In this document: one piece after another, positions 1 to 42,920 of the stretch | Position numbering within the stretch: position 1 is the stretch's first letter | Layout of the letters: the number at the start of each line of letters is the position of its first letter | Virus record (IMG/VR): IMGVR_UViG_2541047955_000001 | Coordinates: 1 to 42,920 of that record | DNA: 42,920 bases | Direction: 5' to 3' (one strand) | Origin: a virus | Taxonomy: Duplodnaviria; Heunggongvirae; Uroviricota; Caudoviricetes | Notes under the pieces: generated by a model | What the model was told of the DNA's origin: nothing | Databases searched by the model: none | The model's input: only the letters and a program-made list of their open reading frames with translations | Translations under genes and position numbers: made by a program

Positions 1-1254
1 ATGCTGGAACAAATGGGCATTGCCGCGAAGCAAGCCTCGTATAAATTAGCGCAACTCTCCAGCCGCGAAAAAAATCGTGTGCTGGAAAAAATCGCCGATG
101 AACTGGAAGCACAAAGCGAAAGTATCCTCAACGCTAACGCGCAGGATGTTGCAGACGCGCGTGCCAATGGCCTTAGCGAAGCGATGCTTGACCGTCTGGC
201 ACTGACGCCCGCACGGCTGAAAGGCATTGCCGACGATGTGCGCCAGGTGTGCAATCTCGCCGATCCGGTGGGGCAGGTAATCGATGGCGGCGTACTGGAC
301 AGCGGCCTGCGTCTGGAGCGCCGTCGCGTGCCGCTGGGGGTGATTGGCGTGATTTATGAAGCGCGCCCGAACGTGACGGTTGATGTTGCTTCCCTGTGCC
401 TGAAAACCGGTAACGCGGTGATCCTGCGCGGCGGCAAAGAAACCTGTCGCACTAACGCTGCAACGGTAGCGGTGATTCAGGACGCCCTGAAATCCTGCGG
501 CTTACCGGCGGGTGCCGTGCAGGCAATTGATAATCCTGACCGTGCGCTGGTCAGTGAAATGCTGCGTATGGATAAATACATCGACATGCTGATCCCGCGC
601 GGTGGGGCTGGTTTGCATAAACTGTGCCGCGAGCAGTCGACAATCCCGGTGATCACAGGCGGTATAGGCGTATGCCATATTTACGTTGATGAAAGCGCAG
701 AGATCGCTGAAGTATTAAAAGTGATCGTCAACGCGAAAACTCAGCGACCAAGCACATGTAATACGGTAGAAACCTTGCTGGTAAATAAAAACATCGCCGA
801 TAGCTTCCTGCCCGCATTAAGCAAGCAAATGGCGGAAAGCGGCGTGACGTTACACGCAGATGCTGCTGCGCTGGCGCAGTTGCAGACAGGCCCCGCGAAG
901 GTGGTGGCGGTTAAAGCCGAAGAGTATGACGATGAGTTTCTGTCATTAGATTTGAACGTCAAAATCGTTAGCGATCTTGACGATGCCATCGCCCATATTC
1001 GTGAACACGGCACGCAACACTCCGATGCGATCCTGACCCGCGATATGCGCAACGCCCAGCGTTTTGTTAACGAAGTGGATTCCTCCGCTGTTTACGTTAA
1101 CGCCTCTACGCGTTTTACCGACGGCGGCCAGTTTGGACTGGGGGCGGAAGTTGCGGTAAGCACACAAAAACTCCACGCGCGCGGCCCAATGGGGCTGGAA
1201 GCACTGACCACTTATAAGTGGATCGGCATTGGTGATTACACCATTCGTGCGTAA
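1..1254 (+). CDS. proA: gamma-glutamyl phosphate reductase
   Basis: 417-aa ORF; sequence matches E. coli ProA as recalled ([30 protein letters not shown]... YTIRA); host chromosomal gene. Confidence 0.97.
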
Positions 1255-1368
1255 ATAAAACCGGGTGATGCAAAAGTAGCCATTTGATTCACAAGGCCAT
1301 TGACGCATCGCCCGGTTAGTTTTAACCTTGTCCACCGTGATTCACGTTCGTGAACATGTCCTTTCAGG

Positions 1369-1444
1369 GCCGATATAGCTCAGTTGGTAGAGCAGCGCAT
1401 TCGTAATGCGAAGGTCGTAGGTTCGACTCCTATTATCGGCACCA
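1369..1444 (+). tRNA. thrW: tRNA-Thr (anticodon CGU)
   Basis: 76-nt cloverleaf GCCGATATAGCTCAGTTGGTAGAGCAGCGCATTCGTAATGCG...ATCGGCACCA; anticodon loop TTCGTAA; classic P22 attB tRNA. Confidence 0.93.
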
Positions 1445-1446
1445 TT
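1399..1446. other. attL core (3' part of thrW)
   Basis: attcgtaatgcgaaggtcgtaggttcgactcctattatcggcaccatt repeated at 41423-41470. Confidence 0.85.
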
Positions 1447-1458
1447 TAAATCAATAAG

Positions 1459-2619
1459 TTACCGCACATTTAAGTAAACCACGTTCTCCTCTTGTGCCGT
1501 ATTTGTGCCATTGCGACTTATAATCGCATCGATTTTGCTCGCGTGCTCGGTGAGATGCCCGGCTGAAAGGTGAGCGTATCTTTGAACCATTTCGAGAGTT
1601 TCCCATCCCCCCATCTCTTTAAGTGCAAGAAGAGAGACTCCGGACTGAACCAGCCAGCTTGCCCAGGTGTGTCTCAGGTCATGGAATCGGAAGTTGCTAA
1701 TGCCTGCCCGCTTTAACGCTCCCTTCCATGCTTTGTTGCTATCGGTTCTCATCTTCCTTACCGCAGCTGTTTTTGTTCCGTCGCTTCGGTAGGCAGGTTT
1801 GGTGTGGACAAATACCCATCTCTTATGGAGCCCCTGCTGTTTTCTTAATATCTGGCATGCGGTTTCGTTAAGAGGAACTCCGATCGCATTGCCAGCTTTT
1901 GTTTCATCAGGGTGCATCCATGCCATTTTCTTATCCAGATCGACCTGTGACCACTCAAGGTCTGTAACGTTGGAACGGCGAAGGCCTGTCGTGATTGCAA
2001 ACATGACCACAGGGAAGAAATGAGGAGCAATTTCTGCAAACAGGCGCTTCGATTCCTCCTCTGTAAGCCATCTGATTCGTCCATTCTTAACGCGTGGTGT
2101 TGATATTTTGGGTGCCCTGTCAAGCCATCCCCATTCAACAGCCATATTGAGAATAGCACGAAGTATTGCCAGATGCCGCGTCTTCGTTCCTTTGCTTGCC
2201 AGCTTTGGTTTATACTCCGGCACTGGCTTGCCAAGCCGCAAACACCTGTCCCGGCTCATTTCCCAGTTCAGGCGATGGCGGCGGTTTTCCATCCCGTCTA
2301 CCGCCTCCATTATTTTTTCTGTTGTTATGTCAGAGAGAATGGTTTCTCTGAAGTGCAACATCCAGAACGATATAATGCTCTTGTCATCATCAATGGACTT
2401 CTTATCCGCTTTCTCACGCAGCCACCGTATGCAGGCTTCCTTGAATAGCTTTTTCGGTGATTCCCCGAGATTTTTTACTCTCCACGCTTCTGCTTTCAGA
2501 CGATCGTGAAGTTCTTGCGCTTGCCTTTTGTCCGATGTTTCAAGAGAGCGTCTAACTCTTGATCCATCTGGCGCGACGAAATCGCAGTGCCACGTGCCAC
2601 CGCGTAGTTTGATTGACAT
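1459..2619 (-). CDS. int: tyrosine integrase, P22 Int type
   Basis: 386 aa; C-terminal HDLRHTWASWLVQSGV...YAHL catalytic region; N-terminus resembles P22 Int; adjacent to tRNA 3' end. Confidence 0.95.
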   Translation of the reverse strand: MSIKLRGGTWHCDFVAPDGSRVRRSLETSDKRQAQELHDRLKAEAWRVKNLGESPKKLFKEACIRWLREKADKKSIDDDKSIISFWMLHFRETILSDITTEKIMEAVDGMENRRHRLNWEMSRDRCLRLGKPVPEYKPKLASKGTKTRHLAILRAILNMAVEWGWLDRAPKISTPRVKNGRIRWLTEEESKRLFAEIAPHFFPVVMFAITTGLRRSNVTDLEWSQVDLDKKMAWMHPDETKAGNAIGVPLNETACQILRKQQGLHKRWVFVHTKPAYRSDGTKTAAVRKMRTDSNKAWKGALKRAGISNFRFHDLRHTWASWLVQSGVSLLALKEMGGWETLEMVQRYAHLSAGHLTEHASKIDAIISRNGTNTAQEENVVYLNVR

Positions 2620-2843
2620 GCTTTAACCTCCTGCACATCAACCGCATTCACCGCGCTATTGTGTCTCACAGACTTAAGCGCCGCAATGCAGTCTGACTTG
2701 CAAATGCGATATGGGCTTTTAGGTTTATCTGGATTTATCTTTGCGGCCTGAAGTCGTCCACTTCGTATCCACTGCGTGATAGTTCCTTTGTCTACCTTCA
2801 GATACGACGCTGCCTCTTCACGAGTGAAGATTTCTTCTTCCAC
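2496..2843 (-). CDS. xis: excisionase
   Basis: 115 aa, immediately upstream of and overlapping int; HTH-like N-terminus; size matches P22 Xis. Confidence 0.7.
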   Translation of the reverse strand: MEEEIFTREEAASYLKVDKGTITQWIRSGRLQAAKINPDKPKSPYRICKSDCIAALKSVRHNSAVNAVDVQEVKACQSNYAVARGTAISSRQMDQELDALLKHRTKGKRKNFTIV

Positions 2844-2932
2844 CTGGAGTCTCCATTTATTGAGTTGGTATTATTGCGGTAGGTCTGGATATCTTGAGAA
2901 ATGAACAGTCCTCATCGAGTGTGAGACTGTGG

Positions 2933-3277
2933 TTAGTCCTTGCGTAGTTCGCTAATTCTTCTGTAAGTCTCTGGTGCTTTGTTTCCGTGTATCTTCATTT
3001 CAGACTTCAACAGAGCAACAAGGGAATTCCATTCGTTGAGGATTCCTTTGAATGCCGGAACGCGCTTTGCAACCTTGTCGAATGAATCTCTGATTTCTGG
3101 AATCTGCTCAACAAGTGCAACGCATCGTCGGAAATCGGCTGCGTCATGTGGAGCGCCGAAGTGATGACCATAGATATTCTTTTTCAGTCCACATGCGATT
3201 GAGGCAAGAGTTGCGCTACTGATGCCGACATCGCCAGTCGATTGCCATTTCAAAACCTTCATAGCCAAATCTGACAT
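2933..3277 (-). CDS. hypothetical early-left protein
   Basis: 114-aa ORF in the leftward operon; no recognised motif. Confidence 0.5.
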   Translation of the reverse strand: MSDLAMKVLKWQSTGDVGISSATLASIACGLKKNIYGHHFGAPHDAADFRRCVALVEQIPEIRDSFDKVAKRVPAFKGILNEWNSLVALLKSEMKIHGNKAPETYRRISELRKD

Positions 3278-3289
3278 TTCTTGTCTCCA

Positions 3290-3316
3290 ATAAAAAAACC
3301 GCCATCAGGCGGCTTG
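3290..3316 (-). terminator. intrinsic terminator (minus strand)
   Basis: Minus-strand hairpin GCCGCC-TGAT-GGCGG followed by T6. Confidence 0.6.
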
Positions 3317-3472
3317 GTGTTCTTTCAGTTCTTCAATTCGAATATTGGTTACGTCTGCATGTGCTATCTGCGCCCATATCATCCAGTGGTCATAGCAGTC
3401 GTTGATGTTCTCTGCTTCGATAACTCTGTTAAATGGCTCTCCATTCCATTCACCTGTGACTCGGAAGTGCAT
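3305..3472 (-). CDS. small hypothetical protein (55 aa)
   Basis: Not in ORF track (<60 aa); MHFRVTGEWNGEPF...; GGAGA-type RBS 5 nt upstream; flanked by terminators. Confidence 0.4.
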   Translation of the reverse strand: MHFRVTGEWNGEPFNRVIEAENINDCYDHWMIWAQIAHADVTNIRIEELKEHQAA

Positions 3473-3489
3473 TTATCATCTCCATAAAA

Positions 3490-3545
3490 CAAAACTCGCC
3501 GTAGCGAGTTCAGATAAAAGAAAACCCGCACTCGGCGGGTTCGCA
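3490..3545 (-). terminator. two tandem intrinsic terminators (minus strand)
   Basis: Minus-strand hairpins CCCGC-CGAGT-GCGGG+TTTTCTTTT and CTCGC-TAC-GGCGAG+TTTTGTTTT. Confidence 0.55.
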
Positions 3546-3820
3546 TTCGTTCAAATTGCGTTTACTTCTTGGCGTTCTGCTCATCCATATCGATATACCA
3601 TGGGTTGCTTCCCTTGGGCATGTTTAACGACTGCTCGCGATAGTATCTGATGCGCTCCATGAAATATTCGCGTGAGTGCTCAGGTTGCTATCATGATACC
3701 TGCTCAGTGATAACAGGTATGTTAAGGCGCTCTCTGTACTCCATGCCTGATGCTGCAAGGTCAACGTTTACCTTGTTCTGTTTTTCTTTCGATTTCTCGG
3801 CGATGTTATGCCTGACATTG

Positions 3821-4063
3821 TCAACCCGCCTCCTTCTGAACATAACGGTTATAAATCAGTCCCTGAGGGCCATAAGGAAGCGGGATGTGCAACTCCTCTG
3901 GTTCAGAAACTATCCATTCCCCGGCCATCTCGGCTGGAGAGGTAATGATAAGTTGTTTGCTAATAAAAGGACCACTCCTCTCAACAACAAGCTTACCATC
4001 TTCATTAATAAAAGCTTGGATGTCAGGTGTGCTTCCACACTTGGTGATGCAGCGTTTGAACAT
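3821..4063 (-). CDS. hypothetical protein
   Basis: Track ORF 3821-4105; start placed at internal Met with GGGGGA-type RBS; the overlapping plus-strand ORF looks antisense-like. Confidence 0.4.
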   Translation of the reverse strand: MFKRCITKCGSTPDIQAFINEDGKLVVERSGPFISKQLIITSPAEMAGEWIVSEPEELHIPLPYGPQGLIYNRYVQKEAG

Positions 4064-4189
4064 TTTGTGTCCCCCCATTTTATGTACGGGGTAATTATAA
4101 CACATTGAAATATAGTAATATTTGACGTAGATTTCTTTTGATCTATAAGCGATTTTTTAATGCTTTTAAGTTATAAATACTTGTTTTCA

Positions 4190-4951
4190 TCACCCATCTT
4201 GCTGCGGTGCTACTATTGAAAAGTACTCACACCCTTTAGCCCAAATAGTTTTGATAGTTGTCCAACTGACTGGAACCTTGATTTCGATTCTCCCGCTGCC
4301 GTCACAAGTTTCGCAATCATCATCACCAAAGCATTCCGGGCAGCTTATAAACGTAGTTTCTGAAAATTCACCGGATAGCACACCCTTAGCGCCGTTCTCA
4401 GCGGTTAGTTTCTTCGGCACTATAACCCAACCATCCGGAGTTACCGGAGAGTTGCCATTTATATCGAAGTTTGGCTCTGCGTCCTGAACCAGGAGGATGT
4501 AACCATTCTTGGCAGTATCAAGTTCTAACGCCTCGGTGACGGTGCCGAAATAGCGATTACCTAAATCAGCATCACAAGTGCTTACATCAATGGAAACTTC
4601 CATGCCTTCGATTAATTCTGCCAAGTTGTAAGCTTGGCTTACAGGTTCGGCTTCCAGTTCTGCTATGCGCTTATTTGCTGCTTCCAGCTCATCCAGCAGC
4701 GCCAAGACGGTAGCAGGATTGGCTGCGGCGATGAATTCAGCATTGGCCTGCTGTTCCATTTGGAAATCTTCATCGAAACCGCTTTCAGGATGCGCTCCTT
4801 CAATTCTGCAAATGGGAATATATCCAACAACGTCACGATGAATTAGCGCATCATCACAATCAGATCGGCTCTCTCCATATTCGAGCGACCACACACCACA
4901 CGTTGCTTTCTCTGCCTTTTCACGCAGTGCCTGATAGTCAATCTTGCTCAC
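4190..4951 (-). CDS. Ead/Ea22-like protein
   Basis: 253 aa; central coiled coil LLDELEAANKRIAELEAE typical of Ea22-like proteins; C-terminal CPECFGDDDCETCDGSG Cys motif. Confidence 0.6.
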   Translation of the reverse strand: MSKIDYQALREKAEKATCGVWSLEYGESRSDCDDALIHRDVVGYIPICRIEGAHPESGFDEDFQMEQQANAEFIAAANPATVLALLDELEAANKRIAELEAEPVSQAYNLAELIEGMEVSIDVSTCDADLGNRYFGTVTEALELDTAKNGYILLVQDAEPNFDINGNSPVTPDGWVIVPKKLTAENGAKGVLSGEFSETTFISCPECFGDDDCETCDGSGRIEIKVPVSWTTIKTIWAKGCEYFSIVAPQQDG

Positions 4952-5192
4952 TGGTTGCCTCCTGCTTTTCTGCCTTCAACACCATGCGAGAACCATCATC
5001 CAGCTCCCACGCGATCTCACCACCTTCAGCCATGACCAGTCGCCACACCAATTGAGCAGCCTCATTGGTAACATCACGACCTGGATCATTGCCAACGCGC
5101 ATACGTCCACCTTCAACATCGCGCATTTTTGCCAGCATGATAGTTTTTGATAGCGGTGAAAAACCAAGCTGTAGTCGTGCTGAATTACTCAC
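4938..5192 (-). CDS. hypothetical protein
   Basis: 84-aa track ORF with GTG start overlapping the upstream stop. Confidence 0.4.
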
Positions 5193-5356
5193 TGGTTGCC
5201 TCCTTTACGCCACATCGCATTCAGATATTTGTTTTGATTCACTGATGGAAAAGAATTTCTCTTAAGCAATTCCTCTCTCGATGGCATTGGCTTTACGCGT
5301 TGGCGAATAATCATTTCTGCCGGAAGAATGCCTGGATTGTATGCAAGTCCTCTCAT
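5189..5356 (-). CDS. small hypothetical protein (55 aa)
   Basis: Not in track; [15 protein letters not shown]...; start overlaps the stop of the upstream gene (ATGA). Confidence 0.4.
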
Positions 5357-5643
5357 GATTTACTCTCCACTAACTGGTCAATAGCCATGCTAAGTGACAT
5401 ACCTAAAGTTTCGATATGCTGCTGAATATCCTGTAGCGTCTGCGCCTGAGATAACAGGATTTCACGGTTGCATAACTCTTTAACCAGATGCTCAAACTTG
5501 CTGTAATAACCGATACGGCTTAGTGTTTCTTTCCCTGCATTCTCGCCTTCTTTGATAATTCCTCTTTCGCTAAGAATCAGATCGTGTTTTGTTCCGGTAA
5601 TAACGTATTTTCCGAGGTCGATGTTTAGCTTCATTGTTTTCAT
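5353..5643 (-). CDS. hypothetical protein
   Basis: Track ORF 5353-5796; start placed at [10 protein letters not shown] with GAGGA RBS. Confidence 0.5.
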
Positions 5644-5653
5644 TGTTAATTCC

Positions 5654-5950
5654 TCAGTCATTACTGATAGCGCCATAGCGTGAGCGGTAATTACGCAGGC
5701 GCGGGTCGATATATTCAGGGAAGTGGGTATATGTGGCTTTGCGGAATGGTCGGATTGATGTCTGGTAAATTCGCTCGCGTTCTTCTTTCTCTGCAAGCCA
5801 TATACAGTGGCGAAATTCCTTTTCCTCTTTCGTTTCCTGCGGTAGAGACATTATCCGGTCGTAGTTTTTTCTGAATTTATCCAGCACCTCCGATACGGAA
5901 TTGCCGGAACATCGGCGTGGGTCATCCTCACCATACAGAGGCGCTGGCAT
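5654..5950 (-). CDS. hypothetical protein
   Basis: 98-aa ORF left of the ssb/erf pair, the position occupied by abc genes in P22. Confidence 0.5.
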   Translation of the reverse strand: MPAPLYGEDDPRRCSGNSVSEVLDKFRKNYDRIMSLPQETKEEKEFRHCIWLAEKEERERIYQTSIRPFRKATYTHFPEYIDPRLRNYRSRYGAISND

Positions 5951-5973
5951 AATGGAATCCTTATTTTTCTATA

Positions 5974-6357
5974 TCAGAATGGGATGGAATCGTCGTATAC
6001 AGGAGTGTTCTGCTGGTTACTACTTTGCTGCTGCGGGCCATTTCCTGAAGCTGTAAATCCAATCTTTGCATTCAGTAATTCAAGAGTAATTGATTGACCA
6101 TTTTGCCCCTGATAAACATCAACCCTGATGTTTTCTCCGGTAATTTCCACAATGCCACCTTCAACAAGAACGCTACGGTGGTAATCCGCTTGCGCTCCTG
6201 GCTTGGCAAATACAACGGCGCTGTAGTTTGTCCATTCTTTCTTTTTTGTCTGGCGATCGTAATACTGAACGCCAGCACGGATGTTGAATCCGATATTTTC
6301 CCCGGCCTGAAACTCTCTTGCGGGCTTGTTTAGTCTTACAGTAATCGAATGTGCCAT
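5974..6357 (-). CDS. phage single-stranded DNA-binding protein-like
   Basis: 127 aa from internal Met; C-terminal acidic tail ...PVYDDSIPF resembles the SSB DDDIPF tail; start overlaps the erf stop (TAATG). Confidence 0.65.
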   Translation of the reverse strand: MAHSITVRLNKPAREFQAGENIGFNIRAGVQYYDRQTKKKEWTNYSAVVFAKPGAQADYHRSVLVEGGIVEITGENIRVDVYQGQNGQSITLELLNAKIGFTASGNGPQQQSSNQQNTPVYDDSIPF

Positions 6358-6962
6358 TAAGCAGCAGCTCCTTCTAATTCGTCTCGTCTGATGTTGTAAA
6401 CGTCCTGCGCTTTGTGCTGCTCCGGTGTGCCTTCGAGCATCTTCCACGCTTTGGCGAACGCCTGTTTAAGCTCTTCCACGGTGTTTTTCTGCAATGCTGC
6501 GTCAGTGAATGCTTTTAGAACCTGTTCAGGTGTAGGTGATAGTTTTGATTGCTTTGCTGCTGCGTTCTGCTGATGTTTATGCTCGTCGGTATCTGCATCT
6601 TTCGCATCATCAATGCCGAACAAACCATTGAGGCAATACTTGCGTGCATAAGAGCTTGTAGCTCCCGTAACTTGTGCAGAATCCATTCCTTTCTTGCTTT
6701 CTTCCTCTCGTGCAAGGGCGGTTGCCGTATGACTGTTTTCGCCATCGGTAATAGTTGCCGTGGCTTTCACGTAATACCGATCACCAATCAACACAACTTC
6801 ATCGCTGATTGATAAAAACAGGCCATTCAGTAACGGCTTAACGCCTTCAAGAATGTCTTCGCAGCTTCTGTATTTATATTTACCGAATGAGTTGTACTGA
6901 TTCTTTGGCGCGTTCAGATTCTCCTGAATAGCTGCCAGTCTTGCGTAAAATTCTTTGCTCAT
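6357..6962 (-). CDS. erf: Erf recombination protein
   Basis: MSKEFYARLAAIQENLNAPKNQYNSFGKYKYRSCEDILEGVKPLL... matches P22 Erf as recalled. Confidence 0.88.
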   Translation of the reverse strand: MSKEFYARLAAIQENLNAPKNQYNSFGKYKYRSCEDILEGVKPLLNGLFLSISDEVVLIGDRYYVKATATITDGENSHTATALAREEESKKGMDSAQVTGATSSYARKYCLNGLFGIDDAKDADTDEHKHQQNAAAKQSKLSPTPEQVLKAFTDAALQKNTVEELKQAFAKAWKMLEGTPEQHKAQDVYNIRRDELEGAAA

Positions 6963-7511
6963 ATGATTGTTCTCAGAATGGACACGGCCCAAGGAAATAA
7001 CGCTGATTTAATACTTCGACTCGGGACAAGTTAAGGCATACCCGCATTCCTTCGCGGTCGCCATTATGTCGATACCAGAGAGCTTTCTGCGTGTACATGC
7101 GCCTCTGTAACTTGCTCTCCTTCACTGTGGTTGCAAGTGACATGAATATCTCCTTCGTTACCGATTAATTCTTTCATCTGACGAATGAATTCTTCGTCTG
7201 ACCAGTTATCTGTAAAACTCATTTCCTGCGATACCATGGAAGGTTGATAGCTAATTTCATCTCTTTATTTGCTTCAAGCCACATTTTGGAATCACCAATA
7301 AATCTGGCTATTACTGCTTTGTTTTGTGCAGCACGAAGTATCTGGTGATTGATGGCTATTTCATTGCGCATAATAAGACCTCAACTCTTTTCCATCCGTC
7401 ACGTAATTTACGGGTGATTCGTTCAAGTAAAGATTCATTTAGTTGGAAGGCACCCATGCGAGCGCCTCCCGCGATTGCGTAAATCATGGGTGGTTCCTTA
7501 TGTTGGTTTTA

Positions 7512-8480
7512 TTAGTAGGTTATTTTTGTTGCGAATACTTCGCCTTTTACGATGGCTGTTATGATATTTTTAGCAACATCTTCTGATGCACCAACCTTGA
7601 TAAGGTCAGCAAGTATTTTGTTATTTACTTCTTTCCGGTGAGCTTTATCCTTTGCTCTACGCTCTTCTTCTTCCTTGATTCTTTTTTCTTCTGCTATTCT
7701 GGCTTGCTCTTTTGCTTCAGCCTCGCGACGGATTCGTTCAGCCTCCTCCTGTGCTTTTCTGCGTTCTGCTTCAATTGCTGCCTGCTTTTCTCTTTCAGCT
7801 CGTTCTGCTGCCTCTTTTGCTTCGCGCTGTGCTCGTTGCTCGGCTTCAATGCGTTCACGCTCTGCACGTTCCGCTGCGGCCTTAGCTTCTGCTTCTCGCC
7901 TTGCTGCTGCTTCAATTTCGGCTTTTGCCTTTGCTTCGGCTTCAGCTCTGGCTTTCTCTTCAGCTTCTCTTTTTAAGCGTTCTTCATGCTCTCGCTTTTC
8001 CTGCTCCGCTTTGAGTCTTGCCTCTTCTCTTTGGCGGTCAAATTCGCGATCCATCAAAATCGCTATTTCATGGTCAGACTCAATTTGCTTTGCGAGAGCT
8101 TCAGCTGCTGCCTTAGCTTCTTCTTCGGCTTTAATCCGCGCCTGTTCTTCCTCATAATCAGTAAGAGGCTGGCGTGCCTTGGCTTTCAGTTCATCAAGGC
8201 GATCGCGCACTGTCTTGCGGTTGGCATCAATTAGCTTTGGAATTTCCTTCAGTTCAGCAACAAGGTCTTTTCCAAGACCATCGAGATATGTTTTCGTCTG
8301 CGCAACTTTATACGCCAGAGAAGCGATCTCCTTTCTGCCCTTTGCCGTTGTGATATCAGGCACAAAGGACATAACTTCACGTTCAACCTTTTGAAGGATT
8401 TCTTCAATCTGGTCGGCAGACTGAAATACAGTCATTGCATTTGCTTTTTCAATAACAACTAAATCTGTTACTTCACTCAT
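7512..8480 (-). CDS. hypothetical coiled-coil protein with Glu/Arg/Ala/Lys-rich low-complexity region
   Basis: Track ORF 7512-8534; start at MSEVTDL with GGAGGA RBS; ~170-aa tract of AEAKAKAEIEAAARREAEAKAAAERAER-type repeats. Confidence 0.6.
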   Translation of the reverse strand: MSEVTDLVVIEKANAMTVFQSADQIEEILQKVEREVMSFVPDITTAKGRKEIASLAYKVAQTKTYLDGLGKDLVAELKEIPKLIDANRKTVRDRLDELKAKARQPLTDYEEEQARIKAEEEAKAAAEALAKQIESDHEIAILMDREFDRQREEARLKAEQEKREHEERLKREAEEKARAEAEAKAKAEIEAAARREAEAKAAAERAERERIEAEQRAQREAKEAAERAEREKQAAIEAERRKAQEEAERIRREAEAKEQARIAEEKRIKEEEERRAKDKAHRKEVNNKILADLIKVGASEDVAKNIITAIVKGEVFATKITY

Positions 8481-8614
8481 ATATCCTCCATCAAAAAAAT
8501 TGCCCTCACATCGGAGGGCAAAGAAGATTTCCAATAATCAGAACAAGTCGGCTCCTGTTTAGTTAAGAGCGACATTGCTCCGTGTATTCACTCGTTGGAA
8601 TGAATACACAGTGC

Positions 8615-8803
8615 TTATTCGTCATGCATTTCAGGTAATTCTTCGTATTCGACTCCCCATACGTTTTTACACCAACTAACTCGCTCATATCTTTTACAAA
8701 AATCAGACCACATAACTTGTGTTCCATCATGGTTTGTTATTATTTCTGTAATATCACCAACACTAACAAAACTGGTATTAGAAGCAGTTATTTTTACTTT
8801 CAT
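8615..8803 (-). CDS. hypothetical protein
   Basis: 62-aa ORF in the leftward early operon. Confidence 0.4.
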   Translation of the reverse strand: MKVKITASNTSFVSVGDITEIITNHDGTQVMWSDFCKRYERVSWCKNVWGVEYEELPEMHDE

Positions 8804-9123
8804 TACTTATCTCCAAGAGCTTTTCTGATTGCTGCAAGACCTTTATTAACAGCTCCATACCATTCTGGATATGTTGTCGTTGTTCTATTTTTGGTTTGCT
8901 TAAGTAGTAACTGAAGTGCTTCGAGAAGGTCAGGCGCTGCCGCTATTAGATTGGCATCTTCAATGCATTGAACTTCCTCACAGATTGCAATATACGAACG
9001 CCAGCCTGTGCCATTTTCAAGAGAGTCTGCCTGGATGATTTTAATCTCATCGCCATCCATCATTATTTCCCACTTACCTTCAGTACCTTTAAATTCCATG
9101 TTAGCCTCTGTTGTTTGTGCCAA
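8803..9123 (-). CDS. hypothetical protein
   Basis: 106-aa ORF, protein-like composition. Confidence 0.5.
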   Translation of the reverse strand: MAQTTEANMEFKGTEGKWEIMMDGDEIKIIQADSLENGTGWRSYIAICEEVQCIEDANLIAAAPDLLEALQLLLKQTKNRTTTTYPEWYGAVNKGLAAIRKALGDK

Positions 9124-9138
9124 AAATAAAGGCCACCA

Positions 9139-9390
9139 TCAGGCAGCCTTGTTGTAAATGTTGCAGGTATCAAGTAAGTAATTAGATGGAGCGCCATAAA
9201 TTATGAATTCATCGTTTGTCGGGTCCATCTCCATCTCTTGGCCTATTGCCATTCTTGCGTCAGTGTCATCAGAGGCGAAGCATAAAACAGCCCACGCACC
9301 CATTGTTTTAAAAAGAACTGCAATTGGCTGTGGTTTTACTGAATTTGCGTTAGCGCGAAAATCACAAATCGCACTTTCATGAAACTCCAT
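9139..9390 (-). CDS. hypothetical protein
   Basis: 83-aa ORF. Confidence 0.45.
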   Translation of the reverse strand: MEFHESAICDFRANANSVKPQPIAVLFKTMGAWAVLCFASDDTDARMAIGQEMEMDPTNDEFIIYGAPSNYLLDTCNIYNKAA

Positions 9391-9444
9391 ATATCACCTC
9401 AAATAAGTGGTTTGCTGCGAAAGTAAATACGCTTAAGTTACCTG

Positions 9445-9582
9445 TTATTTATCCCACCAAGTTCCGTATCTATCTATCCAGTTACACCAATCATCGACAC
9501 TCCATTTTGTTGTGTCGCATTTTGGCAACTGGCATGAATATCTACCTTCTTTGTAAAGTCGGCGTTTGACTTTCTTGAGCAT
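9445..9582 (-). CDS. small Cys-containing hypothetical protein (45 aa)
   Basis: Not in track; MLKKVKRRLYKEGRYSCQLPKCDTTKWSVDDWCNW...; GAGGTGAG RBS. Confidence 0.35.
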   Translation of the reverse strand: MLKKVKRRLYKEGRYSCQLPKCDTTKWSVDDWCNWIDRYGTWWDK

Positions 9583-9698
9583 GGCTCACCTCAATCGTAA
9601 TAAGTTGGAATTGATTTTCCGCGTTGCTTCTGGCGGCCTGAGCAAGTCACACCCATTTCACTGCGTGGCTTGCGGTAGTAAATTAGATTTGTTCAGAC

Positions 9699-9721
9699 AA
9701 TAAAAAACCCACCGAAGTGGG
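9699..9721 (-). terminator. intrinsic terminator (minus strand)
   Basis: Minus-strand hairpin CCCAC-TTCG-GTGGG followed by T6, directly after the 9722 stop. Confidence 0.55.
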
Positions 9722-10066
9722 CTATGACCATTTTTTATTTGGATTTCGTTGGTGAGCGTGATTAACAACTCTGTGCATTACATCCTCATATTTTTCATCT
9801 TCAATTTTTTCGACATCGCGAGGAAATGGTGTTGCTAATGCTTTGTCAACTTTATCCATTGGGTCTTCATTAATCTTATATTCAGGACCGTCATCTATAG
9901 CATTAAATCCAGGTGTTACACCGTTTTTTAATGCATATGCTATCCTCTTTTCCCATCTCGCTATTCTCCTCCTGTCTCGAGATGTAAGACCTCTATCAGA
10001 TACTTTTCTGTTTTGTCCGCGGTCAGGATTAACATAAATAGTCTTTTTCACCATAAGCATACTCAA
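9722..10066 (-). CDS. hypothetical basic protein
   Basis: 114-aa ORF, highly charged, immediately downstream of the N-like gene. Confidence 0.5.
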   Translation of the reverse strand: MSMLMVKKTIYVNPDRGQNRKVSDRGLTSRDRRRIARWEKRIAYALKNGVTPGFNAIDDGPEYKINEDPMDKVDKALATPFPRDVEKIEDEKYEDVMHRVVNHAHQRNPNKKWS

Positions 10067-10368
10067 TAAGCACCGTACGGTAGTTTACTGTACAATTTTA
10101 TTTTTTGGACTGCATGTATTTTGTTTCCTAATGGGTTTGAATCTTTGTAATAAATACTTCTATTTTTTCGAACGACTTCTTCTTTCTTCTTGCAGCAAAG
10201 GATTCCTAGTGATGCTGCTTTGTCTGCTTTGACGCAACCAGAGAGCTTTAGCGCAATTTTTCGCGCCAGTGCTTCATTACTGCGTCGCTCGGCAATAAGT
10301 TCTGCTCTGCGAGCTTTGTAGCGGCTTTTTGCCGTACCTTTGGATTCTTTCCAGACAATGGTTACCAT
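10063..10368 (-). CDS. N-like transcription antiterminator (P22 gene 24 position)
   Basis: Start at MVTIVW with AAAGGAGA RBS; N-terminal arginine-rich motif GTAKSRYKARRAELIAERR; first gene of the leftward operon next to c2. Confidence 0.55.
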   Translation of the reverse strand: MVTIVWKESKGTAKSRYKARRAELIAERRSNEALARKIALKLSGCVKADKAASLGILCCKKKEEVVRKNRSIYYKDSNPLGNKIHAVQKIKLYSKLPYGAY

Positions 10369-10660
10369 GATGGTCTCCTTTAAGTGGCTTTGGCGCATGA
10401 CGCGTCGAGGTGCTTATCTTCTCGATCGCTGTCTTGCAGCTGCAATTCGCGCCATCCCCAAAACCACTCAAGTTCTGGTCTCAACGGTTAGGTTGAGAGT
10501 CCGTCGATGTTAAAGAGCCTGCCAATCTGTTCCGTTTGGCTTCCAGCGTCCTGCTGATGGCTTAAATTTAAGACTTCTTAATTTATTGGTCAAGTGCATT
10601 TTTGAAGAAAACTTAATTCTATGGGCGTGAATTTAGTTTGTCTTTGATTTTTAACGGGAA

Positions 10661-10682
10661 ATAAAAAAGGGGCGAAAGCCCC
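10661..10682 (-). terminator. intrinsic terminator after c2 (minus strand)
   Basis: Hairpin GGGGC-TTTC-GCCCC followed by T-run on the minus strand, immediately 3' of the c2 stop. Confidence 0.6.
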
Positions 10683-11333
10683 TTAAGGAAGGTTTGCTAG
10701 CTTGGCATCAACGACAACGCCAATGATTTTACAGTTCCCATTGATTTCAATCATTGGGTATTGTGGATTGAGTGGTTTCAGGAATTTTCTACCGGCATCA
10801 ATAACTAACTTTTTGAATGTCGCCTCGTTTTCTCCTTCAAGTTTGGCGACTACCAGCTTTCCATTACGTGGTTCGACTTCTGGGTCGACGAGAATAATCA
10901 TCCCCTCAGGAATACTCAGTCCTGCCGGGGCAGTCATTGAATCGCCTTTAACGTCGAGCCAAAAAGAGTCTTCAGAACAATCTACCGTTGTGTCGTACCA
11001 GTTATCTATTGCACGCCTATGATATGGCTCTACAGCTTCCATCCAACATCCTGCGCTTACCCAACTAATTAGAGGATACGAACCTCTTGGATCATGCCTG
11101 CTGTGATAGGCAATGTTTGAAAGACTATCCTCTCCTTTCAACAGGTAATCAGGGGAGCACTGCAAAGCCTTGGCTAAGGCCAATAGGTTTTCGCCATTGG
11201 GCTCAGTTTCAGATCGCTCCCATTGGGAAATAGCAACATTAGACACGCCAACCATCTTGCCAAGGGCAGCCTGCCTAATCTTGAGTTCTTTTCTGCGAGC
11301 GCGAATACGCTCACCCATCAGTTGTGTATTCAT
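10683..11333 (-). CDS. c2: C2 repressor (CI analogue, LexA/S24-like C-terminus)
   Basis: 216 aa, near-identical to P22 C2 as recalled (MNTQLMGERIRARRK...IIGVVVDAKLANLP). Confidence 0.95.
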   Translation of the reverse strand: MNTQLMGERIRARRKELKIRQAALGKMVGVSNVAISQWERSETEPNGENLLALAKALQCSPDYLLKGEDSLSNIAYHSRHDPRGSYPLISWVSAGCWMEAVEPYHRRAIDNWYDTTVDCSEDSFWLDVKGDSMTAPAGLSIPEGMIILVDPEVEPRNGKLVVAKLEGENEATFKKLVIDAGRKFLKPLNPQYPMIEINGNCKIIGVVVDAKLANLP

Positions 11334-11413
11334 AGTTAAGACATCTTAAATAAACTTGACTTAAGATTCCTTTGGTGGATAATTTAAGTGTTCTTTAATT
11401 TCGGAGCGAGTCT
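11334..11413. promoter_or_regulatory. OR operator region with divergent PRM and PR
   Basis: Between divergent c2 and cro; P22-type operator half-sites (ATTTAAGTGTTCTTTAAT) and TTGACT-16 nt-GATAAT promoter toward cro. Confidence 0.6.
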
Positions 11414-11599
11414 ATGTACAAAAAAGATGTTATTGACCACTTCGGAACCCAGCGTGCTGTTGCTAAAGCACTAGGCATTAGCGATGCAGCAGTCTCTCAG
11501 TGGAAAGAAGTTATCCCAGAGAAAGACGCCTATCGATTGGAAATCGTTACAGCTGGCGCCCTGAAGTATCAAGAAAGTGCTTACCGCCAAGCGGCATAA
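11414..11599 (+). CDS. cro: Cro repressor
   Basis: 61 aa; HTH QRAVAKALGISDAAVSQW; divergent from c2. Confidence 0.9.
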   Translation: MYKKDVIDHFGTQRAVAKALGISDAAVSQWKEVIPEKDAYRLEIVTAGALKYQESAYRQAA

Positions 11600-11714
11600 G
11601 CAAATTGCTCTTTAACAGTTCTGGCCTTTCACCTCTAACCGGGTGAGCAAACATCAGCGGCAAATCCATTGGGTGTGCCGCTATAACTCAATATCAATAT
11701 AGGAAAATTAACAA

Positions 11715-12011
11715 ATGGCACAAGCAAGCTACAGCAAGCCAACCCAGCGAGAAATTGATCGCGCTGAAACTGATTTACTCATCAACCTGTCAACGCTTAC
11801 CCAGCGCGGTCTGGCAAAGATGATTGGCTGTCATGAATCGAAGATAAGCAGAACGGACTGGAGATTTATTGCTTCGGTCTTGTGTGCTTTCGGAATGGCA
11901 TCAGACATCAGTCCGATTAGCAGGGCTTTTAAGTATGCGCTTGATGAAATCACAAAGAAAAAATCCCCGGCCGCCACCGAGGATTTTAAGCAAATTGATA
12001 TGCAATTCTGA
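11715..12011 (+). CDS. CII-like transcriptional activator (P22 c1 position)
   Basis: 98 aa; resembles lambda CII in HTH and C-terminus (KKKSPAATE...QIDMQF). Confidence 0.7.
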   Translation: MAQASYSKPTQREIDRAETDLLINLSTLTQRGLAKMIGCHESKISRTDWRFIASVLCAFGMASDISPISRAFKYALDEITKKKSPAATEDFKQIDMQF

Positions 12012-12043
12012 GGGAATTACTGGATCAATCCACAGGAGTAATT

Positions 12044-12205
12044 ATGACAAAACGTCGTAAGAAATACCAGGAAAAAGAAGAGATTCGACACCCTGATTCA
12101 CCTGAGGGATTAGTGGTAGCCGCAGCAAATAACAGGGCGTTCGCAGAGCGCCTTGTTGGTGTTTACAGACTAGCCAAAGCAGGAGTGAAACATGGGCGTC
12201 GTTAA
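12044..12205 (+). CDS. small hypothetical protein (53 aa)
   Basis: Not in track; MTKRRKKYQEKEEIRH...; AGGAG RBS 6 nt upstream; overlaps the O-like start. Confidence 0.4.
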   Translation: MTKRRKKYQEKEEIRHPDSPEGLVVAAANNRAFAERLVGVYRLAKAGVKHGRR

Positions 12206-13022
12206 GTTAGCTGATTACAGGCCTCAACTGGAGGTCGTGGAGCATCGCGTGGCAGAACTCGAAGATGGCTACACTCGGACTGCAAACACACTGTTAGAAG
12301 CCGCCATGCTTTCTGGACTTACTCTACATCAGTTACTGATTGTTATGGCTGTGTGGCGCAAGACATACGGTTACAACAAAAAAATAGATTGGATCGGAAA
12401 CGAACAGTTCGCTGAACTCACTGGCATGGCACCAACCAAATGCTCTACCGCCAAAAACGAGCTTATCAGAATGGGAGTTCTCATTCAGGTGGGGCGTCAA
12501 GTTGGTATGAATACAAACATTTCCGAGTGGAAAACGAAAGTTAACGGATTCGGTAAAACATTTACCAATTCGGTAAAACAAACCTTCACCAAATCGGTAA
12601 AAAGCAATTTACCGAATCAGTCAAACACAAAAGACAATATACAAAAGACAATAAATACAAATACCCCCTTACCCCCTAACGGGGGCGGCGATGGGCAGGT
12701 TAAACCTGAACGTCGCAAGGCAGAACGAATCGACTACGAATCCTTCCTGAACGCCTACAACACCGAAGTCGGTGACAGACTTCCACACGCTGTTGCGGTC
12801 AACGAGAAACGAAAACGCCGCCTGAAGAAAATCATCCCGCAACTGAAAACGCCAAACGTGGACGGTTTCAGAGCGTATGTCAGGGCGTTTGTGCATCAGG
12901 CCAAGCCGTTTTACTTCGGAGACAACGACACGGGCTGGACGGCTGATTTTGATTACCTGCTGAGAGAAGACTCGTTAACGGGAGTTCGGGAAGGGAAGTT
13001 TGCAGACAGGGGGATTGCATGA
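12192..13022 (+). CDS. replication initiator, lambda O-like (P22 gene 18)
   Basis: 276 aa; contains the origin iterons internally; followed by an overlapping helicase gene. Confidence 0.85.
12546..12665 (+). repeat. replication origin: iterons plus AT-rich tract
   Basis: Three direct TTCGGTAAAACA-type repeats and an inverted TTTACCGAAT copy, then AT-rich aaagacaatatacaaaagacaataaatacaaata. Confidence 0.6.
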
Positions 13023-14395
13023 GACAGGATATCGAAGCGAGCGTTATCGGTGGCCTGCTGATTGGTGGATTAACTCCAACCGCCAGTGACGTTCTGGCAA
13101 CGCTGGAGCCGGAAGCGTTTTCAATTCCGCTCTACCGGAAAGCCTTCGAGGTTATTCGCAAGCAGGCGAGAAACAGAAACCTAATCGATGCGCTGATGGT
13201 TGCCGAGGCGTGCGGAGAGGAGCATTTCACGTCAATCCTGATGACCAGCAAAAACTGCCCGAGTGCCGCAAACCTGAAGGGATATGCCGGAATGGTCGCG
13301 GATAACTATCACCGCCGTCTGGTGCTGGAAATCATGGATGAAATGCGTGAACCAATCCAAAGCGGAACCATCGACGCATCGAGTCAGGCGATGGATGAAC
13401 TTGTAAAGCGTCTTTCAGCCATCAGAAAGCCCCGTGACGAGGTTAAACCTGTACGGTTAGGGGAAATCATCACTGACTACACTGACACGCTTGACAGGCG
13501 TCTGAGGAACGGAGAAGAGTCAGATACCCTGAAGACCGGAATCGACGAACTTGACGCCATCACCGGAGGGATGAACGCGGAAGACCTTGTGATAATCGCC
13601 GCTCGTCCTGGTATGGGGAAAACCGAACTGGCGCTGAAGATTGCCGAAGGCGTTGCAAGCCGCGTTATTCCTGGTTCTGACGTCCGGCGCGGGGTATTGA
13701 TTTTCTCAATGGAAATGAGCGCATTGCAGATTGCAGAGCGAAGCATTGCCAACGCCGGGAGGATGTCGGTTAGCGTACTGCGAAATCCTGCATCGATGGA
13801 TGACGAAGGCTGGGCGCGTGTTGCTAACGGCATGAGTCAGCTTGCAGATTTGGATGTATGGGTAGTCGATGCCTCGCGGTTATCGGTCGAAGAAATTCGC
13901 TCAATCGCAGAGCGGCACAAACAGGAAAATCCAAACCTGTCACTCATCATGGCGGATTATCTTGGCCTGATTGAGAAGCCGAAAGCAGACCGCAACGACC
14001 TCGCAATTGCTCACATCTCCGGAAGCCTGAAGGCGATGGCGAAAGACCTGAAAACACCGGTTATCTCCCTGAGTCAGCTTTCGCGCGATGTTGAGAAGCG
14101 ACCAAACAAACGCCCGACAAACGCAGATTTGCGTGATTCAGGAAGCATTGAGCAGGACGCAGACTCAATCATCATGCTCTATCGGGAAGCGGTATATGAC
14201 GAGAACAGTAGCGCCGCGCCATTTGCTGAAATCATCGTGACGAAAAACCGTTTTGGCTCGCTTGGTACGGTTTACCAGCGGTTCTGCAACGGACACTTTG
14301 TTGCATGTGACCAGGATGAAGCCAGACAGATTTGCACAGCATCAAATGCGCCTGCTGCGCGTGGCAGACGATATGCACAAGGGGCGGACGTATGA
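13019..14395 (+). CDS. DnaB-type replicative helicase (P22 gene 12)
   Basis: 458 aa; Walker [15 protein letters not shown] and DnaB-type C-terminal domain. Confidence 0.9.
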
Positions 14396-14421
14396 CCATC
14401 TACATCACTGAGCTAATAACA

Positions 14422-14448
14422 GGGGCTATTTACACAGTAGCCCTTTTT
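14422..14448 (+). terminator. intrinsic terminator (tR2-like) before the nin region
   Basis: Hairpin GGGCTA-tttacacag-TAGCCC followed by TTTTTTATT. Confidence 0.55.
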
Positions 14449-14476
14449 TATTGGATTAAGAACGAGGGGGATCCTG

Positions 14477-14689
14477 ATGGACACCGTTAACGGAATGTGT
14501 TCAGACGCACCGCGTGCCAAAAAATGTAAATGCGGAAAATCACCGACAATATTCGACATGGAGAACGGGTGCCAAATCTACTGCGCTAACCACGCTGCTG
14601 TGGCGGCCGCGAATTATCGCAGTGCGGTAACGGAGTGGAATAACCTGAAATCTGTTAGAGAGGGAAGTCATGAAAAAACTAACCTTTGA
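14477..14689 (+). CDS. hypothetical Cys-rich protein
   Basis: 70 aa; CKCGK...CQIYCANH suggests a zinc-binding fold. Confidence 0.45.
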   Translation: MDTVNGMCSDAPRAKKCKCGKSPTIFDMENGCQIYCANHAAVAAANYRSAVTEWNNLKSVREGSHEKTNL

Positions 14690-15110
14690 AATTCGATCTC
14701 CAGCACATCAGCAAAACGCTATTCACGCAGTACAGCAAATTCTTCCAGACCCAACCAAACCAATCGTAGTAACCATTCAGGAACGCAACCGCAGCTTAGA
14801 CCAGAATCGAAAGCTTTGGGCTTGCCTTGGTGACGTCTCTCGTCAGGTTGAATGGCATGGTCGCTGGCTGGATGCAGAAAGCTGGAAGTGTGTGTTTACC
14901 GCAGCATTAAAGCAGCAGGATGTTGTTCCTAACCTTGCCGGGAATGGCTTTGTGGTAATAGGTCAGTCAACCAGCAGGATGCGTGTAAGCGAATTTGCGG
15001 AGCTATTAGAGCTTATACAGGCATTCGGTACAGAGCGTGGCGTTAAGTGGTCAGACGAAGCGCGACTGGCTCTCGAATGGAAAGCGCGATGGGGAGATCG
15101 GGCTGCATGA
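14670..15110 (+). CDS. ninB: NinB (Orf-family recombination protein)
   Basis: 146 aa; matches NinB of lambdoid phages as recalled. Confidence 0.85.
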   Translation: MKKLTFEIRSPAHQQNAIHAVQQILPDPTKPIVVTIQERNRSLDQNRKLWACLGDVSRQVEWHGRWLDAESWKCVFTAALKQQDVVPNLAGNGFVVIGQSTSRMRVSEFAELLELIQAFGTERGVKWSDEARLALEWKARWGDRAA

Positions 15111-15634
15111 CTATCAAATCAAATACGCCAGCACACGACAAGGACTGCTGGCAAACGCCGCTTTGGCTTTTTGATGCACTGGATATTGAGTTTGGATTCT
15201 GGCTGGATTCGGCAGCGAGCGACAAAAATGCTCTGTGCGCTCACTGGTTAACTGAGGCCGACGACGCGCTCAATTCTGAGTGGGTAAGCCACGGTGCAAT
15301 CTGGAATAACCCACCGTACAGCAATATCAGGCCGTTGGTAGAAAAAGCCGCTGAGCAGTGCATACAACAGCGACAGACGGTAGTGATGCTTGTGCCAGAG
15401 GATATGTCAGTCGGATGGTTCAGCAAGGCTCTGGAGAGCGTTGACGAAGTTCGCATTATCACTGATGGACGGATTAATTTTATCGAACCATCGACGGGGC
15501 TGGAGAAGAAGGGAAACAGCAAAGGCTCAATGCTGCTGATTTGGCGACCGTTCATCAGTCCTCGACGGATGTTTACTACCGTATCCAAAGCGGCATTGAT
15601 GGCGATCGGGCAGGGCGTCAGGAGGGCGGCATGA
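15107..15634 (+). CDS. DNA N6-adenine methyltransferase (phage Dam family)
   Basis: Start placed at ATG overlapping the ninB stop (ATGA); NPPY catalytic motif (WNNPPYS). Confidence 0.8.
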
Positions 15635-15813
15635 GACGACAGCGACGAAGTATCACCGACATAATCTGCGAAAACTGCAAATACCTTCCAACGAAACGCT
15701 CCAGAAATAAACGCAAGCCAATCCCAAAAGAATCTGACGTAAAAACCTTCAACTACACGGCTCACCTGTGGGATATCCGGTGGCTTAGAGAACGTGCGAG
15801 GAAAACAAGGTGA
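15631..15813 (+). CDS. ninE: NinE
   Basis: 60 aa [38 protein letters not shown]... matches lambdoid NinE as recalled. Confidence 0.8.
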
Positions 15814-15980
15814 TTGACCAAAATCGAAGTTACGAACAAGGAAGTGTCGAGCGAGCTTTAACGTGCGCTAACTGCGGTCAGAAGCTGCATGTGCTGGAAG
15901 TTCATGTGTGTGAGCACTGCTGCGCAGAACTGATGAGCGATCCGAATAGCTCAATGTACGAGGAAGAAGACGATGAATGA
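15810..15980 (+). CDS. ninF: NinF (GTG start)
   Basis: 56 aa, not in track; [38 protein letters not shown]...; Cys4 motif. Confidence 0.6.
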
Positions 15981-16695
15981 GTTAATAAATGGCAATGCCA
16001 TCAAAATGACAAGCATTGAAATCGCTGAGTTGGTGGGAAGTCGTCATGACAAGGTGAAACAATCTATTGAACGACTGGCGGCTCGAGGTGTGATCCGAAA
16101 TCCCCCAATGGTGGTTTTCGAAAAAATCAATAACTTAGGATTACTTCGTGGCGTAGAGGCTTACGTTTTTGAGGGAGAACAAGGTAAGCGAGACAGTATT
16201 GTCGTTGTAGCCCAGTTGTCGCCGGAATTCACCGCTCGTCTTGTTGACCGTTGGCGAGAGCTTGAAGACGCTGCGGTTAATATCCCCAAAACTCTACCAG
16301 AAGCGTTGCGCCTTGCTGCTGATCTTGCTGAGCAGAAAATGCAACTGGAAAACCAGCTCGCAATTGCAGCACCTAAAGTTGAGTTTGCCGATCGCGTTGG
16401 CGAGGCCAGCGGAATTTTGATTGGAAACTTTGCAAAGGTTGTTGGAATTGGTCCAAACAAACTGTTTGCGTGGATGCGCGATCACAAAATCCTTATTGCT
16501 TCAGGTTCCCGGCGCAATGTGCCAATGCAGGAATATATGGATCGCGGCTATTTCACAGTGAAAGAAACAGCGGTCAATACAAATCACGGAATACAGATAT
16601 CGTTCACCACAAAAATCACCGGGCGTGGTCAACAGTGGCTGACCAGAAAGCTTCTCGATAACGGAATGCTGAAAGTAACAGGGGAGGCTGCTTAA
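15973..16695 (+). CDS. Rha-family regulatory protein with KilAC-type C-terminal domain
   Basis: 240 aa; N-terminal MTSIEIAELVGSRHDKVKQSIERL (Rha-like) and C-terminal antirepressor-like DNA-binding region. Confidence 0.7.
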   Translation: MNELINGNAIKMTSIEIAELVGSRHDKVKQSIERLAARGVIRNPPMVVFEKINNLGLLRGVEAYVFEGEQGKRDSIVVVAQLSPEFTARLVDRWRELEDAAVNIPKTLPEALRLAADLAEQKMQLENQLAIAAPKVEFADRVGEASGILIGNFAKVVGIGPNKLFAWMRDHKILIASGSRRNVPMQEYMDRGYFTVKETAVNTNHGIQISFTTKITGRGQQWLTRKLLDNGMLKVTGEAA

Positions 16696-16985
16696 TGGCT
16701 AACCTACGCAAAGAAGCGCGCGGCAGAGAATGTCAGGTACGTATTTACGGCGTATGCAATGGTAATCCTGAAACTACAGTTCTGGCACATTACCGGATGG
16801 CTGGAATTTGCGGAACGGGAATGAAACCTGACGACCTGATTGGCGCATGGGCTTGTAGCGCGTGTCACGATGAAATCGACCGACGCACCCATAATCTCGA
16901 CAACAAAGACGCCAGACTTTACCACCTCGAAGGCGTGATCAGGACGCAGGCGATACTGCTGAAGGAGGGGAAGATTAAGTCATGA
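16695..16985 (+). CDS. NinX-like protein
   Basis: 96 aa; conserved Cys/His residues; position between Rha and rusA. Confidence 0.6.
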   Translation: MANLRKEARGRECQVRIYGVCNGNPETTVLAHYRMAGICGTGMKPDDLIGAWACSACHDEIDRRTHNLDNKDARLYHLEGVIRTQAILLKEGKIKS

Positions 16986-17344
16986 ACGAATATCAGTTTG
17001 TGCTTCCATACCCGCCGTCGGTGAATACCTACTGGCGAAGACGGGGAAGCCAATACTACATCAGCGATAAAGGCCAGAAATACCGAAAAGACGTTCAGCA
17101 AATCATCCGCCAACTTAAGTTAGACATTTTCACCAAATCACGACTCCGCATCAAAGTCATCGCAGACGTTCCAGACTCCCGCCGCCGCGACCTCGACAAC
17201 ATCCTGAAAGGTTTACTCGACTCCCTTATCCACGCCGGATTTGCGGAAGACGACGAGCAATTCGATGACATTCGCGTAATTCGTGGCGTGAAAGTACCAG
17301 GCGGAAGGCTTGGAATAAAAATCACCGAACTGGAGAACGTATGA
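16982..17344 (+). CDS. rusA: RusA Holliday-junction resolvase
   Basis: 120 aa; MNEYQFVLPYPPSVNTYW... with RRRDLDN acidic catalytic region. Confidence 0.85.
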   Translation: MNEYQFVLPYPPSVNTYWRRRGSQYYISDKGQKYRKDVQQIIRQLKLDIFTKSRLRIKVIADVPDSRRRDLDNILKGLLDSLIHAGFAEDDEQFDDIRVIRGVKVPGGRLGIKITELENV

Positions 17345-17529
17345 ACGCCACAATTCAAACGATACCAGAGCTTCTTATCCAGACACGAGGCAATCAGACC
17401 GAAGTGGCGAGGATGCTTTCCTGCGCAAGAGGAACGGTGCTCAAGTACAACCGAGACAGCAAAGGCGAACGTCACGTAATAGTTAACGGCGTCCTGATGG
17501 TCAAACAGGGCAAGAGAGGAAGACGATGA
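17341..17529 (+). CDS. ninH: NinH
   Basis: 62 aa; GNQTEVARMLSCARGTV HTH resembles lambda NinH. Confidence 0.7.
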   Translation: MNATIQTIPELLIQTRGNQTEVARMLSCARGTVLKYNRDSKGERHVIVNGVLMVKQGKRGRR

Positions 17530-18014
17530 GCATAAGAGAACTAAACCTCACCAAAGAACAGCACGAGTGGCTGAATGGCTGGCTTGAACTGTGGGGCGCA
17601 TGGGTTTATTCAGGTCGTCTGGAAAAGCGCATGAGCAGCGTAATAGCGAAGTTCATGGAGAGCGTAGAGCCGGGAAGAGTTATGACAAGGCCAATGTGTA
17701 ATGATGATGATGGAATGTTGATTTCTCAGGTCGTCGATTCCGTCATGTACATTGACAAGAAAGCCTTTGGAATCCTCCTCAGCTACTACGCTCATGGCTC
17801 TTCCAAGCACGCCATTGCATCTTACTATCATCGCGTCGCAAGACCTCGCAAGATGTTATGCCGGGGCGGCGGGCGCATTCAAAAACCATCGCTCGCAACC
17901 TGTCGACGGGAAGTTGACGAAATCCTCAATGCCTCGTTGTTTATGATTTACCCGGTTCTGGATAGTGCGTTTAAAAACCGGAAACGTGTAGAGAAAATTA
18001 AACATGTAGCATAG
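17526..18014 (+). CDS. late-gene antiterminator Q (P22 gene 23 type)
   Basis: 162 aa; last gene of the nin operon, immediately upstream of a promoter/terminator and the lysis cassette. Confidence 0.7.
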   Translation: MSIRELNLTKEQHEWLNGWLELWGAWVYSGRLEKRMSSVIAKFMESVEPGRVMTRPMCNDDDGMLISQVVDSVMYIDKKAFGILLSYYAHGSSKHAIASYYHRVARPRKMLCRGGGRIQKPSLATCRREVDEILNASLFMIYPVLDSAFKNRKRVEKIKHVA

Positions 18015-18060
18015 AACGTGTTGACATCATTGAGCAAATGAGCAACACTATTCGCATAAG
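18015..18060 (+). promoter_or_regulatory. putative late promoter PR' / Q-utilisation region
   Basis: TTGACA at 18020-18025 right after the Q stop; position equivalent to lambda PR'. Confidence 0.35.
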
Positions 18061-18061
18061 C

Positions 18062-18100
18062 TGCCGTTAGTGACTCTTAAGTTGCAACGGTGGCTTTTTT
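18062..18100 (+). terminator. putative tR'-like terminator
   Basis: CCGTT...AACGG stem and GC-rich segment followed by T7 (tggcttttttta). Confidence 0.4.
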
Positions 18101-18105
18101 TATTT

Positions 18106-18180
18106 GGGTCAGTCGTATAAAGGTCATTACGGAAGGCTGTTAACCTTCTTATCGTGGTTCGAGTCCACGCTGTCCCGCCA
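18106..18180 (+). tRNA. tRNA-like, Asn (GUU) anticodon, imperfect stems
   Basis: 75 nt ending CCA; anticodon stem GAAGG/CCTTC, loop CTGTTAA; T-loop TTCGAGT; one T-T mismatch in acceptor and D stems. Confidence 0.45.
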
Positions 18181-18185
18181 AATAT

Positions 18186-18261
18186 GCTGGTTTAGCTCCA
18201 ATGGTAGAGCGGTCGCCTTGTAAGCGAATGGGTAGCGGTTCAAGTCCGTTAACCAGCACCA
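18186..18261 (+). tRNA. tRNA-Thr (UGU)
   Basis: 76 nt; 7-bp acceptor stem GCTGGTT/AACCAGC; D stem GCTC/GAGC; anticodon loop CTTGTAA; T-loop TTCAAGT; 3' CCA. Confidence 0.6.
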
Positions 18262-18503
18262 TAACTGAGCCGTAGCCACTGGCTATCCTGAATTCATCAG
18301 TGATAGTTACGCTGCGGCCTTCTACACATGACCTTCGTGAAAGCGGGTGGCAAGAGGCTGCGCTAACAACCTCCTGCCGTTTTGCCCGTGCATATCGGTC
18401 ACGAACAAATCTGATTACTAAACACAGTAGCCTGGATTTGTTCTATCAGTAATCGACCTTATTCCTAATTAAATAGAGCAAATCCCCTTATTGGGGGTAA
18501 GAC

Positions 18504-18827
18504 ATGAAGATGCCAGAAAAACATGACCTGTTAGCCGCCATTCTCGCGGCAAAGGAACAAGGCATCGGGGCAATCCTTGCGTTTGCAATGGCGTACCTTC
18601 GCGGCAGATATAATGGCGGTGCGTTTACAAAAACAGTAATCGACGCAACGATGTGCGCCATTATCGCCTGGTTCATTCGTGATCTTCTCGACCTCGCCGG
18701 ACTAAGTAGCAATCTCGCTTATATAACGAGCGTGTTCATCGGCTACATCGGTACTGACTCGATTGGTTCGCTTATCAAACGCTTCGCTGCTAAAAAAGCC
18801 GGAGTAGAAGATGGTGGAAATCAATAA
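18504..18827 (+). CDS. S: holin, lambda S type with dual-start motif
   Basis: 107 aa [39 protein letters not shown]... near-identical to lambda S as recalled. Confidence 0.95.
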
Positions 18828-19287
18828 TCAACGTAAGGCGTTCCTCGATATGCTGGCGTGGTCAGAGGGAACTGATAACGGACGACAGAAAACCAGAAAT
18901 CATGGTTATGACGTCATTGTAGGCGGAGAGCTATTCACTGATTACTCCGATCACCCTCGCAAACTTGTCACGCTAAACCCCAAACTCAAATCAACAGCAG
19001 CCGGACGTTACCAGCTTCTTTCCCGTTGGTGGGATGCCTACCGCAAGCAGCTTGGCCTGAAAGACTTCTCTCCGAAAAGTCAGGACGCTGTGGCATTGCA
19101 GCAGATTAAGGAGCGTGGCGCTTTGCCGATGATTGATCGTGGTGATATTCGTCAGGCAATTGACCGTTGCAGCAATATCTGGGCTTCACTGCCGGGCGCT
19201 GGTTATGGTCAGTTCGAGCATAAGGCTGACAGCCTGATTGCAAAATTCAAAGAAGCAGGCGGAACGGTCAGAGAGATTGAGGTATGA
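18811..19287 (+). CDS. R: endolysin, lambda R lytic transglycosylase
   Basis: 158 aa [39 protein letters not shown]... near-identical to lambda R as recalled. Confidence 0.95.
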
Positions 19288-19751
19288 GCAGAGTAACCGC
19301 GATTATCTCCGCTCTGATTATCTGCATCATCGTCTGTCTGTCATGGGCGGTTAATCATTACCGTGATAACGCCATCGCCTACAAAGAACAGCGTGATAAA
19401 AAAGTCAGTGAGCTGAAGCAGGCGACTGTCACCATTACTGACATGCAGCAACGCCAGCGTTCTGCTGATGCACTCGATGCTAAATACACGAAGGAGTTAG
19501 CTGATGCGAAAGCTGAAAATGATGCTCTTCGGCGCAAGCTTGATAATGGTGGTCGGGTGTTCGTCAAAGGAAAATGCCCTGTGCCATCCTCAGACGAAAC
19601 CTCCAGCGCCTCCGGCATGGGCAATGATGCCACCGTCGAACTCTCTCCAGTTGCTGGACGAAACGTTCTCGGTATCCGGGACGGAATCATCAGAGACCAG
19701 ACAGCACTGAGAACGCTTCAGGGATACATCAGGACGCAATGCCTTCGATGA
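19284..19751 (+). CDS. Rz: i-spanin Rz
   Basis: 155 aa; N-terminal [32 protein letters not shown]... like lambda Rz; C-terminus divergent. Confidence 0.9.
19504..19710 (+). CDS. Rz1: o-spanin Rz1 embedded in Rz (+1 frame)
   Basis: 68 aa; lipobox VVGC and proline-rich KPPAPPAW segment; nested inside Rz. Confidence 0.8.
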
Positions 19752-20198
19752 TAGCGATAATTTTACTCATCATCCTTCACATCTGGCTCTGTAGACAGGG
19801 TGGTGATCACTTCTGGAGTGAATCCAGATTAAACATCTCATTGCTGATGCTTGAAGTTGAGCATCTGGCGCGCGGTAAGGGGCTGCGTTGAGATAAGAGC
19901 CAGTTCATTACAAAGCCTATCTACGGGTGGGCTTGATAATGAAACCGGAATTTATTCTGGGAAACCAGTTACGGCAGTACAGCGAAACAACCCAAGCCAG
20001 TAAGTGGGGAAATAACACTGGCAGCCACTGAAAGATGAACCTCCTGCCTTATGGCAAAAAAGATTCTTTGTGGTGGCGGACTGATGGAAAGACATCGGTT
20101 ATTGCAGAGGCCATTCAATGAGTGGTCTCGACAATGGCTTATACCCTACACGGGATAACTTAACTGATATCCCTTTTAACGGATAAACGGAGCCAACA

Positions 20199-20441
20199 AT
20201 GGCAGAGATTATTCCCATGACTGAAGAACAGAAATTCCAGTTAGAGATTTACAAACTGGTCATGAACCAGAACGCAGCCGCAGAAGAGGCATTTCAGTTC
20301 ATTGGCACTGACGAGCTGAAGCTTGAGCTATTCAAAATTCACTTCCAGTCAGGTGGCGCTAATTCAGATATCACGATCCGCACATTTGAAGCTGTGCGTA
20401 AATCGAAGGAAGCGTTAGACCTGTTCACTACCGGAGCATAA
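20199..20441 (+). CDS. hypothetical protein
   Basis: 80-aa ORF between the lysis cassette and the small terminase. Confidence 0.5.
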   Translation: MAEIIPMTEEQKFQLEIYKLVMNQNAAAEEAFQFIGTDELKLELFKIHFQSGGANSDITIRTFEAVRKSKEALDLFTTGA

Positions 20442-20520
20442 ACATGGCAACTCAAGGTTTCGACAACCCATCCAAATTCCGCGATGAATGGGATAAGCAA
20501 GCAGAAGGGAAATAATCAAT

Positions 20521-21009
20521 ATGGCAGCACCAAAGGGCAACCGATTTTGGGAGGCCCGCAGTAGTCATGGGCGAAATCCTAAATTCGAATCGCCTGAGGC
20601 GCTGTGGGCTGCTTGTTGTGAATACTTCGAGTGGGCTGATGATAACCCGCTATGGGAGGGTAAGGTATTTTCATATCAGGGAGAAATAATTAAGGCTAAT
20701 GTCCCTAAGATGCGAGCCATGACTATTTCAGGATTGTGTACCTTCCTTGATATCACCAGGCAAACATGGGGAACCTTCCGGTCAATGGAAGGTTTTTCTG
20801 ACGTCACATCACGAGCGGAAGACATCATCTACGACCAGAAATTCTCTGGCGCAGCCGCTGACCTTCTCAACGCTAACATCATCGCCCGTGATTTGGGCCT
20901 CAAAGAGCAGTCGCAAGTTGAAGACGTGACACCTGATAAGGGAGATCGCGATAAGCGACGCTCTCGTATCAAGGAGCTATTCAACCGTGGAACTGGACGC
21001 GATTCTTGA
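20521..21009 (+). CDS. terminase small subunit (P22 gp3 type)
   Basis: 162 aa; N- and C-termini match P22 gp3 as recalled. Confidence 0.9.
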
Positions 21010-22486
21010 TAACCTGAGCGACGAAGAGCAAATCGAATTGCTCGAGCTACTCGAAGAAGAAGAGAACTACCGTAACACACACCTGCTATATGAATTTACG
21101 CCATACAGCAAACAGCGTGAGTTCATCGACGCCGGGCATGACTATCCAGAGCGCTGTTTTATGGCTGGTAACCAGCTTGGTAAGTCATTTACTGGTGCTG
21201 CTGAAGTCGCGTTTCACCTTACCGGGCGTTATCCGGGCACAAAAGGCTATCCTGCTGATGGTAAATATGGCGGTGAGTGGAAAGGTAAGCGTTTCTATGA
21301 GCCTGTTGTCTTCTGGATTGGTGGAGAGACAAACGAGACTGTAACCAAAACGACTCAACGCATCCTGTGCGGTCGTATCGAAGAGAATGGTGAGCCAGGC
21401 TACGGTTCCATACCGAAAGAGGACATCATTAGCTGGAAGAAGTCTCCTTTCTTTCCGAACCTTGTTGATCATCTTCTGGTTAAGCATCACACGGCTGATG
21501 GCGTTGAAGATGGCATTTCAATCTGCTACTTCAAACCATACTCGCAAGGCCGTGCTCGCTGGCAGGGTGACACAATCCACGGAGTGTGGTTTGACGAAGA
21601 ACCACCATACAGCATTTATGGCGAAGGGCTTACCCGTACCAACAAATACGGGCAATTCTCAATTCTGACGTTTACCCCGCTGATGGGGATGTCTGACGTT
21701 GTTACCAAGTTCCTGAAGAACCCCAGCAAGTCGCAGAAAGTGGTCAACATGACCATCTATGACGCTGAGCACTATACCGACGAGCAGAAAGAGCAAATCA
21801 TCGCATCCTATCCAGAGCATGAGAGAGAGGCGCGTGCTCGCGGTATTCCTACGATGGGTAGCGGTCGAATCTTCCAGATACCGGAAGAGACGATTAAGTG
21901 TCAGCCGTTCGAGTGTCCTGATCACTTCTACGTAATTGGTGGGATGGATTTCGGATGGGATCACCCTCAGGCGCAGGTTCAGCTTTGGTGGGATAAGGAC
22001 GCAGACACAATCTACGTTTCACGCGTGTGGAAGGCGAAAGAAAAGACAGCCGTTCAGGCGTGGGGAGCTGTTAAATCATGGGCGCATAAAGTGCCAACCG
22101 CATGGCCTCATGACGGAAACCAGCATGAGAAGGGCGGCGGTGAGCAGCTTAAAGGGCAGTACGCGGACGCTGGTTTTATGATGTTGCAGGAGCATGCGAC
22201 ATGGCCTGATGGCGGTAATGCTGTTGAGCCTGGCATCACTGAATTGCGAGACATGATGCTCGACGGTCGCTTCAAAGTATTCAACACCTGTGAGCCATTC
22301 TTTGAGGAGTTCCGCCTCTATCACCGTGATGAAAACGGGAAAATCGTCAAGCTTAACGACGACGTGCTATCCGCCGTTCGCTATGCATACATGATGCGCC
22401 GCTTCGCAAAAATGATGCGCGACATCAAAAAACCAAAAGAGAAAAAGATACCAGCCCCAATCAGGCCCATCGCACGGAGAACTTAA
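20987..22486 (+). CDS. terminase large subunit (P22 gp2 type)
   Basis: 499 aa; Walker A GNQLGKS; overlaps terS by 23 nt as in P22. Confidence 0.95.
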
Positions 22487-24652
22487 ATGGCCGACGAAAA
22501 CAGACTCAATTCCATTCTGTGTAAGTTTGACGCAGACTGGATGGCGAGCGATGAAGCCAGAACCGAGGCGACAAATGACCTGTATTTTAGCCGAGTGTCG
22601 CAATGGGATGACTGGCTATCAAACTACACGACTCTGCAATATCGCGGACAATTCGATGTTGTTCGCCCGGTGGTCAGGAAACTGGTCGCAGAGATGCGCC
22701 GGAACCCTATCGACGTTCTCTTCCGACCCAAAGACGGCGCTAATCCTGATGCTGCCGATGTGTTGATGGGGATGTATCGTACTGATATGCGCCATAACAC
22801 GGCAAAGATTGCCGTTAACGTTGGCGTTCGTGAGCAGATAGAGTCCGGCGTTGGTGCATGGCGTCTGGTCACGCAGTACGAAGACAACGATCCAACAAGC
22901 AACAATCAGGTAATCCGACGCCTTCCAATCCATGAAGCCTGCTCACACGTCATATGGGACGCCAATAGCAAGCAGATGGATAAGAGCGACGCTAAGCACT
23001 GCACGATGATTAACGCTTTGTCACGCAATGGCTGGAAAGAGTTCGCAGAGGATTACGGTATTGATCCGGATACCTTGCCATCTTTCCAGAATCCGAACGA
23101 TACATGGCTGTTCCCTTGGGTATCGAATGATGTCGTCTACGTCGCTGAGTATTACGAGGTCGAAGAGAAGAAAGAGAAGGTCTTCATCTACCGCGACCCG
23201 CTGACAGGTGAGCCGGTCAGCTATTACCAGCAGGATATCAAAGACGTCATCGACGACCTGGCTAATCGTGGATTCATTAAGGTAGCAGAGCGCAAGGTGA
23301 AGCGTCGGCGTGTGTATAAGTCGATCATCACCTGCACGCAGATACTGAAAGACCGCGAGAAGATAGCCGGAGAGCATATTCCAATCGTTCCAGTGTATGG
23401 CGAATGGTCATTCGCTGGTGACAAGGAGTGCTACGAAGGAGTGGTAAGGCTGACGAAAGACGGTCAGCGCCTTCGTAACATGATCATGTCATTCAACGCC
23501 GATATTGTTGCTCGTTCACCGAAGAAGAAACCGACCTTCTTCCCTGAGCAAATCGAAGGCTACGAATACATGTACGGTGGAAATGATGACTATCCGTACT
23601 ATCTGCAGAACAGGACCGATGAAAACGGTAACGACCTGCCGATTGGTCCAATCTCCTACATGGAAAACCCTGAAGTGCCGCAAGCCAACGCTTACATGCT
23701 TGAGGCTGCCACCAACGCAGTGAAAGAGGTGGCTAGTCTTGGTGTGGATGCGCAGGCGGCAAATGGTCAGGTCGCTTTCGATACCGTCAATCAACTGAAC
23801 ATGCGGGCAGACCTTGAGACATACGTGTTTCAGGATAACCTGGCTACCGCAATGCGACGTGATGGCGAGATTTATGCCTCAATGGTCAACGATATTTATG
23901 ACGTTCCTCGTCATGTAACGCTGACACTTGAAGATGGAAGCGAGAAAGACGTTCAACTCTACGCGCAAGTTGTAGATTACCAGTCCGGTAATGTGGTCAC
24001 ACTCAACGACATTCGCGGTCGCTATGAGTGCTATACAGACGTTGGGCCATCCTTCCAGAGTATGAAGGAACAGAACCGCGCAGAGATTCAGGAATTGCTC
24101 ACTAAGGTTCCGCAAGGTACTCCAGAGTTCCAGATGCTGATGCTGCAATACTTCACGCTGCTTGACGGTAAAGGCGTCGAGATGATGCGAGAGTACGCTA
24201 ACAAGCAACTGGTGATGATGGGGCTGAAGAAACCAGAAACACCTGAAGAGATGGAGATGGTACAGCAGGCACAACAACAGCCGCAGCAGCCATCAGCAGA
24301 GCAAATTCAGGCGCAGGGTATCCTTCTGCAAGGTCAGGCTGAATTGCTCAAGGCAGAGAACCAACAGGCGCAGATTCAGGTTGAAGCCGCCAAGGTTGAA
24401 GCCCAAAACCAACTCAACGCCGCGAAGATTGCAGAAATCTTTAACAATATGGACCTCGACAAGCAGGCAGAACTGCGTGAGTACCTCAAGCTCGTAGGTC
24501 AATTCCAGCAACAGCGCAGCAAAGATGCTCGTGCTAACGCTGAGCTGCTTCTTAAAGATGCAGACCAGACTCATTCACAACGCATGGATTTCGCGAATCT
24601 TATGCGTCAAGTTCAAATCCCCTCCGGCGGAGTAGCCGAGACACCTCAATAA
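22487..24652 (+). CDS. portal protein (P22 gp1 type)
   Basis: 721 aa; strong similarity to P22 portal along the whole length as recalled, including Gln-rich C-terminal barrel. Confidence 0.95.
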
Positions 24653-24665
24653 GAGAGAGTTAATC

Positions 24666-25577
24666 ATGGACCAAACCACCGACATTCAGGCTTCTGAAGA
24701 ATTAACCCTGCCCGGCAATCATGCAGCGGCATCTGCTGATGGCTTAGTTGTCGATAATGCCAACGACAACGCAGGTCAGGAAGAAGGCTTCGAGATTGTC
24801 CTGAAAGACGATGAGAAACCAAAACAAGACCCGGCAACTAATGCTGAATTTGCCCGTCGCCGCATCGAACGCAAACGCCAGCGTGAGCTTGAGCAGCAGA
24901 TGGAAGCGGTTAAGCGTGGAGAGTTGCCGGAGCACCTGCGGGTGAACCCTGAGTTACCAAAACAACCAGACCCTAACGATTATCTTTCCGAAGATGCACT
25001 GGCTAAGTACGACTATGACCAGAGCCGCGCACTGGCTGCCTTCCAGCAGGCAAACAGTGAATGGCAGATCAAGGCTATGGACGCACGAAGCCAGGCTGTC
25101 GCCGAGCAGGGTCGCAAAACTCAGGAGTTCACCCAGCAATCAGCGCAATACGTCGAGGCTGCTCGTAAGCACTACGATGCAGCGGAAAAGCTCAATATCC
25201 CTGACTATCAGGAGAAAGAGGATGCATTCATGCAACTGGTGCCGCCAGCAGTTGGTGCCGACATCATGCGCCTCTTCCCGGAGAAATCCGCCGCTCTCAT
25301 GTATCACCTTGGTGCTAATCCTGAGAAAACACGCCAGTTGCTGGCGATGGACGGGCAATCCGCGCTGATTGAACTCACTCGACTGTCAGAACGTTTAACT
25401 CTCAAGCCTAGAGCCAAGCCTGTTTCAGAAGCCCCGTTACCTGATGAACCCATTCAGGGACACGCTGTTGCTGCAAATATCTCTGCGATTGAAAAGCAGA
25501 TGGAGGCGGCAGCAAACAAAGGGGATGTAGAGACGTACCGCAAGCTCAAGGCGCAACTGAATAAAGGAATTCGATAA
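24666..25577 (+). CDS. scaffolding protein (P22 gp8 type)
   Basis: 303 aa; matches P22 gp8 as recalled. Confidence 0.9.
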
Positions 25578-26872
25578 TGGCATTAAATGAAGGTCAACTG
25601 GTCACGTATGCTCTGGATGAAATCATCGAAACCGTCCAGAACCTGACGCCAATGGCGTCCAAAGTGACAAAATACACCCCTCCGGCAGAATCCATGCAAC
25701 GTTCAAGCAACACCGTGTGGATGCCTGTTGAGCAGGAAGCGCCAACCCAGACTGGCTGGGATTTAACTGGCAATGCAACCGGGATTCTGGAACTCTCCGT
25801 GAAATGCAACATGGGCGATCCGGATAACGATTTCTTCGAGCTTCGTGCAGATGACCTGCGTGATGAGCGTTCTTACCGTCGCCGCATCCAGGCATCCGCC
25901 AAAAAACTGGCGAATAACATTGAGTCAGCGATTGCCAAACAGGCAACTGAAATGGGCTCGCTTGTTGTTCACGATACCCGCGCAATTGGTCCATCTACTG
26001 GCCTGTCTGGCTGGGATTTTGTGTCTGATGCAGAGCGCCTGATGTTCTCCCGTGAGCTAAACCGCGATATGGGCATCAGTTACTTCCTGAACCCTGACGA
26101 TTACCGCAAAGCAGGCCGCAACCTGGTAGATGGTGACATCTTCGGGCGCGTTCCTGAAGAAGCGTATCGCAACGGTACTATTCAGCGTCAGATTGCTGGC
26201 TTTGATGAAATTCTTCGCTCACCGAAACTTCCGGCAGTTACCAAGTCAACCGCTACTGGTGTAACTGTTTCTGGTGCGCAGAAGTTTAAGCCGCAGGCAT
26301 ACACCCTTGATACCGATGGTAACAAAGAGAACGTCGACAACCGTGTTGCAACGGTGACCGTATCCTCCACCACCGGGTTTAAGCGCGGCGACAAAATCAG
26401 CTTCACTGGTGTGAAATTCCTGTCTCAGATGGCGAAGAACGTGCTGACTGATGATGCGACTTTCTCAATCACCCGTGTGATCGATGGTACTCACATCGAA
26501 ATCACGCCGAAGCCGATTGCGCTTGATGACGCTTCACTGACAAAAGAAGAGAAGGCTTACGCTAACGTAAACACCTCTCTTGCTGATACCACTCCGGTAA
26601 ACGTTCTGAACGTGGCAACAACCACCGCTAACGTGTTCTGGGCTGATGACTCAATCCGTCTGCTGTCTCAGCCGATCCCGGTAACCCATGAACTGTTTGC
26701 TGGCATGAAAACGTCTTCCTTCAGCATTCCTGGTATTGGTGTTAACGGCATCTTCGCAACGCAGGGTGATATCAACACTCTGTCTGGTAAGTGCCGTATT
26801 GCTGTGTGGTATTCAGCATGTGCTGTACGGCCAGAGGCAATTGGTGTTGGTCTGCCTAATCAGACCGCGTGA
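25577..26872 (+). CDS. major coat protein (P22 gp5 type)
   Basis: 431 aa; matches P22 coat protein as recalled. Confidence 0.95.
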
Positions 26873-26880
26873 TAACCAGA

Positions 26881-26903
26881 GGGAGCTTCGGCTCCCTTTT
26901 TAT
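26881..26903 (+). terminator. intrinsic terminator after the coat gene
   Basis: Hairpin GGGAGC-TTCG-GCTCCC followed by TTTTTAT. Confidence 0.6.
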
Positions 26904-26915
26904 CTGGAGACAAGC

Positions 26916-27177
<262 letters not shown>

Positions 27178-27200
<23 letters not shown>

Positions 27201-27678
27201 TTTAGTTCTTGCGGCATTACGTAAGCTCGGTGTGGCATCAAATGCCACGTTAACCGATGTCGAACCGCAGTCTATGGAAGACGGCGTCAACGACCTTGAA
27301 ATGATGATGGCTGAATGGCTTGGCGGTGATGCGTCACCTGGTATCAACGTTGGCTACATTTTCGCTGATGCAGATGTCGCTCCAGATCCTGGCGATGAAC
27401 ACGGTTTATCAAATAACGCTATCAATGCCGTCATTTTCAACCTTGCCTGCCGCATTGCTCCGGATTATGCGCTGGAAGCGTCTGCAAAACTTATAACCAC
27501 TGCCAGATACGGGAAAGAGCGACTCGTCAAACTGTCTGCAATGGACAGAGCAAAAGCCGCTAAATGTAAGTCCGGTTATCCAAACCGTATGCCTGTTGGT
27601 AGCGGTAACAAGTTGGCGAAGTGGAACGGTTGGAATTACTTCCACCGAAAGGAACCTTGCGATAACGGGAGCGAATAA
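27178..27678 (+). CDS. head-completion / tail accessory protein gp4
   Basis: 166 aa from internal ATG; [30 protein letters not shown]... matches P22 gp4 as recalled. Confidence 0.85.
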
Positions 27679-29096
27679 TGCCGATTCAGCAACTTCCGCT
27701 TATGAAAGGTGTCGGCAAAGACTTTAGAAACGCTGACTATATCGACTATATGCCAGTGAATATGCTGGCTACACCCAAAGAAATACTCAACAGCAGCGGA
27801 TATCTTCGCTCATTCCCGGGCATTGCCAAACGTTCTGATGTGAACGGTGTATCTCGCGGCGTCGAGTACAACATGGCGCAGAGTGCTGTTTATCGCGTGT
27901 GTGGTGGCAAGCTGTACAAAGGAGAAAGTGAAGTCGGTGATGTTGCCGGAAGTGGTAGAGTATCAATGGCGCATGGTCGGACATCACAGGCGGTAGGCGT
28001 TAATGGTCAACTGGTCGAGTATCGTTATGATGGCGCGGTCAAAACCGTCTCAAACTGGCCTACAGACAGCGGATTCACGCAGTATGAGTTAGGCTCGGTC
28101 CGCGACATTACGCGCTTACGTGGGCGTTATGCGTGGTCAAAAGACGGAACTGATTCATGGTTTATCACTGACCTTGAAGACGAATCGCATCCTGACCGCT
28201 ACAGCGCACAATATCGCGCAGAATCGCAGCCGGACGGCATCATCGGCATAGGTACATGGCGAGACTTCATCGTCTGCTTTGGTTCATCGACGATTGAGTA
28301 TTTTTCCCTGACTGGTGCAACCACCGTTGGTGCTGCTTTGTATGTCGCCCAGCCATCGCTGATGGTGCAGAAAGGCATTGCCGGAACTTACTGCAAAACG
28401 CCGTTTGCTGATTCGTATGCGTTTATCAGCAATCCGGCAACGGGTGCGCCGTCTGTATACATCATCGGCTCCGGTCAGGTATCACCAATCGCCAGCGCGA
28501 GCATTGAGAAAATTCTTCGCTCCTACACTGCTGATGAACTGGCTGATGGCGTGATGGAATCTCTGCGATTTGATGCGCATGAGTTGCTGATTATCCACCT
28601 TCCGCGCCATGTTCTTGTTTACGACGCATCTTCAAGCGCCAATGGTCCGCAATGGTGTGTGTTGAAAACTGGCCTGTATGACGATGTGTACCGCGCTATC
28701 GACTTCATTTACGAAGGCAATCAGATAACGTGCGGCGATAAGCTGGAGTCCGTGACCGGGAAATTGCAATTCGATATCAGCAGCCAGTACGACAAGCAAC
28801 AGGAACACCTGTTGTTTACTCCGTTGTTCAAAGCAGATAACGCCAGAGTTTTCGACCTTGAGGTTGAGTCGTCAACTGGAGTTGCGCAGTATGCTGACCG
28901 CCTTTTTCTCTCTGCAACCACTGACGGCATCAATTACGGGCGTGAGCAGATGATTGAGCAGAATGAACCGTTCGTTTACGACAAACGCGTTTTGTGGAAG
29001 CGTGTCGGGCGCATCAGGAAAAATGTCGGCTTCAAATTGCGCGTTATCACGAAGTCACCTGTCACTCTGTCTGGTTGCCAGATAAGGATTGAGTAA
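27678..29096 (+). CDS. tail accessory protein gp10
   Basis: 472 aa, same size as P22 gp10; N-terminus [24 protein letters not shown]. Confidence 0.85.
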
Positions 29097-30049
29097 TGGC
29101 TGATTCGAATCTCAATGAGCCGGTAACAATTCAGGCTACACGACTCGATACATCAATCCTTCCACGCAATATCTTCTCACAGTCGTATCTACTTTACGTT
29201 ATCGCACAGGGCACTGATGTTGGTAACGTGGCTAACAAGGCCAACGAAGCAGGGAAGGGGGCTTATGATGCACAGGTGAAGAATGATGAGCAGGATGTCA
29301 CCCTTGCAGACCATGAATCCAGAATTGAAGCTGCTGAAGCAACTCTCATCAATCATGAAAATAGAATTGCAGCAGCGGAAAGCACTCTTGCAGATCATGA
29401 AACAAGGATTACGGCTGCTGAAACAGAGCTGGCTGATCACGAGACGCGAATTGCTGCCAATGAATCTGAGTTAGCAAACCATGATGCGCGCATAACTCAG
29501 AATACAACTGATATCGACGCACTTGATACCAGGCTCACAGCGGCAGAGGGAAGTATTTCGACGCTACAAAGCACAGTTGGTGATCACTCAACAAGAATAT
29601 CTGCGCTTGAGTATGCCACCACGCGCAAGAAATCAGAGGTTGTTTACTCAGGAGTATCAGTAACCATTCCAACAGCGCCGACCAACCTTGTTAGCCTACT
29701 GAAAACGCTCACGCCGTCATCCGGCACGTTGGCACCATTCTTCGACACCGTTAACAACAAGATGGTTGTGTTCAACGAGAACAAAACCTTGTTCTTCAAG
29801 CTGGCGATCGTCGGGACGTGGCCCAGCGGAACAGCCAACAGGTCAATGCAGCTAACCTTTTCCGGCTCTGTTCCTGACACACTGGTAAGCAGCCGCAACT
29901 CGGCGACAACGACCGATAACATCCTGTTAGCTACGTTCTTCAGCGTGGATAAAGACGGCTTTCTTGCCACAAATGGCAGTACGTTAACCATTCAGTCGAA
30001 TGGTGCGGCGTTTACTGCCACAACCATCAAAATCATTGCGGAGCAGTGA
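29096..30049 (+). CDS. tail needle gp26 with extended C-terminal domain
   Basis: 317 aa; conserved needle N-terminus [25 protein letters not shown]; coiled-coil repeats; ~90 extra C-terminal residues vs P22 gp26. Confidence 0.8.
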
Positions 30050-30528
30050 TGGAAATAAAGCTCATCGATAATCCGGTGAAGCTTGCAGAATTCCTCAACA
30101 ACCCGGCAAACACGGGAAATATCGTAGACAGTGGAGATAAATACTACATCAAGCCTGATGCGGTATATCTCGGCATCTACGAAGGATTAGTGCTGGCTGG
30201 GGTTCATGAAGTGCGTAACTTCTGGCATAGCGTTGTTGAATGCCATGCTGTGTACGACCCCGGATTCCGAGGCGAATATGCACTGCAAGGGCATCGATTA
30301 TTCTGCAAATGGCTTCTCGAAAACTCACCATTCCTTAACAGCATCACCATGGTTCCTGACATCACCAAATACGGACGGGCAATTATCCGTTTGCTTGGCG
30401 CTACCCGTGTTGGTCACCTTGATGATGCTTATACCAGCAATGGAAAGCCTGTAGGCATCACGATTTATCAGTTACCGCGCTCAAAATACGAGGAGCTAAA
30501 GAATGTTAATTTTCCAGATTGCCAATAA
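30046..30528 (+). CDS. gp14-position protein
   Basis: 160 aa; assignment by synteny (after gp26, before gp7) only. Confidence 0.45.
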
Positions 30529-31177
30529 GCACCTCAGCAAAGCTGTTTACTGCAAAGGCGGCAGTGATGGCGGTTCAAAAGCCCAGGCACGCGCAACTGA
30601 AAAGGGTATCGAATTGCAGCGTGAAATGTGGCAAACGAACATGCAAAACCTTGCACCGTTCACGCCACTCGCTCAACAGTACGTATCAGAGTTGCAGAAT
30701 CTTTCCTCTCTTCAGGGGCAAGGTCAGGCGCTTAACCAGTATTACAACTCCCAGCAGTACAAAGACCTTGCTGGTCAGGCGCGTTACCAGAGTCTGGCAG
30801 CAGCAGAGGCAACGGGTGGATTAGGCTCTACAGCAACAGGAAACCAGTTAGCATCAATCGCACCTACACTCGGTCAAAACTGGCTGTCAGGTCAGATGAA
30901 CAACTACAACAATCTGGCAAATATCGGCCTTGGTGCTCTTACAGGTCAGGCAAACGCTGGACAAAACTACGCCAACAACGTCAGCCAGTTGTATCAACAG
31001 CAGGCAGCAGCATCTGCGGCTAATGCTAACCGACCATCAGGACTGCAATCAGCCTTGGGAGGTGCCATGAGCGGTGCGGCATCAGGGGCGATGATTGGCT
31101 CTGTGGTGCCTGGAATAGGTACAGCTGTTGGCGCTATTGGTGGCGGTATTATCGGTGGTCTTGGATCATTGTTTTAA
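30503..31177 (+). CDS. ejection protein gp7
   Basis: 224 aa; Gly/Gln/Ala-rich with Gly-rich hydrophobic C-terminus; synteny and size match P22 gp7. Confidence 0.6.
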   Translation: MLIFQIANKHLSKAVYCKGGSDGGSKAQARATEKGIELQREMWQTNMQNLAPFTPLAQQYVSELQNLSSLQGQGQALNQYYNSQQYKDLAGQARYQSLAAAEATGGLGSTATGNQLASIAPTLGQNWLSGQMNNYNNLANIGLGALTGQANAGQNYANNVSQLYQQQAAASAANANRPSGLQSALGGAMSGAASGAMIGSVVPGIGTAVGAIGGGIIGGLGSLF

Positions 31178-31186
31178 GGTGGGAAT

Positions 31187-32599
31187 ATGGCTACTTGGCA
31201 ACAAGGAATCAACTCAGGCGGCTTTCTTGCTGGTATCGGTGGGCAAAACTCAAATGCGCCAAAGGCAAGTGATGTAAGTGAGGCGTTGGCCTATATTCGC
31301 CAGAACAACGAAATGGAGCGTTCAGGTCGCAATAACATCGGCCTTCAGGCGTTGCAGGGACTGGGTAGTGTCGCTCAAACATATCAAGCCGCAAAGCAAC
31401 AGGAAGCGGATGCTGCATTCCAAAAAGAATATGCGGCAGCCATCCAGTCAGGTGATCGGCAGCAGGTTCGAGATCTGATGACCAAATATCCTGGTCAATT
31501 AGAGAAAATTCAGTCTGGTATGAAGTGGGCAGACGAAGACCAGCGCAATTCTATCGGCACCTTAGCGGCTGGCGCTCGCCTTGCGGCCTCGTCTCCAGAA
31601 GCAATGCAATCATGGCTGCAAAACAACGCCAAGGAACTGACTCGCGTCGGTGTTGACCCTAACAGCGTTGCTCAGATGTATCAGCAGAACCCTTCAGGAT
31701 TTGGTGAGTTTGTTGATCACCTTGGGATGGCTGCTCTCGGTCCGATTGACTACTTCAATGTTCAGGACAAGATGGCTGGTCGTGAGATTGACCGAGGCAG
31801 ACTGGCAGAGACAATCCGCAGCAATCAGGCTGGTGAAGCACTTCAGGCGAGAGGGCAAAACCTTTCCTATCAGTCAGCAATGACTGGGCACAATATCGCA
31901 GCACAGCGCTTGGCTCTGGATCAGCAAGAGTTCGGGTTTAAGATGCAGCAAGCGCAGGAAAAGGCACAGCAGTTGATTAGCGAAGCACCTAAGCTGTCAG
32001 TAAACATGGAAAAAGGCATCGAGACAGCTGTAAACAATGCCACAGCATCATCAAACTCAGCCAATTCCATGAGTGCGCTTGCTCAACAGTTCAGAGCAGA
32101 AAAACCAACGACAGGTTTGTTCGGTAACGCACAGAACATGTTCGCAAAACTTACCGGAAGCGATACGACATTGCGTGATTTGCGCATTCGCCAAAATGCC
32201 CTTGTTAACAGTCAGGTTCTTAAATTCCTACCTCCCGGCCCAGCAACGGATAAAGACGTTGAGATCGTTCGACAGGGTGCGCCAACTGACATGGATAACC
32301 CTGAGACGGTCGCAAGATGGCTTGATGCAATGGCAAACCTTGAGCGACGAAACGCGCAGTTTAATGAGTTTAAAGCCGAGTGGATGAGCGCGAATGGCAA
32401 CCCTGGACAATCGCGTAATGGCGGTCAGATATTGGGGTTGGATGTTAAAAAAGGTGAATCATTGGGGAGTGCCGTTAAGCGGTATATGTCATTGAATACT
32501 GACGCAGCGCCAGCACAAGATTCGACAACTTCAGGAGAACCACGGAATCAGGTTGGATCATATACCTCAAAATCAGGCATTCAATTTACGGTGGAATGA
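31187..32599 (+). CDS. ejection protein gp20
   Basis: 470 aa; synteny and size match P22 gp20. Confidence 0.7.
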
Positions 32600-34437
32600 T
32601 GAAAGTAACTGCAAACGGTAAGACATTTACCTTTCCTGATGGTACGAGCACCGAAGATATTGGCACCGCCATTGATGAGTATTTTGCTGGTCAGGCTGTT
32701 CAGCAACAAACAGTTAATCAGGCCAATAATGCACCAACACGGGAAGAACCATCATTGATGCAACAAGCTGGCGATTGGCTCACTGGTGGTCAAAGTGCAG
32801 GGCAAATTGCAGAACAGGCTGGTCGTGGTCTGGTAAACATACCATTTGACGTATTGCAGGGTGGCGCAAGTCTGATTAATGCAATCAGTCAGGGGCTTGG
32901 TGGGCCAAAAGTTTTGGATGATGTTTATCGTCCAGTAGACAGACCGACAGACCCCTACGCTCAAGCTGGAGAAACAATTGGCGGGTATTTAGTTCCAGGA
33001 ATTGGAACGGCAGGAAGCATGGCTATTGGATCACTGGCAGAGGCCGCAAATCAGAAAGGCGATTTCGCACAAAATGCAGCTAAAAATGCCGGAGTTAACC
33101 TTGCCGCTCAGGGTGTTCTTTCCGCAGCAGCAAAGGGAATAGGGCGTGGAATAACGGCTATAAAAGGTGATATTGCGCCAGAAGTGGCGAAGAAAATTGC
33201 CACTTCAGAATCGATGGGCGTGACACCAATGACATCTGATGTTATCCCGCCGAAAAATGCTTTCACTCGCGGCCTTACTCAGGATGCCGAGGGGGCTTTG
33301 CTCGGGACAGGCTCAAAGCGAGCGGAGCAATATGCAACGCGTAGTAAGCTGGTAAGCAATTATTTTGACCGTTTTGGTGAGTACAACCCTGATGATGTGG
33401 TGAAATCTCTGACCACCACGTTAAGGGGGCGGAAGGATGCTGCTGGCGCTGTTATCAATGACGTCACCAATAAAATGGGTAATGCCGCAGTTGATACCAC
33501 AAATACCATGAATGCTCTGAATACAGCGATCGCAAGACAGGAACGGCTTGGGACTTCAGCCAATCAAAGCCTGCTTACATCCTTGCGTAACCTACGTGAA
33601 GAATTAGCAAACCCTGCAACTGATTTGGATGTTACGTTTGATCTCTTGCGTCAGCACAGAACAGCATTTAGATCTAATGTTCAGGGAGATTCTATGGTCT
33701 TCCCCAACCAGGCAAAAGCAGCTACCAATATGGTAGAGAATGCAATGTCAAAAGACCTTCGTAACGCAGTTGCTAAAAACCTCGGTGCATCAGACGCAGC
33801 AAAATACCTTAAAGCAAATTCAGATTATGCAAACGTTTATAATAAGGTGCTTAATAAAAACATTGCTAACAAGCTCAACAAGGCAAGCAGTGAAGCCAGT
33901 CCTGAACTTATAAATACCGTTGTATTAAGCAGAAAACCATCTGACGTGAAACGAATCTGGAGCGCATTGGATGATAAAGGGAAAGATGCTATGCGTGCAG
34001 CTTACGTCAGCAAAATAGCGGAAAAGGCCGGTGATTCTCCAGCCAAGTTCATCACTGAAGTTAATAAGCTGAAATCTCAGTCAGGTGGTGAAATTTACAA
34101 CACTATTTTTTCTGGAAAGCACATGAAAGAGCTTGATTCTCTTCATGAAGTTCTACAGCAAACAGCAAGGTCAGACACCGCAAATGTAGTAACTCAGACG
34201 GGGCAATCGCAAGCCAACCGGATAAGGACGATTGGCGCAACTGCGACTCTTGGCGTATCAATGGGGCTTGAGGCTGGCTTTGGTGCAATGATGCGTTTGT
34301 ATGAGTCTAAAGCAGCAAGGAATGCTCTCTTACGTTTGGCAAACACCAAAGCAGGAACACCAGCCTATGAAAGAGCGCTGAATAACGCCGCAAATGCCAT
34401 CAGACCAATACTTGCCAATGATGCAACTGATCGCTAA
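32596..34437 (+). CDS. ejection protein gp16
   Basis: 613 aa; N-terminus [22 protein letters not shown]; size and synteny match P22 gp16. Confidence 0.75.
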
Positions 34438-34458
34438 GGGTTGATGTCATGGATGTTG

Positions 34459-35097
34459 TTAATTGCGAATGGAATCGCGGAACTCTTTGCTTGATAGAAA
34501 AGGATCTGTTCTCCTTAACTCATCATAGTTTTTATTAAACTTTCTTGCTTCACCCGGGTATCTGTTGAACAAAACATTGCAGAAAAAAGAGAGCAATAAC
34601 TCACATATGAATGCTAATACCCTGAAAAATAAAGGTATAAAAAGAAGGGAAGGTTCATTGAAGTCTCTATTCCAAACAAAATAGACAATCATCCCGACAT
34701 ACCAAATTGATATCCCTATACTGATGATTGTTCCAACAGAGGTAACTACGATCCCGATTAAGTCGGACAGTCTGTTTGCCAGTAACTCATTTGAGTATCT
34801 TGCAATCATATACCGCCAACATTTTGCAATATCATCCTGATCTGTAGAGTCTTCTGGAATAGCTAGGCTTCTACATATTGAAGTAGCTCTTTTTTTCTCA
34901 ACTCTTTTTGAGAGCCATCCATTAAAGAGATACATCAACACCTGCGTTGCTATTCCTGCACCAAGTGATATCAAAGACATCCCCAAAAATCGCCATCCTG
35001 GAGATAGTGACTGGTACTGCCAAACAAAAAAAATTAAAAAACCCAATGAGCCTATGACATAGGCTGATGTATCGCTATATATATCTATTTTTTTCAT
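34459..35097 (-). CDS. integral membrane protein, possible SieA-like superinfection exclusion factor
   Basis: Track ORF 34459-35130 (GTG); start at ATG with AAGGAG RBS; ~4 hydrophobic helices; AT-rich; occupies the P22 sieA position. Confidence 0.55.
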   Translation of the reverse strand: MKKIDIYSDTSAYVIGSLGFLIFFVWQYQSLSPGWRFLGMSLISLGAGIATQVLMYLFNGWLSKRVEKKRATSICRSLAIPEDSTDQDDIAKCWRYMIARYSNELLANRLSDLIGIVVTSVGTIISIGISIWYVGMIVYFVWNRDFNEPSLLFIPLFFRVLAFICELLLSFFCNVLFNRYPGEARKFNKNYDELRRTDPFLSSKEFRDSIRN

Positions 35098-35147
35098 TGA
35101 GTAGCCACTCCTTAGTTTTGAGCAGAACACCGGATGATAATGTTTTG

Positions 35148-35399
35148 TTATGTGTCTTTTGGGATTCTATCCAGTAACTCGTTGGAAATTTTATCAAGTA
35201 AAGATTTTATTTGTTTAAGATCTAATGATTTGTCTACTGATGAGACGTCAGATGATAACGCATCCTCAAGAATTTGAACTATCTCTGAGTTCATAGATCG
35301 ACCGTTTCGTTTAGCCCTTTCCGCAATAGCACTACGCATGCCGTCAGGCATTCTAACCGTAAATCTTTCTATGAAATTTGATTCGTCTTTTTCTGACAT
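35148..35399 (-). CDS. ribbon-helix-helix regulator (Arc/Mnt superfamily)
   Basis: 83 aa from internal Met; FTVRMPDGMRSAIAERAKRNGRSMNSEIVQILEDAL is a typical RHH core. Confidence 0.6.
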   Translation of the reverse strand: MSEKDESNFIERFTVRMPDGMRSAIAERAKRNGRSMNSEIVQILEDALSSDVSSVDKSLDLKQIKSLLDKISNELLDRIPKDT

Positions 35400-35439
35400 T
35401 TTCTTATTCGCAAGGCATATGAGCAATAAAAAACACAGT

Positions 35440-35505
35440 AGCATCATATTGACATTATGAGCAATGGCATCATAATGGTGTCATGACATCATGGTGATGT
35501 CATTA
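35440..35505. promoter_or_regulatory. divergent promoter/operator of immI-like region
   Basis: TTGACA-17 nt-ATAATG overlapping the near-palindrome ATGGTGTCATGACATCAT (GTCATGAC core). Confidence 0.4.
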
Positions 35506-35519
35506 TGACGGAGATATTG

Positions 35520-35696
35520 ATGATGAGCGATGTTCTTTACAGTGGTCGTAAAAGTCAGAGTTTCCAGCTTCGTTTGCCAGCGCGAATGAAGGAGGAGATC
35601 AGACGCGTAGCTGAAATGGATGGAATTTCTATCAACTCTGCGATTGTGCAGCGACTGGCTAAAAGCCTGAGAGAGGAAAGAGCTAATGCCCAGTAA
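35520..35696 (+). CDS. Arc-like ribbon-helix-helix repressor
   Basis: Track ORF 35505-35696; start at ATGATG after GGAGA; FQLRLPARMKEEIRRVAEMDGISINSAIVQRL RHH core. Confidence 0.6.
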   Translation: MMSDVLYSGRKSQSFQLRLPARMKEEIRRVAEMDGISINSAIVQRLAKSLREERANAQ

Positions 35697-35769
35697 AAAT
35701 AGTGAAGCCCGGAAGTGCGCGAACACAAACCGGGCCTCTATGTCAGTAACCGTACTCAAGGAAACTAAC

Positions 35770-36408
35770 ATGAATATTGTAGCAAAATCAGATTATAACT
35801 TCCAAGGATTCACTTTTAACCCTGTAACAGAGGGCGGGTCTATCTGGTTTACCTCCACCGAACTAGCTAAGGCTCTCGGCTATAAAAAAACTGATGCCAT
35901 CAGCCAAATTTATGCCCGTAATGCTGACGAATTTTCCGACTCAATGTCATTGACCCTCAATATGAAGGTCAACGGAATAAACAATAGCTTACGTAACAAA
36001 TCGGTCAGAGTTTACTCACTCCGAGGCGCTCACTTGGTGGCGATGTTTGCTTCTACGCCCAAGGCCAAAGAGTTCCGCCGCTGGGTGCTGGATATTTTGG
36101 ATCGGCAGGCAGAATGCTCACCGATTGCAAAACAGTTTACTGACGAAGAACTGGTTAATCTCTGCTACTTACAATTGTGGATGGAGAAGAGTCAACAAAT
36201 GTGCAAACACATCTACCCTGGAATGAAGCAAATTGGTTCTGAGCTTTCAGGAAAGATTTACGATATTGCATATGAGACTCGCTACATGTCAGAAGAAACC
36301 AAGAAATCGCTTCTTCGTGAAATGAAGAATCTTGATCCCAACAATTTTGTCGTAAAGAACGCTCAGCCAATGCTGGCAAAACTTCGCGGCGAGGAATGGA
36401 TTCATTGA
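35770..36408 (+). CDS. Bro-N domain antirepressor-like protein
   Basis: Track ORF 35686-36408; start at MNIVAKS with AAGGA RBS; Bro-N signature FNPVTEGGSIWFTSTELAKALGY...RVYSLRGAHLVAMFASTPKAKEFRRWVLD. Confidence 0.7.
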   Translation: MNIVAKSDYNFQGFTFNPVTEGGSIWFTSTELAKALGYKKTDAISQIYARNADEFSDSMSLTLNMKVNGINNSLRNKSVRVYSLRGAHLVAMFASTPKAKEFRRWVLDILDRQAECSPIAKQFTDEELVNLCYLQLWMEKSQQMCKHIYPGMKQIGSELSGKIYDIAYETRYMSEETKKSLLREMKNLDPNNFVVKNAQPMLAKLRGEEWIH

Positions 36409-36495
36409 TTGGTGCACAGGACGGCGCAAAAGAAAACCGCCAGTGTGCTGCTGGCGGCCTATGTCACACCCTTACTACCACATAAGGAATGCCTA

Positions 36496-37224
36496 ATGAC
36501 TTTTAAGAATGTAGCAAACATCGGATCCGTTGTCACGGATAAAACCATTGATAGCCAGTACCTGTTAGAGATGGTCAATCATGCTCGTAGACAGTGCGGG
36601 GAAAAAGAAGTTCGCAATAACGACTTTATTGCACGCATTAAGGATGAACTTGAAGGTGAGCACTACGAAATTTTCGTAGTTCAAAAATCAAACAAGACAA
36701 CTTCTGAAAAAGTTGTTATGTCAATTAAGCAAGCCCTTCGAGTGGCTGCTCGTGAATCTAAAGCTGTTCGCCGCTCACTTGTAGACCAACTTGAAAGTAT
36801 GCAAGAAGCGCACATTAAAAGCGGTAAATCGTCGAGTGGACTTGTTGAGTATCGCCAGGCGCGAACACTGAAAATGACGGTTGAAGCTGTTACCAATCTG
36901 TTCGATCTGATGCCAAATCTTGCGCCTGAGGCAAAGCAGACAGCGGCAGCAAGTATAATCAACCCGCTCGTTGGTTTTAATGCAATACCTCTTCCGGCAA
37001 TAGAAGAGCATTACTACTCAGCAGGGGAGGTTGCAGAGCAGCTTGGAGTAACGGCCAACAAGATTGGTCGCATTGCTAACGCAAACAACCTCAAAACTGA
37101 GCAGTACGGGAAGTTCTTCCTGGATAAATCTGCGCATTCCAGCAAACAGGTGGAAGCATTCCGCTACAATGCGGAAGGTGTTAAAGCACTACAACACCTG
37201 ATTCATGGGAGTAATGTTGCATAA
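36496..37224 (+). CDS. antirepressor-like protein with KilAC-type C-terminal region
   Basis: Track ORF 36409-37224; start at MTFKNV with AAGGA RBS; C-terminal YSAGEVAEQLGVTANKIGRIANANNLKTEQYGKFF. Confidence 0.5.
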   Translation: MTFKNVANIGSVVTDKTIDSQYLLEMVNHARRQCGEKEVRNNDFIARIKDELEGEHYEIFVVQKSNKTTSEKVVMSIKQALRVAARESKAVRRSLVDQLESMQEAHIKSGKSSSGLVEYRQARTLKMTVEAVTNLFDLMPNLAPEAKQTAAASIINPLVGFNAIPLPAIEEHYYSAGEVAEQLGVTANKIGRIANANNLKTEQYGKFFLDKSAHSSKQVEAFRYNAEGVKALQHLIHGSNVA

Positions 37225-37445
37225 TGGCAAAGAAAAAATATGGCATTATGCCTCCAAGAATCAAAGGAAGAGCCAGGGTAAAAGGCGATGCTGGAAGGTA
37301 TCACATTCTTGGAGTTCTGTGGCATGAGAGAGCTTTAATTTTAAGTAGACCTCATGGGTACATTGAAAAGGTATCTATAGATAGAGTAGAGATTCTTCCC
37401 CTTACACCTGAAGAAGAAGAAACGTACGGACTTTTTGATAACTAA
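37224..37445 (+). CDS. hypothetical protein
   Basis: 73-aa ORF, translationally coupled to the upstream gene (TAATG), followed by a terminator. Confidence 0.45.
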   Translation: MAKKKYGIMPPRIKGRARVKGDAGRYHILGVLWHERALILSRPHGYIEKVSIDRVEILPLTPEEEETYGLFDN

Positions 37446-37452
37446 CCAACTA

Positions 37453-37480
37453 AACCCGCTTAATCGCGGGTTTTTTCTTT
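37453..37480 (+). terminator. intrinsic terminator ending the arc–ant-like operon
   Basis: Hairpin CCCGC-ttaatc-GCGGG followed by TTTTTTCTTTT. Confidence 0.5.
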
Positions 37481-37717
37481 TCTAAGGATATCAGCCGCAA
37501 CTTCTTTTACTCGTTCCGAGATTAATGAGGCCAGCCTCTCTTCTTCATCACGATACCCGCTTACAGGTGATGGTTTGGAGAGTGATTCTTCCATCGTAGC
37601 CACAATTTCGGAATTGATAGACCTGTTATTCATTTTTGCACGCTGTTTAATCTTGGCGTGCAACTCGTGCGTAAGCCTCAAGTGGAACTGCGCCTCATCG
37701 TATTTGCTGTACATCAT
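37460..37717 (-). CDS. Mnt-like ribbon-helix-helix repressor
   Basis: Track ORF 37460-37798; start at ATGATG after GGTGAGG; NRSINSEIVATMEESLSKPSPVSGYRDEEERLA resembles P22 Mnt as recalled. Confidence 0.65.
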   Translation of the reverse strand: MMYSKYDEAQFHLRLTHELHAKIKQRAKMNNRSINSEIVATMEESLSKPSPVSGYRDEEERLASLISERVKEVAADILRKEKTRD

Positions 37718-37859
37718 CAATGCCTCACCAAATGGGTGGAATGGCATCGTAAAACCTACTGTACAAATCAACAATCGTACCATTTCGGTATGTAACAAAT
37801 ACCAACCGTAGCCATGCTGCGGCGATTCCTTGTATCTGGAGCAAATTAAATGACAGACA

Positions 37860-38360
37860 TTACCTACTCAACAGATGGTCAGCAACCATGTTTGCTGCCT
37901 TATAAGCTATAGCCGCTTCATCAATGGTGTTGAATCTCCCAAGGGTTATGTTTTTACCTGAGACATTTATCTGAGCTTGCCATTGATTTCTGGCTTGACA
38001 GAAAGTTACCCCCTTGATTCCAGCATTGCTATTTCGAGGTCCGACATTTAATGCATTTACGACTCTGCTGACATCCCTAAGGTTTGAGATTGCGTTATTT
38101 CTTCTGTTTCTATCAATGTGGTCAATCTCTTGTTTGGGCCATTCGCCATATACATACAGCCAGGCAAGTCTATGTGCAAAATATCTTACGCCATCAATAT
38201 TAATTGCGTTATATCCATAAGAAATTGTGCCAGCAACTTTCCCAACAGCACCTCTGGCGCTTAATTTCTTTTTCCAAGTGAAAATTCCTGTTTCTTTATT
38301 GTAATCGAGAACCTCCATAAGGCGCTCCCGAGTTACTACCTCGTGACGTCTCTTACTCAT
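37860..38360 (-). CDS. HNH endonuclease with AP2-type DNA-binding domain
   Basis: Track ORF 37860-38402; start at MSKRRH after GGAGA; HNH motif [27 protein letters not shown]; C-terminal AP2-like [27 protein letters not shown]. Confidence 0.75.
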
Positions 38361-38373
38361 TATTTTCTCCGGA

Positions 38374-41088
38374 ATGTTTATTATGCCAGAACAATTATAC
38401 AACGTTGTTGTTTCACAACCAAGTCAGTTATTTACTTTAGCTCGCTCGTTTAAAGCAAATGCCAATGGCAAAATTTATATCGGTAAAATTGACACTGACC
38501 CTGTAAATCCTGAAAACCAGATTCAGGTTTATGTGGAGAACGAAGACGGTTCTCACGTTCCTGTTTCGCAACCAATAATCATTAACGCTGCCGGATATCC
38601 GGTATATAACGGACAGATTGCCAAATTCGTAACCGTGCAAGGCCATTCTATGGCTGTTTACGATGCTTATGGCACTCAGCAGTTTTATTTTCCAAATGTA
38701 TTAAAATACGATCCAGATCAGTTTGGCCCAGACTTCAAAGAGCAGTTATCTCAATCAGGAGCATACATTAATGATGATTCAAAAGGTGATGCATTAATTG
38801 GGGTAAGGCAGCCATTTACCGGGGCTGCAACTATAACTCAGCATGAAAACAATGCTCTTTTCTTAAATGTAAAACAATTTGGAGCAATTGGGGATGGGAA
38901 ATATCATCCATTATCTGAGTGGTTTTCTTCAATTTCTGAAGCAAAATCCTTATATCCTTTTGTTGACTCATTATCTCAGTCAATAGACTGGGCCGCGTGG
39001 CAAGCTGCCCTTAACACAGGAAAGGTTATTTATGGTACTGATAATGCGTATGTAATAACGGATACGTTAACACCTGTTTCTGGTGGTGGGATAATTTGTC
39101 TTGGTGTGGGCAAATGGGTCTCAGGATATACTGCAACATTTGCTCCTGATATTACCACAGGGACCACATTCCTGATGTACGGGGTAGGAAATAAAAAATA
39201 TACTGTAGATTGTGTTTCTAATATGGATGTTAGTGGTGGTGTGGTTTCTAACCCATCTTCCGAAGACCCGTATACAACAACGGCACCTGCGTCATCATAT
39301 GATTTATTGGATTTTACTAACGGTGATGCTAATGGGACTACAAGAGCCACGCTTAAACCATTCTCTGCCGCAATATTGATGCCTGAGACAGGATGTGTTC
39401 GCCTTGAGAACTTTCGTGTTGTTCCATATTTCAATGGGCTGGATGGTTATAAAGACATTGCAAATACCGGTCTTGGCGATGAGTGGGATGTAGGTATTTG
39501 GTCACGTGCGTCTTTTGGCAATGAATACCGCAATTTGCAGGTGGTTGGATACTGGCGCAAGACGGCACTTTTAAAAACGAACATTCCTGTATCTGGCACG
39601 CTGGCCGCTCAGGGCGAGGATGAAAACTATTATCACTGTAGATTCCAAGGATTCAAGGGTATTTCGATCCGCGCCCATGATGTATTCCGAATTACAGCGG
39701 TAACGTCCAGCACTATCGAAATACCATGGTCAGCAAGCCACACCTTCGAAACGTCCGGGGTTTTAAGATCTGGAGGCAGGAATTTCACTTATTCAGGATT
39801 ATCCGTATCCGGTGATAAGTTAGTATTTACTGGAGTGTCTAACGCTTCTGAGGCAACAGTAGGTTCTACTATACGGCGAAATGACATAGATAACTTTGGT
39901 ATGGCGGGAACGCAATTTTTCGATTGCTACATTACCAGCCTGTATCACCACACACATCTGCTTGCCACATCGCAATACCTGTCTCAACCATTCAGCCGAC
40001 CATCAGAGTGTATGGAGGTTTCAGGGGAACCAGTTCGCGGTGTACAGGTACATGCAGGAACCATTCAGGGATGGGATGATGTTCTTATTCATCTACATGA
40101 CTGTGGAAATATGAACTTTTACAGTACATATTTCGAAAGCCAGCAAGCATATGTAACTATAAATGGTGGTAATGCTATTGGTTATGGAGCACGTATGATA
40201 GCTTCCCGGCAATCAACAAGCTCATTACCATATGCAGCAGGGAATACTCGAGTGCTTAGAATGGTCGGGTGCTCTGAAGGCAATGGCGTTGACTGGGGTC
40301 CTGTATTTAACAACTATACAGGAGGAAGATATAATTCCGGAGACGGTGTATTTAACCCCCGCGATGCATTTATAGACCATAAATCTCTTCCTGAGCAGTC
40401 AGGAGGTGAGTCAAGACTCGTATCACAAAAAGGAAATGCCAGAGTAGTATGTGGTGTTGGTAAAACTGTACTGCTTGGACCAACGTCAGGAGATTGTAAT
40501 TTACAGAGTAATACTGGAAGTTTAAATATTAGAAGTGGGATAAGAGTAAGAATCGGTCACGCTGATGGAACAGACTGGTGGTTGGCAGATGCTAATAAAA
40601 TAGCTCCTGTTGATGATAATGTTAAAGCCATTGGACAGCCATCAAACAGATGCTCTGTTATTTATGCAGGAACCGGGTCAATCAATACATCAGATGAAAC
40701 TCTTAAAACAAGATATGATATTCTTAATGCAGAGCGTGATGCCGCTATTGAAATAAAGTCAGTCATCTATAAATTTAAATTTAATGACTCAATTAATAAC
40801 AAAGGAATTGAGTCGTCCAGGTATCATTTTGGCGTTGGCGCTCAAACCGTAGGGGATATTCTTAGAAAGCATGGTTTAAACCCTGAGCAATATGCTTTTT
40901 GGTGTTACGATGAATGGCCTGACGTATGGGATGAAGAGGTGATAACTGAAGAGAGCACAGATCCTGATACAGGTGAGAAAATTTATTCTCAATATAAAAC
41001 AGGAGATATGATTCTTGTAAAAAAAGCAGGAGGACGCTACGGAATTCGTTATGACGAATTGGCTATGTTTATATTAATGGCAATGTAG
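38374..41088 (+). CDS. tailspike: P22/Sf6-type head-binding domain, beta-helix depolymerase, C-terminal S74 chaperone domain
   Basis: 904 aa; conserved N-terminal head-binding region; FGAIGDGK beta-helix start motif; C-terminal SDETLK...[10 protein letters not shown]74 signature; true start may be ATG at 38383. Confidence 0.9.
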
Positions 41089-41106
41089 TTGCAATAAATG
41101 CAGTAT

Positions 41107-41137
41107 ATCCCGCATAAAAAATGCGGGATTGTTTTTA
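41107..41137 (+). terminator. intrinsic terminator after the tailspike
   Basis: Hairpin ATCCCGCAT-aaaaa-ATGCGGGAT followed by TGTTTTTAT. Confidence 0.6.
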
Positions 41138-41422
41138 TCTGGTGTATTTATGAATTTTAAGTAAATTTTAGTATTGATTACTGCATCGCAGTTAAAGCCT
41201 CATTACCTATGAGGTAAAACTGAGACACACAAGGCTTTGCACTGGATTGCAAGGCTTTGTGCTCTTCTATGCTGGGTGGCTACATGTTTGAAGATCGTTG
41301 TGCCGTATTTGTGACATACACATGACAACATCATGCATCAACTTTCTGTTTGTGCCATCAACTATTGCTTGGTGAATGCGGTTAATGCTTGCTAAAACAG
41401 ATAGTTATGATTGGTGCTACAG

Positions 41423-41470
41423 ATTCGTAATGCGAAGGTCGTAGGTTCGACTCCTATTATCGGCACCATT
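41423..41470. other. attR core (displaced 3' fragment of thrW)
   Basis: 48-bp exact copy of thrW 3' portion 1399-1446; no 5' tRNA half present. Confidence 0.85.

Positions 41471-42920: not shown

What the first reader, a model, noticed from the sequence alone, without database searches (positions are those of the whole stretch)
15973..16695. Rha/KilAC-type regulator inserted between ninF and ninX
A 240-aa protein with an N-terminal Rha-like domain and a C-terminal antirepressor-type DNA-binding region interrupts the otherwise canonical nin gene order. Rha-family proteins interfere with lytic growth in some hosts, and this is a second antirepressor-like module in addition to the immI-like region.
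Basis: partly seen in the sequence, partly recalled or inferred. Interest (0 to 1): 0.35.

Follow-up and report, generated by a model that had tools for sequence, protein, structure and literature searches.

The report
Known phage regulator gene roi
This gene is roi, a long-known DNA-binding regulator of HK022/HK97-type lambdoid phages, sitting in its usual place in the phage's early operon, so the finding is correct in substance but ordinary.

Summary
The ORF at 15973-16695 (+), 240 aa, is real. It is an ortholog of roi: 89% and 88% amino-acid identity to HK022 and HK97 Roi, and 100% identical to HK022 Roi from about residue 101 to the end. The C-terminal KilAC/ANT domain is strong (113 bits against a cut-off of 25.3). 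The N-terminal Rha match spans the whole profile but falls just under Pfam's cut-off for this allele (26.6 against 29.9). All 73 diverse full-length relatives hit both domains. The gene is not an insertion. The order ninF-roi-ybcO/DUF1364-rusA-ninH-Q is identical in HK022, HK97 and CUS-3, and 53 of 82 related loci have ninF-roi-ybcO. The downstream gene is not ninX. About 19% of complete E. coli genomes carry a roi homolog, and two viral contigs encode the identical protein with one nucleotide difference. By homology, Roi is a delayed-early DNA-binding protein that blocks lytic growth in IHF-deficient hosts. Its physiological role is still unclear. Two minor extras emerged. A hypervariable patch (aa 22-65) covers the predicted recognition helix and wing. 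An intragenic IHF consensus (16125-16137) is conserved at synonymous sites and shared, as a 21-nt identical island, with P22 rha. Already known; low interest.

The parts
15973..16695 (+). roi coding sequence (240 aa), ortholog of HK022/HK97 Roi
   Evidence: ORF listed. 89% and 88% aa identity to HK022 and HK97 Roi. Annotated roi / DNA-binding protein Roi in 219 phage records. PHROG 63, E = 3.6e-95.
15960..15964 (+). Shine-Dalgarno-like GAGGA, 8 nt before the ATG, inside the end of ninF
   Evidence: Read directly from the sequence.
16003..16272 (+). N-terminal Rha-like winged helix-turn-helix domain (aa 11-100)
   Evidence: Pfam Phage_pRha over aa 12-98, 26.6 bits, below the gathering score of 29.9. 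73 of 73 relatives hit the family. BLASTP to P22 Rha E = 1e-6. AF2 model topology is strand-helix-helix-hairpin-helix-helix with pLDDT about 86-93.
16036..16167 (+). Hypervariable allele patch (aa 22-65), covering the predicted recognition helix (aa 25-38) and the beta-hairpin wing (aa 46-67)
   Evidence: Four main allele classes. Nucleotide identity between classes is 0.56-0.72 in the patch against 0.93-1.00 elsewhere in the gene. Secondary structure. The window allele is the HK629 / VT2-Sakai type, 95-96% nt identity.
16125..16137 (+). Intragenic match to the IHF consensus WATCAANNNNTTR (AATCAATAACTTA), over codons K51-L55
   Evidence: by itself not above chance: 2 found, 2.5 expected. Present in all 61 distinct roi DNA alleles. 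The three codons with a conserved amino acid under the motif are 3 of only 5 (out of 17) codons identical in all four allele classes, p about 0.015. The identical 13-mer lies within a 21-nt identical island in P22 rha at the homologous codons.
16294..16368 (+). Long linker helix (aa 108-132), followed by a low-confidence hinge (aa 133-145)
   Evidence: AF2 model, pLDDT 65-77 for the helix and below 50 for the hinge.
16348..16656 (+). C-terminal KilAC/ANT domain (aa 126-228), nearly invariant among close roi alleles
   Evidence: PF03374, 113.3 bits against a cut-off of 25.3. Entropy at or near zero at almost all positions from aa 130 to 240 across 42 distinct proteins. The AF2 model shows a helix-helix pair plus a beta-hairpin with pLDDT 84-91.
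15810..15980 (+). ninF, upstream neighbour, overlapping the roi start by 8 nt
   Evidence: PF05810, 47.4 bits against 27.5; PHROG 672.
16695..16985 (+). ybcO/DUF1364-family gene (gp66 of HK022/HK97, hkbD of CUS-3), downstream neighbour; not ninX
   Evidence: PF07102, 150 bits. Annotations sampled. hkbD label. No similarity to P22 NinX.

Best explanation
The gene is roi, the HK022/HK97-type 'Roi' regulator, carried here by a P22-like prophage in its standard nin-region slot. Shown here: it is translationally coupled to ninF and to the ybcO-like gene, and it has no promoter or terminator of its own. It should therefore be made as part of the pR delayed-early transcript that runs through the nin genes to Q. 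The protein has two winged-helix-like domains joined by a long helix. The first is an N-terminal Rha-type domain whose predicted recognition helix and wing are the only hypervariable part of the family. The second is a C-terminal KilAC/ANT domain that is nearly invariant among close alleles. Inferred by orthology with HK022 Roi: it binds DNA, and its activity blocks phage lytic growth when the host lacks integration host factor (IHF). My recollection of the Clerget & Boccard 1996 abstract, which I could not read here, is that Roi binds a site inside its own gene next to an IHF site, and that IHF stabilises this binding. Consistent with that, a conserved IHF consensus lies inside roi at 16125-16137. 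Its normal benefit to the phage is not established.
Confidence: 0.85

Rival explanations
1. Roi is a true antirepressor, as many database labels say ('anti-repressor Ant', 'phage antirepressor KilAC domain-containing protein'). On this reading it binds and inactivates a CI/C2-type repressor, either its own or that of a co-resident prophage.
For: PHROG 63 and PHROG 130 are labelled 'anti-repressor Ant', and NCBI source names say the same. The KilAC domain is named after the P1 Ant/KilA proteins (Pfam description).
Against: The gene sits in the delayed-early operon with no promoter of its own, so it would be made only after the phage's own repressor has already been lost. The window already has a dedicated, Arc/Mnt-controlled antirepressor of a different architecture at immI. 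Roi shows no detectable similarity to that protein (E = 0.28). The one characterised ortholog is annotated as a DNA-binding protein. Both domains model as wHTH-like folds.
Confidence: 0.08
2. Roi is an AriS-like dual-function regulator. The variable N-terminal domain acts on phage DNA, while the conserved KilAC domain acts on the host by damping the SOS response or RecA. This would tune induction among co-resident prophages. It is compatible with the best explanation for the N-terminal half.
For: In Listeria AriS, the isolated ANT/KilAC domain inhibits the SOS response. AriS-like proteins swap their N-terminal domain among AntA/B, Bro-N and pRha (PMC9043618). Roi has the pRha + KilAC version of this architecture. 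Roi alleles vary only in the N-terminal domain and keep the KilAC domain nearly invariant, as expected for a conserved host target.
Against: AriS is from a Firmicute phage and its sequence was not compared with Roi here. No data exist for E. coli. Near-invariance of the C-terminus among close alleles may simply reflect recent common ancestry, since the DNA there is also 98-99% identical. As I recall the HK022 paper, Roi's C-terminal half resembles P1 Ant1 and KilA and is discussed as DNA-binding.
Confidence: 0.12
3. The gene is a recently acquired foreign insertion (a moron) that interrupts the nin region of this particular phage.
For: Lambda and P22 go directly from ninF to ninG (for P22).
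Against: The same slot is occupied in HK022, HK97, CUS-3 and the Stx phages and in most of the 82 related loci. There is no promoter or terminator of its own. Start and stop codons overlap those of the neighbours. GC content is 0.44-0.52, like the flanks.
Confidence: 0.02
4. Roi is a host-killing or exclusion function, comparable to P1 KilA or an abortive-infection or anti-phage defence protein acting against other phages.
For: It shares the KilAC domain with P1 KilA (Pfam family description). Rha and Roi proteins stop phage growth in certain hosts.
Against: No match to any PADLOC defence model. The position in the delayed-early lytic operon means it is not expressed from the repressed prophage. 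roi tolerates IS629 disruption in natural Stx2a prophages with no reported phenotype.
Confidence: 0.03

Closest known systems
Roi of coliphage HK022 (Clerget & Boccard 1996, J Bacteriol 178:4077) and Roi/gp65 of HK97
   Same: 89% and 88% aa identity over the full length. 100% identical to HK022 Roi from about residue 101 to the end. Same length within one residue. Same position between ninF and the gp66/ybcO-like gene. Same intragenic IHF consensus position.
   Different: Residues 22-65 (predicted recognition helix and wing) belong to a different allele class, with 56% nucleotide identity in the patch. The host phage here is P22-like (podovirus-type virion genes, immI) rather than an HK97-type siphovirus.
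Roi of HK629, VT2-Sakai and other Stx phages
   Same: Same N-terminal allele class (95-96% nt identity in the patch); 93% aa identity overall.
   Different: They differ at the domain boundary and in the linker helix (aa 100-132). In Stx phages the downstream gene is ninG rather than ybcO-rusA.
roi of the P22-like coliphages CUS-3 and HK620
   Same: Same phage type. In CUS-3 the order ninF-roi-hkbD-rus-ninH-Q is identical. In HK620, roi lies next to ninF and HkbD.
   Different: About 92-94% nucleotide identity only.
Rha of phi80 and P22 (orf201)
   Same: Homologous N-terminal wHTH domain (BLASTP E = 1e-6 for P22 and 5e-4 for phi80). Same reported phenotype of blocking lytic growth in IHF-deficient hosts. 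P22 rha shares a 21-nt identical island containing the IHF consensus.
   Different: Rha proteins are single-domain-plus-tail proteins of 184-201 aa without KilAC. They are encoded in the late operon after the lysis genes, not in the nin region. phi80 rha has no intragenic IHF consensus.
AriS of Listeria phage phi10403S and AriS-like proteins (PMC9043618)
   Same: [quoted passage not shown]
   Different: AriS itself has an AntA/AntB N-terminus. It comes from a Firmicute phage. Its SOS-inhibiting activity has not been tested for Roi, and its sequence was not compared here.
P22-type Ant antirepressor (immI)
   Same: Both carry 'antirepressor' labels in databases, and both are present in this window.
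   Different: The window's Ant (35686-36408) is Bro-N + P22_AR_C under Arc/Mnt-type control. It has no detectable similarity to Roi.

Membership tests
Roi (HK022/HK97 roi orthologs) | Full-length, high sequence identity to HK022 Roi | tested here: met
   215 of 241 residues identical (89%), E = 4e-160, end to end. 88% to HK97 Roi.
Roi (HK022/HK97 roi orthologs) | Position in the nin region directly after ninF and before the Holliday-junction-resolvase module and Q | tested here: met
   Same order in HK022, HK97 and CUS-3. 53 of 82 loci show ninF-roi-ybcO.
Roi (HK022/HK97 roi orthologs) | IHF binding site within the gene (as I recall from the 1996 abstract) | tested here: met
   A consensus match at 16125-16137 lies at the same gene position as in HK022 and HK97, is present in 61 of 61 alleles, and is conserved at synonymous sites. 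Actual binding by IHF was not tested.
Roi (HK022/HK97 roi orthologs) | Protein binds DNA within its own gene; lytic growth is blocked in himA/hip hosts | not testable with these tools
   Requires EMSA or footprinting and plating assays. The primary paper is not held.
Pfam PF03374 ANT (KilAC domain) | Score at or above the gathering threshold (25.3 bits) | tested here: met
   113.3 bits, aa 126-228, profile positions 1-106 of 108.
Pfam PF09669 Phage_pRha | Score at or above the gathering threshold (29.9 bits) | tested here: not met
   26.6 bits for this allele, although the match covers profile positions 1-90 of 91.
Pfam PF09669 Phage_pRha | Homology of the N-terminal domain to founding Rha proteins and to family members | tested here: met
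   9 of 9 roi alleles hit the family (best 3.8e-9), as do 73 of 73 diverse full-length relatives (best 3.6e-21). BLASTP to P22 Rha E = 1e-6 and to phi80 Rha E = 5e-4. hhalign to P22 Rha E = 4e-4 but probability only 35%.
Rha proper (phi80 rha / P22 orf201) | Protein of about 185-200 aa without KilAC, encoded in the late operon downstream of the lysis genes | tested here: not met
   Roi is 240 aa with KilAC and lies in the nin region. P22 rha and phi80 rha lie after Rz/Rz1.
P22-type Ant antirepressor | Bro-N + P22_AR_C domains, in immI under Arc/Mnt control | tested here: not met
   Roi has neither domain and is not similar to the window's Ant (E = 0.28). The real immI Ant is at 35686-36408.
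AriS-like dual-function regulators | C-terminal ANT/KilAC domain with an N-terminal AntA/B, Bro-N or pRha domain | tested here: met
   Architecture shown; family definition from PMC9043618.
AriS-like dual-function regulators | The KilAC domain inhibits the host SOS response | not testable with these tools
   Needs SOS reporter assays in E. coli.
Known anti-phage defence systems (PADLOC) | Match to any defence-system protein model | tested here: not met
   No hits for Roi, NinF or the YbcO-like protein.

The most novel reading that the evidence does not exclude
Roi is a two-part device. Its roughly 130-bp hypervariable patch encodes the recognition helix and wing of the N-terminal winged helix. 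The same patch also contains the IHF-flanked DNA site that the protein binds. DNA-binding specificity and target would then be inherited together as a self-contained cassette. Meanwhile the nearly invariant KilAC domain would act on a conserved host target, damping SOS/RecA as in Listeria AriS. That would make Roi a widespread but unrecognised modulator of prophage induction in E. coli, including Stx phages.
Probability: 0.12. Interest if true: 0.45.

Novelty: already known. Interest (0 to 1): 0.1.

Why it matters
As a discovery it matters little. roi was described in 1996, is annotated in hundreds of phage genomes, and sits here in its usual place. Three practical points follow. First, automated labels such as 'anti-repressor Ant' for this family are probably misleading. 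Second, despite being present in about 19% of complete E. coli genomes and in many Shiga-toxin phages, Roi's normal function remains essentially unstudied, and neither of its domains has a close solved structure. Third, three features give concrete handles for experiments on how IHF and Roi interact: the allele-specific recognition-helix/wing patch, the conserved intragenic IHF consensus, and the 21-nt island shared with P22 rha.

Tried and rejected
1. NCBIfam scan of Roi gave no hits.
2. Sequence search of the PDB gave only chance-level hits, E above 0.6.
4. The primary Roi paper (PMC178163) is not held. Four further literature searches found no description of the Roi binding site.
5. A search for operator-like repeats around the IHF site found only short, weak repeats: 8-nt direct repeats, 12-13-nt imperfect inverted repeats, and in HK022 a 13-nt direct repeat at 77% identity. 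None is convincing.
6. I tested whether an intragenic IHF site is a general feature of Rha-domain genes, and rejected the idea. Ten other Rha-family genes and phi80 rha lack it. Only roi and P22 rha share it.
8. The 'recent insertion' reading is rejected on synteny, operon coupling and composition.
9. The defence-system reading is rejected because there are no PADLOC hits.
10. No Rfam family other than tRNAs occurs in the window.

Full report
OBSERVATION. A GAGGA motif lies 8 nt upstream of the start. The start overlaps the end of the preceding gene by 8 nt, and the stop overlaps the start of the next gene (TAATG).

Pfam gives a strong C-terminal KilAC/ANT domain: PF03374, 113.3 bits against a cut-off of 25.3, over aa 126-228. 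The N-terminal Phage_pRha match spans profile positions 1-90 of 91 but scores 26.6 bits, just under the gathering score of 29.9. PHROGs places the whole protein in phrog_63 with E = 3.6e-95. NCBIfam has no model for it.

The upstream gene is NinF. The downstream gene is a YbcO/DUF1364-family protein, not NinX. It shows no similarity to P22 NinX, and in P22 ninX lies between ninE and ninF. None of 40 sampled annotations of its homologs uses that name.

IDENTITY. The gene is roi. Megablast finds it in 219 phage records, where it is repeatedly annotated 'roi', 'DNA-binding protein Roi' or 'Roi protein' (HK629, HK620, VT2-Sakai, Stx2 phage 86, CUS-3 and others). The protein is 89% identical to HK022 Roi and 88% to HK97 Roi over the full length. 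It is 100% identical to HK022 Roi from about residue 101 to the end.

Homologs occur in 1040 of 5426 complete E. coli genomes. Three IMG/VR contigs encode a 100% identical protein, and two of them differ by one nucleotide across the gene. In the 50%-identity representative library, 193 representatives match at E of 1e-30 or better and 2517 at 1e-10 or better. Many match over the full length at 40-56% identity. Relatives in Aeromonas, Vibrio, Photobacterium and Edwardsiella have the same architecture.

CONTEXT. The window is a P22-like prophage. A tRNA-Thr lies at 1369-1444 next to an integrase gene. The immI region has Arc/Mnt-like repressors and a Bro-N + P22_AR_C antirepressor. The tailspike has a P22-type head-binding domain.

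The nin region reads ninB, dam, ninE, ninF, roi, ybcO-like, rusA, ninH, Q. This is the same order as in HK022 and HK97 and in the P22-like coliphage CUS-3. Among 82 related loci, 53 show ninF-roi-ybcO. In Stx phages roi also follows ninF but is followed by ninG.

roi has no promoter-like or convincing terminator-like site of its own, and its GC content matches its flanks. It is therefore a regular member of one common version of the nin operon. It is not an insertion into a canonical order.

However, the immI Ant has a different architecture and no detectable similarity to Roi.

RHA MEMBERSHIP. The window allele alone falls 3.3 bits short of Pfam's threshold. All nine roi allele classes match the family, with a best E of 3.8e-9. 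All 73 members of a diverse full-length alignment match both PF09669 (best 3.6e-21) and PF03374. Pairwise BLASTP to the founding proteins gives E = 1e-6 for P22 Rha and 5e-4 for phi80 Rha. hhalign gives E = 4e-4 but a probability of only 35%.

I conclude that the N-terminal domain is homologous to Rha domains. Roi is not a member of 'Rha proper', however. Those proteins lack KilAC and are encoded in the late operon after the lysis genes.

STRUCTURE. An AlphaFold2 model built on the 73-sequence alignment has mean pLDDT 78.6. Its pTM is low (0.39), as expected for two flexibly linked domains. The N-terminal domain (aa 11-100) is strand, helix, helix, beta-hairpin, helix, helix, with pLDDT about 86-93. 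A long helix spans aa 108-132 and a disordered hinge spans aa 133-145. The C-terminal domain (aa 148-229) has a helix-helix pair followed by a beta-hairpin and a final helix, with pLDDT 84-91.

ALLELE STRUCTURE. Among 61 distinct DNA alleles (42 distinct proteins), nearly all variation lies in aa 22-65. A second, minor variable stretch covers aa 100-132. Residues 130-240 are almost invariant.

Four main allele classes exist. Nucleotide identity between classes is 0.56-0.72 in the patch against 0.93-1.00 elsewhere. On the model, the patch is the second helix of the HTH (aa 25-38) plus the wing hairpin (aa 46-67). I infer that alleles differ in what they recognise. The window carries the HK629 / VT2-Sakai-type patch joined to an HK022-type C-terminal half.

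IHF SITE. The consensus WATCAANNNNTTR occurs twice in the window against 2.5 expected, so the count alone means nothing. One of the two matches lies inside roi at 16125-16137.

The site is retained in all 61 alleles. It forms an island of identity inside the diverged patch. Of 17 patch codons whose amino acid is conserved in all four classes, only 5 are identical at the nucleotide level, and 3 of those are the three such codons under the motif (hypergeometric p about 0.015, post hoc).

P22 rha carries the identical 13-mer within a 21-nt identical island (CGAAAAAATCAATAACTTAGG) at the homologous codons (EKINNLG). The proteins are only 31% identical over 51 residues there. It is also the only consensus match in that 8.2-kb P22 locus.

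The feature is not general. Ten other Rha-family genes and phi80 rha lack it. It fits my recollection that the 1996 paper placed an IHF site inside roi next to the Roi site, but I could not read that paper.

MECHANISM. Best supported: Roi is a delayed-early DNA-binding protein of the pR/nin operon whose activity becomes inhibitory to lytic growth when IHF is missing. This is by orthology to HK022 Roi, whose title is quoted. The related Rha phenotype is summarised and annotated for phi80.

Its benefit to the phage is unknown. Natural Stx2a prophages tolerate IS629 insertions in roi. In the P22-like prophage Gally, roi is listed as one of five regulators, and its expression was unaffected in macrophages.

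RIVALS. A true antirepressor, as database labels say, is unlikely given the operon position and the presence of a separate immI Ant.

An AriS-like dual function is an untested but attractive addition. In it, the KilAC domain would damp the host SOS response, as shown for Listeria AriS, whose relatives include pRha + KilAC proteins. It fits the pattern of a variable N-terminus and an invariant C-terminus.

A foreign insertion is refuted by synteny. A defence or killing function has no support.

VERDICT. The thing is a known, named and widespread gene in its canonical place. Novelty: already known. Interest: low.

Noticed in passing
window 16117-16137; L085 (P22) 6328-6348: roi and P22 rha (orf201) share a 21-nt perfectly identical island, CGAAAAAATCAATAACTTAGG. 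It contains an exact IHF consensus at homologous codons (EKINNLG), although the proteins are only 31% identical over 51 residues there. Both genes are reported to block lytic growth in IHF-deficient hosts. phi80 rha and ten other Rha-family genes lack the island.
   Followed up: yes
window 16036-16167: A hypervariable patch in roi (aa 22-65) has four main allele classes at 56-72% nucleotide identity, embedded in flanks that are 93-100% identical. It maps to the predicted recognition helix and wing, and looks like a swappable specificity cassette.
   Followed up: partly
window 16178-16190 and 16233-16245: An imperfect 13-nt inverted repeat (AACAAGGTAAGCG / CGCTCGTCTTGTT, 77% complementary, 42 nt apart) lies about 40 nt downstream of the IHF consensus. 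It is conserved in HK022 roi. It could be a protein-binding site or chance.
   Followed up: no
window 36409-37224 (+): A 271-aa ORF lies directly after the immI ant gene. It has no Pfam domain but a strong PHROG match (phrog_1726 'anti-repressor', E = 2e-100). This is a possible second immI-encoded regulator.
   Followed up: partly
window 37460-38402 (-): An extra Arc-like ribbon-helix-helix gene (37460-37798) and an HNH_3 + AP2-domain gene (37860-38402) lie between immI and the tailspike gene. The latter may be a homing-endonuclease-like insertion.
   Followed up: no
window 38374-41088 (+): The 904-aa tailspike has a P22-type head-binding domain at the N-terminus. Near the C-terminus it has a weak, below-threshold endosialidase-domain match and a Peptidase_S74 chaperone domain. 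This may indicate a capsule-specific receptor-binding module; one search did not establish it.
   Followed up: no
window 18106-18261 (+): Two phage-borne tRNA genes, tRNA-Asn(gtt) and tRNA-Thr(tgt), lie between Q and the holin gene, in the leader of the late operon.
   Followed up: no
window 1369-2619: tRNA-Thr(cgt) at 1369-1444 lies immediately next to an ORF of integrase size at 1459-2619 (minus strand). This is probably the prophage attachment site and left boundary. The ORF at 1-1254 would then be a host gene.
   Followed up: no
window 14421-14445 (+): A terminator-like hairpin with a T-run lies between the DnaB-like P gene and ninB. This is the position of lambda tR2 and of the P22 'L2' terminator, and is consistent with N-dependent expression of the nin genes including roi.
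   Followed up: no
[not shown]
   Followed up: partly

Follow-up and report, generated by a model that had tools for sequence, protein, structure and literature searches.

The two genes that lie between the late antiterminator gene Q and the holin gene of this P22-like prophage encode real tRNAs, a tRNA-Asn(GUU) and a tRNA-Thr(UGU), placed in a Q-dependent late leader. The reading that we consider very likely is that this is so and that the tRNA-Thr acts as a replacement resistant to the Old nuclease of phage P2, with the pair possibly contributing some modest extra decoding. The tRNA pair is already known, being annotated in phages 21, Sf6, SfI and BTP1. As a discovery it is therefore minor: the genes already have annotations in reference phages, and descriptions of this layout in P22-like phages go back to the annotation of the Sf6 genome. 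What needs updating is the label of codon supplement, because an allele of this tRNA-Thr with a single base difference has been validated as a counter-defence against Old.

The window, by which we mean the whole stretch of 42,920 nucleotides that was analysed (IMG/VR virus record IMGVR_UViG_2541047955_000001), is a chromosomal segment containing a P22-like prophage of about 40 kb integrated in thrW. The virion module is P22-like, and thrW is reconstituted whole at the left junction. The features discussed below are collected in Table 1. The tRNA region is a late-operon leader, made up of Q, the promoter pR', the Q-binding element, a pause site, the terminator tR' and the two tRNAs, and followed by a lambda-type lysis cassette.

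Table 1. Features of the window that bear on the tRNA pair and its setting.
Feature	Position	Strand	Basis
Aldehyde-dehydrogenase-family gene, probably proA	1-1254		
thrW, intact, tRNA-Thr(CGU)	1369-1444		ARAGORN; Rfam 71.8 bits
P22-type att core, prophage boundaries	1406-1428 and 41430-41452		
Abc2, P22-type	5654-5950		Pfam Anti-RecBCD_p2
Gp33 homologue, 52 aa, 86% identity to HK75/HK446 Gp33	7064-7222	-	tblastn, translation
Late antiterminator gene Q, phage 21 type	17526-18014 (stop 18012-18014)	+	Pfam PF06530 Phage_antitermQ, E 8.8e-25
Late promoter pR'	18021-18049	+	Curated phage 21 features
pR' -35, TTGACA	18021-18026	+	Curated -35 in phage 21
Q-binding element, half-sites ATTGAGCA and AATGAGCA, between -35 and -10	18029-18044	+	Phage 21 annotation; read in window sequence
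pR' -10, AACACT	18044-18049	+	
Late transcription start, predicted by identity	18056	+	Phage 21 annotation
Sigma-dependent pause element, predicted by identity	18057-18063	+	Phage 21 annotation
Intrinsic terminator tR', overridden by Q	18058-18105 (stem 18058-18096, T7/U-tract 18095-18101)	+	Fold; phage 21, Sf6 late leader terminator
tRNA-Asn(GUU)	18106-18180	+	ARAGORN; Rfam RF00005 55.3 bits, E 2e-9
Spacer between tRNAs, AATAT, 5 nt	18181-18185	+	
tRNA-Thr(UGU)	18186-18261	+	ARAGORN; Rfam RF00005 61.2 bits, E 6e-11
Non-coding late leader, up to holin start	18262-18503	+	Common to lambda, Sf6, HK446 (four-way alignment)
Lambda-type lysis cassette, first late-operon protein genes	18504-19751	+	Pfam Phage_holin_3_1, Phage_lysis; homology to Sf6 annotation
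S holin	18504-18827	+	
R endolysin	18811-19287	+	
Rz	19284-19751	+	

The closest match to the control region is phage 21. From the start of Q to the end of tR' (17526-18105), the window is 99.1% identical, with no indels, both to phage 21 (OL657228) and to SfI. In phage 21 the tRNA-Asn is identical as well, and the order and spacing are those of the window. The features of pR' and tR' were carried over from the curated phage 21 record with an offset of +16325. All parts of a phage 21-type Q antitermination module are present, namely a Q21-family protein, pR', the half-sites, the pause element and tR'. The tR' hairpin has a folding energy of -20.2 kcal/mol (z -4.7), and none of 200 shuffled sequences folds equally well. 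A simple promoter and terminator scan missed both pR' and tR', owing to a weak -10 in the one and a long, bulged hairpin in the other. The order set out in the original prediction, with a TTGACA element and a hairpin tailed by seven Ts after the Q stop, then two tRNAs 5 nt apart ahead of the holin, is found where it was placed.

Both tRNA candidates had been proposed from the sequence with scoring as the check, and both pass it comfortably. ARAGORN calls the two, and their Rfam scores compare with a gathering score of 29 for RF00005, each tRNA spanning model positions 1-71 of 71. The tRNA-Asn has the discriminator G73, an encoded CCA, an intact U33/A37 loop context and all of the tertiary-interaction nucleotides (U8, A14, G18 G19, T54 psi55 C56 and U33). 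The acceptor and D-stem mismatches originally noted in it are real; they are U4·U69 and U13·U22, and they are accompanied by C9 and a 4-nt variable loop. The tRNA-Thr has G1-C72, C2-G71, G35, U36, A73, an encoded CCA, U28-A42 and an anticodon loop of CUUGUAA (UGU plus A37). Its description as well-formed stands insofar as it is a true tRNA by its score, but it departs from consensus in the G27·A43 mismatch and in C14. Position 14 is nearly universally A; in this tRNA-Thr family it is C, with U or G in minor alleles and A in none of 20. The synthetase identity rules for Asn and Thr come from established E. coli work, and by these rules both tRNAs appear to carry the appropriate identity elements along with the 3' CCA. 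The tRNA-Asn is identical to host asnT at 48 of 76 positions and the tRNA-Thr to host thrU at 54 of 76, so neither is a recent copy of the host gene. The spacer AATAT reads AACAT in most relatives.

The tRNA-Asn has more similar counterparts in other phages than in the host. Genes for tRNA-Asn in Mosigvirus (T-even-like) and in jumbo phages share with it C9, U13·U22 and the 4-nt variable loop, and their core is 80-85% identical to that of the window, compared to about 63% for host asnT. They differ in having a U4·G69 wobble in place of U4·U69, and in being located in the large tRNA arrays of virulent phages, whereas the gene of the window is located behind a Q-dependent terminator.

The segment matches 175 phage records, in many of which tRNA-Asn and tRNA-Thr are annotated, and it is present in 369 of 5,426 complete E. 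coli genomes (7%). We surveyed 80 viral contigs selected solely for encoding a Q21-type protein. The pair Asn+Thr is found in 46 of these, Asn+Gly(UCC) in 6, Asn+Thr+Gly in 1, Asn alone in 2 and no tRNA in 22, with the remaining 3 truncated. Since it is absent from 22 of 77 Q21-type loci, the cassette is dispensable. With the tRNA-Asn as anchor instead, the contigs carry arrays of Asn-Thr (95), Asn-Gly (7) and Asn (6), plus Asn-Phe-Thr-Arg and variants. The tRNA-Asn is the first and constant member in every cassette variant. Nor is the cassette tied to one antiterminator, as it is found behind Q21, Sf6-type, lambda-type (HK446) and Klebsiella-type proteins.

The relationships of the window to individual phages around this site are mosaic. 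Phage 21 continues from the tRNAs into the S21 pinholin and a SAR endolysin, whereas the window switches to lambda-type S, R and Rz. Lambda homology starts directly after the CCA of tRNA-Thr, and phage 21 homology, which takes in the initial ~60 nt of the non-coding leader, stops at the end of that interval, which places the pair at a mosaic junction. A supposed vestige of the tRNA-Thr 3' end in lambda is unconvincing, being merely a loose CAGCAC match beside the shared junction. Sf6, BTP1 and SPN9CC (Lederbergvirus) and SfI have the same pair, annotated as tRNA-Asn and tRNA-Thr, between the antiterminator and a lambda-type holin, as in the window, with 97-99% identity from tR' to the holin. 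The Q-binding region and Q allele of Sf6 differ from those of the window, homology beginning at the transcription start (window position 18057); its late leader is annotated as similar to phage 21. The literature records no tRNA at this site in P22, Asn+Thr in Sf6, Asn+Leu in phage L and a tandem Asn/Thr in SfI (PMC8022706, PMC2629481, PMC3636060), and the statement in the original prediction that P22 lacks tRNAs here while other lambdoid phages carry them agrees with the first of these sources. In phage L, the Leu is annotated as Leu(UAA) and takes the place of Thr. In HK446, an unannotated tRNA-Asn adjoins the tRNA-Thr, which a preprint calls the single tRNA of that phage (10.64898/2026.07.10.737580). 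HK97 has no tRNA at the corresponding site. Stx phages of the 933W type have an ileZ-argN-argO tRNA cluster in an analogous place, downstream of Q and promoter-proximal in the Q-dependent late transcript. That cluster has other tRNA species (Ile and Arg), classically explained by the use of rare codons.

A function for the tRNA-Thr is suggested by recent work on P2 Old. Old kills by excising the anticodon arm from the one tRNA-Thr(UGU) that the host has; the cuts fall behind the C in paired CNG motifs (nucleotides 28-30 and 40-42), and phage tRNA-Thr(UGU) genes rescue through resistance to the cleavage (Govande et al. 2025, PMC12445682). In particular, tRNA-Thr21 of phage 21 protects Old+ Gam+ cells and resists purified P2-OLD, a resistance attributed to C28U/G42A together with a shortened stem (PMC12445682). 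The Thr(UGU) of HK446 supplied in trans restores plating of the Old-sensitive phages HK97, HK542 and Bas34 (bioRxiv 10.64898/2026.07.10.737580). The same preprint reports that a viral Thr(UGU) alone does not rescue lambda or recB-deficient cells and that HK446 also needs Oad2; its authors suggest that the tRNA may serve another purpose.

The tRNA-Thr genes of phage 21 and HK446 are identical to each other, and that of the window matches them at 75 of 76 positions. The sole change is at position 26, which is A in phage 21 and G in the window. This position is unpaired, and G26 is a common natural allele, occurring in 15 of 107 copies. At nucleotides 28-30/40-42 of the anticodon stem, the tRNA-Thr of the window reads UCG/CGA and host thrU CUG/CAG, and at 27-43 the former has the G27·A43 mismatch where the latter has an A27-U43 pair. 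It thus shares the traits of the Thr21/HK446 allele: UGU with A37, loss of the paired CNG motif and a shortened anticodon stem. That allele, which has the same C14, restores decoding of ACA from a plasmid (PMC12445682; 10.64898/2026.07.10.737580). Its resistance is known from plasmid and in vitro results, to which the tRNA-Thr of the window is likened by sequence, A26G apart. By this analogy the tRNA-Thr of the window would be a stand-in for the host tRNA-Thr(UGU) cut by Old, and this reading appears better supported than codon supplementation. The changes lie in the stem and not in the loop. An evasion route by anticodon-loop mutation, as in the model of PMC10264068 (eLife), was considered and rejected: the loops of both phage tRNAs equal the host loops, and it is the stems that differ.

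The prophage also carries a candidate trigger. Its early-left operon matches the recombination locus of HK446, with gp28, gp29, Abc2, gp31, Erf (supported by Pfam ERF), Gp33 and Kil at 86-99% amino acid identity. In the HK446 study, Gp33 is the trigger of P2 Old and Oad2 is its inhibitor (10.64898/2026.07.10.737580). The Gp33 homologue of the window is intact, with a C-terminus that differs from Gp33 of HK75 and HK446. Abc2 of the P22 type, which does not trigger Old, is present in the window beside it. A tblastn search of the window for Oad2 found no homologue (best E 1.6). HK446 thus combines a lambda-type Q with Oad2, whereas the window has a Q of the 21 type and lacks Oad2. Judged by these gene contents, the prophage would be a clean natural case in cis, with a Gp33-type trigger, no Oad2 and a tRNA of the resistant type.

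We presume the following course of events. The promoter pR' would be constitutively active, with its transcripts halting at tR'. Once Q21 was loaded on RNA polymerase, tR' would be read through, and tRNA-Asn and tRNA-Thr would be the first products of the late transcript. Host RNase P and the 3' trimming enzymes would then free both tRNAs, the CCA being already encoded. Proteins of the phage recombination locus may trigger P2 Old, which would cut host thrU at the CUG/CAG of its anticodon stem; the phage tRNA-Thr, with G27·A43 and UCG/CGA, would survive, and ACA codons would stay readable. Both tRNAs may in addition give modest extra decoding for the Asn- and ACA-rich virion genes. We infer the co-transcription and processing of the pair, the relevance of Old to this particular prophage and any role of the tRNA-Asn.

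The timing counts against the Old account, as the tRNAs are in the late operon and Old is triggered early. For that reason, a timely supply of tRNA would need either read-through of tR' or carry-over from the lysogen. Some bearing on this comes from BTP1: its tRNA genes, the Asn being identical to that of the window, were kept separate when its highly expressed genes were listed (PMC7067206). Setting them apart from the listed high-expression prophage genes implies that they are highly expressed themselves. Because BTP1 induces spontaneously at a high rate, basal and induced expression in it are inseparable.

The alternative that fares best is pure codon supplementation, in which the tRNAs would solely boost the decoding of AAC/AAU and ACA/ACU/ACG, codons commoner in the late virion genes. 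We compared codon use with a host reference of 45 K-12 genes (14,534 codons). Asn codons occur at 56.2 per 1000 in the late genes compared to 40.7 in the K-12 sample (odds ratio 1.41, p 2e-6), and ACA at 16.3 compared to 8.4 (odds ratio 1.95, p 2e-6). ACA codons are found in 10 of 10 late genes checked. The late genes exceed the early ones in Asn codons too (p 0.007), and the coat gene favours AAC (20 of its 24 Asn codons). The supplementation of late-gene codon usage that was originally proposed agrees with these excesses, and it has been argued likewise in the papers on SfI (PMC3636060) and phage L (PMC8022706). It does not fit the rest of the codon data. The early genes, whose expression precedes that of the tRNAs, are as rich in ACA as the late genes. 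The coat protein, which is the most abundant one, avoids ACA (3 of 42 Thr codons). The codons AGA, AGG, AUA, UCA and CGA are skewed more than ACA or Asn, yet the matching tRNAs are not carried at the locus. The host, moreover, has several tRNA-Asn genes. The SfI authors themselves saw no bias that accounted for the tRNA-Asn (PMC3636060). Finally, additional host thrU does not protect against Old where the phage allele does (PMC12445682); since it fails there, the differences in sequence must matter beyond dose. Codon supplementation is compatible with the data but weakly supported, and it does not predict the particular pairing of Asn with Thr. As a complete account of the genes we think it rather unlikely.

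Given the reading of the tRNA-Thr as an Old-resistant replacement, one may ask whether the tRNA-Asn is its partner in an anti-nuclease cassette of two tRNAs and not a codon supplement either. We offer this tentatively and find it doubtful. The anticodon stem of the tRNA-Asn is a full 5 bp with AAG/CUU, where host asnT has CGG/CCG with A37, a paired CNG motif in the A37 context that P2 Old cuts. The tRNA-Asn alleles of the Klebsiella lineage keep CAG/CUG, and those of the E. coli/Salmonella lineage are without the motif on both strands. The Mosigvirus and jumbo phage genes resemble the gene of the window in this respect also, having an anticodon stem without the CNG motif. P2-OLD cleavage kinetics have been compared with thrU for three tRNAs, Asn(GUU), Lys(UUU) and Val(UAC) (PMC12445682). 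The tRNAs that Old depletes by more than 2-fold do not include Asn, and the listing of Old-depleted tRNAs opens with Thr(UGU) and Gly(UCC) (10.64898/2026.07.10.737580). Thr(UGU) and Gly(UCC) are likewise the alternative second members of the cassette. The motif logic was extended to the Gly(UCC) member and fails there, as it is identical to host glyT at 71 of 75 positions, keeps CAG/CUG and has A38G as its sole change in the anticodon arm. With the cassette behind a constitutive pR' and tR', read-through would pre-load lysogens with resistant tRNAs. It is equally possible that the conserved U4·U69 could serve to evade another nuclease directed at tRNA-Asn.

A much less probable idea is that the cloverleaves are mainly signals for RNA processing, by which an RNase P cut would detach the promoter-proximal leader from the late mRNA or define the 5' end of that mRNA. 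The tRNA-Asn does adjoin the U-tract of tR' directly, and the lytic operon of BTP1 has been mapped as beginning directly after the tRNAs (PMC7067206). However, the anticodon loops, identity elements and encoded CCA are conserved, though they would be unneeded for processing, and the plasmid-borne tRNA-Thr decodes alone (PMC12445682; 10.64898/2026.07.10.737580). Furthermore, a Klebsiella relative has about 90 nt and another hairpin between the terminator and the tRNA-Asn, so a functional coupling of tR' to the tRNA-Asn through their abutment, which we had entertained, is not general.

The first gene had been suspected of being decayed or non-canonical, and as a rival this would make it a pseudo-tRNA kept by linkage to tR' and the tRNA-Thr. 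Points in favour are the two mismatches, C9, the 4-nt variable loop and an Rfam score below that of the tRNA-Thr. That score is nonetheless 55 bits against the gathering score of 29, and G73, the GUU anticodon and U33/A37 are intact. The same D-arm oddities appear in the tRNA-Asn genes of T-even-like and jumbo phages. The gene is the member that all cassette variants have in common. Phages 21, Sf6, L, BTP1 and HK446 carry it without a single change despite differing flanks, as indeed do dozens of otherwise mosaic phages.

The pattern of variation speaks to the same question. We compared 23 distinct haplotypes alignable over the stretch between pR' and the holin. Variable columns number 7 of 151 in the tRNAs and, in the non-coding leader next to them, 47 of 242 (p 1.7e-5), so that both tRNAs vary 4-5 times less than the adjacent non-coding DNA. 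Both tRNAs are under purifying selection. The tRNA-Asn was recovered as 19 distinct alleles by a search pattern that fixed its T-arm and part of its anticodon arm. These fall into acceptor-stem lineages with GGGUCAG/CUGUCCC, GGGUCGA/UCGUCCC and GGGUAGG/CCUUCCC. Across the three lineages, five pairs are compensated (5-68, 6-67, 7-66, 28-42 and 29-41), and six pairs in all are altered on both sides. Of the 19 alleles, 17 keep U4·U69 unpaired and all have U13·U22 unpaired. For the tRNA-Thr, with 20 alleles, there are also five compensated pairs (3-70, 5-68, 6-67, 49-65 and 51-63), and G27·A43 and U28-A42 are invariant in all 20. The covariation score of each tRNA was matched by none of 500 shuffles, and slid controls scored far lower. 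By the alignments, the mismatches U4·U69, U13·U22 and G27·A43 are therefore conserved traits rather than decay. The first tRNA is non-canonical solely in the sense of these conserved peculiarities; decay is contradicted by stems that covary in three lineages, and we regard the pseudo-tRNA as extremely improbable.

We give just as little credence to the suggestion, made by the preprint authors for HK446, that the tRNAs offset a host tRNA gene disrupted by integration (10.64898/2026.07.10.737580), although this prophage and HK446 are both in thrW, itself a tRNA-Thr gene. The thrW gene is intact at the left junction, the UGU anticodon of the phage tRNA differs from that of thrW, the same cassette is found in phages with other integration sites, and the tRNA-Asn would be left unaccounted for. 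One such phage is Sf6, presumably integrating at argW.

Scanned against Rfam at permissive settings, the two strands of 17900-18600 gave the two tRNAs and nothing more. The short RNA that would run from pR' to tR' belongs to no Rfam family. A minus-strand ORF of 50 amino acids (18127-18279) overlies the tRNAs. It is labelled as a hypothetical protein in a few phage records; we consider it an annotation artefact, its conservation being accounted for by the tRNA signal.

In phage HK446 (L210, JQ086372), ARAGORN calls both tRNA-Asn(GUU) and tRNA-Thr(UGU), and the pair is placed 3' of a lambda-type Q and pR'. The GenBank record carries no tRNA annotation, and HK446 is credited with a single tRNA, Thr(UGU) (bioRxiv 10.64898/2026.07.10.737580). 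The window prophage itself has an HK446-type recombination locus. It includes a homologue of Gp33, the reported trigger of the P2 tRNA nuclease Old; the inhibitor Oad2 was not found anywhere in the whole window.

Coordinates of the features discussed (L-numbers are compared phage or viral loci, each in its own coordinates)
Feature	Source	Position	Strand	Remark
tRNA-Asn(GUU)	HK446, JQ086372	35097-35171		ARAGORN; identical to window tRNA-Asn
tRNA-Thr(UGU)	HK446, JQ086372	35177-35252		ARAGORN
Chimeric tRNA-Thr(UGU)	L082 and L193	1359-1434		both loci are one IMG/VR contig, 2698536369_000006
Gly(UCC) of Asn-Gly loci (examples)	L060; L067	2240-2314; 1388-1462
Asn-Phe-Thr-Arg(UCU) array	L006 (Klebsiella phage ST16-OXA48phi5.2)	1501-1820
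Asn ... Asn-Arg(UCU) array	L007	1501-2552
GCACAACAGGTAAGAGCA segment	L003 (lambda); also L011, L014, L033, other loci	~985-1065 (L003)		directly after tR'
50-aa ORF	window	18127-18279	minus	antisense to both tRNAs
HK446-type recombination locus	window	5201-7371	minus	gp28, gp29, Abc2, gp31, Erf, Gp33-like ORF, Kil
Abc2	window	5654-5950	minus
Gp33-like ORF	window	7064-7222	minus	homologue of reported Old trigger
P22-type att core, exact 23-nt repeats	window	1406-1428 and 41430-41452		prophage boundaries
thrW	window	1369-1444		regenerated intact at prophage left end
Block of ORFs	window	34459-38402	mostly minus	between ejection-protein genes and tailspike gene

The tRNA-Thr of L082/L193 is chimeric: nucleotides 1-25 are phage-type, while nucleotides 26-76 are identical to host thrU and thus give it an Old-sensitive anticodon arm. 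It is followed by a glyT-like Gly(UCC). The array looks as if the phage cassette had recombined with the host thrU-tyrU-glyT-thrT operon, an event from which the Asn-Gly cassettes may have arisen. The Gly(UCC) of the latter matches host glyT at 71 of 75 positions, with A38G as the sole change in the anticodon arm. Among the tRNAs depleted by Old, Gly(UCC) is second in the list (bioRxiv 10.64898/2026.07.10.737580).

Position 14 of the window tRNA-Thr (18199) is C, replaced by U or G in minor alleles and by A in 0 of 20. A14 is near-universal among tRNAs, and the U8-A14 tertiary pair of the phage tRNA-Thr is evidently dispensable or replaced. The 50-aa ORF antisense to the pair has an annotated "hypothetical protein" at the equivalent position in some phage records (KY709687, PP921804); most likely this gene call is an artefact of annotation.

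Larger tRNA arrays occupy the same late-leader site in Klebsiella lambdoid phages. A hairpin of ~90 nt separates the terminator from tRNA-Asn in L006, and one tRNA-Asn copy of L007 ends in ACA, not CCA.

In tRNA-free loci of the Q21 type (phage 21-type antiterminator), the tRNA slot directly 3' of the terminator tR' is filled by a lambda segment, GCACAACAGGTAAGAGCA...TGCTCTT(T/A)(C/T)CGTTGTG. This segment is a long inverted repeat whose ~40-nt interior exists in at least three different versions; the lambda copy has a fold z of -2.5. It is an alternative cassette, bordered like the tRNAs by tR' and AACTGAGCCGTAGCC.

At the left end of the prophage, thrW is adjoined by a 417-aa aldehyde-dehydrogenase-family gene, probably proA. 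The block of mostly minus-strand ORFs between the ejection-protein and tailspike genes lies at the site of immI or the accessory region in P22-like phages.

Follow-up and report, generated by a model that had tools for sequence, protein, structure and literature searches.

A lambdoid lysis cassette of patchwork ancestry in a P22-like prophage at Escherichia coli thrW

Related lysis cassettes

Six Salmonella P22-like phages have been described as carrying holins of three non-homologous types and lysins of three types (epsilon34 paper, PMC2629481), and in phage Kapi1 two tRNAs lie ahead of the holin–lysin–Rz genes (PMC8787464). With regard to the spanins, one lambda i-spanin family (83 members) is partnered by several o-spanin families, of which the HK97 (P22 included), lambda and HK620 families are the chief ones, and these o-spanin families are mutually distinct (Kongari 2018, PMC6139136). 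The HK620 o-spanin family lists, among others, HK620, SE1, ST104, SPN3UB, mEp460, Gifsy-1 and SPN9CC, and the pairing of a lambda i-spanin with an HK620 o-spanin has already been catalogued (Kongari et al. 2018, PMC6139136).

Here we analyse the lysis genes of a P22-like prophage contained in IMG/VR virus record IMGVR_UViG_2541047955_000001 (hereafter the window, that is, the whole stretch of 42,920 nucleotides that was analysed). The phage records closest to it all belong to Lederbergvirus (vB_EcoP-611R6, Kapi1 and HK620). Phages HK620, Kapi1, 611R6, JEP4 and APC_JM3.2 have a P22-like podovirus genome, the same gene order and overlaps, lambda-type S and R genes and a hybrid Rz with an HK620-type Rz1. 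This arrangement is said to have been known since HK620 was sequenced by Clark et al. in 2001. In the HK620 record (AF335538 / NC_002730), S and R carry the note “similar to bacteriophage lambda” and Rz the note “similar to Rz protein of bacteriophage PS119”, which describes the mosaic found here.

The cassette is therefore no peculiarity of one genome, given that it recurs in, among others, HK620, Kapi1, 611R6, JEP4 and (for S and R) Sf101. Over its full 1248 nt it is 95.4–97.1% identical in HK620, Kapi1, 611R6, 683R2, phiv205-1, APC_JM3.2 and JEP4. Of 5426 complete E. coli genomes, 235 cover at least 80% of the 3-kb stretch from Q through the tRNAs, S and R to Rz, and 5100 contain parts of it. 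The cassette, which is the usual one in the P22-like phages of E. coli and Shigella, is already known and is a case of ordinary lambdoid mosaicism.

On the basis of the comparisons below, we consider it very probable that the window holds a complete, apparently functional lambdoid four-gene lysis cassette within an intact P22-like prophage at E. coli thrW, and that this cassette and its surroundings form a patchwork of alleles. The patchwork can be envisioned as a phage-21-type control unit (Q, pR′, tR′, tRNA-Asn and tRNA-Thr; 17511–18323), a lambda-type piece comprising the leader, S, R and Rz codons 1–83 (18263–19531), an HK620/SE1-type piece comprising the C-terminal half of Rz with the embedded mature Rz1 (approximately 19531–19716) and a common segment downstream of approximately 19716, with the alleles presumably drawn from the shared lambdoid gene pool.

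The prophage and its late control region

The window is a piece of the E. coli chromosome that carries a prophage of approximately 40 kb; the insertion lies in thrW, a neighbour of proA. In the chromosomal flank lie proA (1–1254) and the insertion site thrW, which encodes tRNA-Thr(cgt) (1369–1444), and this proA/thrW flank is 100% identical to that of, for instance, Nissle 1917 and ATCC 25922. Direct att repeats of 48 bp (1399–1446 and 41423–41470) bound the prophage, which carries an integrase gene on the minus strand (1459–2619). By blastn, P22 is collinear from the small terminase, portal, scaffold and coat genes through to gene 16 (window 20515–34397), with P22 positions 4–13273 aligning with window 20788–34397, and further matches fall at c2–cro and at the replication genes 18 and 12. 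The gp3 domain PF16677 was found, and the tailspike begins with the P22 head-binding domain (PF09008, Head_binding). The collinear packaging, head and ejection genes and the head-binding tailspike bear out the P22-like character that the genome had been assigned in a first-pass annotation. The accompanying description of everything outside the cassette as P22-like, however, holds for the virion, immunity and replication modules but not for the segment directly upstream of the cassette, where the stretch from Q and pR′ through tR′ to the two tRNAs shows 99% identity to phage 21.

The late-gene antiterminator in that segment is of the phage 21 type (Q21; 17526–18014, plus strand, 162 amino acids, PF06530), matching the phage 21 Q protein in PDB entries 6JNX and 6P18 (E ~1e-108) and being 99.0% identical in nucleotides to phage 21 (OL657228). 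Identity to phage 21 is 98.5% over 17511–18323 and 100% over 18015–18110. From the annotated phage 21 sequence we transferred, all on the plus strand, the −35 element of the late promoter pR′ (18021–18026), the Q-binding elements ATTGAGCA/AATGAGCA (18029–18044), the pR′ −10 element (18044–18049), the transcription start (approximately 18056) and the terminator tR′ (18058–18105); a generic scan for sigma-70 promoters and terminators missed both pR′ and tR′. Between tR′ and the holin, the late transcript includes tRNA-Asn(gtt) (18106–18180) and tRNA-Thr(tgt) (18186–18261), both on the plus strand and both called by ARAGORN and by Rfam model RF00005, with which they score 55 and 61 bits. An Rfam scan of 17900–20600 returned nothing but these two tRNAs, so that the leader gave no match to a known RNA element.

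This control region also separates the prophage from its relatives. The tRNA-Asn/tRNA-Thr pair is annotated in phage 21, SfI, Sf6 and Kapi1, and in Kapi1 it lies at the same distance of 243 nt upstream of S, whereas 611R6 is without the two tRNAs. HK620 and Kapi1 have a lambda-type Q (624 nt) in place of the Q21 found here. In phage 21, the lysis genes under the Q21 control unit encode a pinholin and a SAR endolysin, whereas here the unit stands before lambda-type S and R; relative to lambda, in turn, the prophage differs in its phage-21-type Q and pR′, in the two tRNAs between tR′ and S and in having no bor downstream. Phage 21 and lambda both have the stretch 18263–18323, which, on the evidence of these alignments, is likely to be the left junction of the cassette mosaic.

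Holin and endolysin

An ORF check of the window recovered the four lysis genes exactly as the first-pass annotation had delimited them, all on the plus strand: the holin gene S (18504–18827, 107 amino acids), the endolysin gene R (18811–19287, 158 amino acids), which overlaps S by 17 nt, the i-spanin gene Rz (19284–19751, 155 amino acids), the start of which overlaps the R stop as ATGA, and the o-spanin gene Rz1 (19504–19710, 68 amino acids), which lies wholly within Rz in the +1 frame (Rz codons 74–143), its embedding having been noted from the outset. In megablast and blastn searches, lambda matches window 18263–19531 as one uninterrupted block with 95.4% nucleotide identity (E = 0). Global alignments of the four proteins with their lambda and P22 counterparts, from which the protein identities are taken, gave 98.1% for S against lambda and 88.0% against P22 gp13, 98.7% for R against lambda and 17.8% against P22 gp19 (a forced global alignment), 59.6% for Rz against lambda and 51.9% against P22, and 40% for Rz1 against lambda and 29% against P22. 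All four genes are thus closer to lambda, and the opposite outcome, a greater similarity to the P22 lysis genes, was seen in none of them. That S and R are essentially those of lambda, as had been proposed, is confirmed by 105 of 107 and 156 of 158 identical residues, respectively.

The two substitutions in S are F64L and R105G, and glycine at position 105 also occurs in HK620 and Sf101. The protein passes the NCBIfam equivalog model TIGR01594 (holin_lambda; 125.6 bits against a cut-off of 55.05) and PF05106 (103.8 bits against 23.8), and a crude hydropathy scan places lambda S-like hydrophobic stretches at residues 9–30, 40–68 and 61–79; the Kapi1 orthologue is annotated with three transmembrane helices. 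The dual start Met1-Lys2-Met3 (MKMPEK...) can be read straight from the sequence, with the S107 antiholin starting at Met1 (18504) and the S105 holin at Met3 (18510), both on the plus strand. Upstream of S lies a lambda-type leader (18263–18503, plus strand; lambda homology starts at 18263), and directly before the two S start codons, in the position of the lambda sdi structure, it contains the hairpin AUCCCC-UUAUU-GGGGGU (18482–18498, plus strand). Both the hairpin and the dual start are identical in lambda, and the pairing of the hairpin is kept with different sequences in P22, HK620 and SE1. The hairpin appears in the predicted fold of 18470–18540, the fold energy of which is not significant (z-score −0.23), and the argument for an sdi-type hairpin accordingly draws on the identity to lambda and the pairing kept in P22, HK620 and SE1 rather than on fold energy.

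Contrary to the earlier statement that P22 uses a different holin, P22 gp13 shows 88.9% identity to lambda S and 88.0% to the prophage S, and it has the same dual start; the P22 record itself annotates 13 and 13′ as the equivalents of S107 and S105. As a literature search yielded no quotable statement on P22 gene 13 in relation to lambda S, we base the assignment of gp13 as a lambda-type holin on our own alignments and on the note in the P22 record. P22 resembles the prophage further in its four-gene order and in its embedded Rz1.

The endolysin R differs from both lambda R and the lambda lysozyme in PDB 1AM7 at two of 158 residues (G63A and D157E; E 2.6e-105), and it retains the catalytic Glu19 in the context ...AWSEGTD.... 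Neither Pfam nor NCBIfam holds a model that matches R; given its 98.7% identity to the characterized enzyme, we infer that R is a lambda-type lytic transglycosylase of the PDB 1AM7/3D3D family. R is predicted to be soluble and to need the holin for its release. The viable phage HK620 encodes exactly the same R protein (100% identity), and among the codons that differ, 11 of 13 changes against lambda and all 18 of 18 against HK620 are synonymous; such an almost wholly synonymous pattern indicates purifying selection.

The endolysin of P22, gp19, is a muramidase of the T4 lysozyme type. Here the difference drawn at first pass between P22 and the lambda-type R stands, as the two are unrelated (18% identity when forced into alignment, and no blastn match between R and gp19). 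Judged by these alignments, the endolysin is the only true non-homologous swap relative to P22.

Spanins

Rz passes PF03245 (97.2 bits against a cut-off of 25.4), has its sole hydrophobic stretch at the N terminus (within residues 1–27) and possesses two periplasmic cysteines, Cys98 and Cys153, that match Cys99 and Cys152 of lambda; a PDB sequence search found no Rz relative. Rz1 passes PF06085 (75.6 bits against 27.9) and, as the first-pass annotation had remarked, keeps its lipobox (VVGC, with the lipobox cysteine being Cys19 and a non-Asp residue, Ser, at +2). The mature Rz1 is a proline-rich protein of 50 residues, seven of them proline. Lambda Rz1 has its start at the corresponding position and is likewise embedded in the +1 frame, whereas its mature form has 41 residues.

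Identity of Rz to lambda is 83% over residues 1–83 and 33% thereafter. The observation that Rz leaves lambda in its C-terminal half was correct in this respect, but the C-terminal half, HK620/SE1-type over codons 84–155, is not a drifted lambda copy: its identity is 90–92% to HK620, SE1 and SPN3UB, as against 33% to lambda and 36% to P22. The embedded gene shows the same affinities, with the mature Rz1 having 94% identity to SPN3UB (95.6% over the whole protein annotated in SPN3UB) as against 33% to lambda and 30% to P22; with a mature identity of 33%, it falls outside the lambda o-spanin family (lambda, 21, 933W and others). The C-terminal half of Rz and Rz1 together constitute, by these comparisons, a distinct third allele, that of the HK620 o-spanin family, which recombination appears to have brought in. 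In SE1, this Rz/Rz1 allele follows an unrelated holin (67 amino acids) and a SAR-like or other endolysin (167 amino acids), and in SPN3UB the N-terminal membrane segment of Rz is different as well. Sf101 has the same S and R but a P22-type Rz/Rz1.

The P22 spanin had also been listed as different. We find instead that gp15 and P22 Rz1 are diverged members of the same Rz spanin family, the P22 alleles of Rz and Rz1 being 52% and 29% identical to those of the prophage. Given the 88% identity of P22 gp13 to S, the 83% nucleotide identity to P22 of the leader (18333–18499) and S, and an Rz tail (…YIRTQCLR) that is nearer to that of P22 gp15 (…YIRSQCLK) than to that of lambda, one could ask whether the cassette is truly of the P22 type (13/19/15/Rz1) and lambda-like in looks only. 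We regard this as extremely improbable, because no similarity between R and P22 gp19 could be detected, each of the four proteins obtains its better score with lambda, not P22, and the Rz C-terminal half and mature Rz1 show only the low P22 identities given above. Identity as a P22 lysis cassette was ruled out on the same grounds, there being no gp19-type endolysin and no P22/HK97-type Rz1, with the holin alone shared.

Mosaic junctions within Rz

The change from lambda-type to HK620/SE1-type sequence falls in a conserved patch (19470–19531) that is the likely crossover site. This patch, which is conserved in both parental types, encodes 19 Rz residues together with the ribosome-binding site, the start codon and the first residues (MRKLKMML) of Rz1. 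In 40-nt sliding windows across 19484–19560, identity to lambda drops from 98% to 55% while identity to SE1 climbs from 70% to 98%, and the blastn homology to lambda stops at 19531; the crossover is thus located just upstream of the mature Rz1 sequence. A second conserved junction (19716–19751) begins at approximately 19716, six bases past the Rz1 stop: the segment 19716–19900 is 96–98% identical to Sf101, epsilon34 and mEp213, which carry the P22/HK97-type Rz1, and the matches in question covered only query positions 217–401, that is, window 19716–19900. From the sequence changes at both junctions, the variable unit corresponds approximately to mature Rz1 plus the overlapping Rz codons. As the junctions lie in short stretches that are common to the parental types, they are as expected of homologous recombination at conserved patches.

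Among 10 genomes, three classes of Rz C-terminal half can be told apart, each accompanied by a single Rz1 class; the first 83 residues are for the most part common to all, and members of each allele class are more than 90% identical. The class pairing is trivially expected, as both halves of the pair lie on the same DNA: Rz codons 74–143 and Rz1 are the same nucleotides read in two frames, such that any change can alter both proteins and the residue-level co-variation of the pair that had been suggested as a check is inseparable from the frame overlap. Between Rz and its counterparts in HK620 and 611R6, nonsynonymous changes are about as frequent as synonymous ones, a ratio that is expected of overlapping genes and is inseparable from relaxed constraint. 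Together, the shared DNA and a crossover just upstream of mature Rz1 suggest that the Rz C-terminal half and Rz1 are inherited as one cognate unit. A speculative reading, if a more modest one than that given below for the small ORF after Rz, would make 19531–19716 a self-contained, exchangeable spanin-interface unit between conserved crossover patches. Further upstream, Rz codons ~31–62 represent an allele that is common to 611R6 and Kapi1 and absent from HK620.

These data also bear on how the lambda-type piece reached the prophage. Taken strictly, the module exchange proposed at first pass would mean a recent, direct transfer of S, R and Rz from lambda into this prophage, and the nucleotide identities of S (98.5%) and R (97.1%) to lambda and the single uninterrupted block of lambda homology (18263–19531) might be read in this way. 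However, S and R are equally near in nucleotides to HK620 (98.8 and 96.2%), Sf101 (99.4 and 96.2%) and 611R6 (99.1 and 97.5%), the whole cassette, including the non-lambda Rz C-terminal half and Rz1, is widespread in P22-like phages and E. coli genomes, and Rz codons 1–82 are only 86.6% identical to lambda in nucleotides. We therefore hold a recent transfer to be very unlikely; as S and R are as near to those of P22-like phages as to those of lambda, the combination is better seen as a long-circulating one that predates the prophage.

A small ORF after Rz

Overlapping the end of Rz on the plus strand is a conserved ORF of 50 amino acids with a hydrophobic N terminus (19739–19891; phrog_11822, E 8.6e-38), the alternative start of which (ATG at 19748) overlaps the Rz stop as ATGA. 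By tblastn, it directly follows Rz in 44 phage records, in all of which it is at least 90% identical, and it does so whichever Rz1 allele the lambdoid phage carries; it is annotated in Kapi1, Sf101, 611R6 and epsilon34. The ORF is only a possible part of the cassette, and we give only a small chance to the idea that it is an unrecognized fifth component or regulator of lysis.

Proposed course of lysis

Near-identity to the lambda and phage 21 systems, the workings of which are established knowledge, suggests how the cassette may operate. Q21 would load onto RNA polymerase paused at pR′ and thereby allow readthrough of tR′ into the tRNAs and lysis genes. The S105 holin and the S107 antiholin would then build up in the inner membrane until, at a programmed time, large holes form, through which the soluble R transglycosylase may reach the periplasm and cleave the murein. 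Finally, Rz–Rz1 complexes, once freed by the cutting of the wall, would fuse the inner and outer membranes.

Such a course presupposes a working cassette. The two amino-acid changes each in S and R relative to lambda, and the many replacements in Rz relative to its closest relatives, could instead be taken as signs of a decaying, non-working cassette in a defective prophage. We rate this as highly unlikely, given that the four frames are intact with their start–stop overlaps preserved, that nothing has been lost of the dual start, catalytic Glu19, lipobox or periplasmic cysteines, that substitutions in R are overwhelmingly synonymous and that the R protein is the same as that of a viable phage (HK620). 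The surrounding prophage, too, is equipped with an att site at either end, an integrase and a complete, collinear virion module. An apparently functional cassette thus remains our preferred reading.

Implications

With regard to annotation, Rz1, which is not annotated in the HK620, Kapi1 and 611R6 records, should be added to them, and it would be wrong to credit P22 with a holin unlike that of lambda, since it is in the endolysin and the spanin allele that the two truly differ. Beyond correct annotation the importance of the locus is small: it presents a late region in which pieces of phage 21, lambda and Salmonella phages are joined at short conserved patches. The chimeric Rz suggests that the membrane anchor and first coiled-coil region of lambda Rz may tolerate a foreign C-terminal half if the cognate Rz1 comes along, and such tolerance would agree with published spanin work.

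Late control unit

The region 17511-18323, which comprises the Q gene, the pR' promoter with its Q-binding elements, the terminator tR' and a tRNA-Asn(gtt)/tRNA-Thr(tgt) pair, is 98.5-99% identical to phage 21, rising to 100% across 18015-18110, and the Q protein matches PDB entries 6JNX and 6P18. We therefore assign this unit to the phage 21 type, although the prophage itself is P22-like. Among the phages with the closest lysis cassettes, HK620 and Kapi1 differ in this respect and carry a Q of the lambda type. The tRNA-Asn/tRNA-Thr pair is absent from 611R6 (vB_EcoP-611R6).

Rz, Rz1 and the adjacent reading frame

Within Rz, codons of about 31-62 (19374-19473) show only 70-80% identity to lambda, HK620 and SE1 (a Salmonella phage with the HK620-type Rz1 allele), while 611R6 and Kapi1 have, at the protein level, the same middle stretch as the prophage. 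Judged from these alignments, the stretch represents an additional small mosaic patch within the first coiled-coil region. The records of HK620, 611R6 and Kapi1 all contain an intact embedded Rz1 gene (68 aa, +1 frame, lipobox present), which is left unannotated in each of the three. Overlapping the end of Rz on the plus strand is a 50-aa open reading frame (19739-19891) with a hydrophobic N-terminus and a match to phrog_11822, for which ATG 19748 is an alternative start that overlaps the Rz stop codon as ATGA. This frame lies immediately 3' of Rz in 44 phage records, at an identity of at least 90% in all and regardless of the Rz1 allele; its carriers include Sf6 (gene 65), epsilon34 (gp67), CUS-3, mEp460 and mEp213.

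Tailspike and right flank

The 904-aa tailspike (38374-41088, plus strand) combines an N-terminal P22 head-binding domain with a Peptidase_S74 domain near the C-terminus (that is, the endosialidase-type intramolecular chaperone domain), and the endosialidase catalytic domain gives only a weak match. Directly past attR (41423-41470) lies a 112-aa open reading frame with an integrase arm-DNA-binding domain (PF13356; within 41423-41961), which by its appearance is either the beginning of a further integrated element at thrW or a remnant there. A MarR-family regulator frame on the minus strand (42396-42920) is incomplete at the window end.

Leader of the holin gene

The non-coding segment immediately 5' of the holin S start (18333-18499) is kept in lambda, P22, HK620 and SE1, the last of which retains its equivalent despite an unrelated holin of 67 aa. 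A hairpin precedes the holin start codon, its pairing preserved and its stem sequences different in P22, HK620 and SE1. This leader may have two roles, one in the control of translation and one as a linker for recombination.

Follow-up and report, generated by a model that had tools for sequence, protein, structure and literature searches.

A conserved, probably structured RNA module between the lysis and packaging genes of a P22-like prophage

The gap between Rz and orf80 in the window, the whole stretch of 42,920 nucleotides of viral DNA that was analysed, is real yet not empty. It is composed of three parts, namely a doubtful 50-codon ORF, a vacant slot for accessory genes, and a noncoding module of ∼290 nt (19906–20198) whose existence as a structured RNA is well supported. 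We consider it quite probable that this module functions as an RNA element in one way or another. The specific reading that we prefer, with a confidence a little above even, is that of a selectively constrained, structured RNA that is carried in the late transcript and persists as a processed or stable autonomous species; the mechanism is inferred.

The window corresponds to a P22-like prophage (Lederbergvirus), and RefSeq has a near-identical copy between proA/tRNA-Thr and vat of an E. coli blood isolate. The features around the gap are on the + strand and comprise, from the left, an antiterminator gene, the genes for tRNA-Asn and tRNA-Thr (18106–18261), the holin and endolysin genes 5' of Rz, and Rz itself (19284–19751) with Rz1 embedded in it, followed on the other side of the gap by orf80 (DUF2560, 20199–20441; Pfam E = 2.6e-42), the small terminase gene (20521–21009), and the large terminase gene (20987–22486). 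The gap coordinates of the earlier note were correct, with Rz ending at 19751 and orf80 starting at 20199. Its claim that the gap lacks any ORF longer than ∼45 codons with a plausible ribosome-binding site was not quite right, as 19739–19891 has 50 codons and an AGGA; the truly ORF-free portion is 19892–20198 (307 bp). An ORF-free stretch of 307 bp is not improbable by chance and is notable because of its tightly packed context rather than its length alone; in the near-identical RefSeq prophage, this gap is by far the largest from the holin gene to the head/ejection genes, the others being at most ∼45 bp. The Shine-Dalgarno GGAG and the ATG of orf80 are situated at 20189–20201 (+).

A full-text search with pieces of the sequence matched a single paper, that of Naaz et al., Noncoding RNA 2026;12(4):21 (PMC13397905), which describes small-RNA sequencing of P22-infected Salmonella. 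Ten loci took 99.8% of the P22-specific small-RNA reads; four of these were the known RNAs sas, oop, 23as, and sar, and six were new (PMC13397905). One of the new RNAs, P22G (204 nt, P22 21,873–22,076, + strand), was listed as "Downstream of ORF201. No known function"; its reads were modest in number (374 and 488), and its ends were set by coverage, in that single study (PMC13397905). Neither a structure nor a function was given in the paper, and conservation was limited to identical copies (PMC13397905). Positions 19971–20114 (+) of the window correspond to P22G nt 59–204 with 141 of 146 positions identical (97%). The two sequences are on the same strand and have the same setting, after Rz and the accessory genes and before orf80 and the terminase genes. 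They differ in that P22G starts 58 nt inside rha/ORF201, a gene that is absent from the window, so that its nt 1–58 fall in the rha 3' end and have no close counterpart in the window, and in that P22 has a leftward accessory gene inserted 3' of hairpin F (see below). The reported 3' end of P22G falls in the loop of hairpin F, and P22G could be a decay intermediate. The core of the module is the orthologue of P22G, whose accumulation as a discrete small RNA is known from P22 alone. The suggestion in the earlier note that the gap could hold a small RNA thus gains support from the 141/146 identity, from the strong + strand structure, and from conservation above that of the neighbouring synonymous sites; neither of the outcomes that it had named as adverse, no transcript and poorly conserved filler, is what we observed.

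When compared with phage records by using megablast and blastn, the 293-bp module (19906–20198) was present at 90 to 100% identity in 207 records, nearly always with the annotation "none." The carriers include P22-likes and the HK97 group (HK97, HK022, HK140, mEp234, mEp235, mEpX1, and mEpX2), and in the HK97 group the module is located 5' of the HNH gp74 gene and has a 27-codon orf80 stub after it. Because the same core precedes unrelated genes, orf80 in the P22-likes versus HNH gp74 in the HK97-likes, the possibility raised in the earlier note that it is a regulatory element for the packaging operon is not favoured by the sequence comparison. Smaller pieces are also shared, with 19906–20017 found in ES18 and ∼20100–20187 found in Stx2 phages, Ss-VASD, Ayreon, and O157:H7 prophages; the core persists in phage L, from which segment G is absent. 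Pieces of the module are present in 2556 of 5426 complete E. coli genomes (47%), and at least 80% of it in 796, with nothing annotated at the module in RefSeq. A distant blastn search against phages gave no match below ∼87% identity, and a 17-mer scan of viral contigs returned the same close family and nothing else. The gap is not discussed in the genome papers of epsilon34 and phage L.

Nucleotide diversity was compared across 49 loci having both the core and orf80. The value for 19971–20140 was 0.026 and that for hairpin E was 0.0033, as compared to 0.137 at the 4-fold sites, 0.106 at the third codon positions, and 0.015 at the second codon positions of orf80. The core is therefore ∼5 times less variable than the adjacent orf80 synonymous (4-fold) sites, with the caveat that recombination can uncouple the genealogies of neighbouring segments. 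The most constrained parts are hairpin E and 20004–20026, the latter block being biased by the choice of loci with an exact 17-mer at 20010–20026. These values point to selective constraint on the core of the module.

The predicted minimum free energy of 19900–20200 was −104.1 kcal/mol for the + strand, compared to −73.8 ± 5.2 kcal/mol for shuffled sequences (z = −5.9), and the minus strand gave z = −2.9. All of the elements in the predicted fold are on the + strand. Hairpin 1 (19906–19941) has a lower stem CAUUA/UAAUG, a 2 × 2 internal loop CA/GA, a 9-bp upper stem, and a UACG tetraloop (−19.7 kcal/mol, z = −6.7; only −11.8 kcal/mol on the minus strand), and it is followed by hairpin 2 (19945–19960; CCGGAA-UUUA-UUCUGG, −6.2 kcal/mol), for which the HK97-type sequence, CCGGAG-UUAAU-UUCUGG, keeps the stem and changes the loop. 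A helix, GCCAGU/ACUGGC (19996–20026), encloses GGGGAAAUAACA and includes the motif GAAAUAACACUGGCAGCC (20009–20026). Hairpin D' (20024–20077; −19.0 kcal/mol, z = −2.7) has the stems GCCACU/GGUGGC and AAAGA/UCUUU and a big loop with CCUCC (20040–20044) and a mini-hairpin. Hairpin E (20079–20100; −10.3 kcal/mol, z = −5.1), an 8-bp stem with the hexaloop GAAAGA (20087–20092), was unchanged across 35 distinct sequences. Hairpin F (20097–20139; −23.1 kcal/mol, z = −7.1; only −10.2 kcal/mol on the minus strand) repeats the design of hairpin 1, with an 8-bp lower stem, a CA/GA internal loop, a 10-bp upper stem, and an AAU loop. Hairpin G (20152–20177), GGGAUA..UAUCCC and then UUUU, is held within 20140–20198 (−9.4 kcal/mol) and belongs to the most widespread sub-segment, 20120–20187 being present also in the Stx2 phages, Ss-VASD, Ayreon, and the O157:H7 prophages. 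For hairpins 1, E, and F, z ranged from −5 to −7, and about half of the energy was lost on the minus strand; the weaker minus-strand folds of hairpins 1 and F arise because their stems use G-U pairs. As modelled, this strand polarity points to an RNA on the transcribed strand.

No two-sided compensatory changes were observed among the 34 distinct full-length copies of the close enterobacterial family, and covariation equalled that of shuffled alignments because the family is too uniform. Support for the structure in this family comes instead from energy, from wobble-compatible changes, and from comparison of paralogues. The frequent stem polymorphisms keep pairing (G-U/A-U, 18:16; U-G/C-G, 19:13), the pair 20110/20126 of hairpin F is seen as G-U, A-U, and G-C, and the variants that break stem pairs are mostly singletons. 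Hairpins 1 and F share a lower stem UUR/YAA, the 2 × 2 internal loop CA/GA, and an upper stem of 9 to 10 bp, and a paralogous type V in other phages reads UUACA-AAAGCCAUUC-CCUACA-GAGUGGCUUU-GAUAA; among types 1, F, and V the differences are compensatory, such as GAGGCC/GGUCUC versus AAAGCC/GGCUUU and UUG/CAA versus UUA/UAA.

A scan of the + strand from 19752 to 20198 revealed no promoter and no strong terminator. Hairpins 1 and F are followed by GAUAAUG and GACAAUG, respectively, with no U tract as required of an intrinsic terminator, and hairpin G has a 6-bp stem and UUUU only. A weak terminator-like site on the minus strand (20040–20061) coincides with the in silico terminator of the phage L annotation. 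Pairing of the CCUCC loop with the Shine-Dalgarno sequence of orf80 was considered and dropped, as inspection gave only 4 bp. ARAGORN detected no tRNA or tmRNA in the gap, and Rfam searches of the window and 25 related loci, at the gathering level and at a permissive E-value, returned only tRNAs and one partial match below threshold.

This partial match was to Proteo-phage-1 (RF03044) at 19991–20026 (16.8 bits, E = 4.1) and involved the unpaired flanks only. The score compares with a gathering threshold of 42 and with 76 to 86 bits for true members, and the window is not a member of the family by this measure. The P1 and P2 hairpins of RF03044 are missing, each being represented in the window by 6 nt instead of 28 and 26 nt, respectively. 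The 3' tail of the model, GAAAaAACaCCGGCAGCC, is matched by GAAAUAACACUGGCAGCC at 20009–20026 with 16 of 18 positions identical, and true Proteo-phage-1 RNAs carry GAAAAAACACCGGCAGCC at the equivalent motif. True members were fetched from viral contigs by using the 18-mer of the tail, six of them accounting for the 76- to 86-bit scores, and they proved to be conserved well past the 82-nt Rfam model. Another ∼30 copies, all from Pseudomonas, came from a pattern scan in which each species was represented by one genome; ∼70% of the 120 pattern matches were chance occurrences in G+C-rich genomes. The Pseudomonas RNAs extend ∼150 nt beyond the Rfam model (∼230 nt versus 82 nt), and in 30 sequences the extension contains hairpin D with the loop CCUCAC, a long middle hairpin, and hairpin E with the loop GARAGA. 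This structure was set by hand, as RNAalifold misaligned hairpin E when applied to the full Pseudomonas RNA. Two-sided changes were found for 19 of the 32 pairs of the extension with 94% of the cells paired (30 sequences), a level of covariation that was reached by none of 500 shuffles, and slid controls attained at most 57% pairing. Most of the Pseudomonas copies end in an intrinsic terminator, the others run into tRNAs or begin after one, and another terminator is located 10 to 25 nt upstream of most copies. Upstream of the copies are NinG and a 231-aa ORF without assignment, and holin or other late genes follow them. The Pseudomonas RNA thus lies within the late region of lambdoid-type prophages, presumably downstream of the first late terminator.

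To relate these RNAs to the window element, covariance models were run in both directions. Model R1, built from the Pseudomonas extension only and run over the whole window with filters off, gave its best match at 20006–20112 (+) with 15.9 bits and E = 0.0038 by a rough calibration, the top of 22 matches, the next having E = 0.52. The alignment pairs the tail motif, GGCGGAC, hairpin E with its GAAAGA loop, and UAUU..AGG, and it skips hairpin D and the middle domain. The top match was at the same place in all eight phage loci with the core, and nothing under E = 0.1 was obtained in five loci without it. By nhmmer, the same two collinear pieces were recovered at nonsignificant levels (E = 0.32 and 11), the best match in the window being at the 20009–20026 motif. 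For the reciprocal model R2, derived from enterobacterial copies of 19985–20140, the three best matches in 99 kb of Pseudomonas loci fell on the RNA (E = 0.097, 0.94, and 1.2, again rough). R2 aligns the GCCAG..CUGGC helix with the P2-loop GCCGG and the tail CCGGC of Proteo-phage-1, which suggests, within the limits of the model, a pseudoknot at that place that includes an A-U/G-C exchange. The correspondence of domains differs between the two models, as R2 places hairpins E and F on the middle domain and not on hairpin E and the terminator.

The window element and Proteo-phage-1 have in common the 3' tail GAAA.AACAC.GGCAGCC and a location in the late region of lambdoid-type prophages. The likeness to the Pseudomonas extension consists of a hairpin whose loop contains CCUC and, after it as in Pseudomonas, one with a GARAGA hexaloop; the covarying Pseudomonas hairpin with the loop CCUCAC is at the same distance after GGCAGCC as the start of hairpin D', and the Pseudomonas hairpin with the loop GARAGA has covarying stems and is the one to which R1 aligns hairpin E. 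In contrast, the window element is without P1, P2, the middle domain, and a terminal intrinsic terminator, and it follows the lysis genes whereas the Pseudomonas RNA precedes them. A relationship of the window element to Proteo-phage-1 is likely, although the link is weak and not proven. The name Proteo-phage-1 yielded no use in the literature searched, and the motif is not discussed in the main text of the 2017 discovery paper. Going further, we tentatively propose, as a conjecture more likely wrong than right, that the P22G-type element and Proteo-phage-1 are one old family of structured RNAs of 150 to 250 nt in lambdoid late operons from Pseudomonas to E. coli/Salmonella, often cotranscribed with tRNAs, released as stable RNAs late in infection, and acting in trans on host or phage RNA or protein via an invariant AACACYGGCAGCC and the GARAGA loop. 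If this were true, close to half of E. coli genomes would contain a phage RNA gene that is widespread and has so far escaped annotation.

In the reading that we prefer, the ∼290-nt module 19906–20198 would be transcribed rightward within the late transcript, with the Q antiterminator causing terminators to be read through, and would fold into successive stable hairpins (1, 2, GCCAG/CUGGC, D', E, F, and G). The structured core would withstand decay or be excised from the long late mRNA, and a discrete RNA of ∼200 nt would build up late in infection, with the strong flanking hairpins 1 and F serving as protective or processing boundaries. The module would then be an autonomous RNA, like the tRNAs of the same operon, and not the leader of one downstream gene; autonomy is suggested because the sequence is kept before different genes and because terminators or tRNAs enclose what are probably its relatives in Pseudomonas. 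As contact surfaces, the best candidates would be the GAAAGA hexaloop and the AACACYGGCAGCC stretch, which hardly varies.

Late-region transcripts of other phages are known to accumulate as small RNAs, as for two short leader RNAs of lambdoid late operons, the 6S RNA of lambda and StxS of an Stx phage, and StxS demonstrates that such a late-region by-product can act in trans. Those two RNAs start at the late promoter and stop at the first terminator, whereas the window element is ∼2 kb downstream, and no promoter or terminator of its own was found; Rfam revealed no sequence similarity of the window element to lambda 6S RNA or StxS. What has already been published is the RNA as P22G, with no function given and with no entry in Rfam or genome annotations. 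What is new is the breadth of conservation, the structure and its strand polarity, the signs of constraint, the hairpins as modular boundaries, and a probable tie to Proteo-phage-1, a motif that proves to be only the 5' third of a larger covarying RNA. Lambdoid late operons are very well studied, yet this ∼290-nt segment is unannotated in almost every record and is present, in part, in about half of complete E. coli genomes as well as in the model phages P22, HK97, HK022, and Sf6. The constraint, the strong fold on the transcribed strand, and the match to a P22 RNA turn an ignored gap into a defined RNA element. If the link to Proteo-phage-1 is true, an orphan Rfam motif gains its fuller extent (∼230 nt versus 82 nt), a late-operon setting by terminators and tRNAs, and tractable systems in P22, HK97, and E. 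coli prophages. Repetition of the boundary hairpins may, in addition, partly account for the exchange of accessory-gene cassettes at this hotspot.

An alternative that we judge rather unlikely, and yet the one that best survives, is that the hairpins act in cis as punctuation of the late mRNA, as RNase III or RNase E sites, 3' stabilisers, or weak terminators, with P22G as a by-product. The lysis and accessory-gene part would thereby decay and be translated independently of the packaging and head genes, and the hairpins would set how strongly orf80 and terminase are expressed. RNase III processing sites are known in T7 and lambda transcripts, and hairpins 1 and F, with 15 to 18 bp and an internal loop, approach the size of known sites of this type. 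The position of the module between two functional blocks of one long operon fits such a role, as do the arrangement of hairpin G, then UUUU, and then the orf80 ribosome site, the annotation of the equivalent hairpin as a terminator in Ayreon, and the placement of the copies of the hairpin motif in relatives, which stand 3' of the last gene of an inserted cassette. In the T7 RNase III hairpins and the T4-type promoter-stem-loop cassettes (PMC2839356), similar stem-loops recur at gene or cassette boundaries within long transcripts, with comparable sizes and an internal loop. The analogies cover only hairpins 1, F, and V and not the conserved core, no promoter was found in the gap, and the hairpins here would be candidate cleavage sites. 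Against punctuation in cis, the most constrained parts of the module (20004–20026 and hairpin E) are not the large boundary hairpins 1 and F, which lack a U tract; the core is kept before unrelated genes and is retained in phage L without segment G; and the location of the Pseudomonas relatives between terminators or tRNAs suits a separate RNA product.

The remaining alternatives, a neutral scar, a site acting at the DNA level, and small proteins, are less likely than both the autonomous RNA and punctuation in cis. We consider it improbable that the module is a neutral leftover, meaning a recombination scar or linker after loss of accessory genes whose apparent conservation reflects recent and frequent lambdoid exchange. 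The region is indeed a mosaic of break points. The left part, up to ∼19914, is common to phages with the same Rz end, and homology to relatives breaks at 19906–19914, an insertion slot for accessory genes (morons) that in relatives holds rha/ORF201, a 174-aa ORF (Kapi1), or KilA-N plus an 85-aa ORF; GIY-YIG nuclease and anti-CRISPR genes are further insertions in relatives. Additional break points are at 19954/19964, 19964–19971, and 20096–20120, the last of these being where gene 66 of 611R6 is inserted, and an IS is inserted farther left, at ∼19768, in SEN22. Every one of these insertion slots is vacant in the window. Positions 19942–19971 resemble the final 30 nt of rha, the module with the truncated 27-codon orf80 stub in HK97-like phages indicates transfer by recombination, and identities of 90 to 99% are common for shared lambdoid segments. 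A scar does not agree, however, with diversity ∼5 times under that of the adjacent 4-fold sites, the strong strand-specific folding signal, the discrete RNA species seen in P22, or the model-based similarity to a covarying Pseudomonas phage RNA. The idea in the earlier note of a decayed moron remnant therefore survives only for the vacant slot at ∼19906–19914 and the rha-like 19942–19971, and it fails for the core, which is not a decayed gene.

We attach similarly little probability to a role at the DNA level, in which the repeated imperfect palindromes (types 1, F, and V) would serve as sites of recombination for the gain and loss of cassettes, or would bind a phage or host protein, with the RNA structure being incidental. 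Copies of these hairpins flank variable cassettes, in Stx2 phage 1717 a type-1 hairpin abuts segment G, as would be expected of a deletion between copies, and the T4-type stem-loop cassettes (PMC2839356) provide an analogy. The stems nevertheless rely on G-U pairing, and the opposite strand folds far more weakly, and the motif UUR-CA-stem-loop-stem-GA-YAA, which occurs exactly twice in the window, was found as 108 copies in 92 loci, all 108 on the + (transcribed) strand; the constraint on the nonpalindromic core would also be left unexplained. A DNA-level role could coexist with the RNA role, and the boundary hairpins may well be recombination linkers too.

That the gap codes for small proteins, the 50-codon ORF50 plus one ORF of 22 to 35 aa on the right, is very improbable, as frameshifting indels among relatives and zero family matches argue against the right part and weak constraint argues against ORF50. 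ORF50 (19739–19891, +) begins with ATG 13 nt inside Rz, overlaps the Rz stop, and is preceded by AGGA at a distance of 5 nt; the RefSeq (WP_001139681.1), Kapi1, 611R6, Sf101, and Ayreon annotations include it, and it corresponds to PHROG phrog_11822 (unknown function). Its N terminus is hydrophobic, and the product may be a small membrane protein. Among 96 homologues, 94 are open and two have an internal stop, and we counted 14 synonymous and 27 nonsynonymous variants, with 11, 9, and 18 variable sites at the first, second, and third codon positions, respectively; as judged from these sequences, both the constraint on ORF50 and the evidence for a real gene are weak. Three further ORFs of 47 to 50 codons (19851–20003, +, with a TTG start; 19952–20095, −; and 19969–20118, −) had no supporting family match. 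Within 19892–20198, ORFs of 34, 28, 35, and 22 aa were rejected as genes because 1-nt indels in relatives, after 19970 (8 of 35 sequences), 20009, and 20055, break their frames, and none of them matched a Pfam or PHROG family; the region has neither a reading frame preserved among homologues nor a protein family match. The Sf101 record annotates a 24-aa ORF within the core. The "orf118" of ST64T/L, starting at the equivalent of 20051, was also rejected as a gene and is an annotation artefact; it extends, by N-terminal read-through, a diverged homologue of orf80 that has its own ribosome site.

The Proteo-phage-1 RNA (Rfam RF03044) was examined in comparison loci from other phages and prophages (L215-L219 and L222, together with ∼30 Pseudomonas loci among L223-L330). 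The conserved RNA of the Pseudomonas loci spans ∼230 to 250 nt, so that the 82-nt Rfam model covers its 5′ third only; L289:5399-5645 and L217:716-960 are example copies of the extended form. Outside the model, two-sided changes were found at 19 of the 32 pairs of the 3′ extension. An intrinsic terminator usually closes this extension, or else it adjoins tRNAs. NinG and a 231-aa ORF lie on one side of the RNA and holin or late genes on the other. Because the GCCGG loop of P2, one of the two hairpins in the Rfam model, can pair with CCGGC in the tail, a pseudoknot is suggested.

The interval between Rz and orf80, the DUF2560 gene, carries insertions in relatives of the window. An IS/transposase remnant in SEN22 (L001:285-1432) interrupts the doubtful 50-codon ORF that overlaps the Rz stop (window 19739-19891) at the equivalent of window position ∼19,768, so that at least one viable phage can dispense with this ORF. 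A leftward 104-aa ORF and a bidirectional terminator, AAAAAAGCCGCTTACTTAGCGGCTT, are inserted in P22 (L005:1700-2335) directly after hairpin F of the structured RNA element, and the ORF insertion replaces the hairpin G segment. That segment is also missing from phage L (L006). The annotated 118-aa "orf118" of phage L (L006:1347-1703) and ST64T consists of an 80-aa DUF2560-like gene that has its own ribosome site plus an in-frame upstream extension through the non-coding element; it is probably an annotation artefact.

In the HK97 group (L008:1495-1576, HK97; L004, mEp234), the element is directly followed by codons 1 to 27 of orf80, after which the sequence diverges, just ahead of the HNH gp74 gene. 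This arrangement has the look of a recombination joint within orf80. In the Stx2, VASD, and Ayreon phages, the hairpin G segment is followed by a second block of conserved non-coding sequence, GCGYTGTATCGTCGCWGTATYNCCGCATTA, which comes after the truncated element in ES18 (L009:1305-1400, ES18; L010:1588-1640, Stx2 phage 1717; L011; L012). The packaging genes of these phages lie downstream of the block, which might have a role in DNA packaging.

The 79 nt between orf80 and the small terminase gene in the window (20442-20520) hold one 23-aa ORF (20444-20515), whereas P22, Kapi1, Sf101, and the near-identical RefSeq prophage have a 59-aa gene there. In the late leader, tRNA-Asn(GTT) and tRNA-Thr(TGT) (window 18106-18261) are located between the antiterminator and holin genes. 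A further tRNA-Thr(CGT) (window 1369-1444) is probably the integration site, since the nearly identical RefSeq prophage carries this tRNA between the integrase gene and proA.

Follow-up and report, generated by a model that had tools for sequence, protein, structure and literature searches.

Needles of P22-like phages and the needle gene of the window

The tail needle most similar to the protein analyzed here is that of prophage HS1 of Escherichia coli HS (EcHS_A0316; knob structure PDB 4K6B), a protein of 317 aa with a plug domain, a 16-heptad shaft and a knob that begins at residue 174. Its virion-binding N-terminal domain is 98% identical to that of Sf6, its shaft has 16 heptads compared with 11 in Sf6 and P22, and its knob is encoded by codons 174–317 (Leavitt et al. 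2013, PMC3741392). Gp9 of Shigella phage Sf6 (282 aa; knob structure 3RWN) has the same three-domain plan. Gp26 of Salmonella phage P22 (233 aa; 2POH, 3C9I) has a homologous plug domain and proximal shaft, with the NxxQD Ca2+ motif and LADHExRI heptads, followed by a tip (residues 141–233) whose fold is unrelated to the knob; the P22 and Sf6/HS1 tips have been described as "completely different" (PMC3741392). In P22 gp26, NxxQD forms a Ca2+-coordinating layer with N at a and Q at d (PMC13580157). The placement of the needle in the tail hub is known from cryo-EM of the Sf6 tail (PMC9728967).

We analyzed a 42,920-nt stretch of DNA (the window), which comprises a whole P22-like prophage of about 40 kb at thrW (Table 1). 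One of its late genes, an ORF of 317 codons with an ATG start and a TGA stop, almost certainly encodes a tail needle of the HS1 subtype of Sf6-type knobbed needles, a trimeric protein with plug, shaft and knob, and belongs to an apparently intact P22-like (Lederbergvirus) E. coli prophage. The predicted protein is identical to the HS1 needle at 307 of 317 positions (97%) with no gaps; one of the ten substitutions lies in the knob.

Table 1. Features of the needle gene, its neighbors and the prophage borders, in window coordinates
Feature	Position	Strand	Evidence or remark
proA	1..1254		
thrW (tRNA-Thr CGT)	1369-1444		integrase gene comes next
att, 48-bp exact repeat of the 3' part of thrW	1399-1446 and 41423-41470		
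gp4 homologue (tail adaptor)	27178..27678	+	PF11650 P22_Tail-4, E=1.4e-58; start taken from the RefSeq annotation of a near-identical prophage
gp10 homologue (tail hub / packaged-DNA stabilisation), putative binding partner of the needle	27678..29096	+	PF11134 Phage_stabilise, E=6e-300
Tail needle gene (P22 gene 26 / Sf6 gene 9 homologue), HS1 type	29096..30049	+	ORF, 317 aa
N-terminal domain, aa 1-62; predicted plug, binding the gp10 tail hub and closing the channel	29096..29281	+	aligned to P22 gp26 residues 1-62
Coiled-coil shaft, aa 63-173(174)	29282..29614	+	16 unbroken heptads from the N63-x-x-Q66-D67 polar core motif; 14-residue LxxHxxRIxxAExx repeats
C-terminal knob, aa 174-317, TNF-like jellyroll	29615..30046	+	PF16532; 152/153 identical to 4K6B; Foldseek
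gp14-like DUF2824 protein, translationally coupled to the needle gene	30049..30528	+	PF11039, E=6e-64; TGATG overlap
gp7 ejection protein homologue	30503-31177	+	PF25688 P22_gp7, E=8.5e-90; named by RefSeq in near-identical prophage
gp20 ejection protein homologue	31187-32599	+	named by RefSeq in near-identical prophage
gp16 ejection protein homologue	32596-34437	+	named by RefSeq in near-identical prophage
Tailspike, 904 aa	38374..41088	+	PF09008 head-binding domain 4-116 (E=3.7e-64); C-terminal Peptidase_S74 chaperone domain

Searches against protein families gave a consistent picture. The protein matched the Pfam family PF16532, "Sf6-type phage tail needle knob" (E=4.7e-108; 359 bits against a cutoff of 27), and PHROG 1030, "tail needle knob" (E=2.9e-135), which indicates that its conserved needle features are no chance pattern. 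PHROG 1219, "tail needle protein", spans residues 1–111, the N-terminal third. Identical DNA (100%) is present in E. coli AHB29, where RefSeq labels the product "tail needle knob protein" (WP_021575666.1). A scan against NCBIfam yielded no specific model, with only sub-threshold coiled-coil noise (SMC, PspA and similar), and the RefSeq name evidently derives from a rule other than an NCBIfam model. In identity, domain boundaries, conserved ligand residues, heptad register, fold and gene context, the protein has every testable feature of the Sf6/HS1 needle family, and it lacks the tip type of P22 and HK620.

This type of needle is already known from biochemical description, crystallography (4K6B, 3RWN) and genetic tests, and the annotation is correct but ordinary. 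Its significance beyond correct annotation is therefore small; the useful outcome is a corrected reading of the gene, in which a TNF-like knob has been swapped in, the shaft has five more heptads, and HK620 is not a knobbed relative.

Plug, shaft and knob

The preliminary description, made from the sequence alone, had recognized a conserved needle N terminus followed by coiled-coil repeats of the LADHETRI type, and both observations hold. In a PDB sequence search, residues 1–139 aligned to the P22 gp26 structures 2POH and 3C9I (E~4e-42), and residues 1–62 to the 62-residue gp26 fragment 8EAP_B (E=3e-27). When the needles of P22, HK620, Sf6 and HS1 were aligned, the N-terminal domain proved to be near-invariant. 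Downstream of it, with the heptad register anchored on the conserved N63-x-x-Q66-D67 motif, the a/d register of the shaft runs continuously from N63 to L171 (a: NLILILILILIILIVI; d: QHAHAHAHNHNLALHL). The count obtained in this way was 16 heptads for the window needle and for HS1, and 11 for Sf6 and P22. His occupies core d positions six times in the window shaft, compared with twice in P22. LADHETRI itself occurs exactly twice (residues 98–105 and 112–119); its variants, among them LANHDARI, keep the 14-residue period, with three close variants in all. At the DNA level the period corresponds to a 42-nt tandem repeat, detected by Tandem Repeats Finder at 29299-29402. An AlphaFold2 (AF2) monomer model, built on a 22-sequence alignment, has a single helix from residue 42 to residue 175 with pLDDT above 90.

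The same description had proposed that the C-terminal segment is rich in Thr and Ser and forms a globular knob of the Sf6 type, and had suggested structure prediction as a check, with disorder and the lack of a fold as the outcome that would speak against it. Ser and Thr together make up 27.8% of residues 174–317 and 13% of the N-terminal domain. A disordered or low-complexity C terminus, which so Ser/Thr-rich a composition might suggest, was ruled out by identity to crystal structures and by the fold search. Residues 165–317 are identical at 152 of 153 positions to the crystallised HS1 knob (4K6B) and at 150 of 153 to the Sf6 gp9 knob (3RWN), as found by PDB sequence search. The AF2 model of this part is a folded beta-sandwich, for which Foldseek returned 4K6B and 3RWN as the best matches in the PDB (E about 1e-20, target TM 0.8), confirming the proposed knob. 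The next matches were PRD1 P5, the exosporium protein ExsFA, TNF-like lectins, EDA-A1, 4-1BBL and C1q-like proteins. Within the monomer model, the apex loops (residues 259–274) have pLDDT below 50, which is not surprising for loops packed around the threefold axis of the crystal trimer.

An independent mark of the domain boundary comes from knob-only proteins of unrelated phages (Ackermannviridae, T4-like, Aeromonas and Dickeya phages), whose homology to the needle begins at residues 173–175.

The ligand contacts described for the HS1 knob comprise E181, K235, S283, D285, L290 and K312 for L-glutamate, and the S266-R267-N268 triad, which surrounds a phosphate at the apex (PMC3741392). All six glutamate-contact residues are present in the window needle under the same numbers as in HS1, and the triad is found at its published positions. 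By homology, then, the knob would trimerise and bind three L-glutamates, which in the crystallised homologues are trapped at the subunit interfaces; the residues of the pocket are the same. The one knob substitution relative to HS1, S237A, lies two residues from the glutamate contact K235; at least 90% of the aligned homologues have Ser at position 237.

Role of the needle and its tip

Three chains would form the needle, as judged by homology with P22 gp26, Sf6 gp9 and the HS1 needle. The N-terminal ~60 residues would enter the gp10 hexamer as a plug for the portal-tail channel, and the plugged channel would keep the packaged DNA inside the virion. Residues 63–174, as a 16-heptad trimeric coiled coil about 5 nm longer than the Sf6 or P22 shaft, would project the knob beyond the tailspikes; the knob itself (residues 174–317) would be a TNF-like jellyroll about 45 Å across. 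Digestion of the surface polysaccharide by the tailspikes would bring the knob to the outer membrane, and the needle would then be expelled at the start of infection. The proteins gp7, gp20 and gp16 would leave next and build a conduit, and the DNA would follow. Experiments with P22 hybrids suggest that a change of tip can alter the speed of DNA delivery and that the tip is dispensable for host recognition.

P22 gp26 and Sf6 gp9 are known to be part of the virion, to plug its tail channel and to leave it at infection, and 97% identity to the HS1 needle makes the same function probable here. Trimer formation, plugging, release and a kinetic role are taken from the literature on P22, Sf6 and HS1 hybrids, and what is said of kinetics and function would carry over by analogy with P22 hybrids in Salmonella and with Sf6. 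The sequence holds nothing against the reading as an HS1-type needle.

It had also been suggested in the preliminary description that the needle tip may affect host range. The published experiments do not bear this out and point to the kinetics of DNA delivery instead. When the P22 tip was replaced by the HS1 knob, or the P22 tip together with most of the shaft by Sf6 sequence, yields and plaques on Salmonella were normal (PMC3741392). The K+ release rate of the HS1-knob hybrid was 40–70% of wild type, and that of the Sf6 hybrid was not reduced; the HS1 knob and a foldon tip each slowed DNA delivery, which was unchanged in the Sf6 hybrid (PMC3741392). Leavitt et al. 2013 considered a role of the tip in host specificity unlikely (PMC3741392).

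The strongest competing reading of the knob is that of a receptor-binding module whose recognition of a particular outer-membrane component would set or narrow the host range. Placed at the distal tip, the knob should be the first part to reach the outer membrane, and Sf6 depends on OmpA/OmpC as secondary receptors (PMC9728967). The receptor-binding knobs of PRD1 P5 and of adenovirus fibre have the same fold, as do TNF-like lectins such as BC2L-C and PLTL. PRD1 spike P5, the adenovirus fibre knob and the TNF/C1q superfamily share with the needle the arrangement in which a trimeric TNF-like jellyroll ends a trimeric shaft. However, sequence identity to the window knob is about 10–14%, so the likeness is one of fold only, and receptor binding, proven for those knobs, would be a putative function of the needle knob.

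The experimental evidence argues against a receptor module on several counts. Plating and growth of P22 on Salmonella are normal with either the Sf6 or the HS1 knob, foldon-tipped P22 virions are functional, and mutation of the glutamate-binding residues has no visible effect (PMC3741392). The host-range-expansion mutations of Sf6 all lie in the tailspike, and the OmpC-binding region has been placed there as well (PMC9400499). Moreover, in 2013 the divergence among the knob domains of P22-like phages did not exceed 4.9% over many hosts (PMC3741392), unlike that of a fast-evolving receptor-binding protein. Because Leavitt et al. 2013 allow for a knob function specific to the native host (PMC3741392), we regard the receptor idea as unlikely rather than excluded. 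The experimentally supported determinant of host range in this group of P22-like phages is the tailspike, and any prediction of host range for the prophage of the window should start from its 904-aa tailspike.

Prophage integrity and needle length

The late operon follows the P22 order and runs terminase, portal, scaffold, coat, small ORF, gp4, gp10, needle, gp14-like, gp7, gp20, gp16, immI-like region and tailspike. The agreement with P22 includes the stretch from gp4 through gp10, needle, gp14, gp7 and gp20 to gp16, and the succession gp10-needle-gp14, with the needle upstream of the ejection-protein genes, is common to Sf6, HS1, HK620 and P22. Among the ejection proteins encoded at 30503..34437 (+), a match to PF16928 Inj_translocase was found (E=3.6e-71). 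The needle start overlaps the gp10 stop (TAATG), the needle stop overlaps the start of the next gene (TGATG), and RBS-like (Shine-Dalgarno-like) sequences, AAGGA or GGAG, lie a few bases upstream at both junctions, the pattern expected of translationally coupled virion genes. Two antisense ORFs on the minus strand (29189..29440 and 29644..29991) were set aside as chance ORFs: the plus-strand protein is 97–100% conserved and accounts fully for the region.

More than 100 E. coli genomes carry a few-gene remnant that includes the needle gene (Leavitt et al., PMC3741392). Part of the gene was matched in 1087 of 5426 complete E. coli genomes and at least 80% of it in only 164 (~3%). The gene of the window could on these grounds be seen as a non-functional leftover of a decaying prophage, a reading to which we give very little probability. 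A full 40-kb prophage with a complete gene set lies between the 48-bp att repeats in thrW; its integrase, immunity, replication, lysis and virion genes are all intact ORFs; and the needle ORF has no frameshift and keeps all structural residues. The prophage is apparently intact, and the remnant reading, true of many E. coli genomes, was therefore rejected here.

The HS1 prophage is of the same type and occupies the same thrW integration site, with its needle's L-glutamate- and phosphate-contact residues at positions identical to those of the window needle. It differs from the prophage of the window in terminase, coat, ejection proteins and tailspike (636 aa in HS1, 904 aa in the window). DNA identity between the two needle genes is uneven, at 90% over the N-terminal domain, 98% over the shaft and 96% over the knob, which is the usual mosaicism.

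The needle is 84 residues longer than P22 gp26, close to the ~85 residues (against 233 aa) noted in the preliminary description, where the difference was ascribed to an extended C-terminal domain. That explanation holds in part: the larger tip does add residues, but it is an unrelated replacement, and ~40% of the added length belongs to the shaft. Sf6 gp9, which has a near-identical N-terminal domain, the same gene position and a knob identical at 150 of 153 positions, differs from the window needle in length solely by a 28-aa and a 7-aa shaft insertion, together five heptads or about 5 nm. The 84 residues are therefore split between shaft and tip, about 33–35 of them making up five shaft heptads and about 51 the larger tip (144 aa compared with 93 aa).

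That the C terminus is simply the P22 gp26 tip (beta-helix and inverted coiled coil) made longer, with no separate domain, a thought prompted just by the words "extended C-terminal domain" and by the common N terminus, can be dismissed with practical certainty, since the PDB search aligned only residues 1–139 to P22 gp26 and residues 174–317 to no gp26 or HK620 chain, a forced alignment of 174–317 with the P22 and HK620 tips gave scattered identities only, the two tips are "completely different" in the literature (PMC3741392), and the Foldseek matches to 4K6B and 3RWN refute it as well. By sequence comparison, the ~144-aa knob is a non-homologous domain that replaces the 93-aa P22 tip.

HK620, which had been cited alongside Sf6 as an example of a knobbed needle, turned out to be a wrong comparison. 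Its gene 26 product (233 aa; PDB 5BU5) is about 95% identical to the window needle over the N-terminal 79 residues, DNA similarity to the window gene ends after nt 200, and the C terminus aligns with that of P22. Leavitt et al. 2013 (PMC3741392) take HK620 as the type for subtype A of the P22-tip needles. Since it ends in a P22-type tip and lacks a knob, it is no model for the C terminus of the window needle.

Shaft length varies widely among knobbed needles. We surveyed the 120 best cluster representatives from a large protein database, taking as shaft the part between the NxxQD motif and the R-K-K-S-E motif, which marks the base of the knob. Overall needle lengths in this set fall mainly at 254+7n, and 116 of the 120 shafts differ from that of the window by whole heptads. 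The shortest shafts have 7 heptads and the longest 20; lengths of 11 (Sf6), 14 and 16 (HS1 and the window) are the common classes. A 2009 paper by Bhardwaj et al. refers in its title to coiled-coil length in this needle family. The contig that encodes a 7-heptad variant stops short of the tailspike gene.

Shaft length might be an adaptive "reach" setting, with the projection of the knob past the tailspikes selected to match the depth of the host O-antigen or capsule, the variants supplied by unequal recombination between 42-nt repeats, and the six core-d His perhaps adding pH or ion sensitivity to release; as a whole we hold this to be improbable. The tailspikes that accompany 16-heptad needles are 636, 904 and 981 aa long, and the 11-heptad needle of Sf6 is paired with a 623-aa tailspike; in these few pairs heptad number bears no simple relation to tailspike length. 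As to how the length variants arise, one needle of 345 aa contains a perfect 28-residue duplication, pointing to unequal recombination between the 42-nt repeats as their source.

Residue 237 and the His ladder of the tail needle

The knob of the 317-aa tail needle differs from the crystallised domain of the HS1 needle (HS1, prophage of E. coli HS) at a single residue, S237A, where Ala in place of Ser converts FFKLSIVG to FFKLAIVG. The substituted position lies two residues beyond the L-glutamate-contacting K235. At least 90% of the aligned homologues carry Ser at knob position 237, and Ala is shared with just one of them, P0001, a 345-aa variant. In the shaft, the core d position is occupied by His in six heptads (H73, H87, H101, H115, H129, and H164), these residues alternating with Ala or Asn; four such core His are found in Sf6, two in P22, and one in HK620. 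With this polar, titratable ladder in its core, the stability of the shaft might respond to pH or ions.

Features of the window
Feature	Position	Strand	Remark
attL / attR copies	1399-1446 / 41423-41470		exact 48-bp direct repeat
tRNA-Asn (GTT), tRNA-Thr (TGT)	18106-18261	+	phage-borne; between Q-like antiterminator gene and holin gene
Small ORF	26916..27200	+	94-aa protein; PHROG 1175 (unknown function); between coat gene and gp4
CAGAGC repeat	27061-27130		inside the small ORF
Needle gene	29096-30049	+	
Needle shaft	29282-29617		
Needle codon 237	29804-29806		
Tailspike gene	38374-41088	+	904 aa; P22-type head-binding domain and Peptidase_S74

Needle relatives and the tailspike

When the needle gene was compared at the DNA level with that of HS1 (35116-36069 of sequence L004), identity varied from domain to domain, the shaft reaching 98.2%, the knob 95.6%, and the N-terminal domain 90.3%. 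The genes flanking the needle gene match HS1 only in patches, a pattern typical of mosaic exchange among P22-like prophages.

A 2013 report described the knobbed needle type as confined to phages of Escherichia and Shigella (PMC3741392). Among the matches listed, full-length knobbed needles of 316-317 aa and 72-78% identity (homologues P0063, P0066, P0070, P0072, and P0117) come from genomes of Klebsiella aerogenes, Serratia marcescens, and Serratia fonticola, with one from Klebsiella phage phiKp_30. Hence, unlike in the 2013 picture, the type now extends beyond Escherichia and Shigella phages.

The better candidate for the host-range determinant of the prophage is the tailspike, which is far longer than its counterparts in Sf6 (623 aa) and HS1 (636 aa). 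Its head-binding domain spans residues 4-116 and the Peptidase_S74 intramolecular-chaperone domain, in the C-terminal part, residues 773-835; N-terminal of the latter, the final part of the endosialidase catalytic domain is weakly matched.

Prophage borders and a repeat-bearing ORF

The sequence of the 48-bp repeat is the 3' part of thrW, and its two copies are attL and attR, the borders of the prophage. To the left lie proA and thrW; to the right, in E. coli strain AHB29, are an incomplete integrase gene, a gene of the MarR family, and the vat autotransporter toxin island. No tRNA gene is annotated in HS1 at the position matching the phage-borne pair, and both genes are present in the annotation of the AHB29 prophage.

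The small ORF occupies the same position as Sf6 gene 6 and HK620 hkbT. It contains 11.7 perfect copies of the hexanucleotide CAGAGC, translated as an (EP)12 tract. This repeat is length-polymorphic among close relatives, because it is 30 nt longer in the AHB29 prophage, which is nearly identical to this one, giving (EP)17 there, while the Sf6 and HS1 versions of the protein (61-62 aa) are without an EP tract.

What the first reader, a model, noticed from the sequence alone, without database searches (positions are those of the whole stretch)
34459..35399. AT-rich two-gene unit: ribbon-helix-helix regulator upstream of a 4-helix membrane protein (candidate superinfection exclusion)
A leftward RHH regulator gene (35148-35399) and an AT-rich membrane-protein gene (34459-35097) sit between the injection gene gp16 and the immI-like region. 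In P22 this position holds sieA, which blocks DNA injection by superinfecting phage. The protein has no motif I recognise and its composition differs from the flanking structural genes, suggesting separately acquired cargo. This is my best candidate in the window for an uncharacterised phage-exclusion function.
Basis: partly seen in the sequence, partly recalled or inferred. Interest (0 to 1): 0.6.

Follow-up and report, generated by a model that had tools for sequence, protein, structure and literature searches.

The report
Known SieA exclusion gene, type B
The membrane-protein gene is a near-identical copy (211 of 212 residues) of the type B SieA protein of E. coli prophage HS1, already shown by experiment to block DNA injection by P22-like phages, and the small gene beside it is an ordinary Arc/Mnt-family repressor of the neighbouring antirepressor region, so the finding is real but already explained.

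Summary
Both ORFs exist at the stated coordinates, and the AT-richness is real (GC 0.37 and 0.36, against 0.47 for the window).

**Membrane protein (34459-35097, minus strand, 212 aa).** It is not unknown.
- It matches PHROG 7745 "SieA-like" (E 1.6e-20) and P22 SieA (BLASTP 2e-24, about 26% identity).
- It carries the published SieA motif FxRYPxEAxxFNK.
- It is 211/212 identical to the E. coli HS prophage HS1 protein. Leavitt et al. 2024 (mBio, PMC10883804) cloned that protein and showed it excludes P22, L, MG40, MG178 and LP7. They call it "type B SieA".

**RHH gene (35148-35399).** It is a true Arc-family protein (Pfam Arc, 1.4e-17). It sits where P22 has mnt, divergent from an arc-like/antirepressor operon. 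Two tandem 21-bp palindromes overlap the promoters there.

**The two genes are not a fixed unit.** Among 5,426 complete E. coli genomes, this sieA allele is in 21, the RHH in 24, and the two together in only 13. Only a 38-42 bp leader with the ribosome-binding site is shared by all contexts.

**Verdict.** This is a correct functional guess, but the system is already characterised. Databases still label the protein "hypothetical", which is an annotation gap and not a discovery. Interest is low.

The parts
34459..35097 (-). sieA, type B (212 aa): inner-membrane superinfection-exclusion protein
   Evidence: PHROG 7745 SieA-like, E 1.6e-20. BLASTP to P22 SieA 2e-24, 28% over 148 aa. Global identity 42/164, with a 30-aa N-terminal extension. 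Motif FNRYPGEARKFNK. 211/212 identical to the E. coli HS prophage HS1 protein, which was tested experimentally in PMC10883804.
35098..35147 (-). 50-nt leader between the RHH stop codon and the sieA start codon. It holds the AAGGAG ribosome-binding site. Positions 35106-35147 form a conserved mosaic junction.
   Evidence: It is the only segment shared by the RHH>sieA, HTH>sieA, P63C/sieA and RHH>other-cargo contexts. No terminator-like hairpin was found in it.
35148..35399 (-). Arc-family ribbon-helix-helix repressor gene (83 aa) in the position of P22 mnt
   Evidence: Pfam Arc 1.4e-17. Best PHROG is 1287; it also hits 3178, 7906 and 795. 35% identical to P22 Mnt and the same length. It is divergent from the arc-like gene.
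35443..35476 (.). Overlapping face-to-face promoter-like sites. Rightward: TTGACA-16-CATAAT (35449-35476, 11/12 matches). Leftward: ATGCCA-16-TATGAT (35470-35443, 9/12 matches).
   Evidence: Consensus scan. The arrangement resembles P22 Pant/Pmnt as annotated in BK000583. Function is not shown.
35464..35503 (.). Two tandem 21-bp palindromic operator-like sites: ATGGCATCATAATGGTGTCAT and ATGACATCATGGTGATGTCAT
   Evidence: 2 matches in the window against 0.02 expected, and both are here. Inverted repeats I1 and I5.
35523..35696 (+). arc-like RHH gene (57 aa from the PGAP start)
   Evidence: Pfam Arc 1.1e-11. PGAP calls it an 'Arc family DNA-binding protein'.
35770..36408 (+). Antirepressor-like gene (Bro-N + P22_AR_C domains)
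   Evidence: Pfam PF10548 5.4e-14 and PF02498 1.3e-10.
32596..34437 (+). Gene 16 homologue (ejection protein), convergent with sieA. Its family is one of the two genetic targets of SieA.
   Evidence: 75% identical to P22 gp16. P22 G532 is conserved, and P22 P546 aligns with Ala. Escape mutations are described in PMC10883804.
31187..32599 (+). Gene 20 homologue (ejection protein)
   Evidence: Pfam Inj_translocase 3.6e-71. Only the N-terminal half resembles P22 gp20.
37460..37717 (-). Second Mnt-like RHH gene, the closer sequence relative of P22 Mnt
   Evidence: PHROG 795 at 6.5e-33, the same best family as P22 Mnt (2.6e-35). It shares the SKPSPVxGYR segment with P22 Mnt.

Best explanation
The window is a P22-like prophage of E. 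coli.

Gene 34459-35097 (minus strand) encodes a type B SieA. This is a four-pass inner-membrane protein made by the prophage, and it stops superinfecting P22-like phages from delivering their DNA. According to the published work on P22 SieA (type A), with phage exclusion also shown for the near-identical HS1 SieA (type B), it acts at the inner membrane. [quoted passage not shown] Whether it contacts them directly or masks a host partner is not settled in that work.

The likely topology has the N-terminus, the 59-110 loop and the C-terminal FxRYPxEAxxFNK motif in the cytoplasm. Only two short periplasmic turns remain, at about 29-36 and 143-149.

Gene 35148-35399 encodes an Arc/Mnt-family repressor in the mnt position of the immI-like region. 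Its probable job is to bind the tandem 21-bp palindromes at 35464-35503. That would shut the rightward arc/antirepressor promoter in the lysogen, as Mnt does in P22.

The two genes are neighbours through mosaic assembly and are not a dedicated pair. In this particular prophage only 50 nt separate them and no terminator was detected. The -35 element seen upstream of HS1 sieA is also missing here. sieA is therefore probably transcribed at least partly as the distal gene of the repressor's lysogen-expressed transcript.

Shown here: homology, near-identity to the tested protein, synteny, motif, hydropathy and independent assortment. Taken from the literature: exclusion phenotype, inner-membrane location, and escape mutations in genes 16 and 20. 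Inferred: topology, operator assignment and co-transcription.
For: SieA identity:
- PHROG 7745, E 1.6e-20.
- tblastn to P22 sieA in 38 phage records, 27% identity, E 3e-11.
- BLASTP 2e-24.
- Motif FNRYPGEARKFNK matches FxRYPxEAxxFNK (paper section 13).
- 30-aa N-terminal extension with an extra hydrophobic segment, as described for type B.
- 211/212 identity to the HS protein at NC_009800 325462-326100, which lies between the gene 16 homologue and the tailspike.

Function (literature):
- HS1 sieA plus 106 bp of upstream sequence, placed in Salmonella galK, fully excluded P22, L, MG40, MG178 and LP7.
- Escape mutations map to gp16 and gp20.

Synteny with P22 (16 - sieA - mnt - arc - ant - 9).

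RHH gene:
- Pfam Arc 1.4e-17.
- Operators and promoters.

Independence of the two genes:
- Genome counts are 21, 24 and 13 of 5,426.
- Alternative contexts are seen in HS, Z1322HEC0003, Ecol_276 and 730V1.

Co-transcription inference:
- No terminator between the genes.
- HS1 has TTGATA-17-CATTAT. In the window the homology, and with it that -35 element, ends about 46 bp upstream of the ATG.
Against: - No experiment was done on this exact allele (L62 here, I62 in HS1) or in this genomic context.
- The link between the RefSeq gene ECHS_RS01600 and the paper's locus tag EcHS_A0321 is inferred from position, uniqueness, length and identity figures. It was not read from a record.
- The N-terminal hydrophobic segment is weak on a 19-residue hydropathy scan, and the AlphaFold model is of low confidence (pLDDT 61). 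The four-pass topology is therefore a prediction.
- Which of the three Arc-family proteins in the region binds the palindromes is unknown. The closer sequence relative of P22 Mnt is the other gene, at 37460-37717.
- A promoter-like site inside the RHH gene (35217-35188, 9/12 matches) could give sieA its own transcript.
- Promoter-like sites in the region are no more frequent than in shuffled sequence.
Confidence: 0.88

Rival explanations
1. The RHH protein is the dedicated regulator of the membrane-protein gene, and the two form one co-inherited exclusion cassette.
For: The genes are on the same strand with a 50-nt gap and no terminator-like site. They have similar low GC (0.361 and 0.368). 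They are adjacent in 13 complete E. coli genomes at 99% identity or more.
Against: 8 of 21 sieA-bearing genomes lack this RHH, and 11 of 24 RHH-bearing genomes lack sieA. In HS1 the upstream gene is a cI-like HTH repressor (PHROG 4), and in Z1322HEC0003 it is a divergent P63C gene. HS1 SieA works without any RHH. The operator-like palindromes are found only at the arc/antirepressor promoter, and none lies within 3 mismatches in the sieA leader.
Confidence: 0.08
2. The pair is a toxin-antitoxin or abortive-infection module, with an RHH antitoxin neutralising a membrane-damaging toxin.
For: RHH antitoxin families give secondary hits (FitA-like_RHH 4e-08, HicB 0.008). The arrangement is a small regulator followed by a membrane protein.
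Against: sieA occurs alone in 8 genomes. Chromosomal P22 sieA has little or no effect on growth, and the block is at DNA entry and not cell death (PMC10883804, and abstract). There is no PADLOC hit. The RHH is best explained by its divergent arc/ant partner and operators.
Confidence: 0.02
3. The gene is a SieA homologue but is silent or ineffective in this prophage, because the upstream exchange removed its own -35 element.
For: Homology with HS1 ends about 46 bp upstream of the ATG. The HS1 TTGATA-17-CATTAT site has no counterpart passing the scan in the window.
Against: The ORF is intact and at least 98.4% identical at the DNA level across 21 genomes. The exact protein is seen on 935 contigs, which argues for purifying selection. 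Read-through from the repressor promoter is unobstructed.
Confidence: 0.07

Closest known systems
Type B SieA of E. coli HS prophage HS1 (EcHS_A0321; Leavitt et al., mBio 2024, PMC10883804)
   Same: 211/212 residues are identical. Length is the same at 212 aa. The position after the gene 16 homologue is the same, and so is the 38-46 bp leader with the ribosome-binding site.
   Different: There is one conservative substitution (L62 here, I62 in HS1). The upstream neighbour is an Arc-family RHH gene here, whereas HS1 has a cI-like HTH gene, so the -35 region differs.
Type A SieA of Salmonella phage P22
   Same: It is homologous (BLASTP 2e-24). It shares three core hydrophobic helices, the cytoplasmic FxRYPxEAxxFNK motif, the AT-rich composition (0.337) and the slot between gene 16 and mnt. 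The published exclusion spectrum of types A and B is indistinguishable.
   Different: Identity is only about 26%. The window protein has 30 extra N-terminal residues with a fourth hydrophobic segment, and 16 extra C-terminal residues. In P22, sieA is separated from mnt by orf59a, a terminator and its own promoter PsieA.
P22 Mnt repressor (immI region)
   Same: It has an Arc-family RHH domain, is 83 aa long, is 35% identical, is transcribed leftward and divergently from arc-ant, and has overlapping face-to-face promoters with palindromic sites.
   Different: The best PHROG is 1287, not 795. The C-terminal half is unrelated to Mnt's, and the beta-strand residues differ (R/T/R against H/N/R in the alignment). 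The palindromes are 21 bp and tandem, whereas BK000583 annotates a single 23-bp Mnt-binding operator in P22. A second gene in the window, 37460-37717, is the closer Mnt relative.

Membership tests
SieA superinfection-exclusion proteins | Detectable sequence homology to P22 SieA | tested here: met
   PHROG 7745, E 1.6e-20. BLASTP 2e-24. tblastn 3e-11 to annotated sieA in 38 phage records.
SieA superinfection-exclusion proteins | Conserved motif FxRYPxEAxxFNK near the C-terminus | tested here: met
   FNRYPGEARKFNK at residues 177-189. P22 has FGRYPGEANGFNK. The motif is defined in PMC10883804 section 13.
SieA superinfection-exclusion proteins | Encoded in a P22-like prophage between the homologues of genes 16 and 9 | tested here: met
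   gp16 homologue at 32596-34437 (75% identical to P22). Tailspike with the P22 head-binding domain at 38383-41088. The structural module is 96% identical to P22-like Escherichia phages.
SieA superinfection-exclusion proteins | Multi-pass inner-membrane protein | tested here: inconclusive
   Hydropathy shows three strong hydrophobic segments and one weaker N-terminal one. The AlphaFold model is helical but of low confidence. Membrane location cannot be tested here; it was shown for P22 SieA only.
SieA superinfection-exclusion proteins | Blocks DNA injection of P22-like phages when expressed alone | not testable with these tools
   This was shown for the 211/212-identical HS1 protein. It was not tested for this allele.
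SieA type B (as opposed to types A and C) | About 30-aa N-terminal extension relative to P22 SieA, holding an extra hydrophobic segment, and close identity to HS1 SieA | tested here: met
   30-residue N-terminal overhang in the global alignment. Hydrophobic segment at 10-28. 99.5% identity to HS1. Type C sequences were not retrieved for comparison.
Mnt-type immI repressor | Arc-family ribbon-helix-helix N-terminal domain | tested here: met
   Pfam PF03869, 1.4e-17, residues 11-50.
Mnt-type immI repressor | Divergent from arc-ant, with operator(s) overlapping the antirepressor promoter | tested here: met
   The palindromes at 35464-35503 overlap the -10 element and start region of the TTGACA-16-CATAAT site. 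Binding was not tested.
Mnt-type immI repressor | Orthology to P22 Mnt, including the C-terminal tetramerisation region | tested here: not met
   The best PHROG is 1287, whereas P22 Mnt is 795. The C-terminal halves do not align convincingly. The gene at 37460-37717 meets this feature instead.
Known anti-phage defence systems in PADLOC; curated Pfam and NCBIfam families | A hit to any curated model for the membrane protein | tested here: not met
   No PADLOC hit. No NCBIfam hit. No Pfam hit above cut-off. P22 SieA itself also has no PADLOC or NCBIfam hit, so this reflects missing models and not a lack of membership.

The most novel reading that the evidence does not exclude
In this prophage lineage the type B sieA gene may have lost its own -35 element. 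It would then be expressed as the distal gene of the Mnt-position repressor's lysogen transcript, which would tie exclusion to the state of the immI switch.

The 38-42 nt leader with its ribosome-binding site (35106-35147) may be a portable junction. Behind it, P22-like prophages swap alternative envelope-targeted cargo: SieA-B here, a 62-aa hydrophobic peptide in strain 730V1, and a signal-peptide-like protein of PHROG 2651 in strain Ecol_276. Some of these could be further, untested exclusion factors.
Probability: 0.3. Interest if true: 0.3.

Novelty: already known. Interest (0 to 1): 0.12.

Why it matters
Scientifically there is little new. The gene's function, location and genetic targets were published in 2024 for a protein that differs by one conservative residue.

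The practical value lies in annotation. This exact protein is seen on 935 public contigs, and its 90%-identity cluster has 189 members from E. coli, Salmonella and Klebsiella. Every named copy is labelled "hypothetical protein". Pfam, NCBIfam and PADLOC have no SieA model.

Naming it correctly would flag lysogens likely to resist P22-like phages and generalised transduction. That matters for phage-typing, phage therapy and genetic work in E. coli and Salmonella.

A side observation is that the same leader fronts alternative small envelope proteins in sister prophages. This gives a short list of candidates for further exclusion factors.

Tried and rejected
**Family and RNA searches that gave nothing**
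- Pfam gave only sub-threshold noise for the membrane protein: DUF3918, EI24, DUF3810 and DUF2530, all below their cut-offs.
- NCBIfam and PADLOC gave nothing, even for P22 SieA itself.
- Rfam at a permissive threshold found no RNA family in 34000-38600. A P22 sar-like antisense RNA could therefore not be confirmed.

**DNA searches**
- Megablast of the locus against 50,697 phage records matched only the last 128 bp of gene 16. No sequenced phage in that collection carries type B sieA.

**Structure prediction**
- The single-sequence AlphaFold model had pLDDT 61 and pTM 0.32. I used it only for helix positions.
- I did not run a fold search, because matches to a low-confidence model are meaningless.
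- Near-identity to an experimentally tested protein already settles the question.

**Ideas I tested and dropped**
- Could the RHH operator recur in the sieA leader? The 21-bp palindrome pattern has no third match within 3 mismatches anywhere in the window.
- The alternative GTG start at 35130 and the ATG at 35447 are unlikely. Neither has a ribosome-binding site, the 35447 start would lie inside the promoter/operator region, and PGAP and most public gene calls use the shorter forms.
- The toxin-antitoxin, holin and housekeeping-membrane-protein readings were rejected (see the rival explanations).

Full report

Yes. On the minus strand there is an ORF at 34459..35130. Its internal ATG at 35097 (MKKIDIY...) is preceded by AAGGAG and gives a 212-aa protein. 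Upstream on the same strand, an ORF at 35148..35447 has an ATG at 35399 that gives 83 aa. NCBI's PGAP annotation calls the same 639-bp gene in sister genomes. The 83-aa form is the one recorded on 570 public contigs.

The 83-aa protein is a genuine ribbon-helix-helix protein. It matches Pfam Arc at E 1.4e-17 and 63.7 bits, against a 20.4-bit cut-off.

The 212-aa protein has four hydrophobic segments, at about 10-28, 37-58, 110-142 and 149-178. The N-terminal one is the weakest. A single-sequence AlphaFold model of low confidence (pLDDT 61) places helices in matching positions.

The two genes are AT-rich. GC is 0.368 and 0.361, against 0.464 for gene 16, 0.499 for gene 20 and 0.468 for the window. 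Only 2% of 639-bp windows are as low.

**2. What is the setting?**

The window is a P22-like prophage of E. coli.
- Its head and ejection module is about 96% identical to Escherichia phages Louie, Dewey and IME10.
- It has an integrase near the left end and a tailspike with the P22 head-binding domain.
- Gene 32596-34437 is 75% identical to P22 gp16.
- Gene 31187-32599 carries the P22 injectosome translocase domain of gp20.

To the right of the finding lie an arc-like RHH gene (35523-35696) and a Bro-N/P22_AR_C antirepressor gene (35770-36408). Two unassigned genes follow, then a second Mnt-like RHH gene (37460-37717, minus strand), an HNH-AP2 gene, and the tailspike.

P22 itself has the order 16 - sieA - orf59a - mnt - arc - ant - 9. 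The finding therefore occupies the sieA and mnt positions.

**3. What is the membrane protein?**

It is SieA.
- It matches PHROG 7745, "superinfection exclusion SieA-like", at E 1.6e-20.
- tblastn finds annotated sieA genes in 38 P22-type phage records at 27% identity.
- BLASTP against P22 SieA gives 2e-24.
- A global alignment gives 42 identities over the 164 residues of P22 SieA. The window protein has a 30-residue N-terminal overhang and a 16-residue C-terminal overhang.
- It carries FNRYPGEARKFNK, an exact instance of FxRYPxEAxxFNK.

Leavitt et al. (mBio 2024, PMC10883804) describe this situation. [quoted passage not shown] Types B and C have an N-terminal extension that holds an extra transmembrane segment. 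The FxRYPxEAxxFNK motif is the best-conserved feature. Type B is typified by prophage HS1 of E. coli HS.

The E. coli HS gene lying between its gene 16 homologue and its tailspike encodes a protein 211/212 identical to the window protein. The single difference is L62 in the window and I62 in HS1.

The paper cloned HS1 sieA with 106 bp of upstream DNA into Salmonella galK. P22, L, MG40, MG178 and LP7 were fully excluded, and the HK620 ejection-protein hybrid escaped partially. This phenotype was indistinguishable from that of P22 SieA.

My equation of the RefSeq gene with the paper's locus tag EcHS_A0321 is an inference. It rests on position, uniqueness in the genome (one place), length and the identity figures.

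**4. How does it work?**

What follows is taken from the literature, and is not tested here.
- It blocks DNA injection and the K+ efflux that goes with it. This phenocopies loss of an ejection protein.
- The authors' model is that SieA interferes with assembly or function of the gp20/gp16 conduit at the inner membrane. Their alternative is that it masks a host partner such as YajC.

What follows is my inference from hydropathy and charge. The N-terminus, the lysine/arginine-rich 59-112 loop and the C-terminal tail with the motif face the cytoplasm. That leaves only two short periplasmic turns.

The resident prophage's own gp16 keeps the Gly equivalent to P22 G532. It has Ala where P22 has P546. 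Its gp20 C-terminal half is unrelated to that of P22. I draw no conclusion from these differences.

**5. What is the RHH gene, and is the pair a unit?**

The RHH gene sits back-to-back with the arc-like gene. The 105-bp spacer holds three kinds of site:
- a strong rightward promoter-like site, TTGACA-16-CATAAT, at 35449-35476;
- an overlapping leftward promoter-like site at 35470-35443;
- two tandem 21-bp palindromes, at 35464-35484 and 35483-35503. These occur nowhere else in the window (2 matches against 0.02 expected).

This is the layout of P22 Pant/Pmnt with its operators. The simplest reading is an immI repressor of the antirepressor operon.

By sequence it is not the Mnt orthologue. Its best PHROG is 1287. 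P22 Mnt and the window's other RHH gene (37460-37717) both fall in PHROG 795. Its C-terminal half differs from Mnt's.

The pair is not a conserved cassette. Among 5,426 complete E. coli genomes:
- this sieA allele is present in 21;
- the RHH with its operators is present in 24;
- the two are adjacent in 13.

The other contexts are as follows.

| Strain | What lies next to the gene |
|---|---|
| HS1 | A cI-like HTH repressor gene lies upstream of sieA |
| Z1322HEC0003 | A divergent P63C gene lies upstream of sieA, and there is no immI region |
| Ecol_276 | The slot after the RHH holds a signal-peptide-like PHROG 2651 protein |
| 730V1 | The slot after the RHH holds an unannotated 62-aa hydrophobic ORF |

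The only segment common to all these arrangements is a 38-42 nt leader that includes the AAGGAG ribosome-binding site (35106-35147). This is a typical mosaic junction.

**6. Expression in this context (inference)**

HS1 has a TTGATA-17-CATTAT promoter-like site 40-68 bp upstream of sieA, inside the fragment that sufficed for function. In the window, homology starts only at the -10-like CATTAT. The -35 element is replaced by the 3' end of the RHH gene.

No terminator-like hairpin separates the two genes. I therefore think sieA is at least partly read through from the repressor's promoter, which would suit expression in the lysogen.

There are caveats. A weak promoter-like site inside the RHH gene (35217-35188) is an alternative source of the transcript. 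Consensus promoter matches in this region are no more frequent than in shuffled sequence.

**7. Comparison with what is known, and novelty**

The membrane protein is a member of the SieA family, type B. Every sequence-level defining feature I could test was met. The functional features were demonstrated on a protein that differs by one conservative residue.

The RHH is an Arc-family repressor that works like Mnt by position and operator layout. It fails the orthology test.

Nothing here lies outside published knowledge. The one gap is annotation. The exact protein is on 935 contigs, and it and its 189-member cluster are labelled "hypothetical protein" wherever a name is given. No Pfam, NCBIfam or PADLOC model exists for SieA.

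**8. Verdict**

Novelty: already known. Interest: 0.12.

The most novel reading that my evidence leaves open is co-transcription with the immI repressor, plus a leader-defined slot for alternative envelope cargo. It is modest in both probability and interest.

Noticed in passing
window 35106-35147; L004 3306-3494 (-); L005 3163-3549 (-): The same 38-42 nt leader with the AAGGAG ribosome-binding site fronts different small envelope-type genes in sister prophages. Here it fronts SieA-B. In E. coli 730V1 it fronts an unannotated 62-aa hydrophobic ORF starting at GTG. In Ecol_276 it fronts a protein of about 128 aa with a signal-peptide-like N-terminus (PHROG 2651, function unknown). These are possible alternative exclusion cargo.
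   Followed up: partly
window 37460-37717 (-): This is a second Mnt-like RHH gene, convergent with the end of the antirepressor operon. It is the closer sequence relative of P22 Mnt (PHROG 795 at 6.5e-33, and it shares the SKPSPVxGYR segment). The region therefore carries three Arc-family genes, and which one controls which promoter is unknown.
   Followed up: partly
window 37860-38360 (-): An HNH_3 + AP2 domain gene, of homing-endonuclease type, is wedged between the second RHH gene and the tailspike start. It is absent from the corresponding loci of UTAK-1, HS and Ecol_276, where about 100 bp separate those two genes.
   Followed up: partly
window 35776-35819 (-): Two leftward promoter-like sites (the best is TTAAAA-16-TATAAT, 10/12 matches) lie just inside the 5' end of the antirepressor gene and point back at the arc-ant junction. 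This is the position of Psar, the promoter of the sar antisense RNA, in P22. Rfam gave no match in the region.
   Followed up: partly
window 41600-42920: The GC content drops sharply to 0.29-0.32 beyond the tailspike. The stretch holds an ORF resembling the N-terminus of a P4-type integrase (41623-41961, assigned by eye and not searched). It also holds a winged-helix/MarR-like ORF that runs off the window end (42396-42920, minus strand). This is probably the prophage boundary and adjacent island.
   Followed up: no
E. coli records NZ_CP146561.1 and NZ_CP146567.1 (39.9 kb): Two 39.9-kb records filed as plasmids of hospital-wastewater E. coli carry the same gp16-sieA-RHH-arc cassette at 99% identity. 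Their size suggests circular P22-like phage genomes, not plasmids.
   Followed up: no
window 38383-41088 (+): The tailspike combines the P22 head-binding domain (3.7e-64) with a C-terminal Peptidase_S74 intramolecular-chaperone domain and a short endosialidase-like piece. The receptor-binding middle part has no Pfam match.
   Followed up: no
window 32596-34437 and 31187-32599: The resident gp16 has Ala at the position of P22 P546, a SieA-escape site, and keeps the G532 equivalent. Residues of about 250-456 of the resident gp20, which would hold the escape sites, are unrelated to P22 gp20.
   Followed up: partly

Follow-up and report, generated by a model that had tools for sequence, protein, structure and literature searches.

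The second immunity region (immI) of phage P22 is the textbook case of layered control, in which two ribbon-helix-helix (RHH) repressors and an antisense RNA act on an antirepressor. A region of an E. coli P22-like prophage that occupies the immI position encodes three RHH proteins of the Arc/Mnt fold, all within 2.6 kb, and raises the question of how so many repressors and two large genes following the Arc-type one are organised. An earlier note, made from the letters of the same DNA, read the region as one expanded immI, with the antirepressor function split over two ORFs and an extra convergent repressor. The analysis described here covered the window, that is, the whole stretch of 42,920 nt, and points to another organisation, to which we give a probability of about 0.65: two immI-type modules would lie side by side, the first complete, controlled by the repressor RHH1 and provided with two predicted antisense RNAs, the second a vestigial module reduced to mnt.

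Position and gene content of the region

The region lies within the late operon, with a gene-16 homologue on one side and the tailspike gene on the other, and the gene order is that of P22. ORF 32596-34437 matches annotated DNA transfer (gene-16-type) genes, and the tailspike protein was recognised by its head-binding domain (3.7e-64). Villafane et al. (2008, PMC2629481) had already named the region between gene 16 and the tailspike gene the 'ant moron' and distinguished ten types of it among sixteen genomes, and the region analysed here is this known hypervariable moron of P22-like phages. More precisely, it is a common mosaic form of the second immunity region, made of a complete cassette and a leftover repressor gene from another. 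The features listed in the earlier note were all found at the positions given there (Table 1): three genes for RHH proteins, one for a Bro-N protein, further ORFs of 242 and 73 aa, and a strong promoter that overlaps dyads. Its description of the region as immI-like also held: the immI position has an Mnt-type gene running leftward, an Arc-type gene running rightward and a gene of the antirepressor type. The six ORFs of the region are all intact. The sieA-like gene is the left neighbour within the moron and stands outside the circuit. IS elements break up the region in some genomes.

Table 1. Features of the region, in order of their positions in the window; promoters, operators and antisense RNAs are predictions.
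Feature	Coordinates	Strand	Basis or remark
sieA-like superinfection-exclusion gene	34459..35097	-	phrog_7745 'superinfection exclusion SieA-like', E 1.6e-20; position of P22 sieA
RHH1, leftward Mnt-type RHH repressor, 83 aa	35148..35399	-	Pfam Arc (PF03869) 1.4e-17
Candidate leftward RHH1 promoter, ATGCCA-16-TATGAT	35443..35470	-	Consensus scan 9/12; prediction
Pant-like promoter of the arc-ant1-ant2-orf73 operon, TTGACA (35449-35454)-16-CATAAT (35471-35476)	35449..35476	+	Consensus scan 11/12
Two tandem 21-bp dyads, ATGRCAYCA-N3-TGRTGYCAT, candidate operators	35464..35503		Motif search of the window
Arc-type small RHH, 57 aa, first gene of the rightward operon	35523..35696	+	Pfam Arc 1.1e-11
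sar1, predicted antisense RNA of ~74 nt	35696..35769	-	Complementary to the arc-ant1 spacer and the ant1 ribosome-binding site
ant1, antirepressor-type protein, 212 aa	35770..36408	+	Pfam Bro-N and P22_AR_C; phrog_245
Psar1, predicted promoter TTGGAA-18-TG-TACAAT within ant1 codons 3-12	35776..35805	-	Promoter scan
sar2, predicted second antisense RNA of ~72 nt	36430..36501	-	Complementary to the ant2 ribosome-binding site and start codon
ant2, intact 242-aa ORF	36496..37224	+	phrog_1726 'anti-repressor', match end to end, E 1.4e-100
Psar2, predicted promoter GTGACA-17-TG-TACATT within ant2 codons 5-14	36508..36536	-	Promoter scan
orf73, 73-aa ORF	37224..37445	+	phrog_4977, function unknown, 5.5e-54
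Hairpin and T-run ending the ant operon, shared with the convergent mnt-like gene	37452..37473		Terminator scan
Mnt-like repressor, 85 aa, reading strand QFHLRLT	37460..37717	-	Pfam Arc 4e-15
Operator-like imperfect dyad CGTACCATTTCGGTATG	37776..37792		At the P22 Mnt operator position
'Boundary sequence' with the original tailspike start codon at 37850	37805..37863	+	94.9% identical to P22 16159-16217

The leftward repressor, its candidate operators and Arc

RHH1 combines an RHH fold with a conserved C-terminal helix and diverges from the ant operon. It aligns over its full length with P22 Mnt (33-35% identity), its DNA-reading strand is RFTVRMP, and it belongs to a conserved family of 81-83-aa proteins from Salmonella, Citrobacter, Hafnia and Cronobacter. 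In one genome PGAP marked the gene as a pseudogene 'missing C-terminus', a call that is probably wrong: the match to the conserved family is full-length, and the alignment, like that with P22 Mnt, extends through the C-terminal helix. RHH1 is likely the Mnt analogue of the region and is proposed as the maintenance repressor of the ant operon.

The Pant-like promoter is the top-scoring promoter-like site in a 4.3-kb scan, which as a whole gave 9 such sites against 9.0 in shuffled sequence, i.e. no excess. TTGACAT promoters homologous to it are found at the equivalent place in related loci, and the candidate RHH1 promoter overlaps it back to back, comparable to the annotated geometry of P22 Pmnt and Pant. 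The near-palindrome ATGGTGTCATGACATCAT at 35475-35492 is symmetric at 16/18 positions; the site is better described by two tandem 21-bp dyads, one perfect (35483-35503) and one with 2 mismatches (35464-35484). These are the only 2 matches to the dyad motif in the whole window, against 0.02 expected by chance, and together they cover the Pant -10 hexamer and the stretch from +1 to +20. A weaker third copy can be seen by eye near the -35 hexamer (~35438-35458).

Which repressor might read these dyads is indicated by comparison between loci. The tandem-dyad type of operator was found only alongside leftward RHH proteins of the RFTVRMP type, and the identical Arc reading strand SFQLRLP accompanies three different operator regions. 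The candidate operator type thus appears to track the reading strand of RHH1 and not that of Arc, and we infer from this covariation that RHH1 binds the dyads. Since the same Arc occurs with three operator regions, one of these Arc/operator sets could be mismatched. The Arc-type protein is 25% identical to P22 Arc; an alternative start at 35505 would extend it to 63 aa, but PGAP and the homologues use the 57-aa start. In 24 complete E. coli genomes a match covers 80% or more of the regulatory region (35380-35780), with 98.8-100% identity in the 14 of them that were listed.

ant1 and a predicted, diverged homologue of P22 sar

The domain search on the Bro-N protein, ant1, found two domains: an N-terminal Bro-N (PF02498; 42.2 bits against a cut-off of 25.6, E 1.3e-10) and a C-terminal P22_AR_C (PF10548; 52.5 bits against 22.4, E 5.4e-14), the second of which the earlier note had overlooked. 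The protein also matches phrog_245, 'anti-repressor Ant' (6.3e-50), and BLASTP aligned it with residues 206-274 of P22 Ant (30% identity over 69 aa), so that what it shares with P22 Ant is just the C-terminal domain, the N-terminal one being Bro-N. Judged by the presence of both domains, ant1 is complete, and in Salmonella phage SPN3UB the gene occurs with no ant2 after it. It is likely the antirepressor of a repressor of the CI/C2 type, for example the HTH+S24 protein of this type that the prophage itself encodes at 10683-11333.

A sar-like element between arc and the Bro-N gene had been suggested, and one is indeed predicted there. The terminator hairpin of sar1 lies at 35704-35738 with its T-run at 35695-35699, and the layout matches that of the annotated P22 sar. 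The match of 35701-35769 (minus strand) to the Rfam sar family RF00262 is weak (18.1 bits, E 0.21, below the gathering threshold of 43 bits; P22 itself scores 97.8 bits), with all 68 model positions aligned colinearly. Across 17 sequences the stem is kept through compensatory changes and through G.U pairs possible on the minus strand alone, and its folding z-score is -4.3. The -10 hexamer of Psar1 lies at ATG+6 to +11 in P22 and in every related locus, as TACAAT, TACACT or TATACT. The predicted RNA apparently represents a diverged homologue of P22 sar.

ant2, a second large gene from another family

The proposal that the antirepressor is split over two ORFs does not agree with the completeness of ant1, with its occurrence in SPN3UB or with the nature of ant2, whose family of ~2,100 proteins is separate from that of ant1 and has no Pfam domain. 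No similarity between ant2 and P22 Ant was found. A frameshifted continuation of a single ant gene was also considered and rejected, ant2 being a full-length member of an unrelated family. The KilAC-type C-terminus previously attributed to this protein survives at the level of the fold: full-length Foldseek matches are viral proteins named antirepressor or KilAC, and the comparison with BFVD proteins named 'Antirepressor protein KilAC domain' gave E 2e-8 with low TM-scores, but the KilAC/ANT domain (PF03374) had no Pfam match in the C-terminus at E<=10. The structure model (pLDDT 70) places a MerR-like winged helix at the C-terminal end. In these models, ant2 resembles antirepressor and KilAC-type proteins by fold only, and an antirepressor function, for which the grounds are database names and a model with low TM-scores, could be what it has.

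Another possibility, plausible if somewhat short of even, is that ant2 binds DNA and regulates, for instance as an activator or a repressor, other genes of the phage or the host, while ant1, expressed along with it, is the true antirepressor. Against this stand the names of its full-length Foldseek matches, its PHROGs class of anti-repressor, and its position, which is nearly always behind an antirepressor-type gene and under the same repressors; these are names and not tests.

A predicted antisense RNA for each large gene

The 5' end of ant2 has a predicted antisense cassette of its own. The ribosome-binding site of ant2 (AAGGAA, 36484-36489) precedes the start codon at 36496, and the terminator scan placed the sar2 terminator at 36434-36460 and its T-run at 36428-36436. 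The eight-pair stem is 100% paired in 18 distinct sequences, with 4 pairs changed on both sides, and 0 of 500 shuffles were equally good; most of the stems are identical in sequence, and the covariation depends on three or four lineages. One pair in Klebsiella is G.U on the minus strand only. The search of Rfam with sar2 gave no family match, RF00262 included. The predicted promoter is under stronger constraint than its coding context: all of 38 distinct sequences, which represent four lineages, keep GTGACA-17-TGnTAnAnT unchanged, and its hexamers have zero third-codon entropy despite amino-acid changes, as opposed to 0.5-1.9 bits at other wobble positions. Similarity between loci stops directly after the sar2 T-run, and the sar2/Psar2 cassette also precedes an unrelated gene in SPN3UB (gp22).

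At the level of sequence, sar1 and sar2 both present the sar-like layout of an internal minus-strand promoter, a terminator in the spacer and complementarity to the ribosome-binding site. It is about an even call that each large gene has its own cis-antisense RNA and that sar2 represents an undescribed, portable 'terminator to promoter' cassette of ~110 bp, conserved across prophages of Enterobacterales and able to be fused to unrelated downstream genes. If this is true, the P22 sar mechanism would be a reusable translational lock, applied gene by gene, and not a single feature of P22.

The spacer hairpins might alternatively act as attenuators, RNase sites or mRNA stabilisers on the sense strand, or be recombination boundaries, with the hexamers inside ant1 and ant2 being incidental. 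The mosaic joints that adjoin the hairpins would suit this explanation, and so would the sub-threshold Rfam score of sar1, the lack of a family for sar2 and a number of promoter-like sites no higher than in shuffled sequence. We nevertheless consider it unlikely. In every lineage the T-run is on the minus strand only, and several of the minus-strand G.U pairs would be A.C mismatches on the plus strand; the hexamers, the 17-nt spacing and the TG are invariant while amino acids change, with zero entropy at wobble positions; and sar1 is colinear with the experimentally defined sar of P22.

The end of the operon and the conservation of the cassette

The start of orf73 overlaps the ant2 stop codon. 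This gene is an optional member of the cassette, being found in 34/73 IMG/VR loci and missing in phiKp_30 and in two other loci (L010 and L011). The hairpin that follows it also closes the cassette in a further locus (L020), after which the DNA is different, and it marks the module boundary.

The arrangement had been regarded as atypical, a view at odds with its distribution and with the moron already being known (PMC2629481). An ant1-like gene lies immediately 5' of ant2 in 67 of the 73 IMG/VR viral loci, and the order leftward repressor, Arc, Bro-N gene and ant2 recurs in prophages of E. coli, Morganella, Klebsiella and Serratia, both short- and long-tailed. P22 itself retains an 80-nt ant2-like relic in the interval from ant to gene 9 (77.5% identity, E 1.6e-11). 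The usual form of the circuit in E. coli and its relatives appears to be a two-effector cassette, larger than the textbook form.

The convergent Mnt-like gene as a probable part of a second module

The convergent gene had been called the more Mnt-like of the two leftward ones, and it is: its product is 43% identical to P22 Mnt over the full length, C-terminal helix included, against 33% for RHH1. It has the RHH and C-terminal helix of the Mnt repressor family and a putative dyad operator nearby. GTACC-N5-GGTAT has one exact match in the window, at this dyad, in which 5/8 pairs are symmetric. In P22, L020 and SE1 the dyad at the P22 Mnt operator position differs in step with the reading strand of Mnt; the ~40 variants of the type found in the window all keep GTACC, and just one of these sequences has a change in the second half-site. 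No good promoter for the Mnt-like gene was found in the 4.3-kb scan. Beyond the dyad, the boundary sequence, annotated bsq1 in CUS-3, contains the original tailspike start, which has been cut off from its gene and now reads MTDIT followed by 15 unrelated codons and a stop. An HNH endonuclease gene is inserted between the Mnt-like gene and the tailspike coding sequence.

Lone mnt genes are familiar from this position. [quoted passage not shown] In L020 and L023, orf73 is followed by a different mnt (43-53% identical) accompanied by arc, a Pant-like promoter and a Mnt operator. In related E. coli P22-like prophages, deletion of the orphan mnt of Gally left host survival in macrophages unchanged (PMC9928086), and mnt of Kapi1 is unexpressed in lysogens (PMC12922286).

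The gene could still belong to a single expanded immI, in which the three RHH proteins work on one divergent promoter region and the Mnt-like protein adds a third layer of control over the ant1/ant2 operon. The closeness of the three genes would agree with this, and in JEP4, phiKp_30 and 38/73 IMG/VR loci ant2 occurs together with the Mnt-like gene, whether or not orf73 is present. A natural chimera (P0135) also joins a Mnt-like N-terminus to an RHH1 C-terminus, from which it follows that RHH1 and the Mnt-like protein would share an oligomerisation module. We judge this organisation quite improbable, slightly more so than a sense-strand role of the hairpins. The search of the window found no copy of the Mnt-like operator motif near Pant; in JEP4 the Mnt-like gene is the same and the Pant region is unrelated; neither the Mnt-like gene nor orf73 accompanies the cassette in L010 and L011; and the Mnt-like gene sits where mnt-only phages have theirs, its operator-like site being placed as the operator is in P22. 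The extra convergent repressor of the earlier note, taken as part of the same circuit, fits poorly with these observations and with the mnt-arc pairs of L020 and L023. The Mnt-like gene is better read as part of a second, vestigial module of P22-type immI, whose product probably regulates only itself or a matching incoming phage and not module 1. The apparent third repressor would then be explained as the stump of this second module.

Proposed circuit

In the two-module organisation, module 1 (35148-37473) would be complete. In the lysogen, RHH1 would bind the two tandem dyads over the -10 hexamer and start of Pant and keep arc-ant1-ant2-orf73 silent. Pant would fire in a newly infected cell because RHH1 is absent from it, and the Arc-type product would afterwards lower transcription, by analogy with P22. 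Each of the predicted RNAs, sar1 and sar2, would start inside the 5' end of its own target, cross the ribosome-binding site and end in the preceding spacer, so that translation of ant1 and of ant2 would be held down separately. As a second effector of the same broad structural class, ant2 may act as a further antirepressor, on a different target, or may regulate by binding DNA. Module 2, from 37460 to ~37850, would consist of a P22-type mnt, an operator-like site of its own and, directly next to the former tailspike start, a promoter region that has decayed. What the sequences show in all this is the content of genes and domains, the conserved cassette, the dyads, the covariation and the constraint at wobble positions, whereas the binding events, the transcripts and the targets of ant1 and ant2 are inferred. 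That the whole region is instead a decaying, non-functional moron of relic genes is very improbable: a pseudogene call on RHH1 in one genome, a right-hand module without arc and ant, IS interruptions in some genomes and the HNH gene inserted alongside might suggest it, but the ORFs are intact, RHH1 matches its family over the full length, the regulatory region is nearly identical in the listed E. coli genomes, and the constrained non-coding hairpins and promoter hexamers argue for ongoing selection.

No general principle is altered by these findings, which supply, as predictions, coordinates for a second sar-type RNA and for a repressor-operator pairing. Prophages that share a cell can be induced by one another's antirepressors (Lemire et al., 2011, as cited in PMC12922286), and the targets of ant1 and ant2 would for this reason matter for induction in E. 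coli strains with several prophages.

Relation to known systems

The region agrees with P22 immI in its position between genes 16 and 9, in the leftward Mnt-type RHH with a C-terminal helix and the rightward Arc-type first gene, in the overlapping divergent promoters with dyad operators (promoters and operators being predictions here), in a predicted antisense RNA that faces the arc-ant spacer and whose 3' end reaches over the arc stop codon, and in the C-terminal domain common to Ant and ant1. It differs in that Bro-N replaces the N-terminal domain of Ant, that ant2 with its own predicted antisense cassette and a 73-aa gene are added, that the operator sequences are unrelated, and that a second mnt-type gene with an operator-like site lies at the right end. 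SE1 and Sf101 share with the right end the lone leftward mnt adjoining the tailspike gene, a dyad where P22 has its operator, and the boundary sequence, which is conserved; unlike all the mnt-only morons (L, ST64T, ST104, SE1 and Sf101), the region has a complete second cassette to the left of mnt and the HNH gene before the tailspike coding sequence.

Translation of an antirepressor-type gene is gated by a small phage RNA in c4-icd-ant of P1 and P7. The same holds for IsrK-orf45-anrP of Gifsy-1 (PMC4825925). There the RNA arises by processing of a same-strand transcript or acts on it in trans, whereas the RNAs predicted here would be cis-antisense, like sar.

The Arc/Ant morons of siphoviruses, found in the tail-gene region of SPN3UB and of Klebsiella, Serratia and Morganella prophages, have the leftward RHH, Arc, a sar1-like hairpin, a Bro-N antirepressor, a sar2-like cassette and a second gene, and the ant1 DNA of SPN3UB is 95% identical. 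However, they are sited between the DUF6246 and tape-measure genes and have other operator specificities, some carry an HTH+S24 protein instead of the RHH, and in SPN3UB an unrelated gene replaces ant2. The HS-1 moron was drawn by Villafane et al. (2008, PMC2629481), who noted the apparent absence of arc and proposed a different control. JEP4, of the same type, shares the block of ant1, ant2, orf73 and mnt-like gene at 94.5% DNA identity from 35690 to 37862; in contrast to the region described here, the leftward repressor of JEP4 and E. coli HS is C2/LexA-like, and JEP4 also has another small RHH.

Gene content and setting

An E. coli prophage of P22-like (Lederbergvirus) type makes up the window, and the region lies between a 613-aa ORF, which related genomes annotate as a P22 gene-16-type DNA transfer protein, and the tailspike gene. 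The P22 counterpart of this interval contains sieA, mnt, arc, sar and ant. Under the name "ant moron" it was divided into ten types among sixteen genomes (Villafane et al., 2008; PMC2629481), one of which, the HS-1 type, matches the window at 93% across 61% of a 4-kb query. Because the ant moron is so variable, unusual gene content is to be expected here; earlier work had already established this type of region with its variability, the mnt-only stump and antisense control of ant. The elements listed in the earlier note (three RHH ORFs, a Bro-N ORF, the ORF following it, a 73-aa ORF, a promoter and a near-palindrome) are all present. PADLOC defence-system models gave nothing significant for ant1, ant2, orf73 or the sieA-like gene.

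Features of the region and its flanks, in window coordinates
Feature	Position	Strand	Detail
613-aa ORF	32596-34437		
RHH1, leftward Mnt-type gene	35148-35399	-	Pfam Arc 1.4e-17
Leftward promoter-like site	35470 to 35443	-	
Pant, rightward promoter	35449-35476	+	TTGACA-16-CATAAT
Dyad, second copy	35464-35484		two mismatches
Near-palindrome of the earlier note	35475-35492		
Dyad, first copy	35483-35503		exact
Arc-type gene	35523-35696	+	Pfam Arc 1.1e-11
sar1 hairpin (predicted)	35704-35738	-	
sar1 promoter (predicted)		-	TTGGAA-18-TG-TACAAT; -10 hexamer at 35776-35781
ant1	35770-36408	+	
sar2 terminator (predicted)	36460 to 36434	-	tail TTTTCTTTT
ant2 Shine-Dalgarno	36484-36489	+	
ant2	36496-37224	+	
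sar2 promoter (predicted)	36536 to 36508	-	GTGACA-17-TG-TACATT; within ant2 codons 5-14
orf73	37224-37445	+	
Mnt-like gene, convergent	37460-37717	-	Pfam Arc 4e-15
HNH homing-endonuclease gene	37860-38360	-	HNH_3 2.1e-16; PADLOC HEase 2.2e-07
Tailspike gene	38374-41088		904 aa

Two antirepressor-type genes, each behind a predicted sar-type cassette

The earlier note had proposed that antirepressor function is split over two ORFs, and analysis of these ORFs demonstrated that ant1 and ant2 are two separate genes. ant1 combines Bro-N with the P22 antirepressor C-terminal domain (30% identity to P22 Ant residues 206-274), ant2 matches phrog_1726 and orf73 matches phrog_4977. The reading of ant2 as a frameshifted continuation of ant1 was dropped because they are separated by 87 bp that include a ribosome-binding site for ant2, the phrog_1726 match spans ant2 from end to end and each gene is found elsewhere without the other. 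In SPN3UB, for instance, ant1 is present at 95% DNA identity and is followed by an unrelated gene instead of ant2. Sequence searches with ant2 returned nothing usable from Pfam (E<=10), NCBIfam or PDB sequences, and profile comparison by hhalign related the ant2 alignment neither to P22 Rha nor to ant1 (probability <=1 on a scale of 0-100). Relatives of ant2 number 2097 at E<=0.001 across Enterobacterales, and the best 120 of them are 220-255 aa long and carry no Pfam domain. The KilAC-type C-terminus attributed to ant2 survives at the level of the fold only, because a model of the whole protein matched viral proteins named antirepressor, KilAC or KilA in Foldseek (E 1e-9 to 5e-8, with low TM-scores) but no sequence model did. 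For ant2, "antirepressor" is a database label and thus a putative annotation. A literature search in which older P22 papers were poorly covered returned no description of the conserved ant1-ant2 pairing.

P22 itself carries an 80-nt ant2-like relic at 16069-16148 (77.5% identity to window 36644-36723, E 1.6e-11), placed between the ant terminator and gene 9 and bordered by two copies of the boundary sequence caccgtagcca(c/t)gct. From this relic it follows that an ant2-type gene was formerly present in the P22 lineage.

The arc-ant1 spacer contains an A-run and then a hairpin, so that the minus strand has the hairpin first and a T-run after it. The 3' end of the predicted antisense RNA, sar1 (~74 nt), falls over the arc stop codon, as with P22 sar, and the -10 hexamer of its promoter lies at ATG+6 to +11, an offset identical in P22 and all related loci. 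An alignment of 17 sequences, P22 included, preserves the outer stem; one stem position is A-U or G.U, pairing only on the minus strand, and inner pairs are altered on both sides. An Rfam scan of 34300-38600 (E<=1) gave zero matches. In a narrow re-scan all 68 positions of the sar model aligned with 35701-35769(-), but the score was 18.1 bits (threshold 43), compared with 97.8 bits for P22. The predicted sar1 is called a diverged positional homologue of sar, outside the Rfam family.

The ant1-ant2 spacer is built on the same design. The predicted sar2 RNA, of ~72 nt, would pair with the ant2 Shine-Dalgarno sequence and start codon, and it has no match among Rfam families. Its stems vary by lineage and are always paired (CCGCCAG/CTGGCGG, GCCAACAG/CTGTTGGC, GCCGACAG/CTGCCGGC, GCCAGTGG/CCACTGGC); one Klebsiella pair is a G.U that forms on the minus strand only. 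Across 18 distinct sequences 100% of cells were paired, with both sides changed in 4/8 pairs, none of 500 shuffles was as good as the observed values and RNAalifold recovered the same helix. The promoter (GTGACA, 17-nt spacing, TGnTAnAnT) showed no variation in 38 distinct sequences. In a codon-by-codon count of ant2, entropy was zero at the wobble position of codons 5-7, 12 and 13, even though the amino acids vary at codons 5-7, and 0.5-1.9 bits at most third positions of codons 17-45. Similarity between loci breaks off directly past the sar2 T-run. A sar2-like cassette is also found at 3669-3776 of SPN3UB, 5' of gp22; it consists of the terminator, the ribosome-binding site, approximately the first dozen and a half codons and a minus-strand promoter (TCGACA-17-TG-TACATT), and gp22 is a 262-aa "transcriptional regulator" otherwise unrelated to ant2. 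Taken together, stem covariation, promoter invariance, wobble constraint, the module boundary and the reuse in SPN3UB lead us to favour sar2 as a functional minus-strand transcription unit. No description of a second sar-type cassette was found, in a search thin on older P22 literature. As homologues of ant2 and orf73, SPN3UB gp22 and gp23 were rejected, similarity being absent past the first codons.

The divergent promoter region

In one genome (E. coli UTAK-1, 2348-2500, equivalent to window 35247-35399) PGAP marked RHH1 as a truncated pseudogene "missing C-terminus". This call is probably an annotation artefact, because the 83-aa ORF is intact and aligns over its full length with a conserved family of 81-83 aa (Salmonella, Citrobacter, Hafnia, Obesumbacterium, Cronobacter). 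The C-terminal helix of the family also aligns with the P22 Mnt C-terminus and, judged by these alignments, RHH1 is a true Mnt-type protein.

Pant was the top-scoring promoter in the scan, and the leftward promoter-like site stands back to back with it and overlaps it, in the same geometry as P22 Pmnt/Pant. Two copies of a 21-bp pattern, ATGACATCA-N3-TGATGTCAT, overlie the Pant -10 hexamer and the +1 to +20 region; no further copy exists within the window (0.02 matches expected), and a weaker third one can be seen by eye over the -35 hexamer. Significance holds only for the full 21-bp dyad, the short CATCAT half-site alone being without enrichment. Divergent RHH regions of related loci were collected by a tblastn-based scan, and their operator types track the DNA-reading strand of the leftward RHH protein. 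The same Arc strand, SFQLRLP, is paired with all three operator types, and recombination joints fall both at the start of arc and inside the RHH1 N-terminus. On these grounds the dyads are assigned to RHH1 as its candidate operators. A search thin on older P22 literature yielded no description of such an assignment by covariation. An Arc-type operator was not found, the blocks common to loci with the same Arc (TTGACAT, AATGGTGT, TCATTRTG) being too short to judge.

Reading strands and the operator or dyad types that accompany them
Protein	Reading strand	Source	Site
Leftward RHH	RFTVRMP		21-bp dyad of the window
Leftward RHH	RFN[IV]RLP		TTGGTTCTAGAACCAA
Leftward RHH	KFM[LV]R[FL]P		ATCATGTCACGGTGACATGAT
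Mnt	HFNFRMP	P22	AGGTCCACGGTGGACCT
Mnt	QFKLRLP	L020 (IMG/VR locus)	TGAACCACGGTGGTTCA
Mnt	QFNLRLP	SE1	AAGACCACCGTGGTCTT
Mnt	QFHLRL(T/P)	this window, Sf101	(C/A)GTACCATTTCGGTATG

A probable second, reduced module

The convergent Mnt-like gene (43% identity to P22 Mnt) lies directly 5' of the former tailspike start, and in SE1 and Sf101 mnt likewise adjoins the tailspike start. In ST64T, ST104 and L, mnt is present and arc and ant are absent (PMC2629481; PMC8022706). Where P22 has its Mnt operator, every Mnt type shows a dyad of its own. In ~40 sequence variants of the type present in the window, GTACC is constant; GGTAT is altered in one, its right half being decayed. A single exact copy of the motif occurs in the window, and none was found near Pant or ant2; the only other candidate, a near-match with one mismatch at 37347-37361, is at chance level. 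The same Mnt-like gene stands alongside an unrelated Pant region in JEP4. The simplest reading of these arrangements is a tandem pair of modules, the right one apparently reduced to mnt and an operator-like site.

Two IMG/VR loci (L020 and L023, about 2786-6900) carry ant1-ant2-orf73 and, between it and the tailspike gene, another mnt (43-53% identity to that of the window) together with arc, a Pant-like promoter and a Mnt operator; if a P22-type ant follows arc there, the moron would hold three antirepressor-type genes. One compared protein, P0135, is a natural chimera in which the N-terminus and DNA-reading strand of the window's Mnt-like protein (MMYSKYDEAQFHLRLP...) are joined to the C-terminal half of RHH1 (...SSDVSSVDKSLDLKQIKSLLDKISNELLDRIPKDT); evidently, recombination takes place between the two Mnt-type genes. 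Inside macrophages, an orphan mnt of related E. coli prophages showed strong induction, but its deletion left survival unchanged (PMC9928086); mnt of Kapi1 was without expression (PMC12922286).

Proposed working

From the observed gene content, conservation, dyads, covariation and codon constraint we infer a scheme of binding events, transcripts and protein targets. In the lysogen, RHH1 would keep Pant off. Upon infection Pant would be active, with the Arc-type protein limiting transcription and sar1 and sar2 each restraining translation of their own gene. Repressors of the CI/C2 type would be inactivated by ant1 and perhaps by ant2; the prophage itself encodes an HTH+S24 repressor (10683-11333). 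The Mnt-like protein would act at its own site only.

Distribution and variants

Among 73 full-length IMG/VR loci retrieved with the ant2 alignment, an ant1-like gene lies immediately 5' of ant2 in 67, orf73 is present in 34, a convergent downstream mnt-like gene the same as the window's (at least 90% identical) in 38 and a downstream tailspike gene in 45. Of 5426 complete E. coli genomes, 24 contain a match that spans at least 80% of the regulatory region (35380-35780), with 98.8-100% identity among the 14 matches listed. Strains whose region is the same as the window's include E. coli O111:H- 110512, UTAK-1 and AR_0058. Three E. coli P22-like prophages (L009-L011) contain a leftward RHH gene (106-127 aa), the same 57-aa Arc, ant1 and ant2, and two of them (L010, L011) lack both orf73 and the convergent mnt. 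The same gene order recurs between DUF6246 and tape-measure genes in siphovirus prophages of Morganella, Klebsiella and Serratia.

In some of those siphovirus prophages, and in JEP4 and E. coli HS, an HTH+S24 repressor replaces the leftward RHH. No LexA box was found at Pant, and the whole-window count was at chance (12 vs 14.9 expected). The JEP4 (3093-4007) and E. coli HS (H52) variant has a C2/LexA-like repressor in that place, and JEP4 additionally has a different small RHH; if this repressor is autocleavable, their ant1-ant2 operon would be SOS-coupled, unlike that of the window. In Klebsiella phage phiKp_30 (3953-5108) an insert of ant2 and a truncated mnt-like gene is flanked by direct repeats of ~45 bp (agcaagatacgccgtaaaccctcgcccgacagggcggggagcagtcac) and appears to have been acquired recently in an illegitimate or repeat-mediated event.

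The HNH homing-endonuclease gene lies on a 537-bp insert within 37850-38402, just past codon 5 of the original tailspike gene. The former start (ATG 37850, MTDIT...) now begins a 20-codon dead-end ORF, and MTDITA is replaced by MFIMPEQLY at the present start. The insert also occurs in phage Kapi1 (99.8% identity) and in 3/73 IMG/VR loci. The tailspike has a P22-type head-binding domain, and weak C-terminal matches to an endosialidase catalytic domain (just under the Pfam cut-off) and to Peptidase_S74, an intramolecular chaperone (just over it), suggest a capsule- or polysaccharide-specific receptor-binding part.
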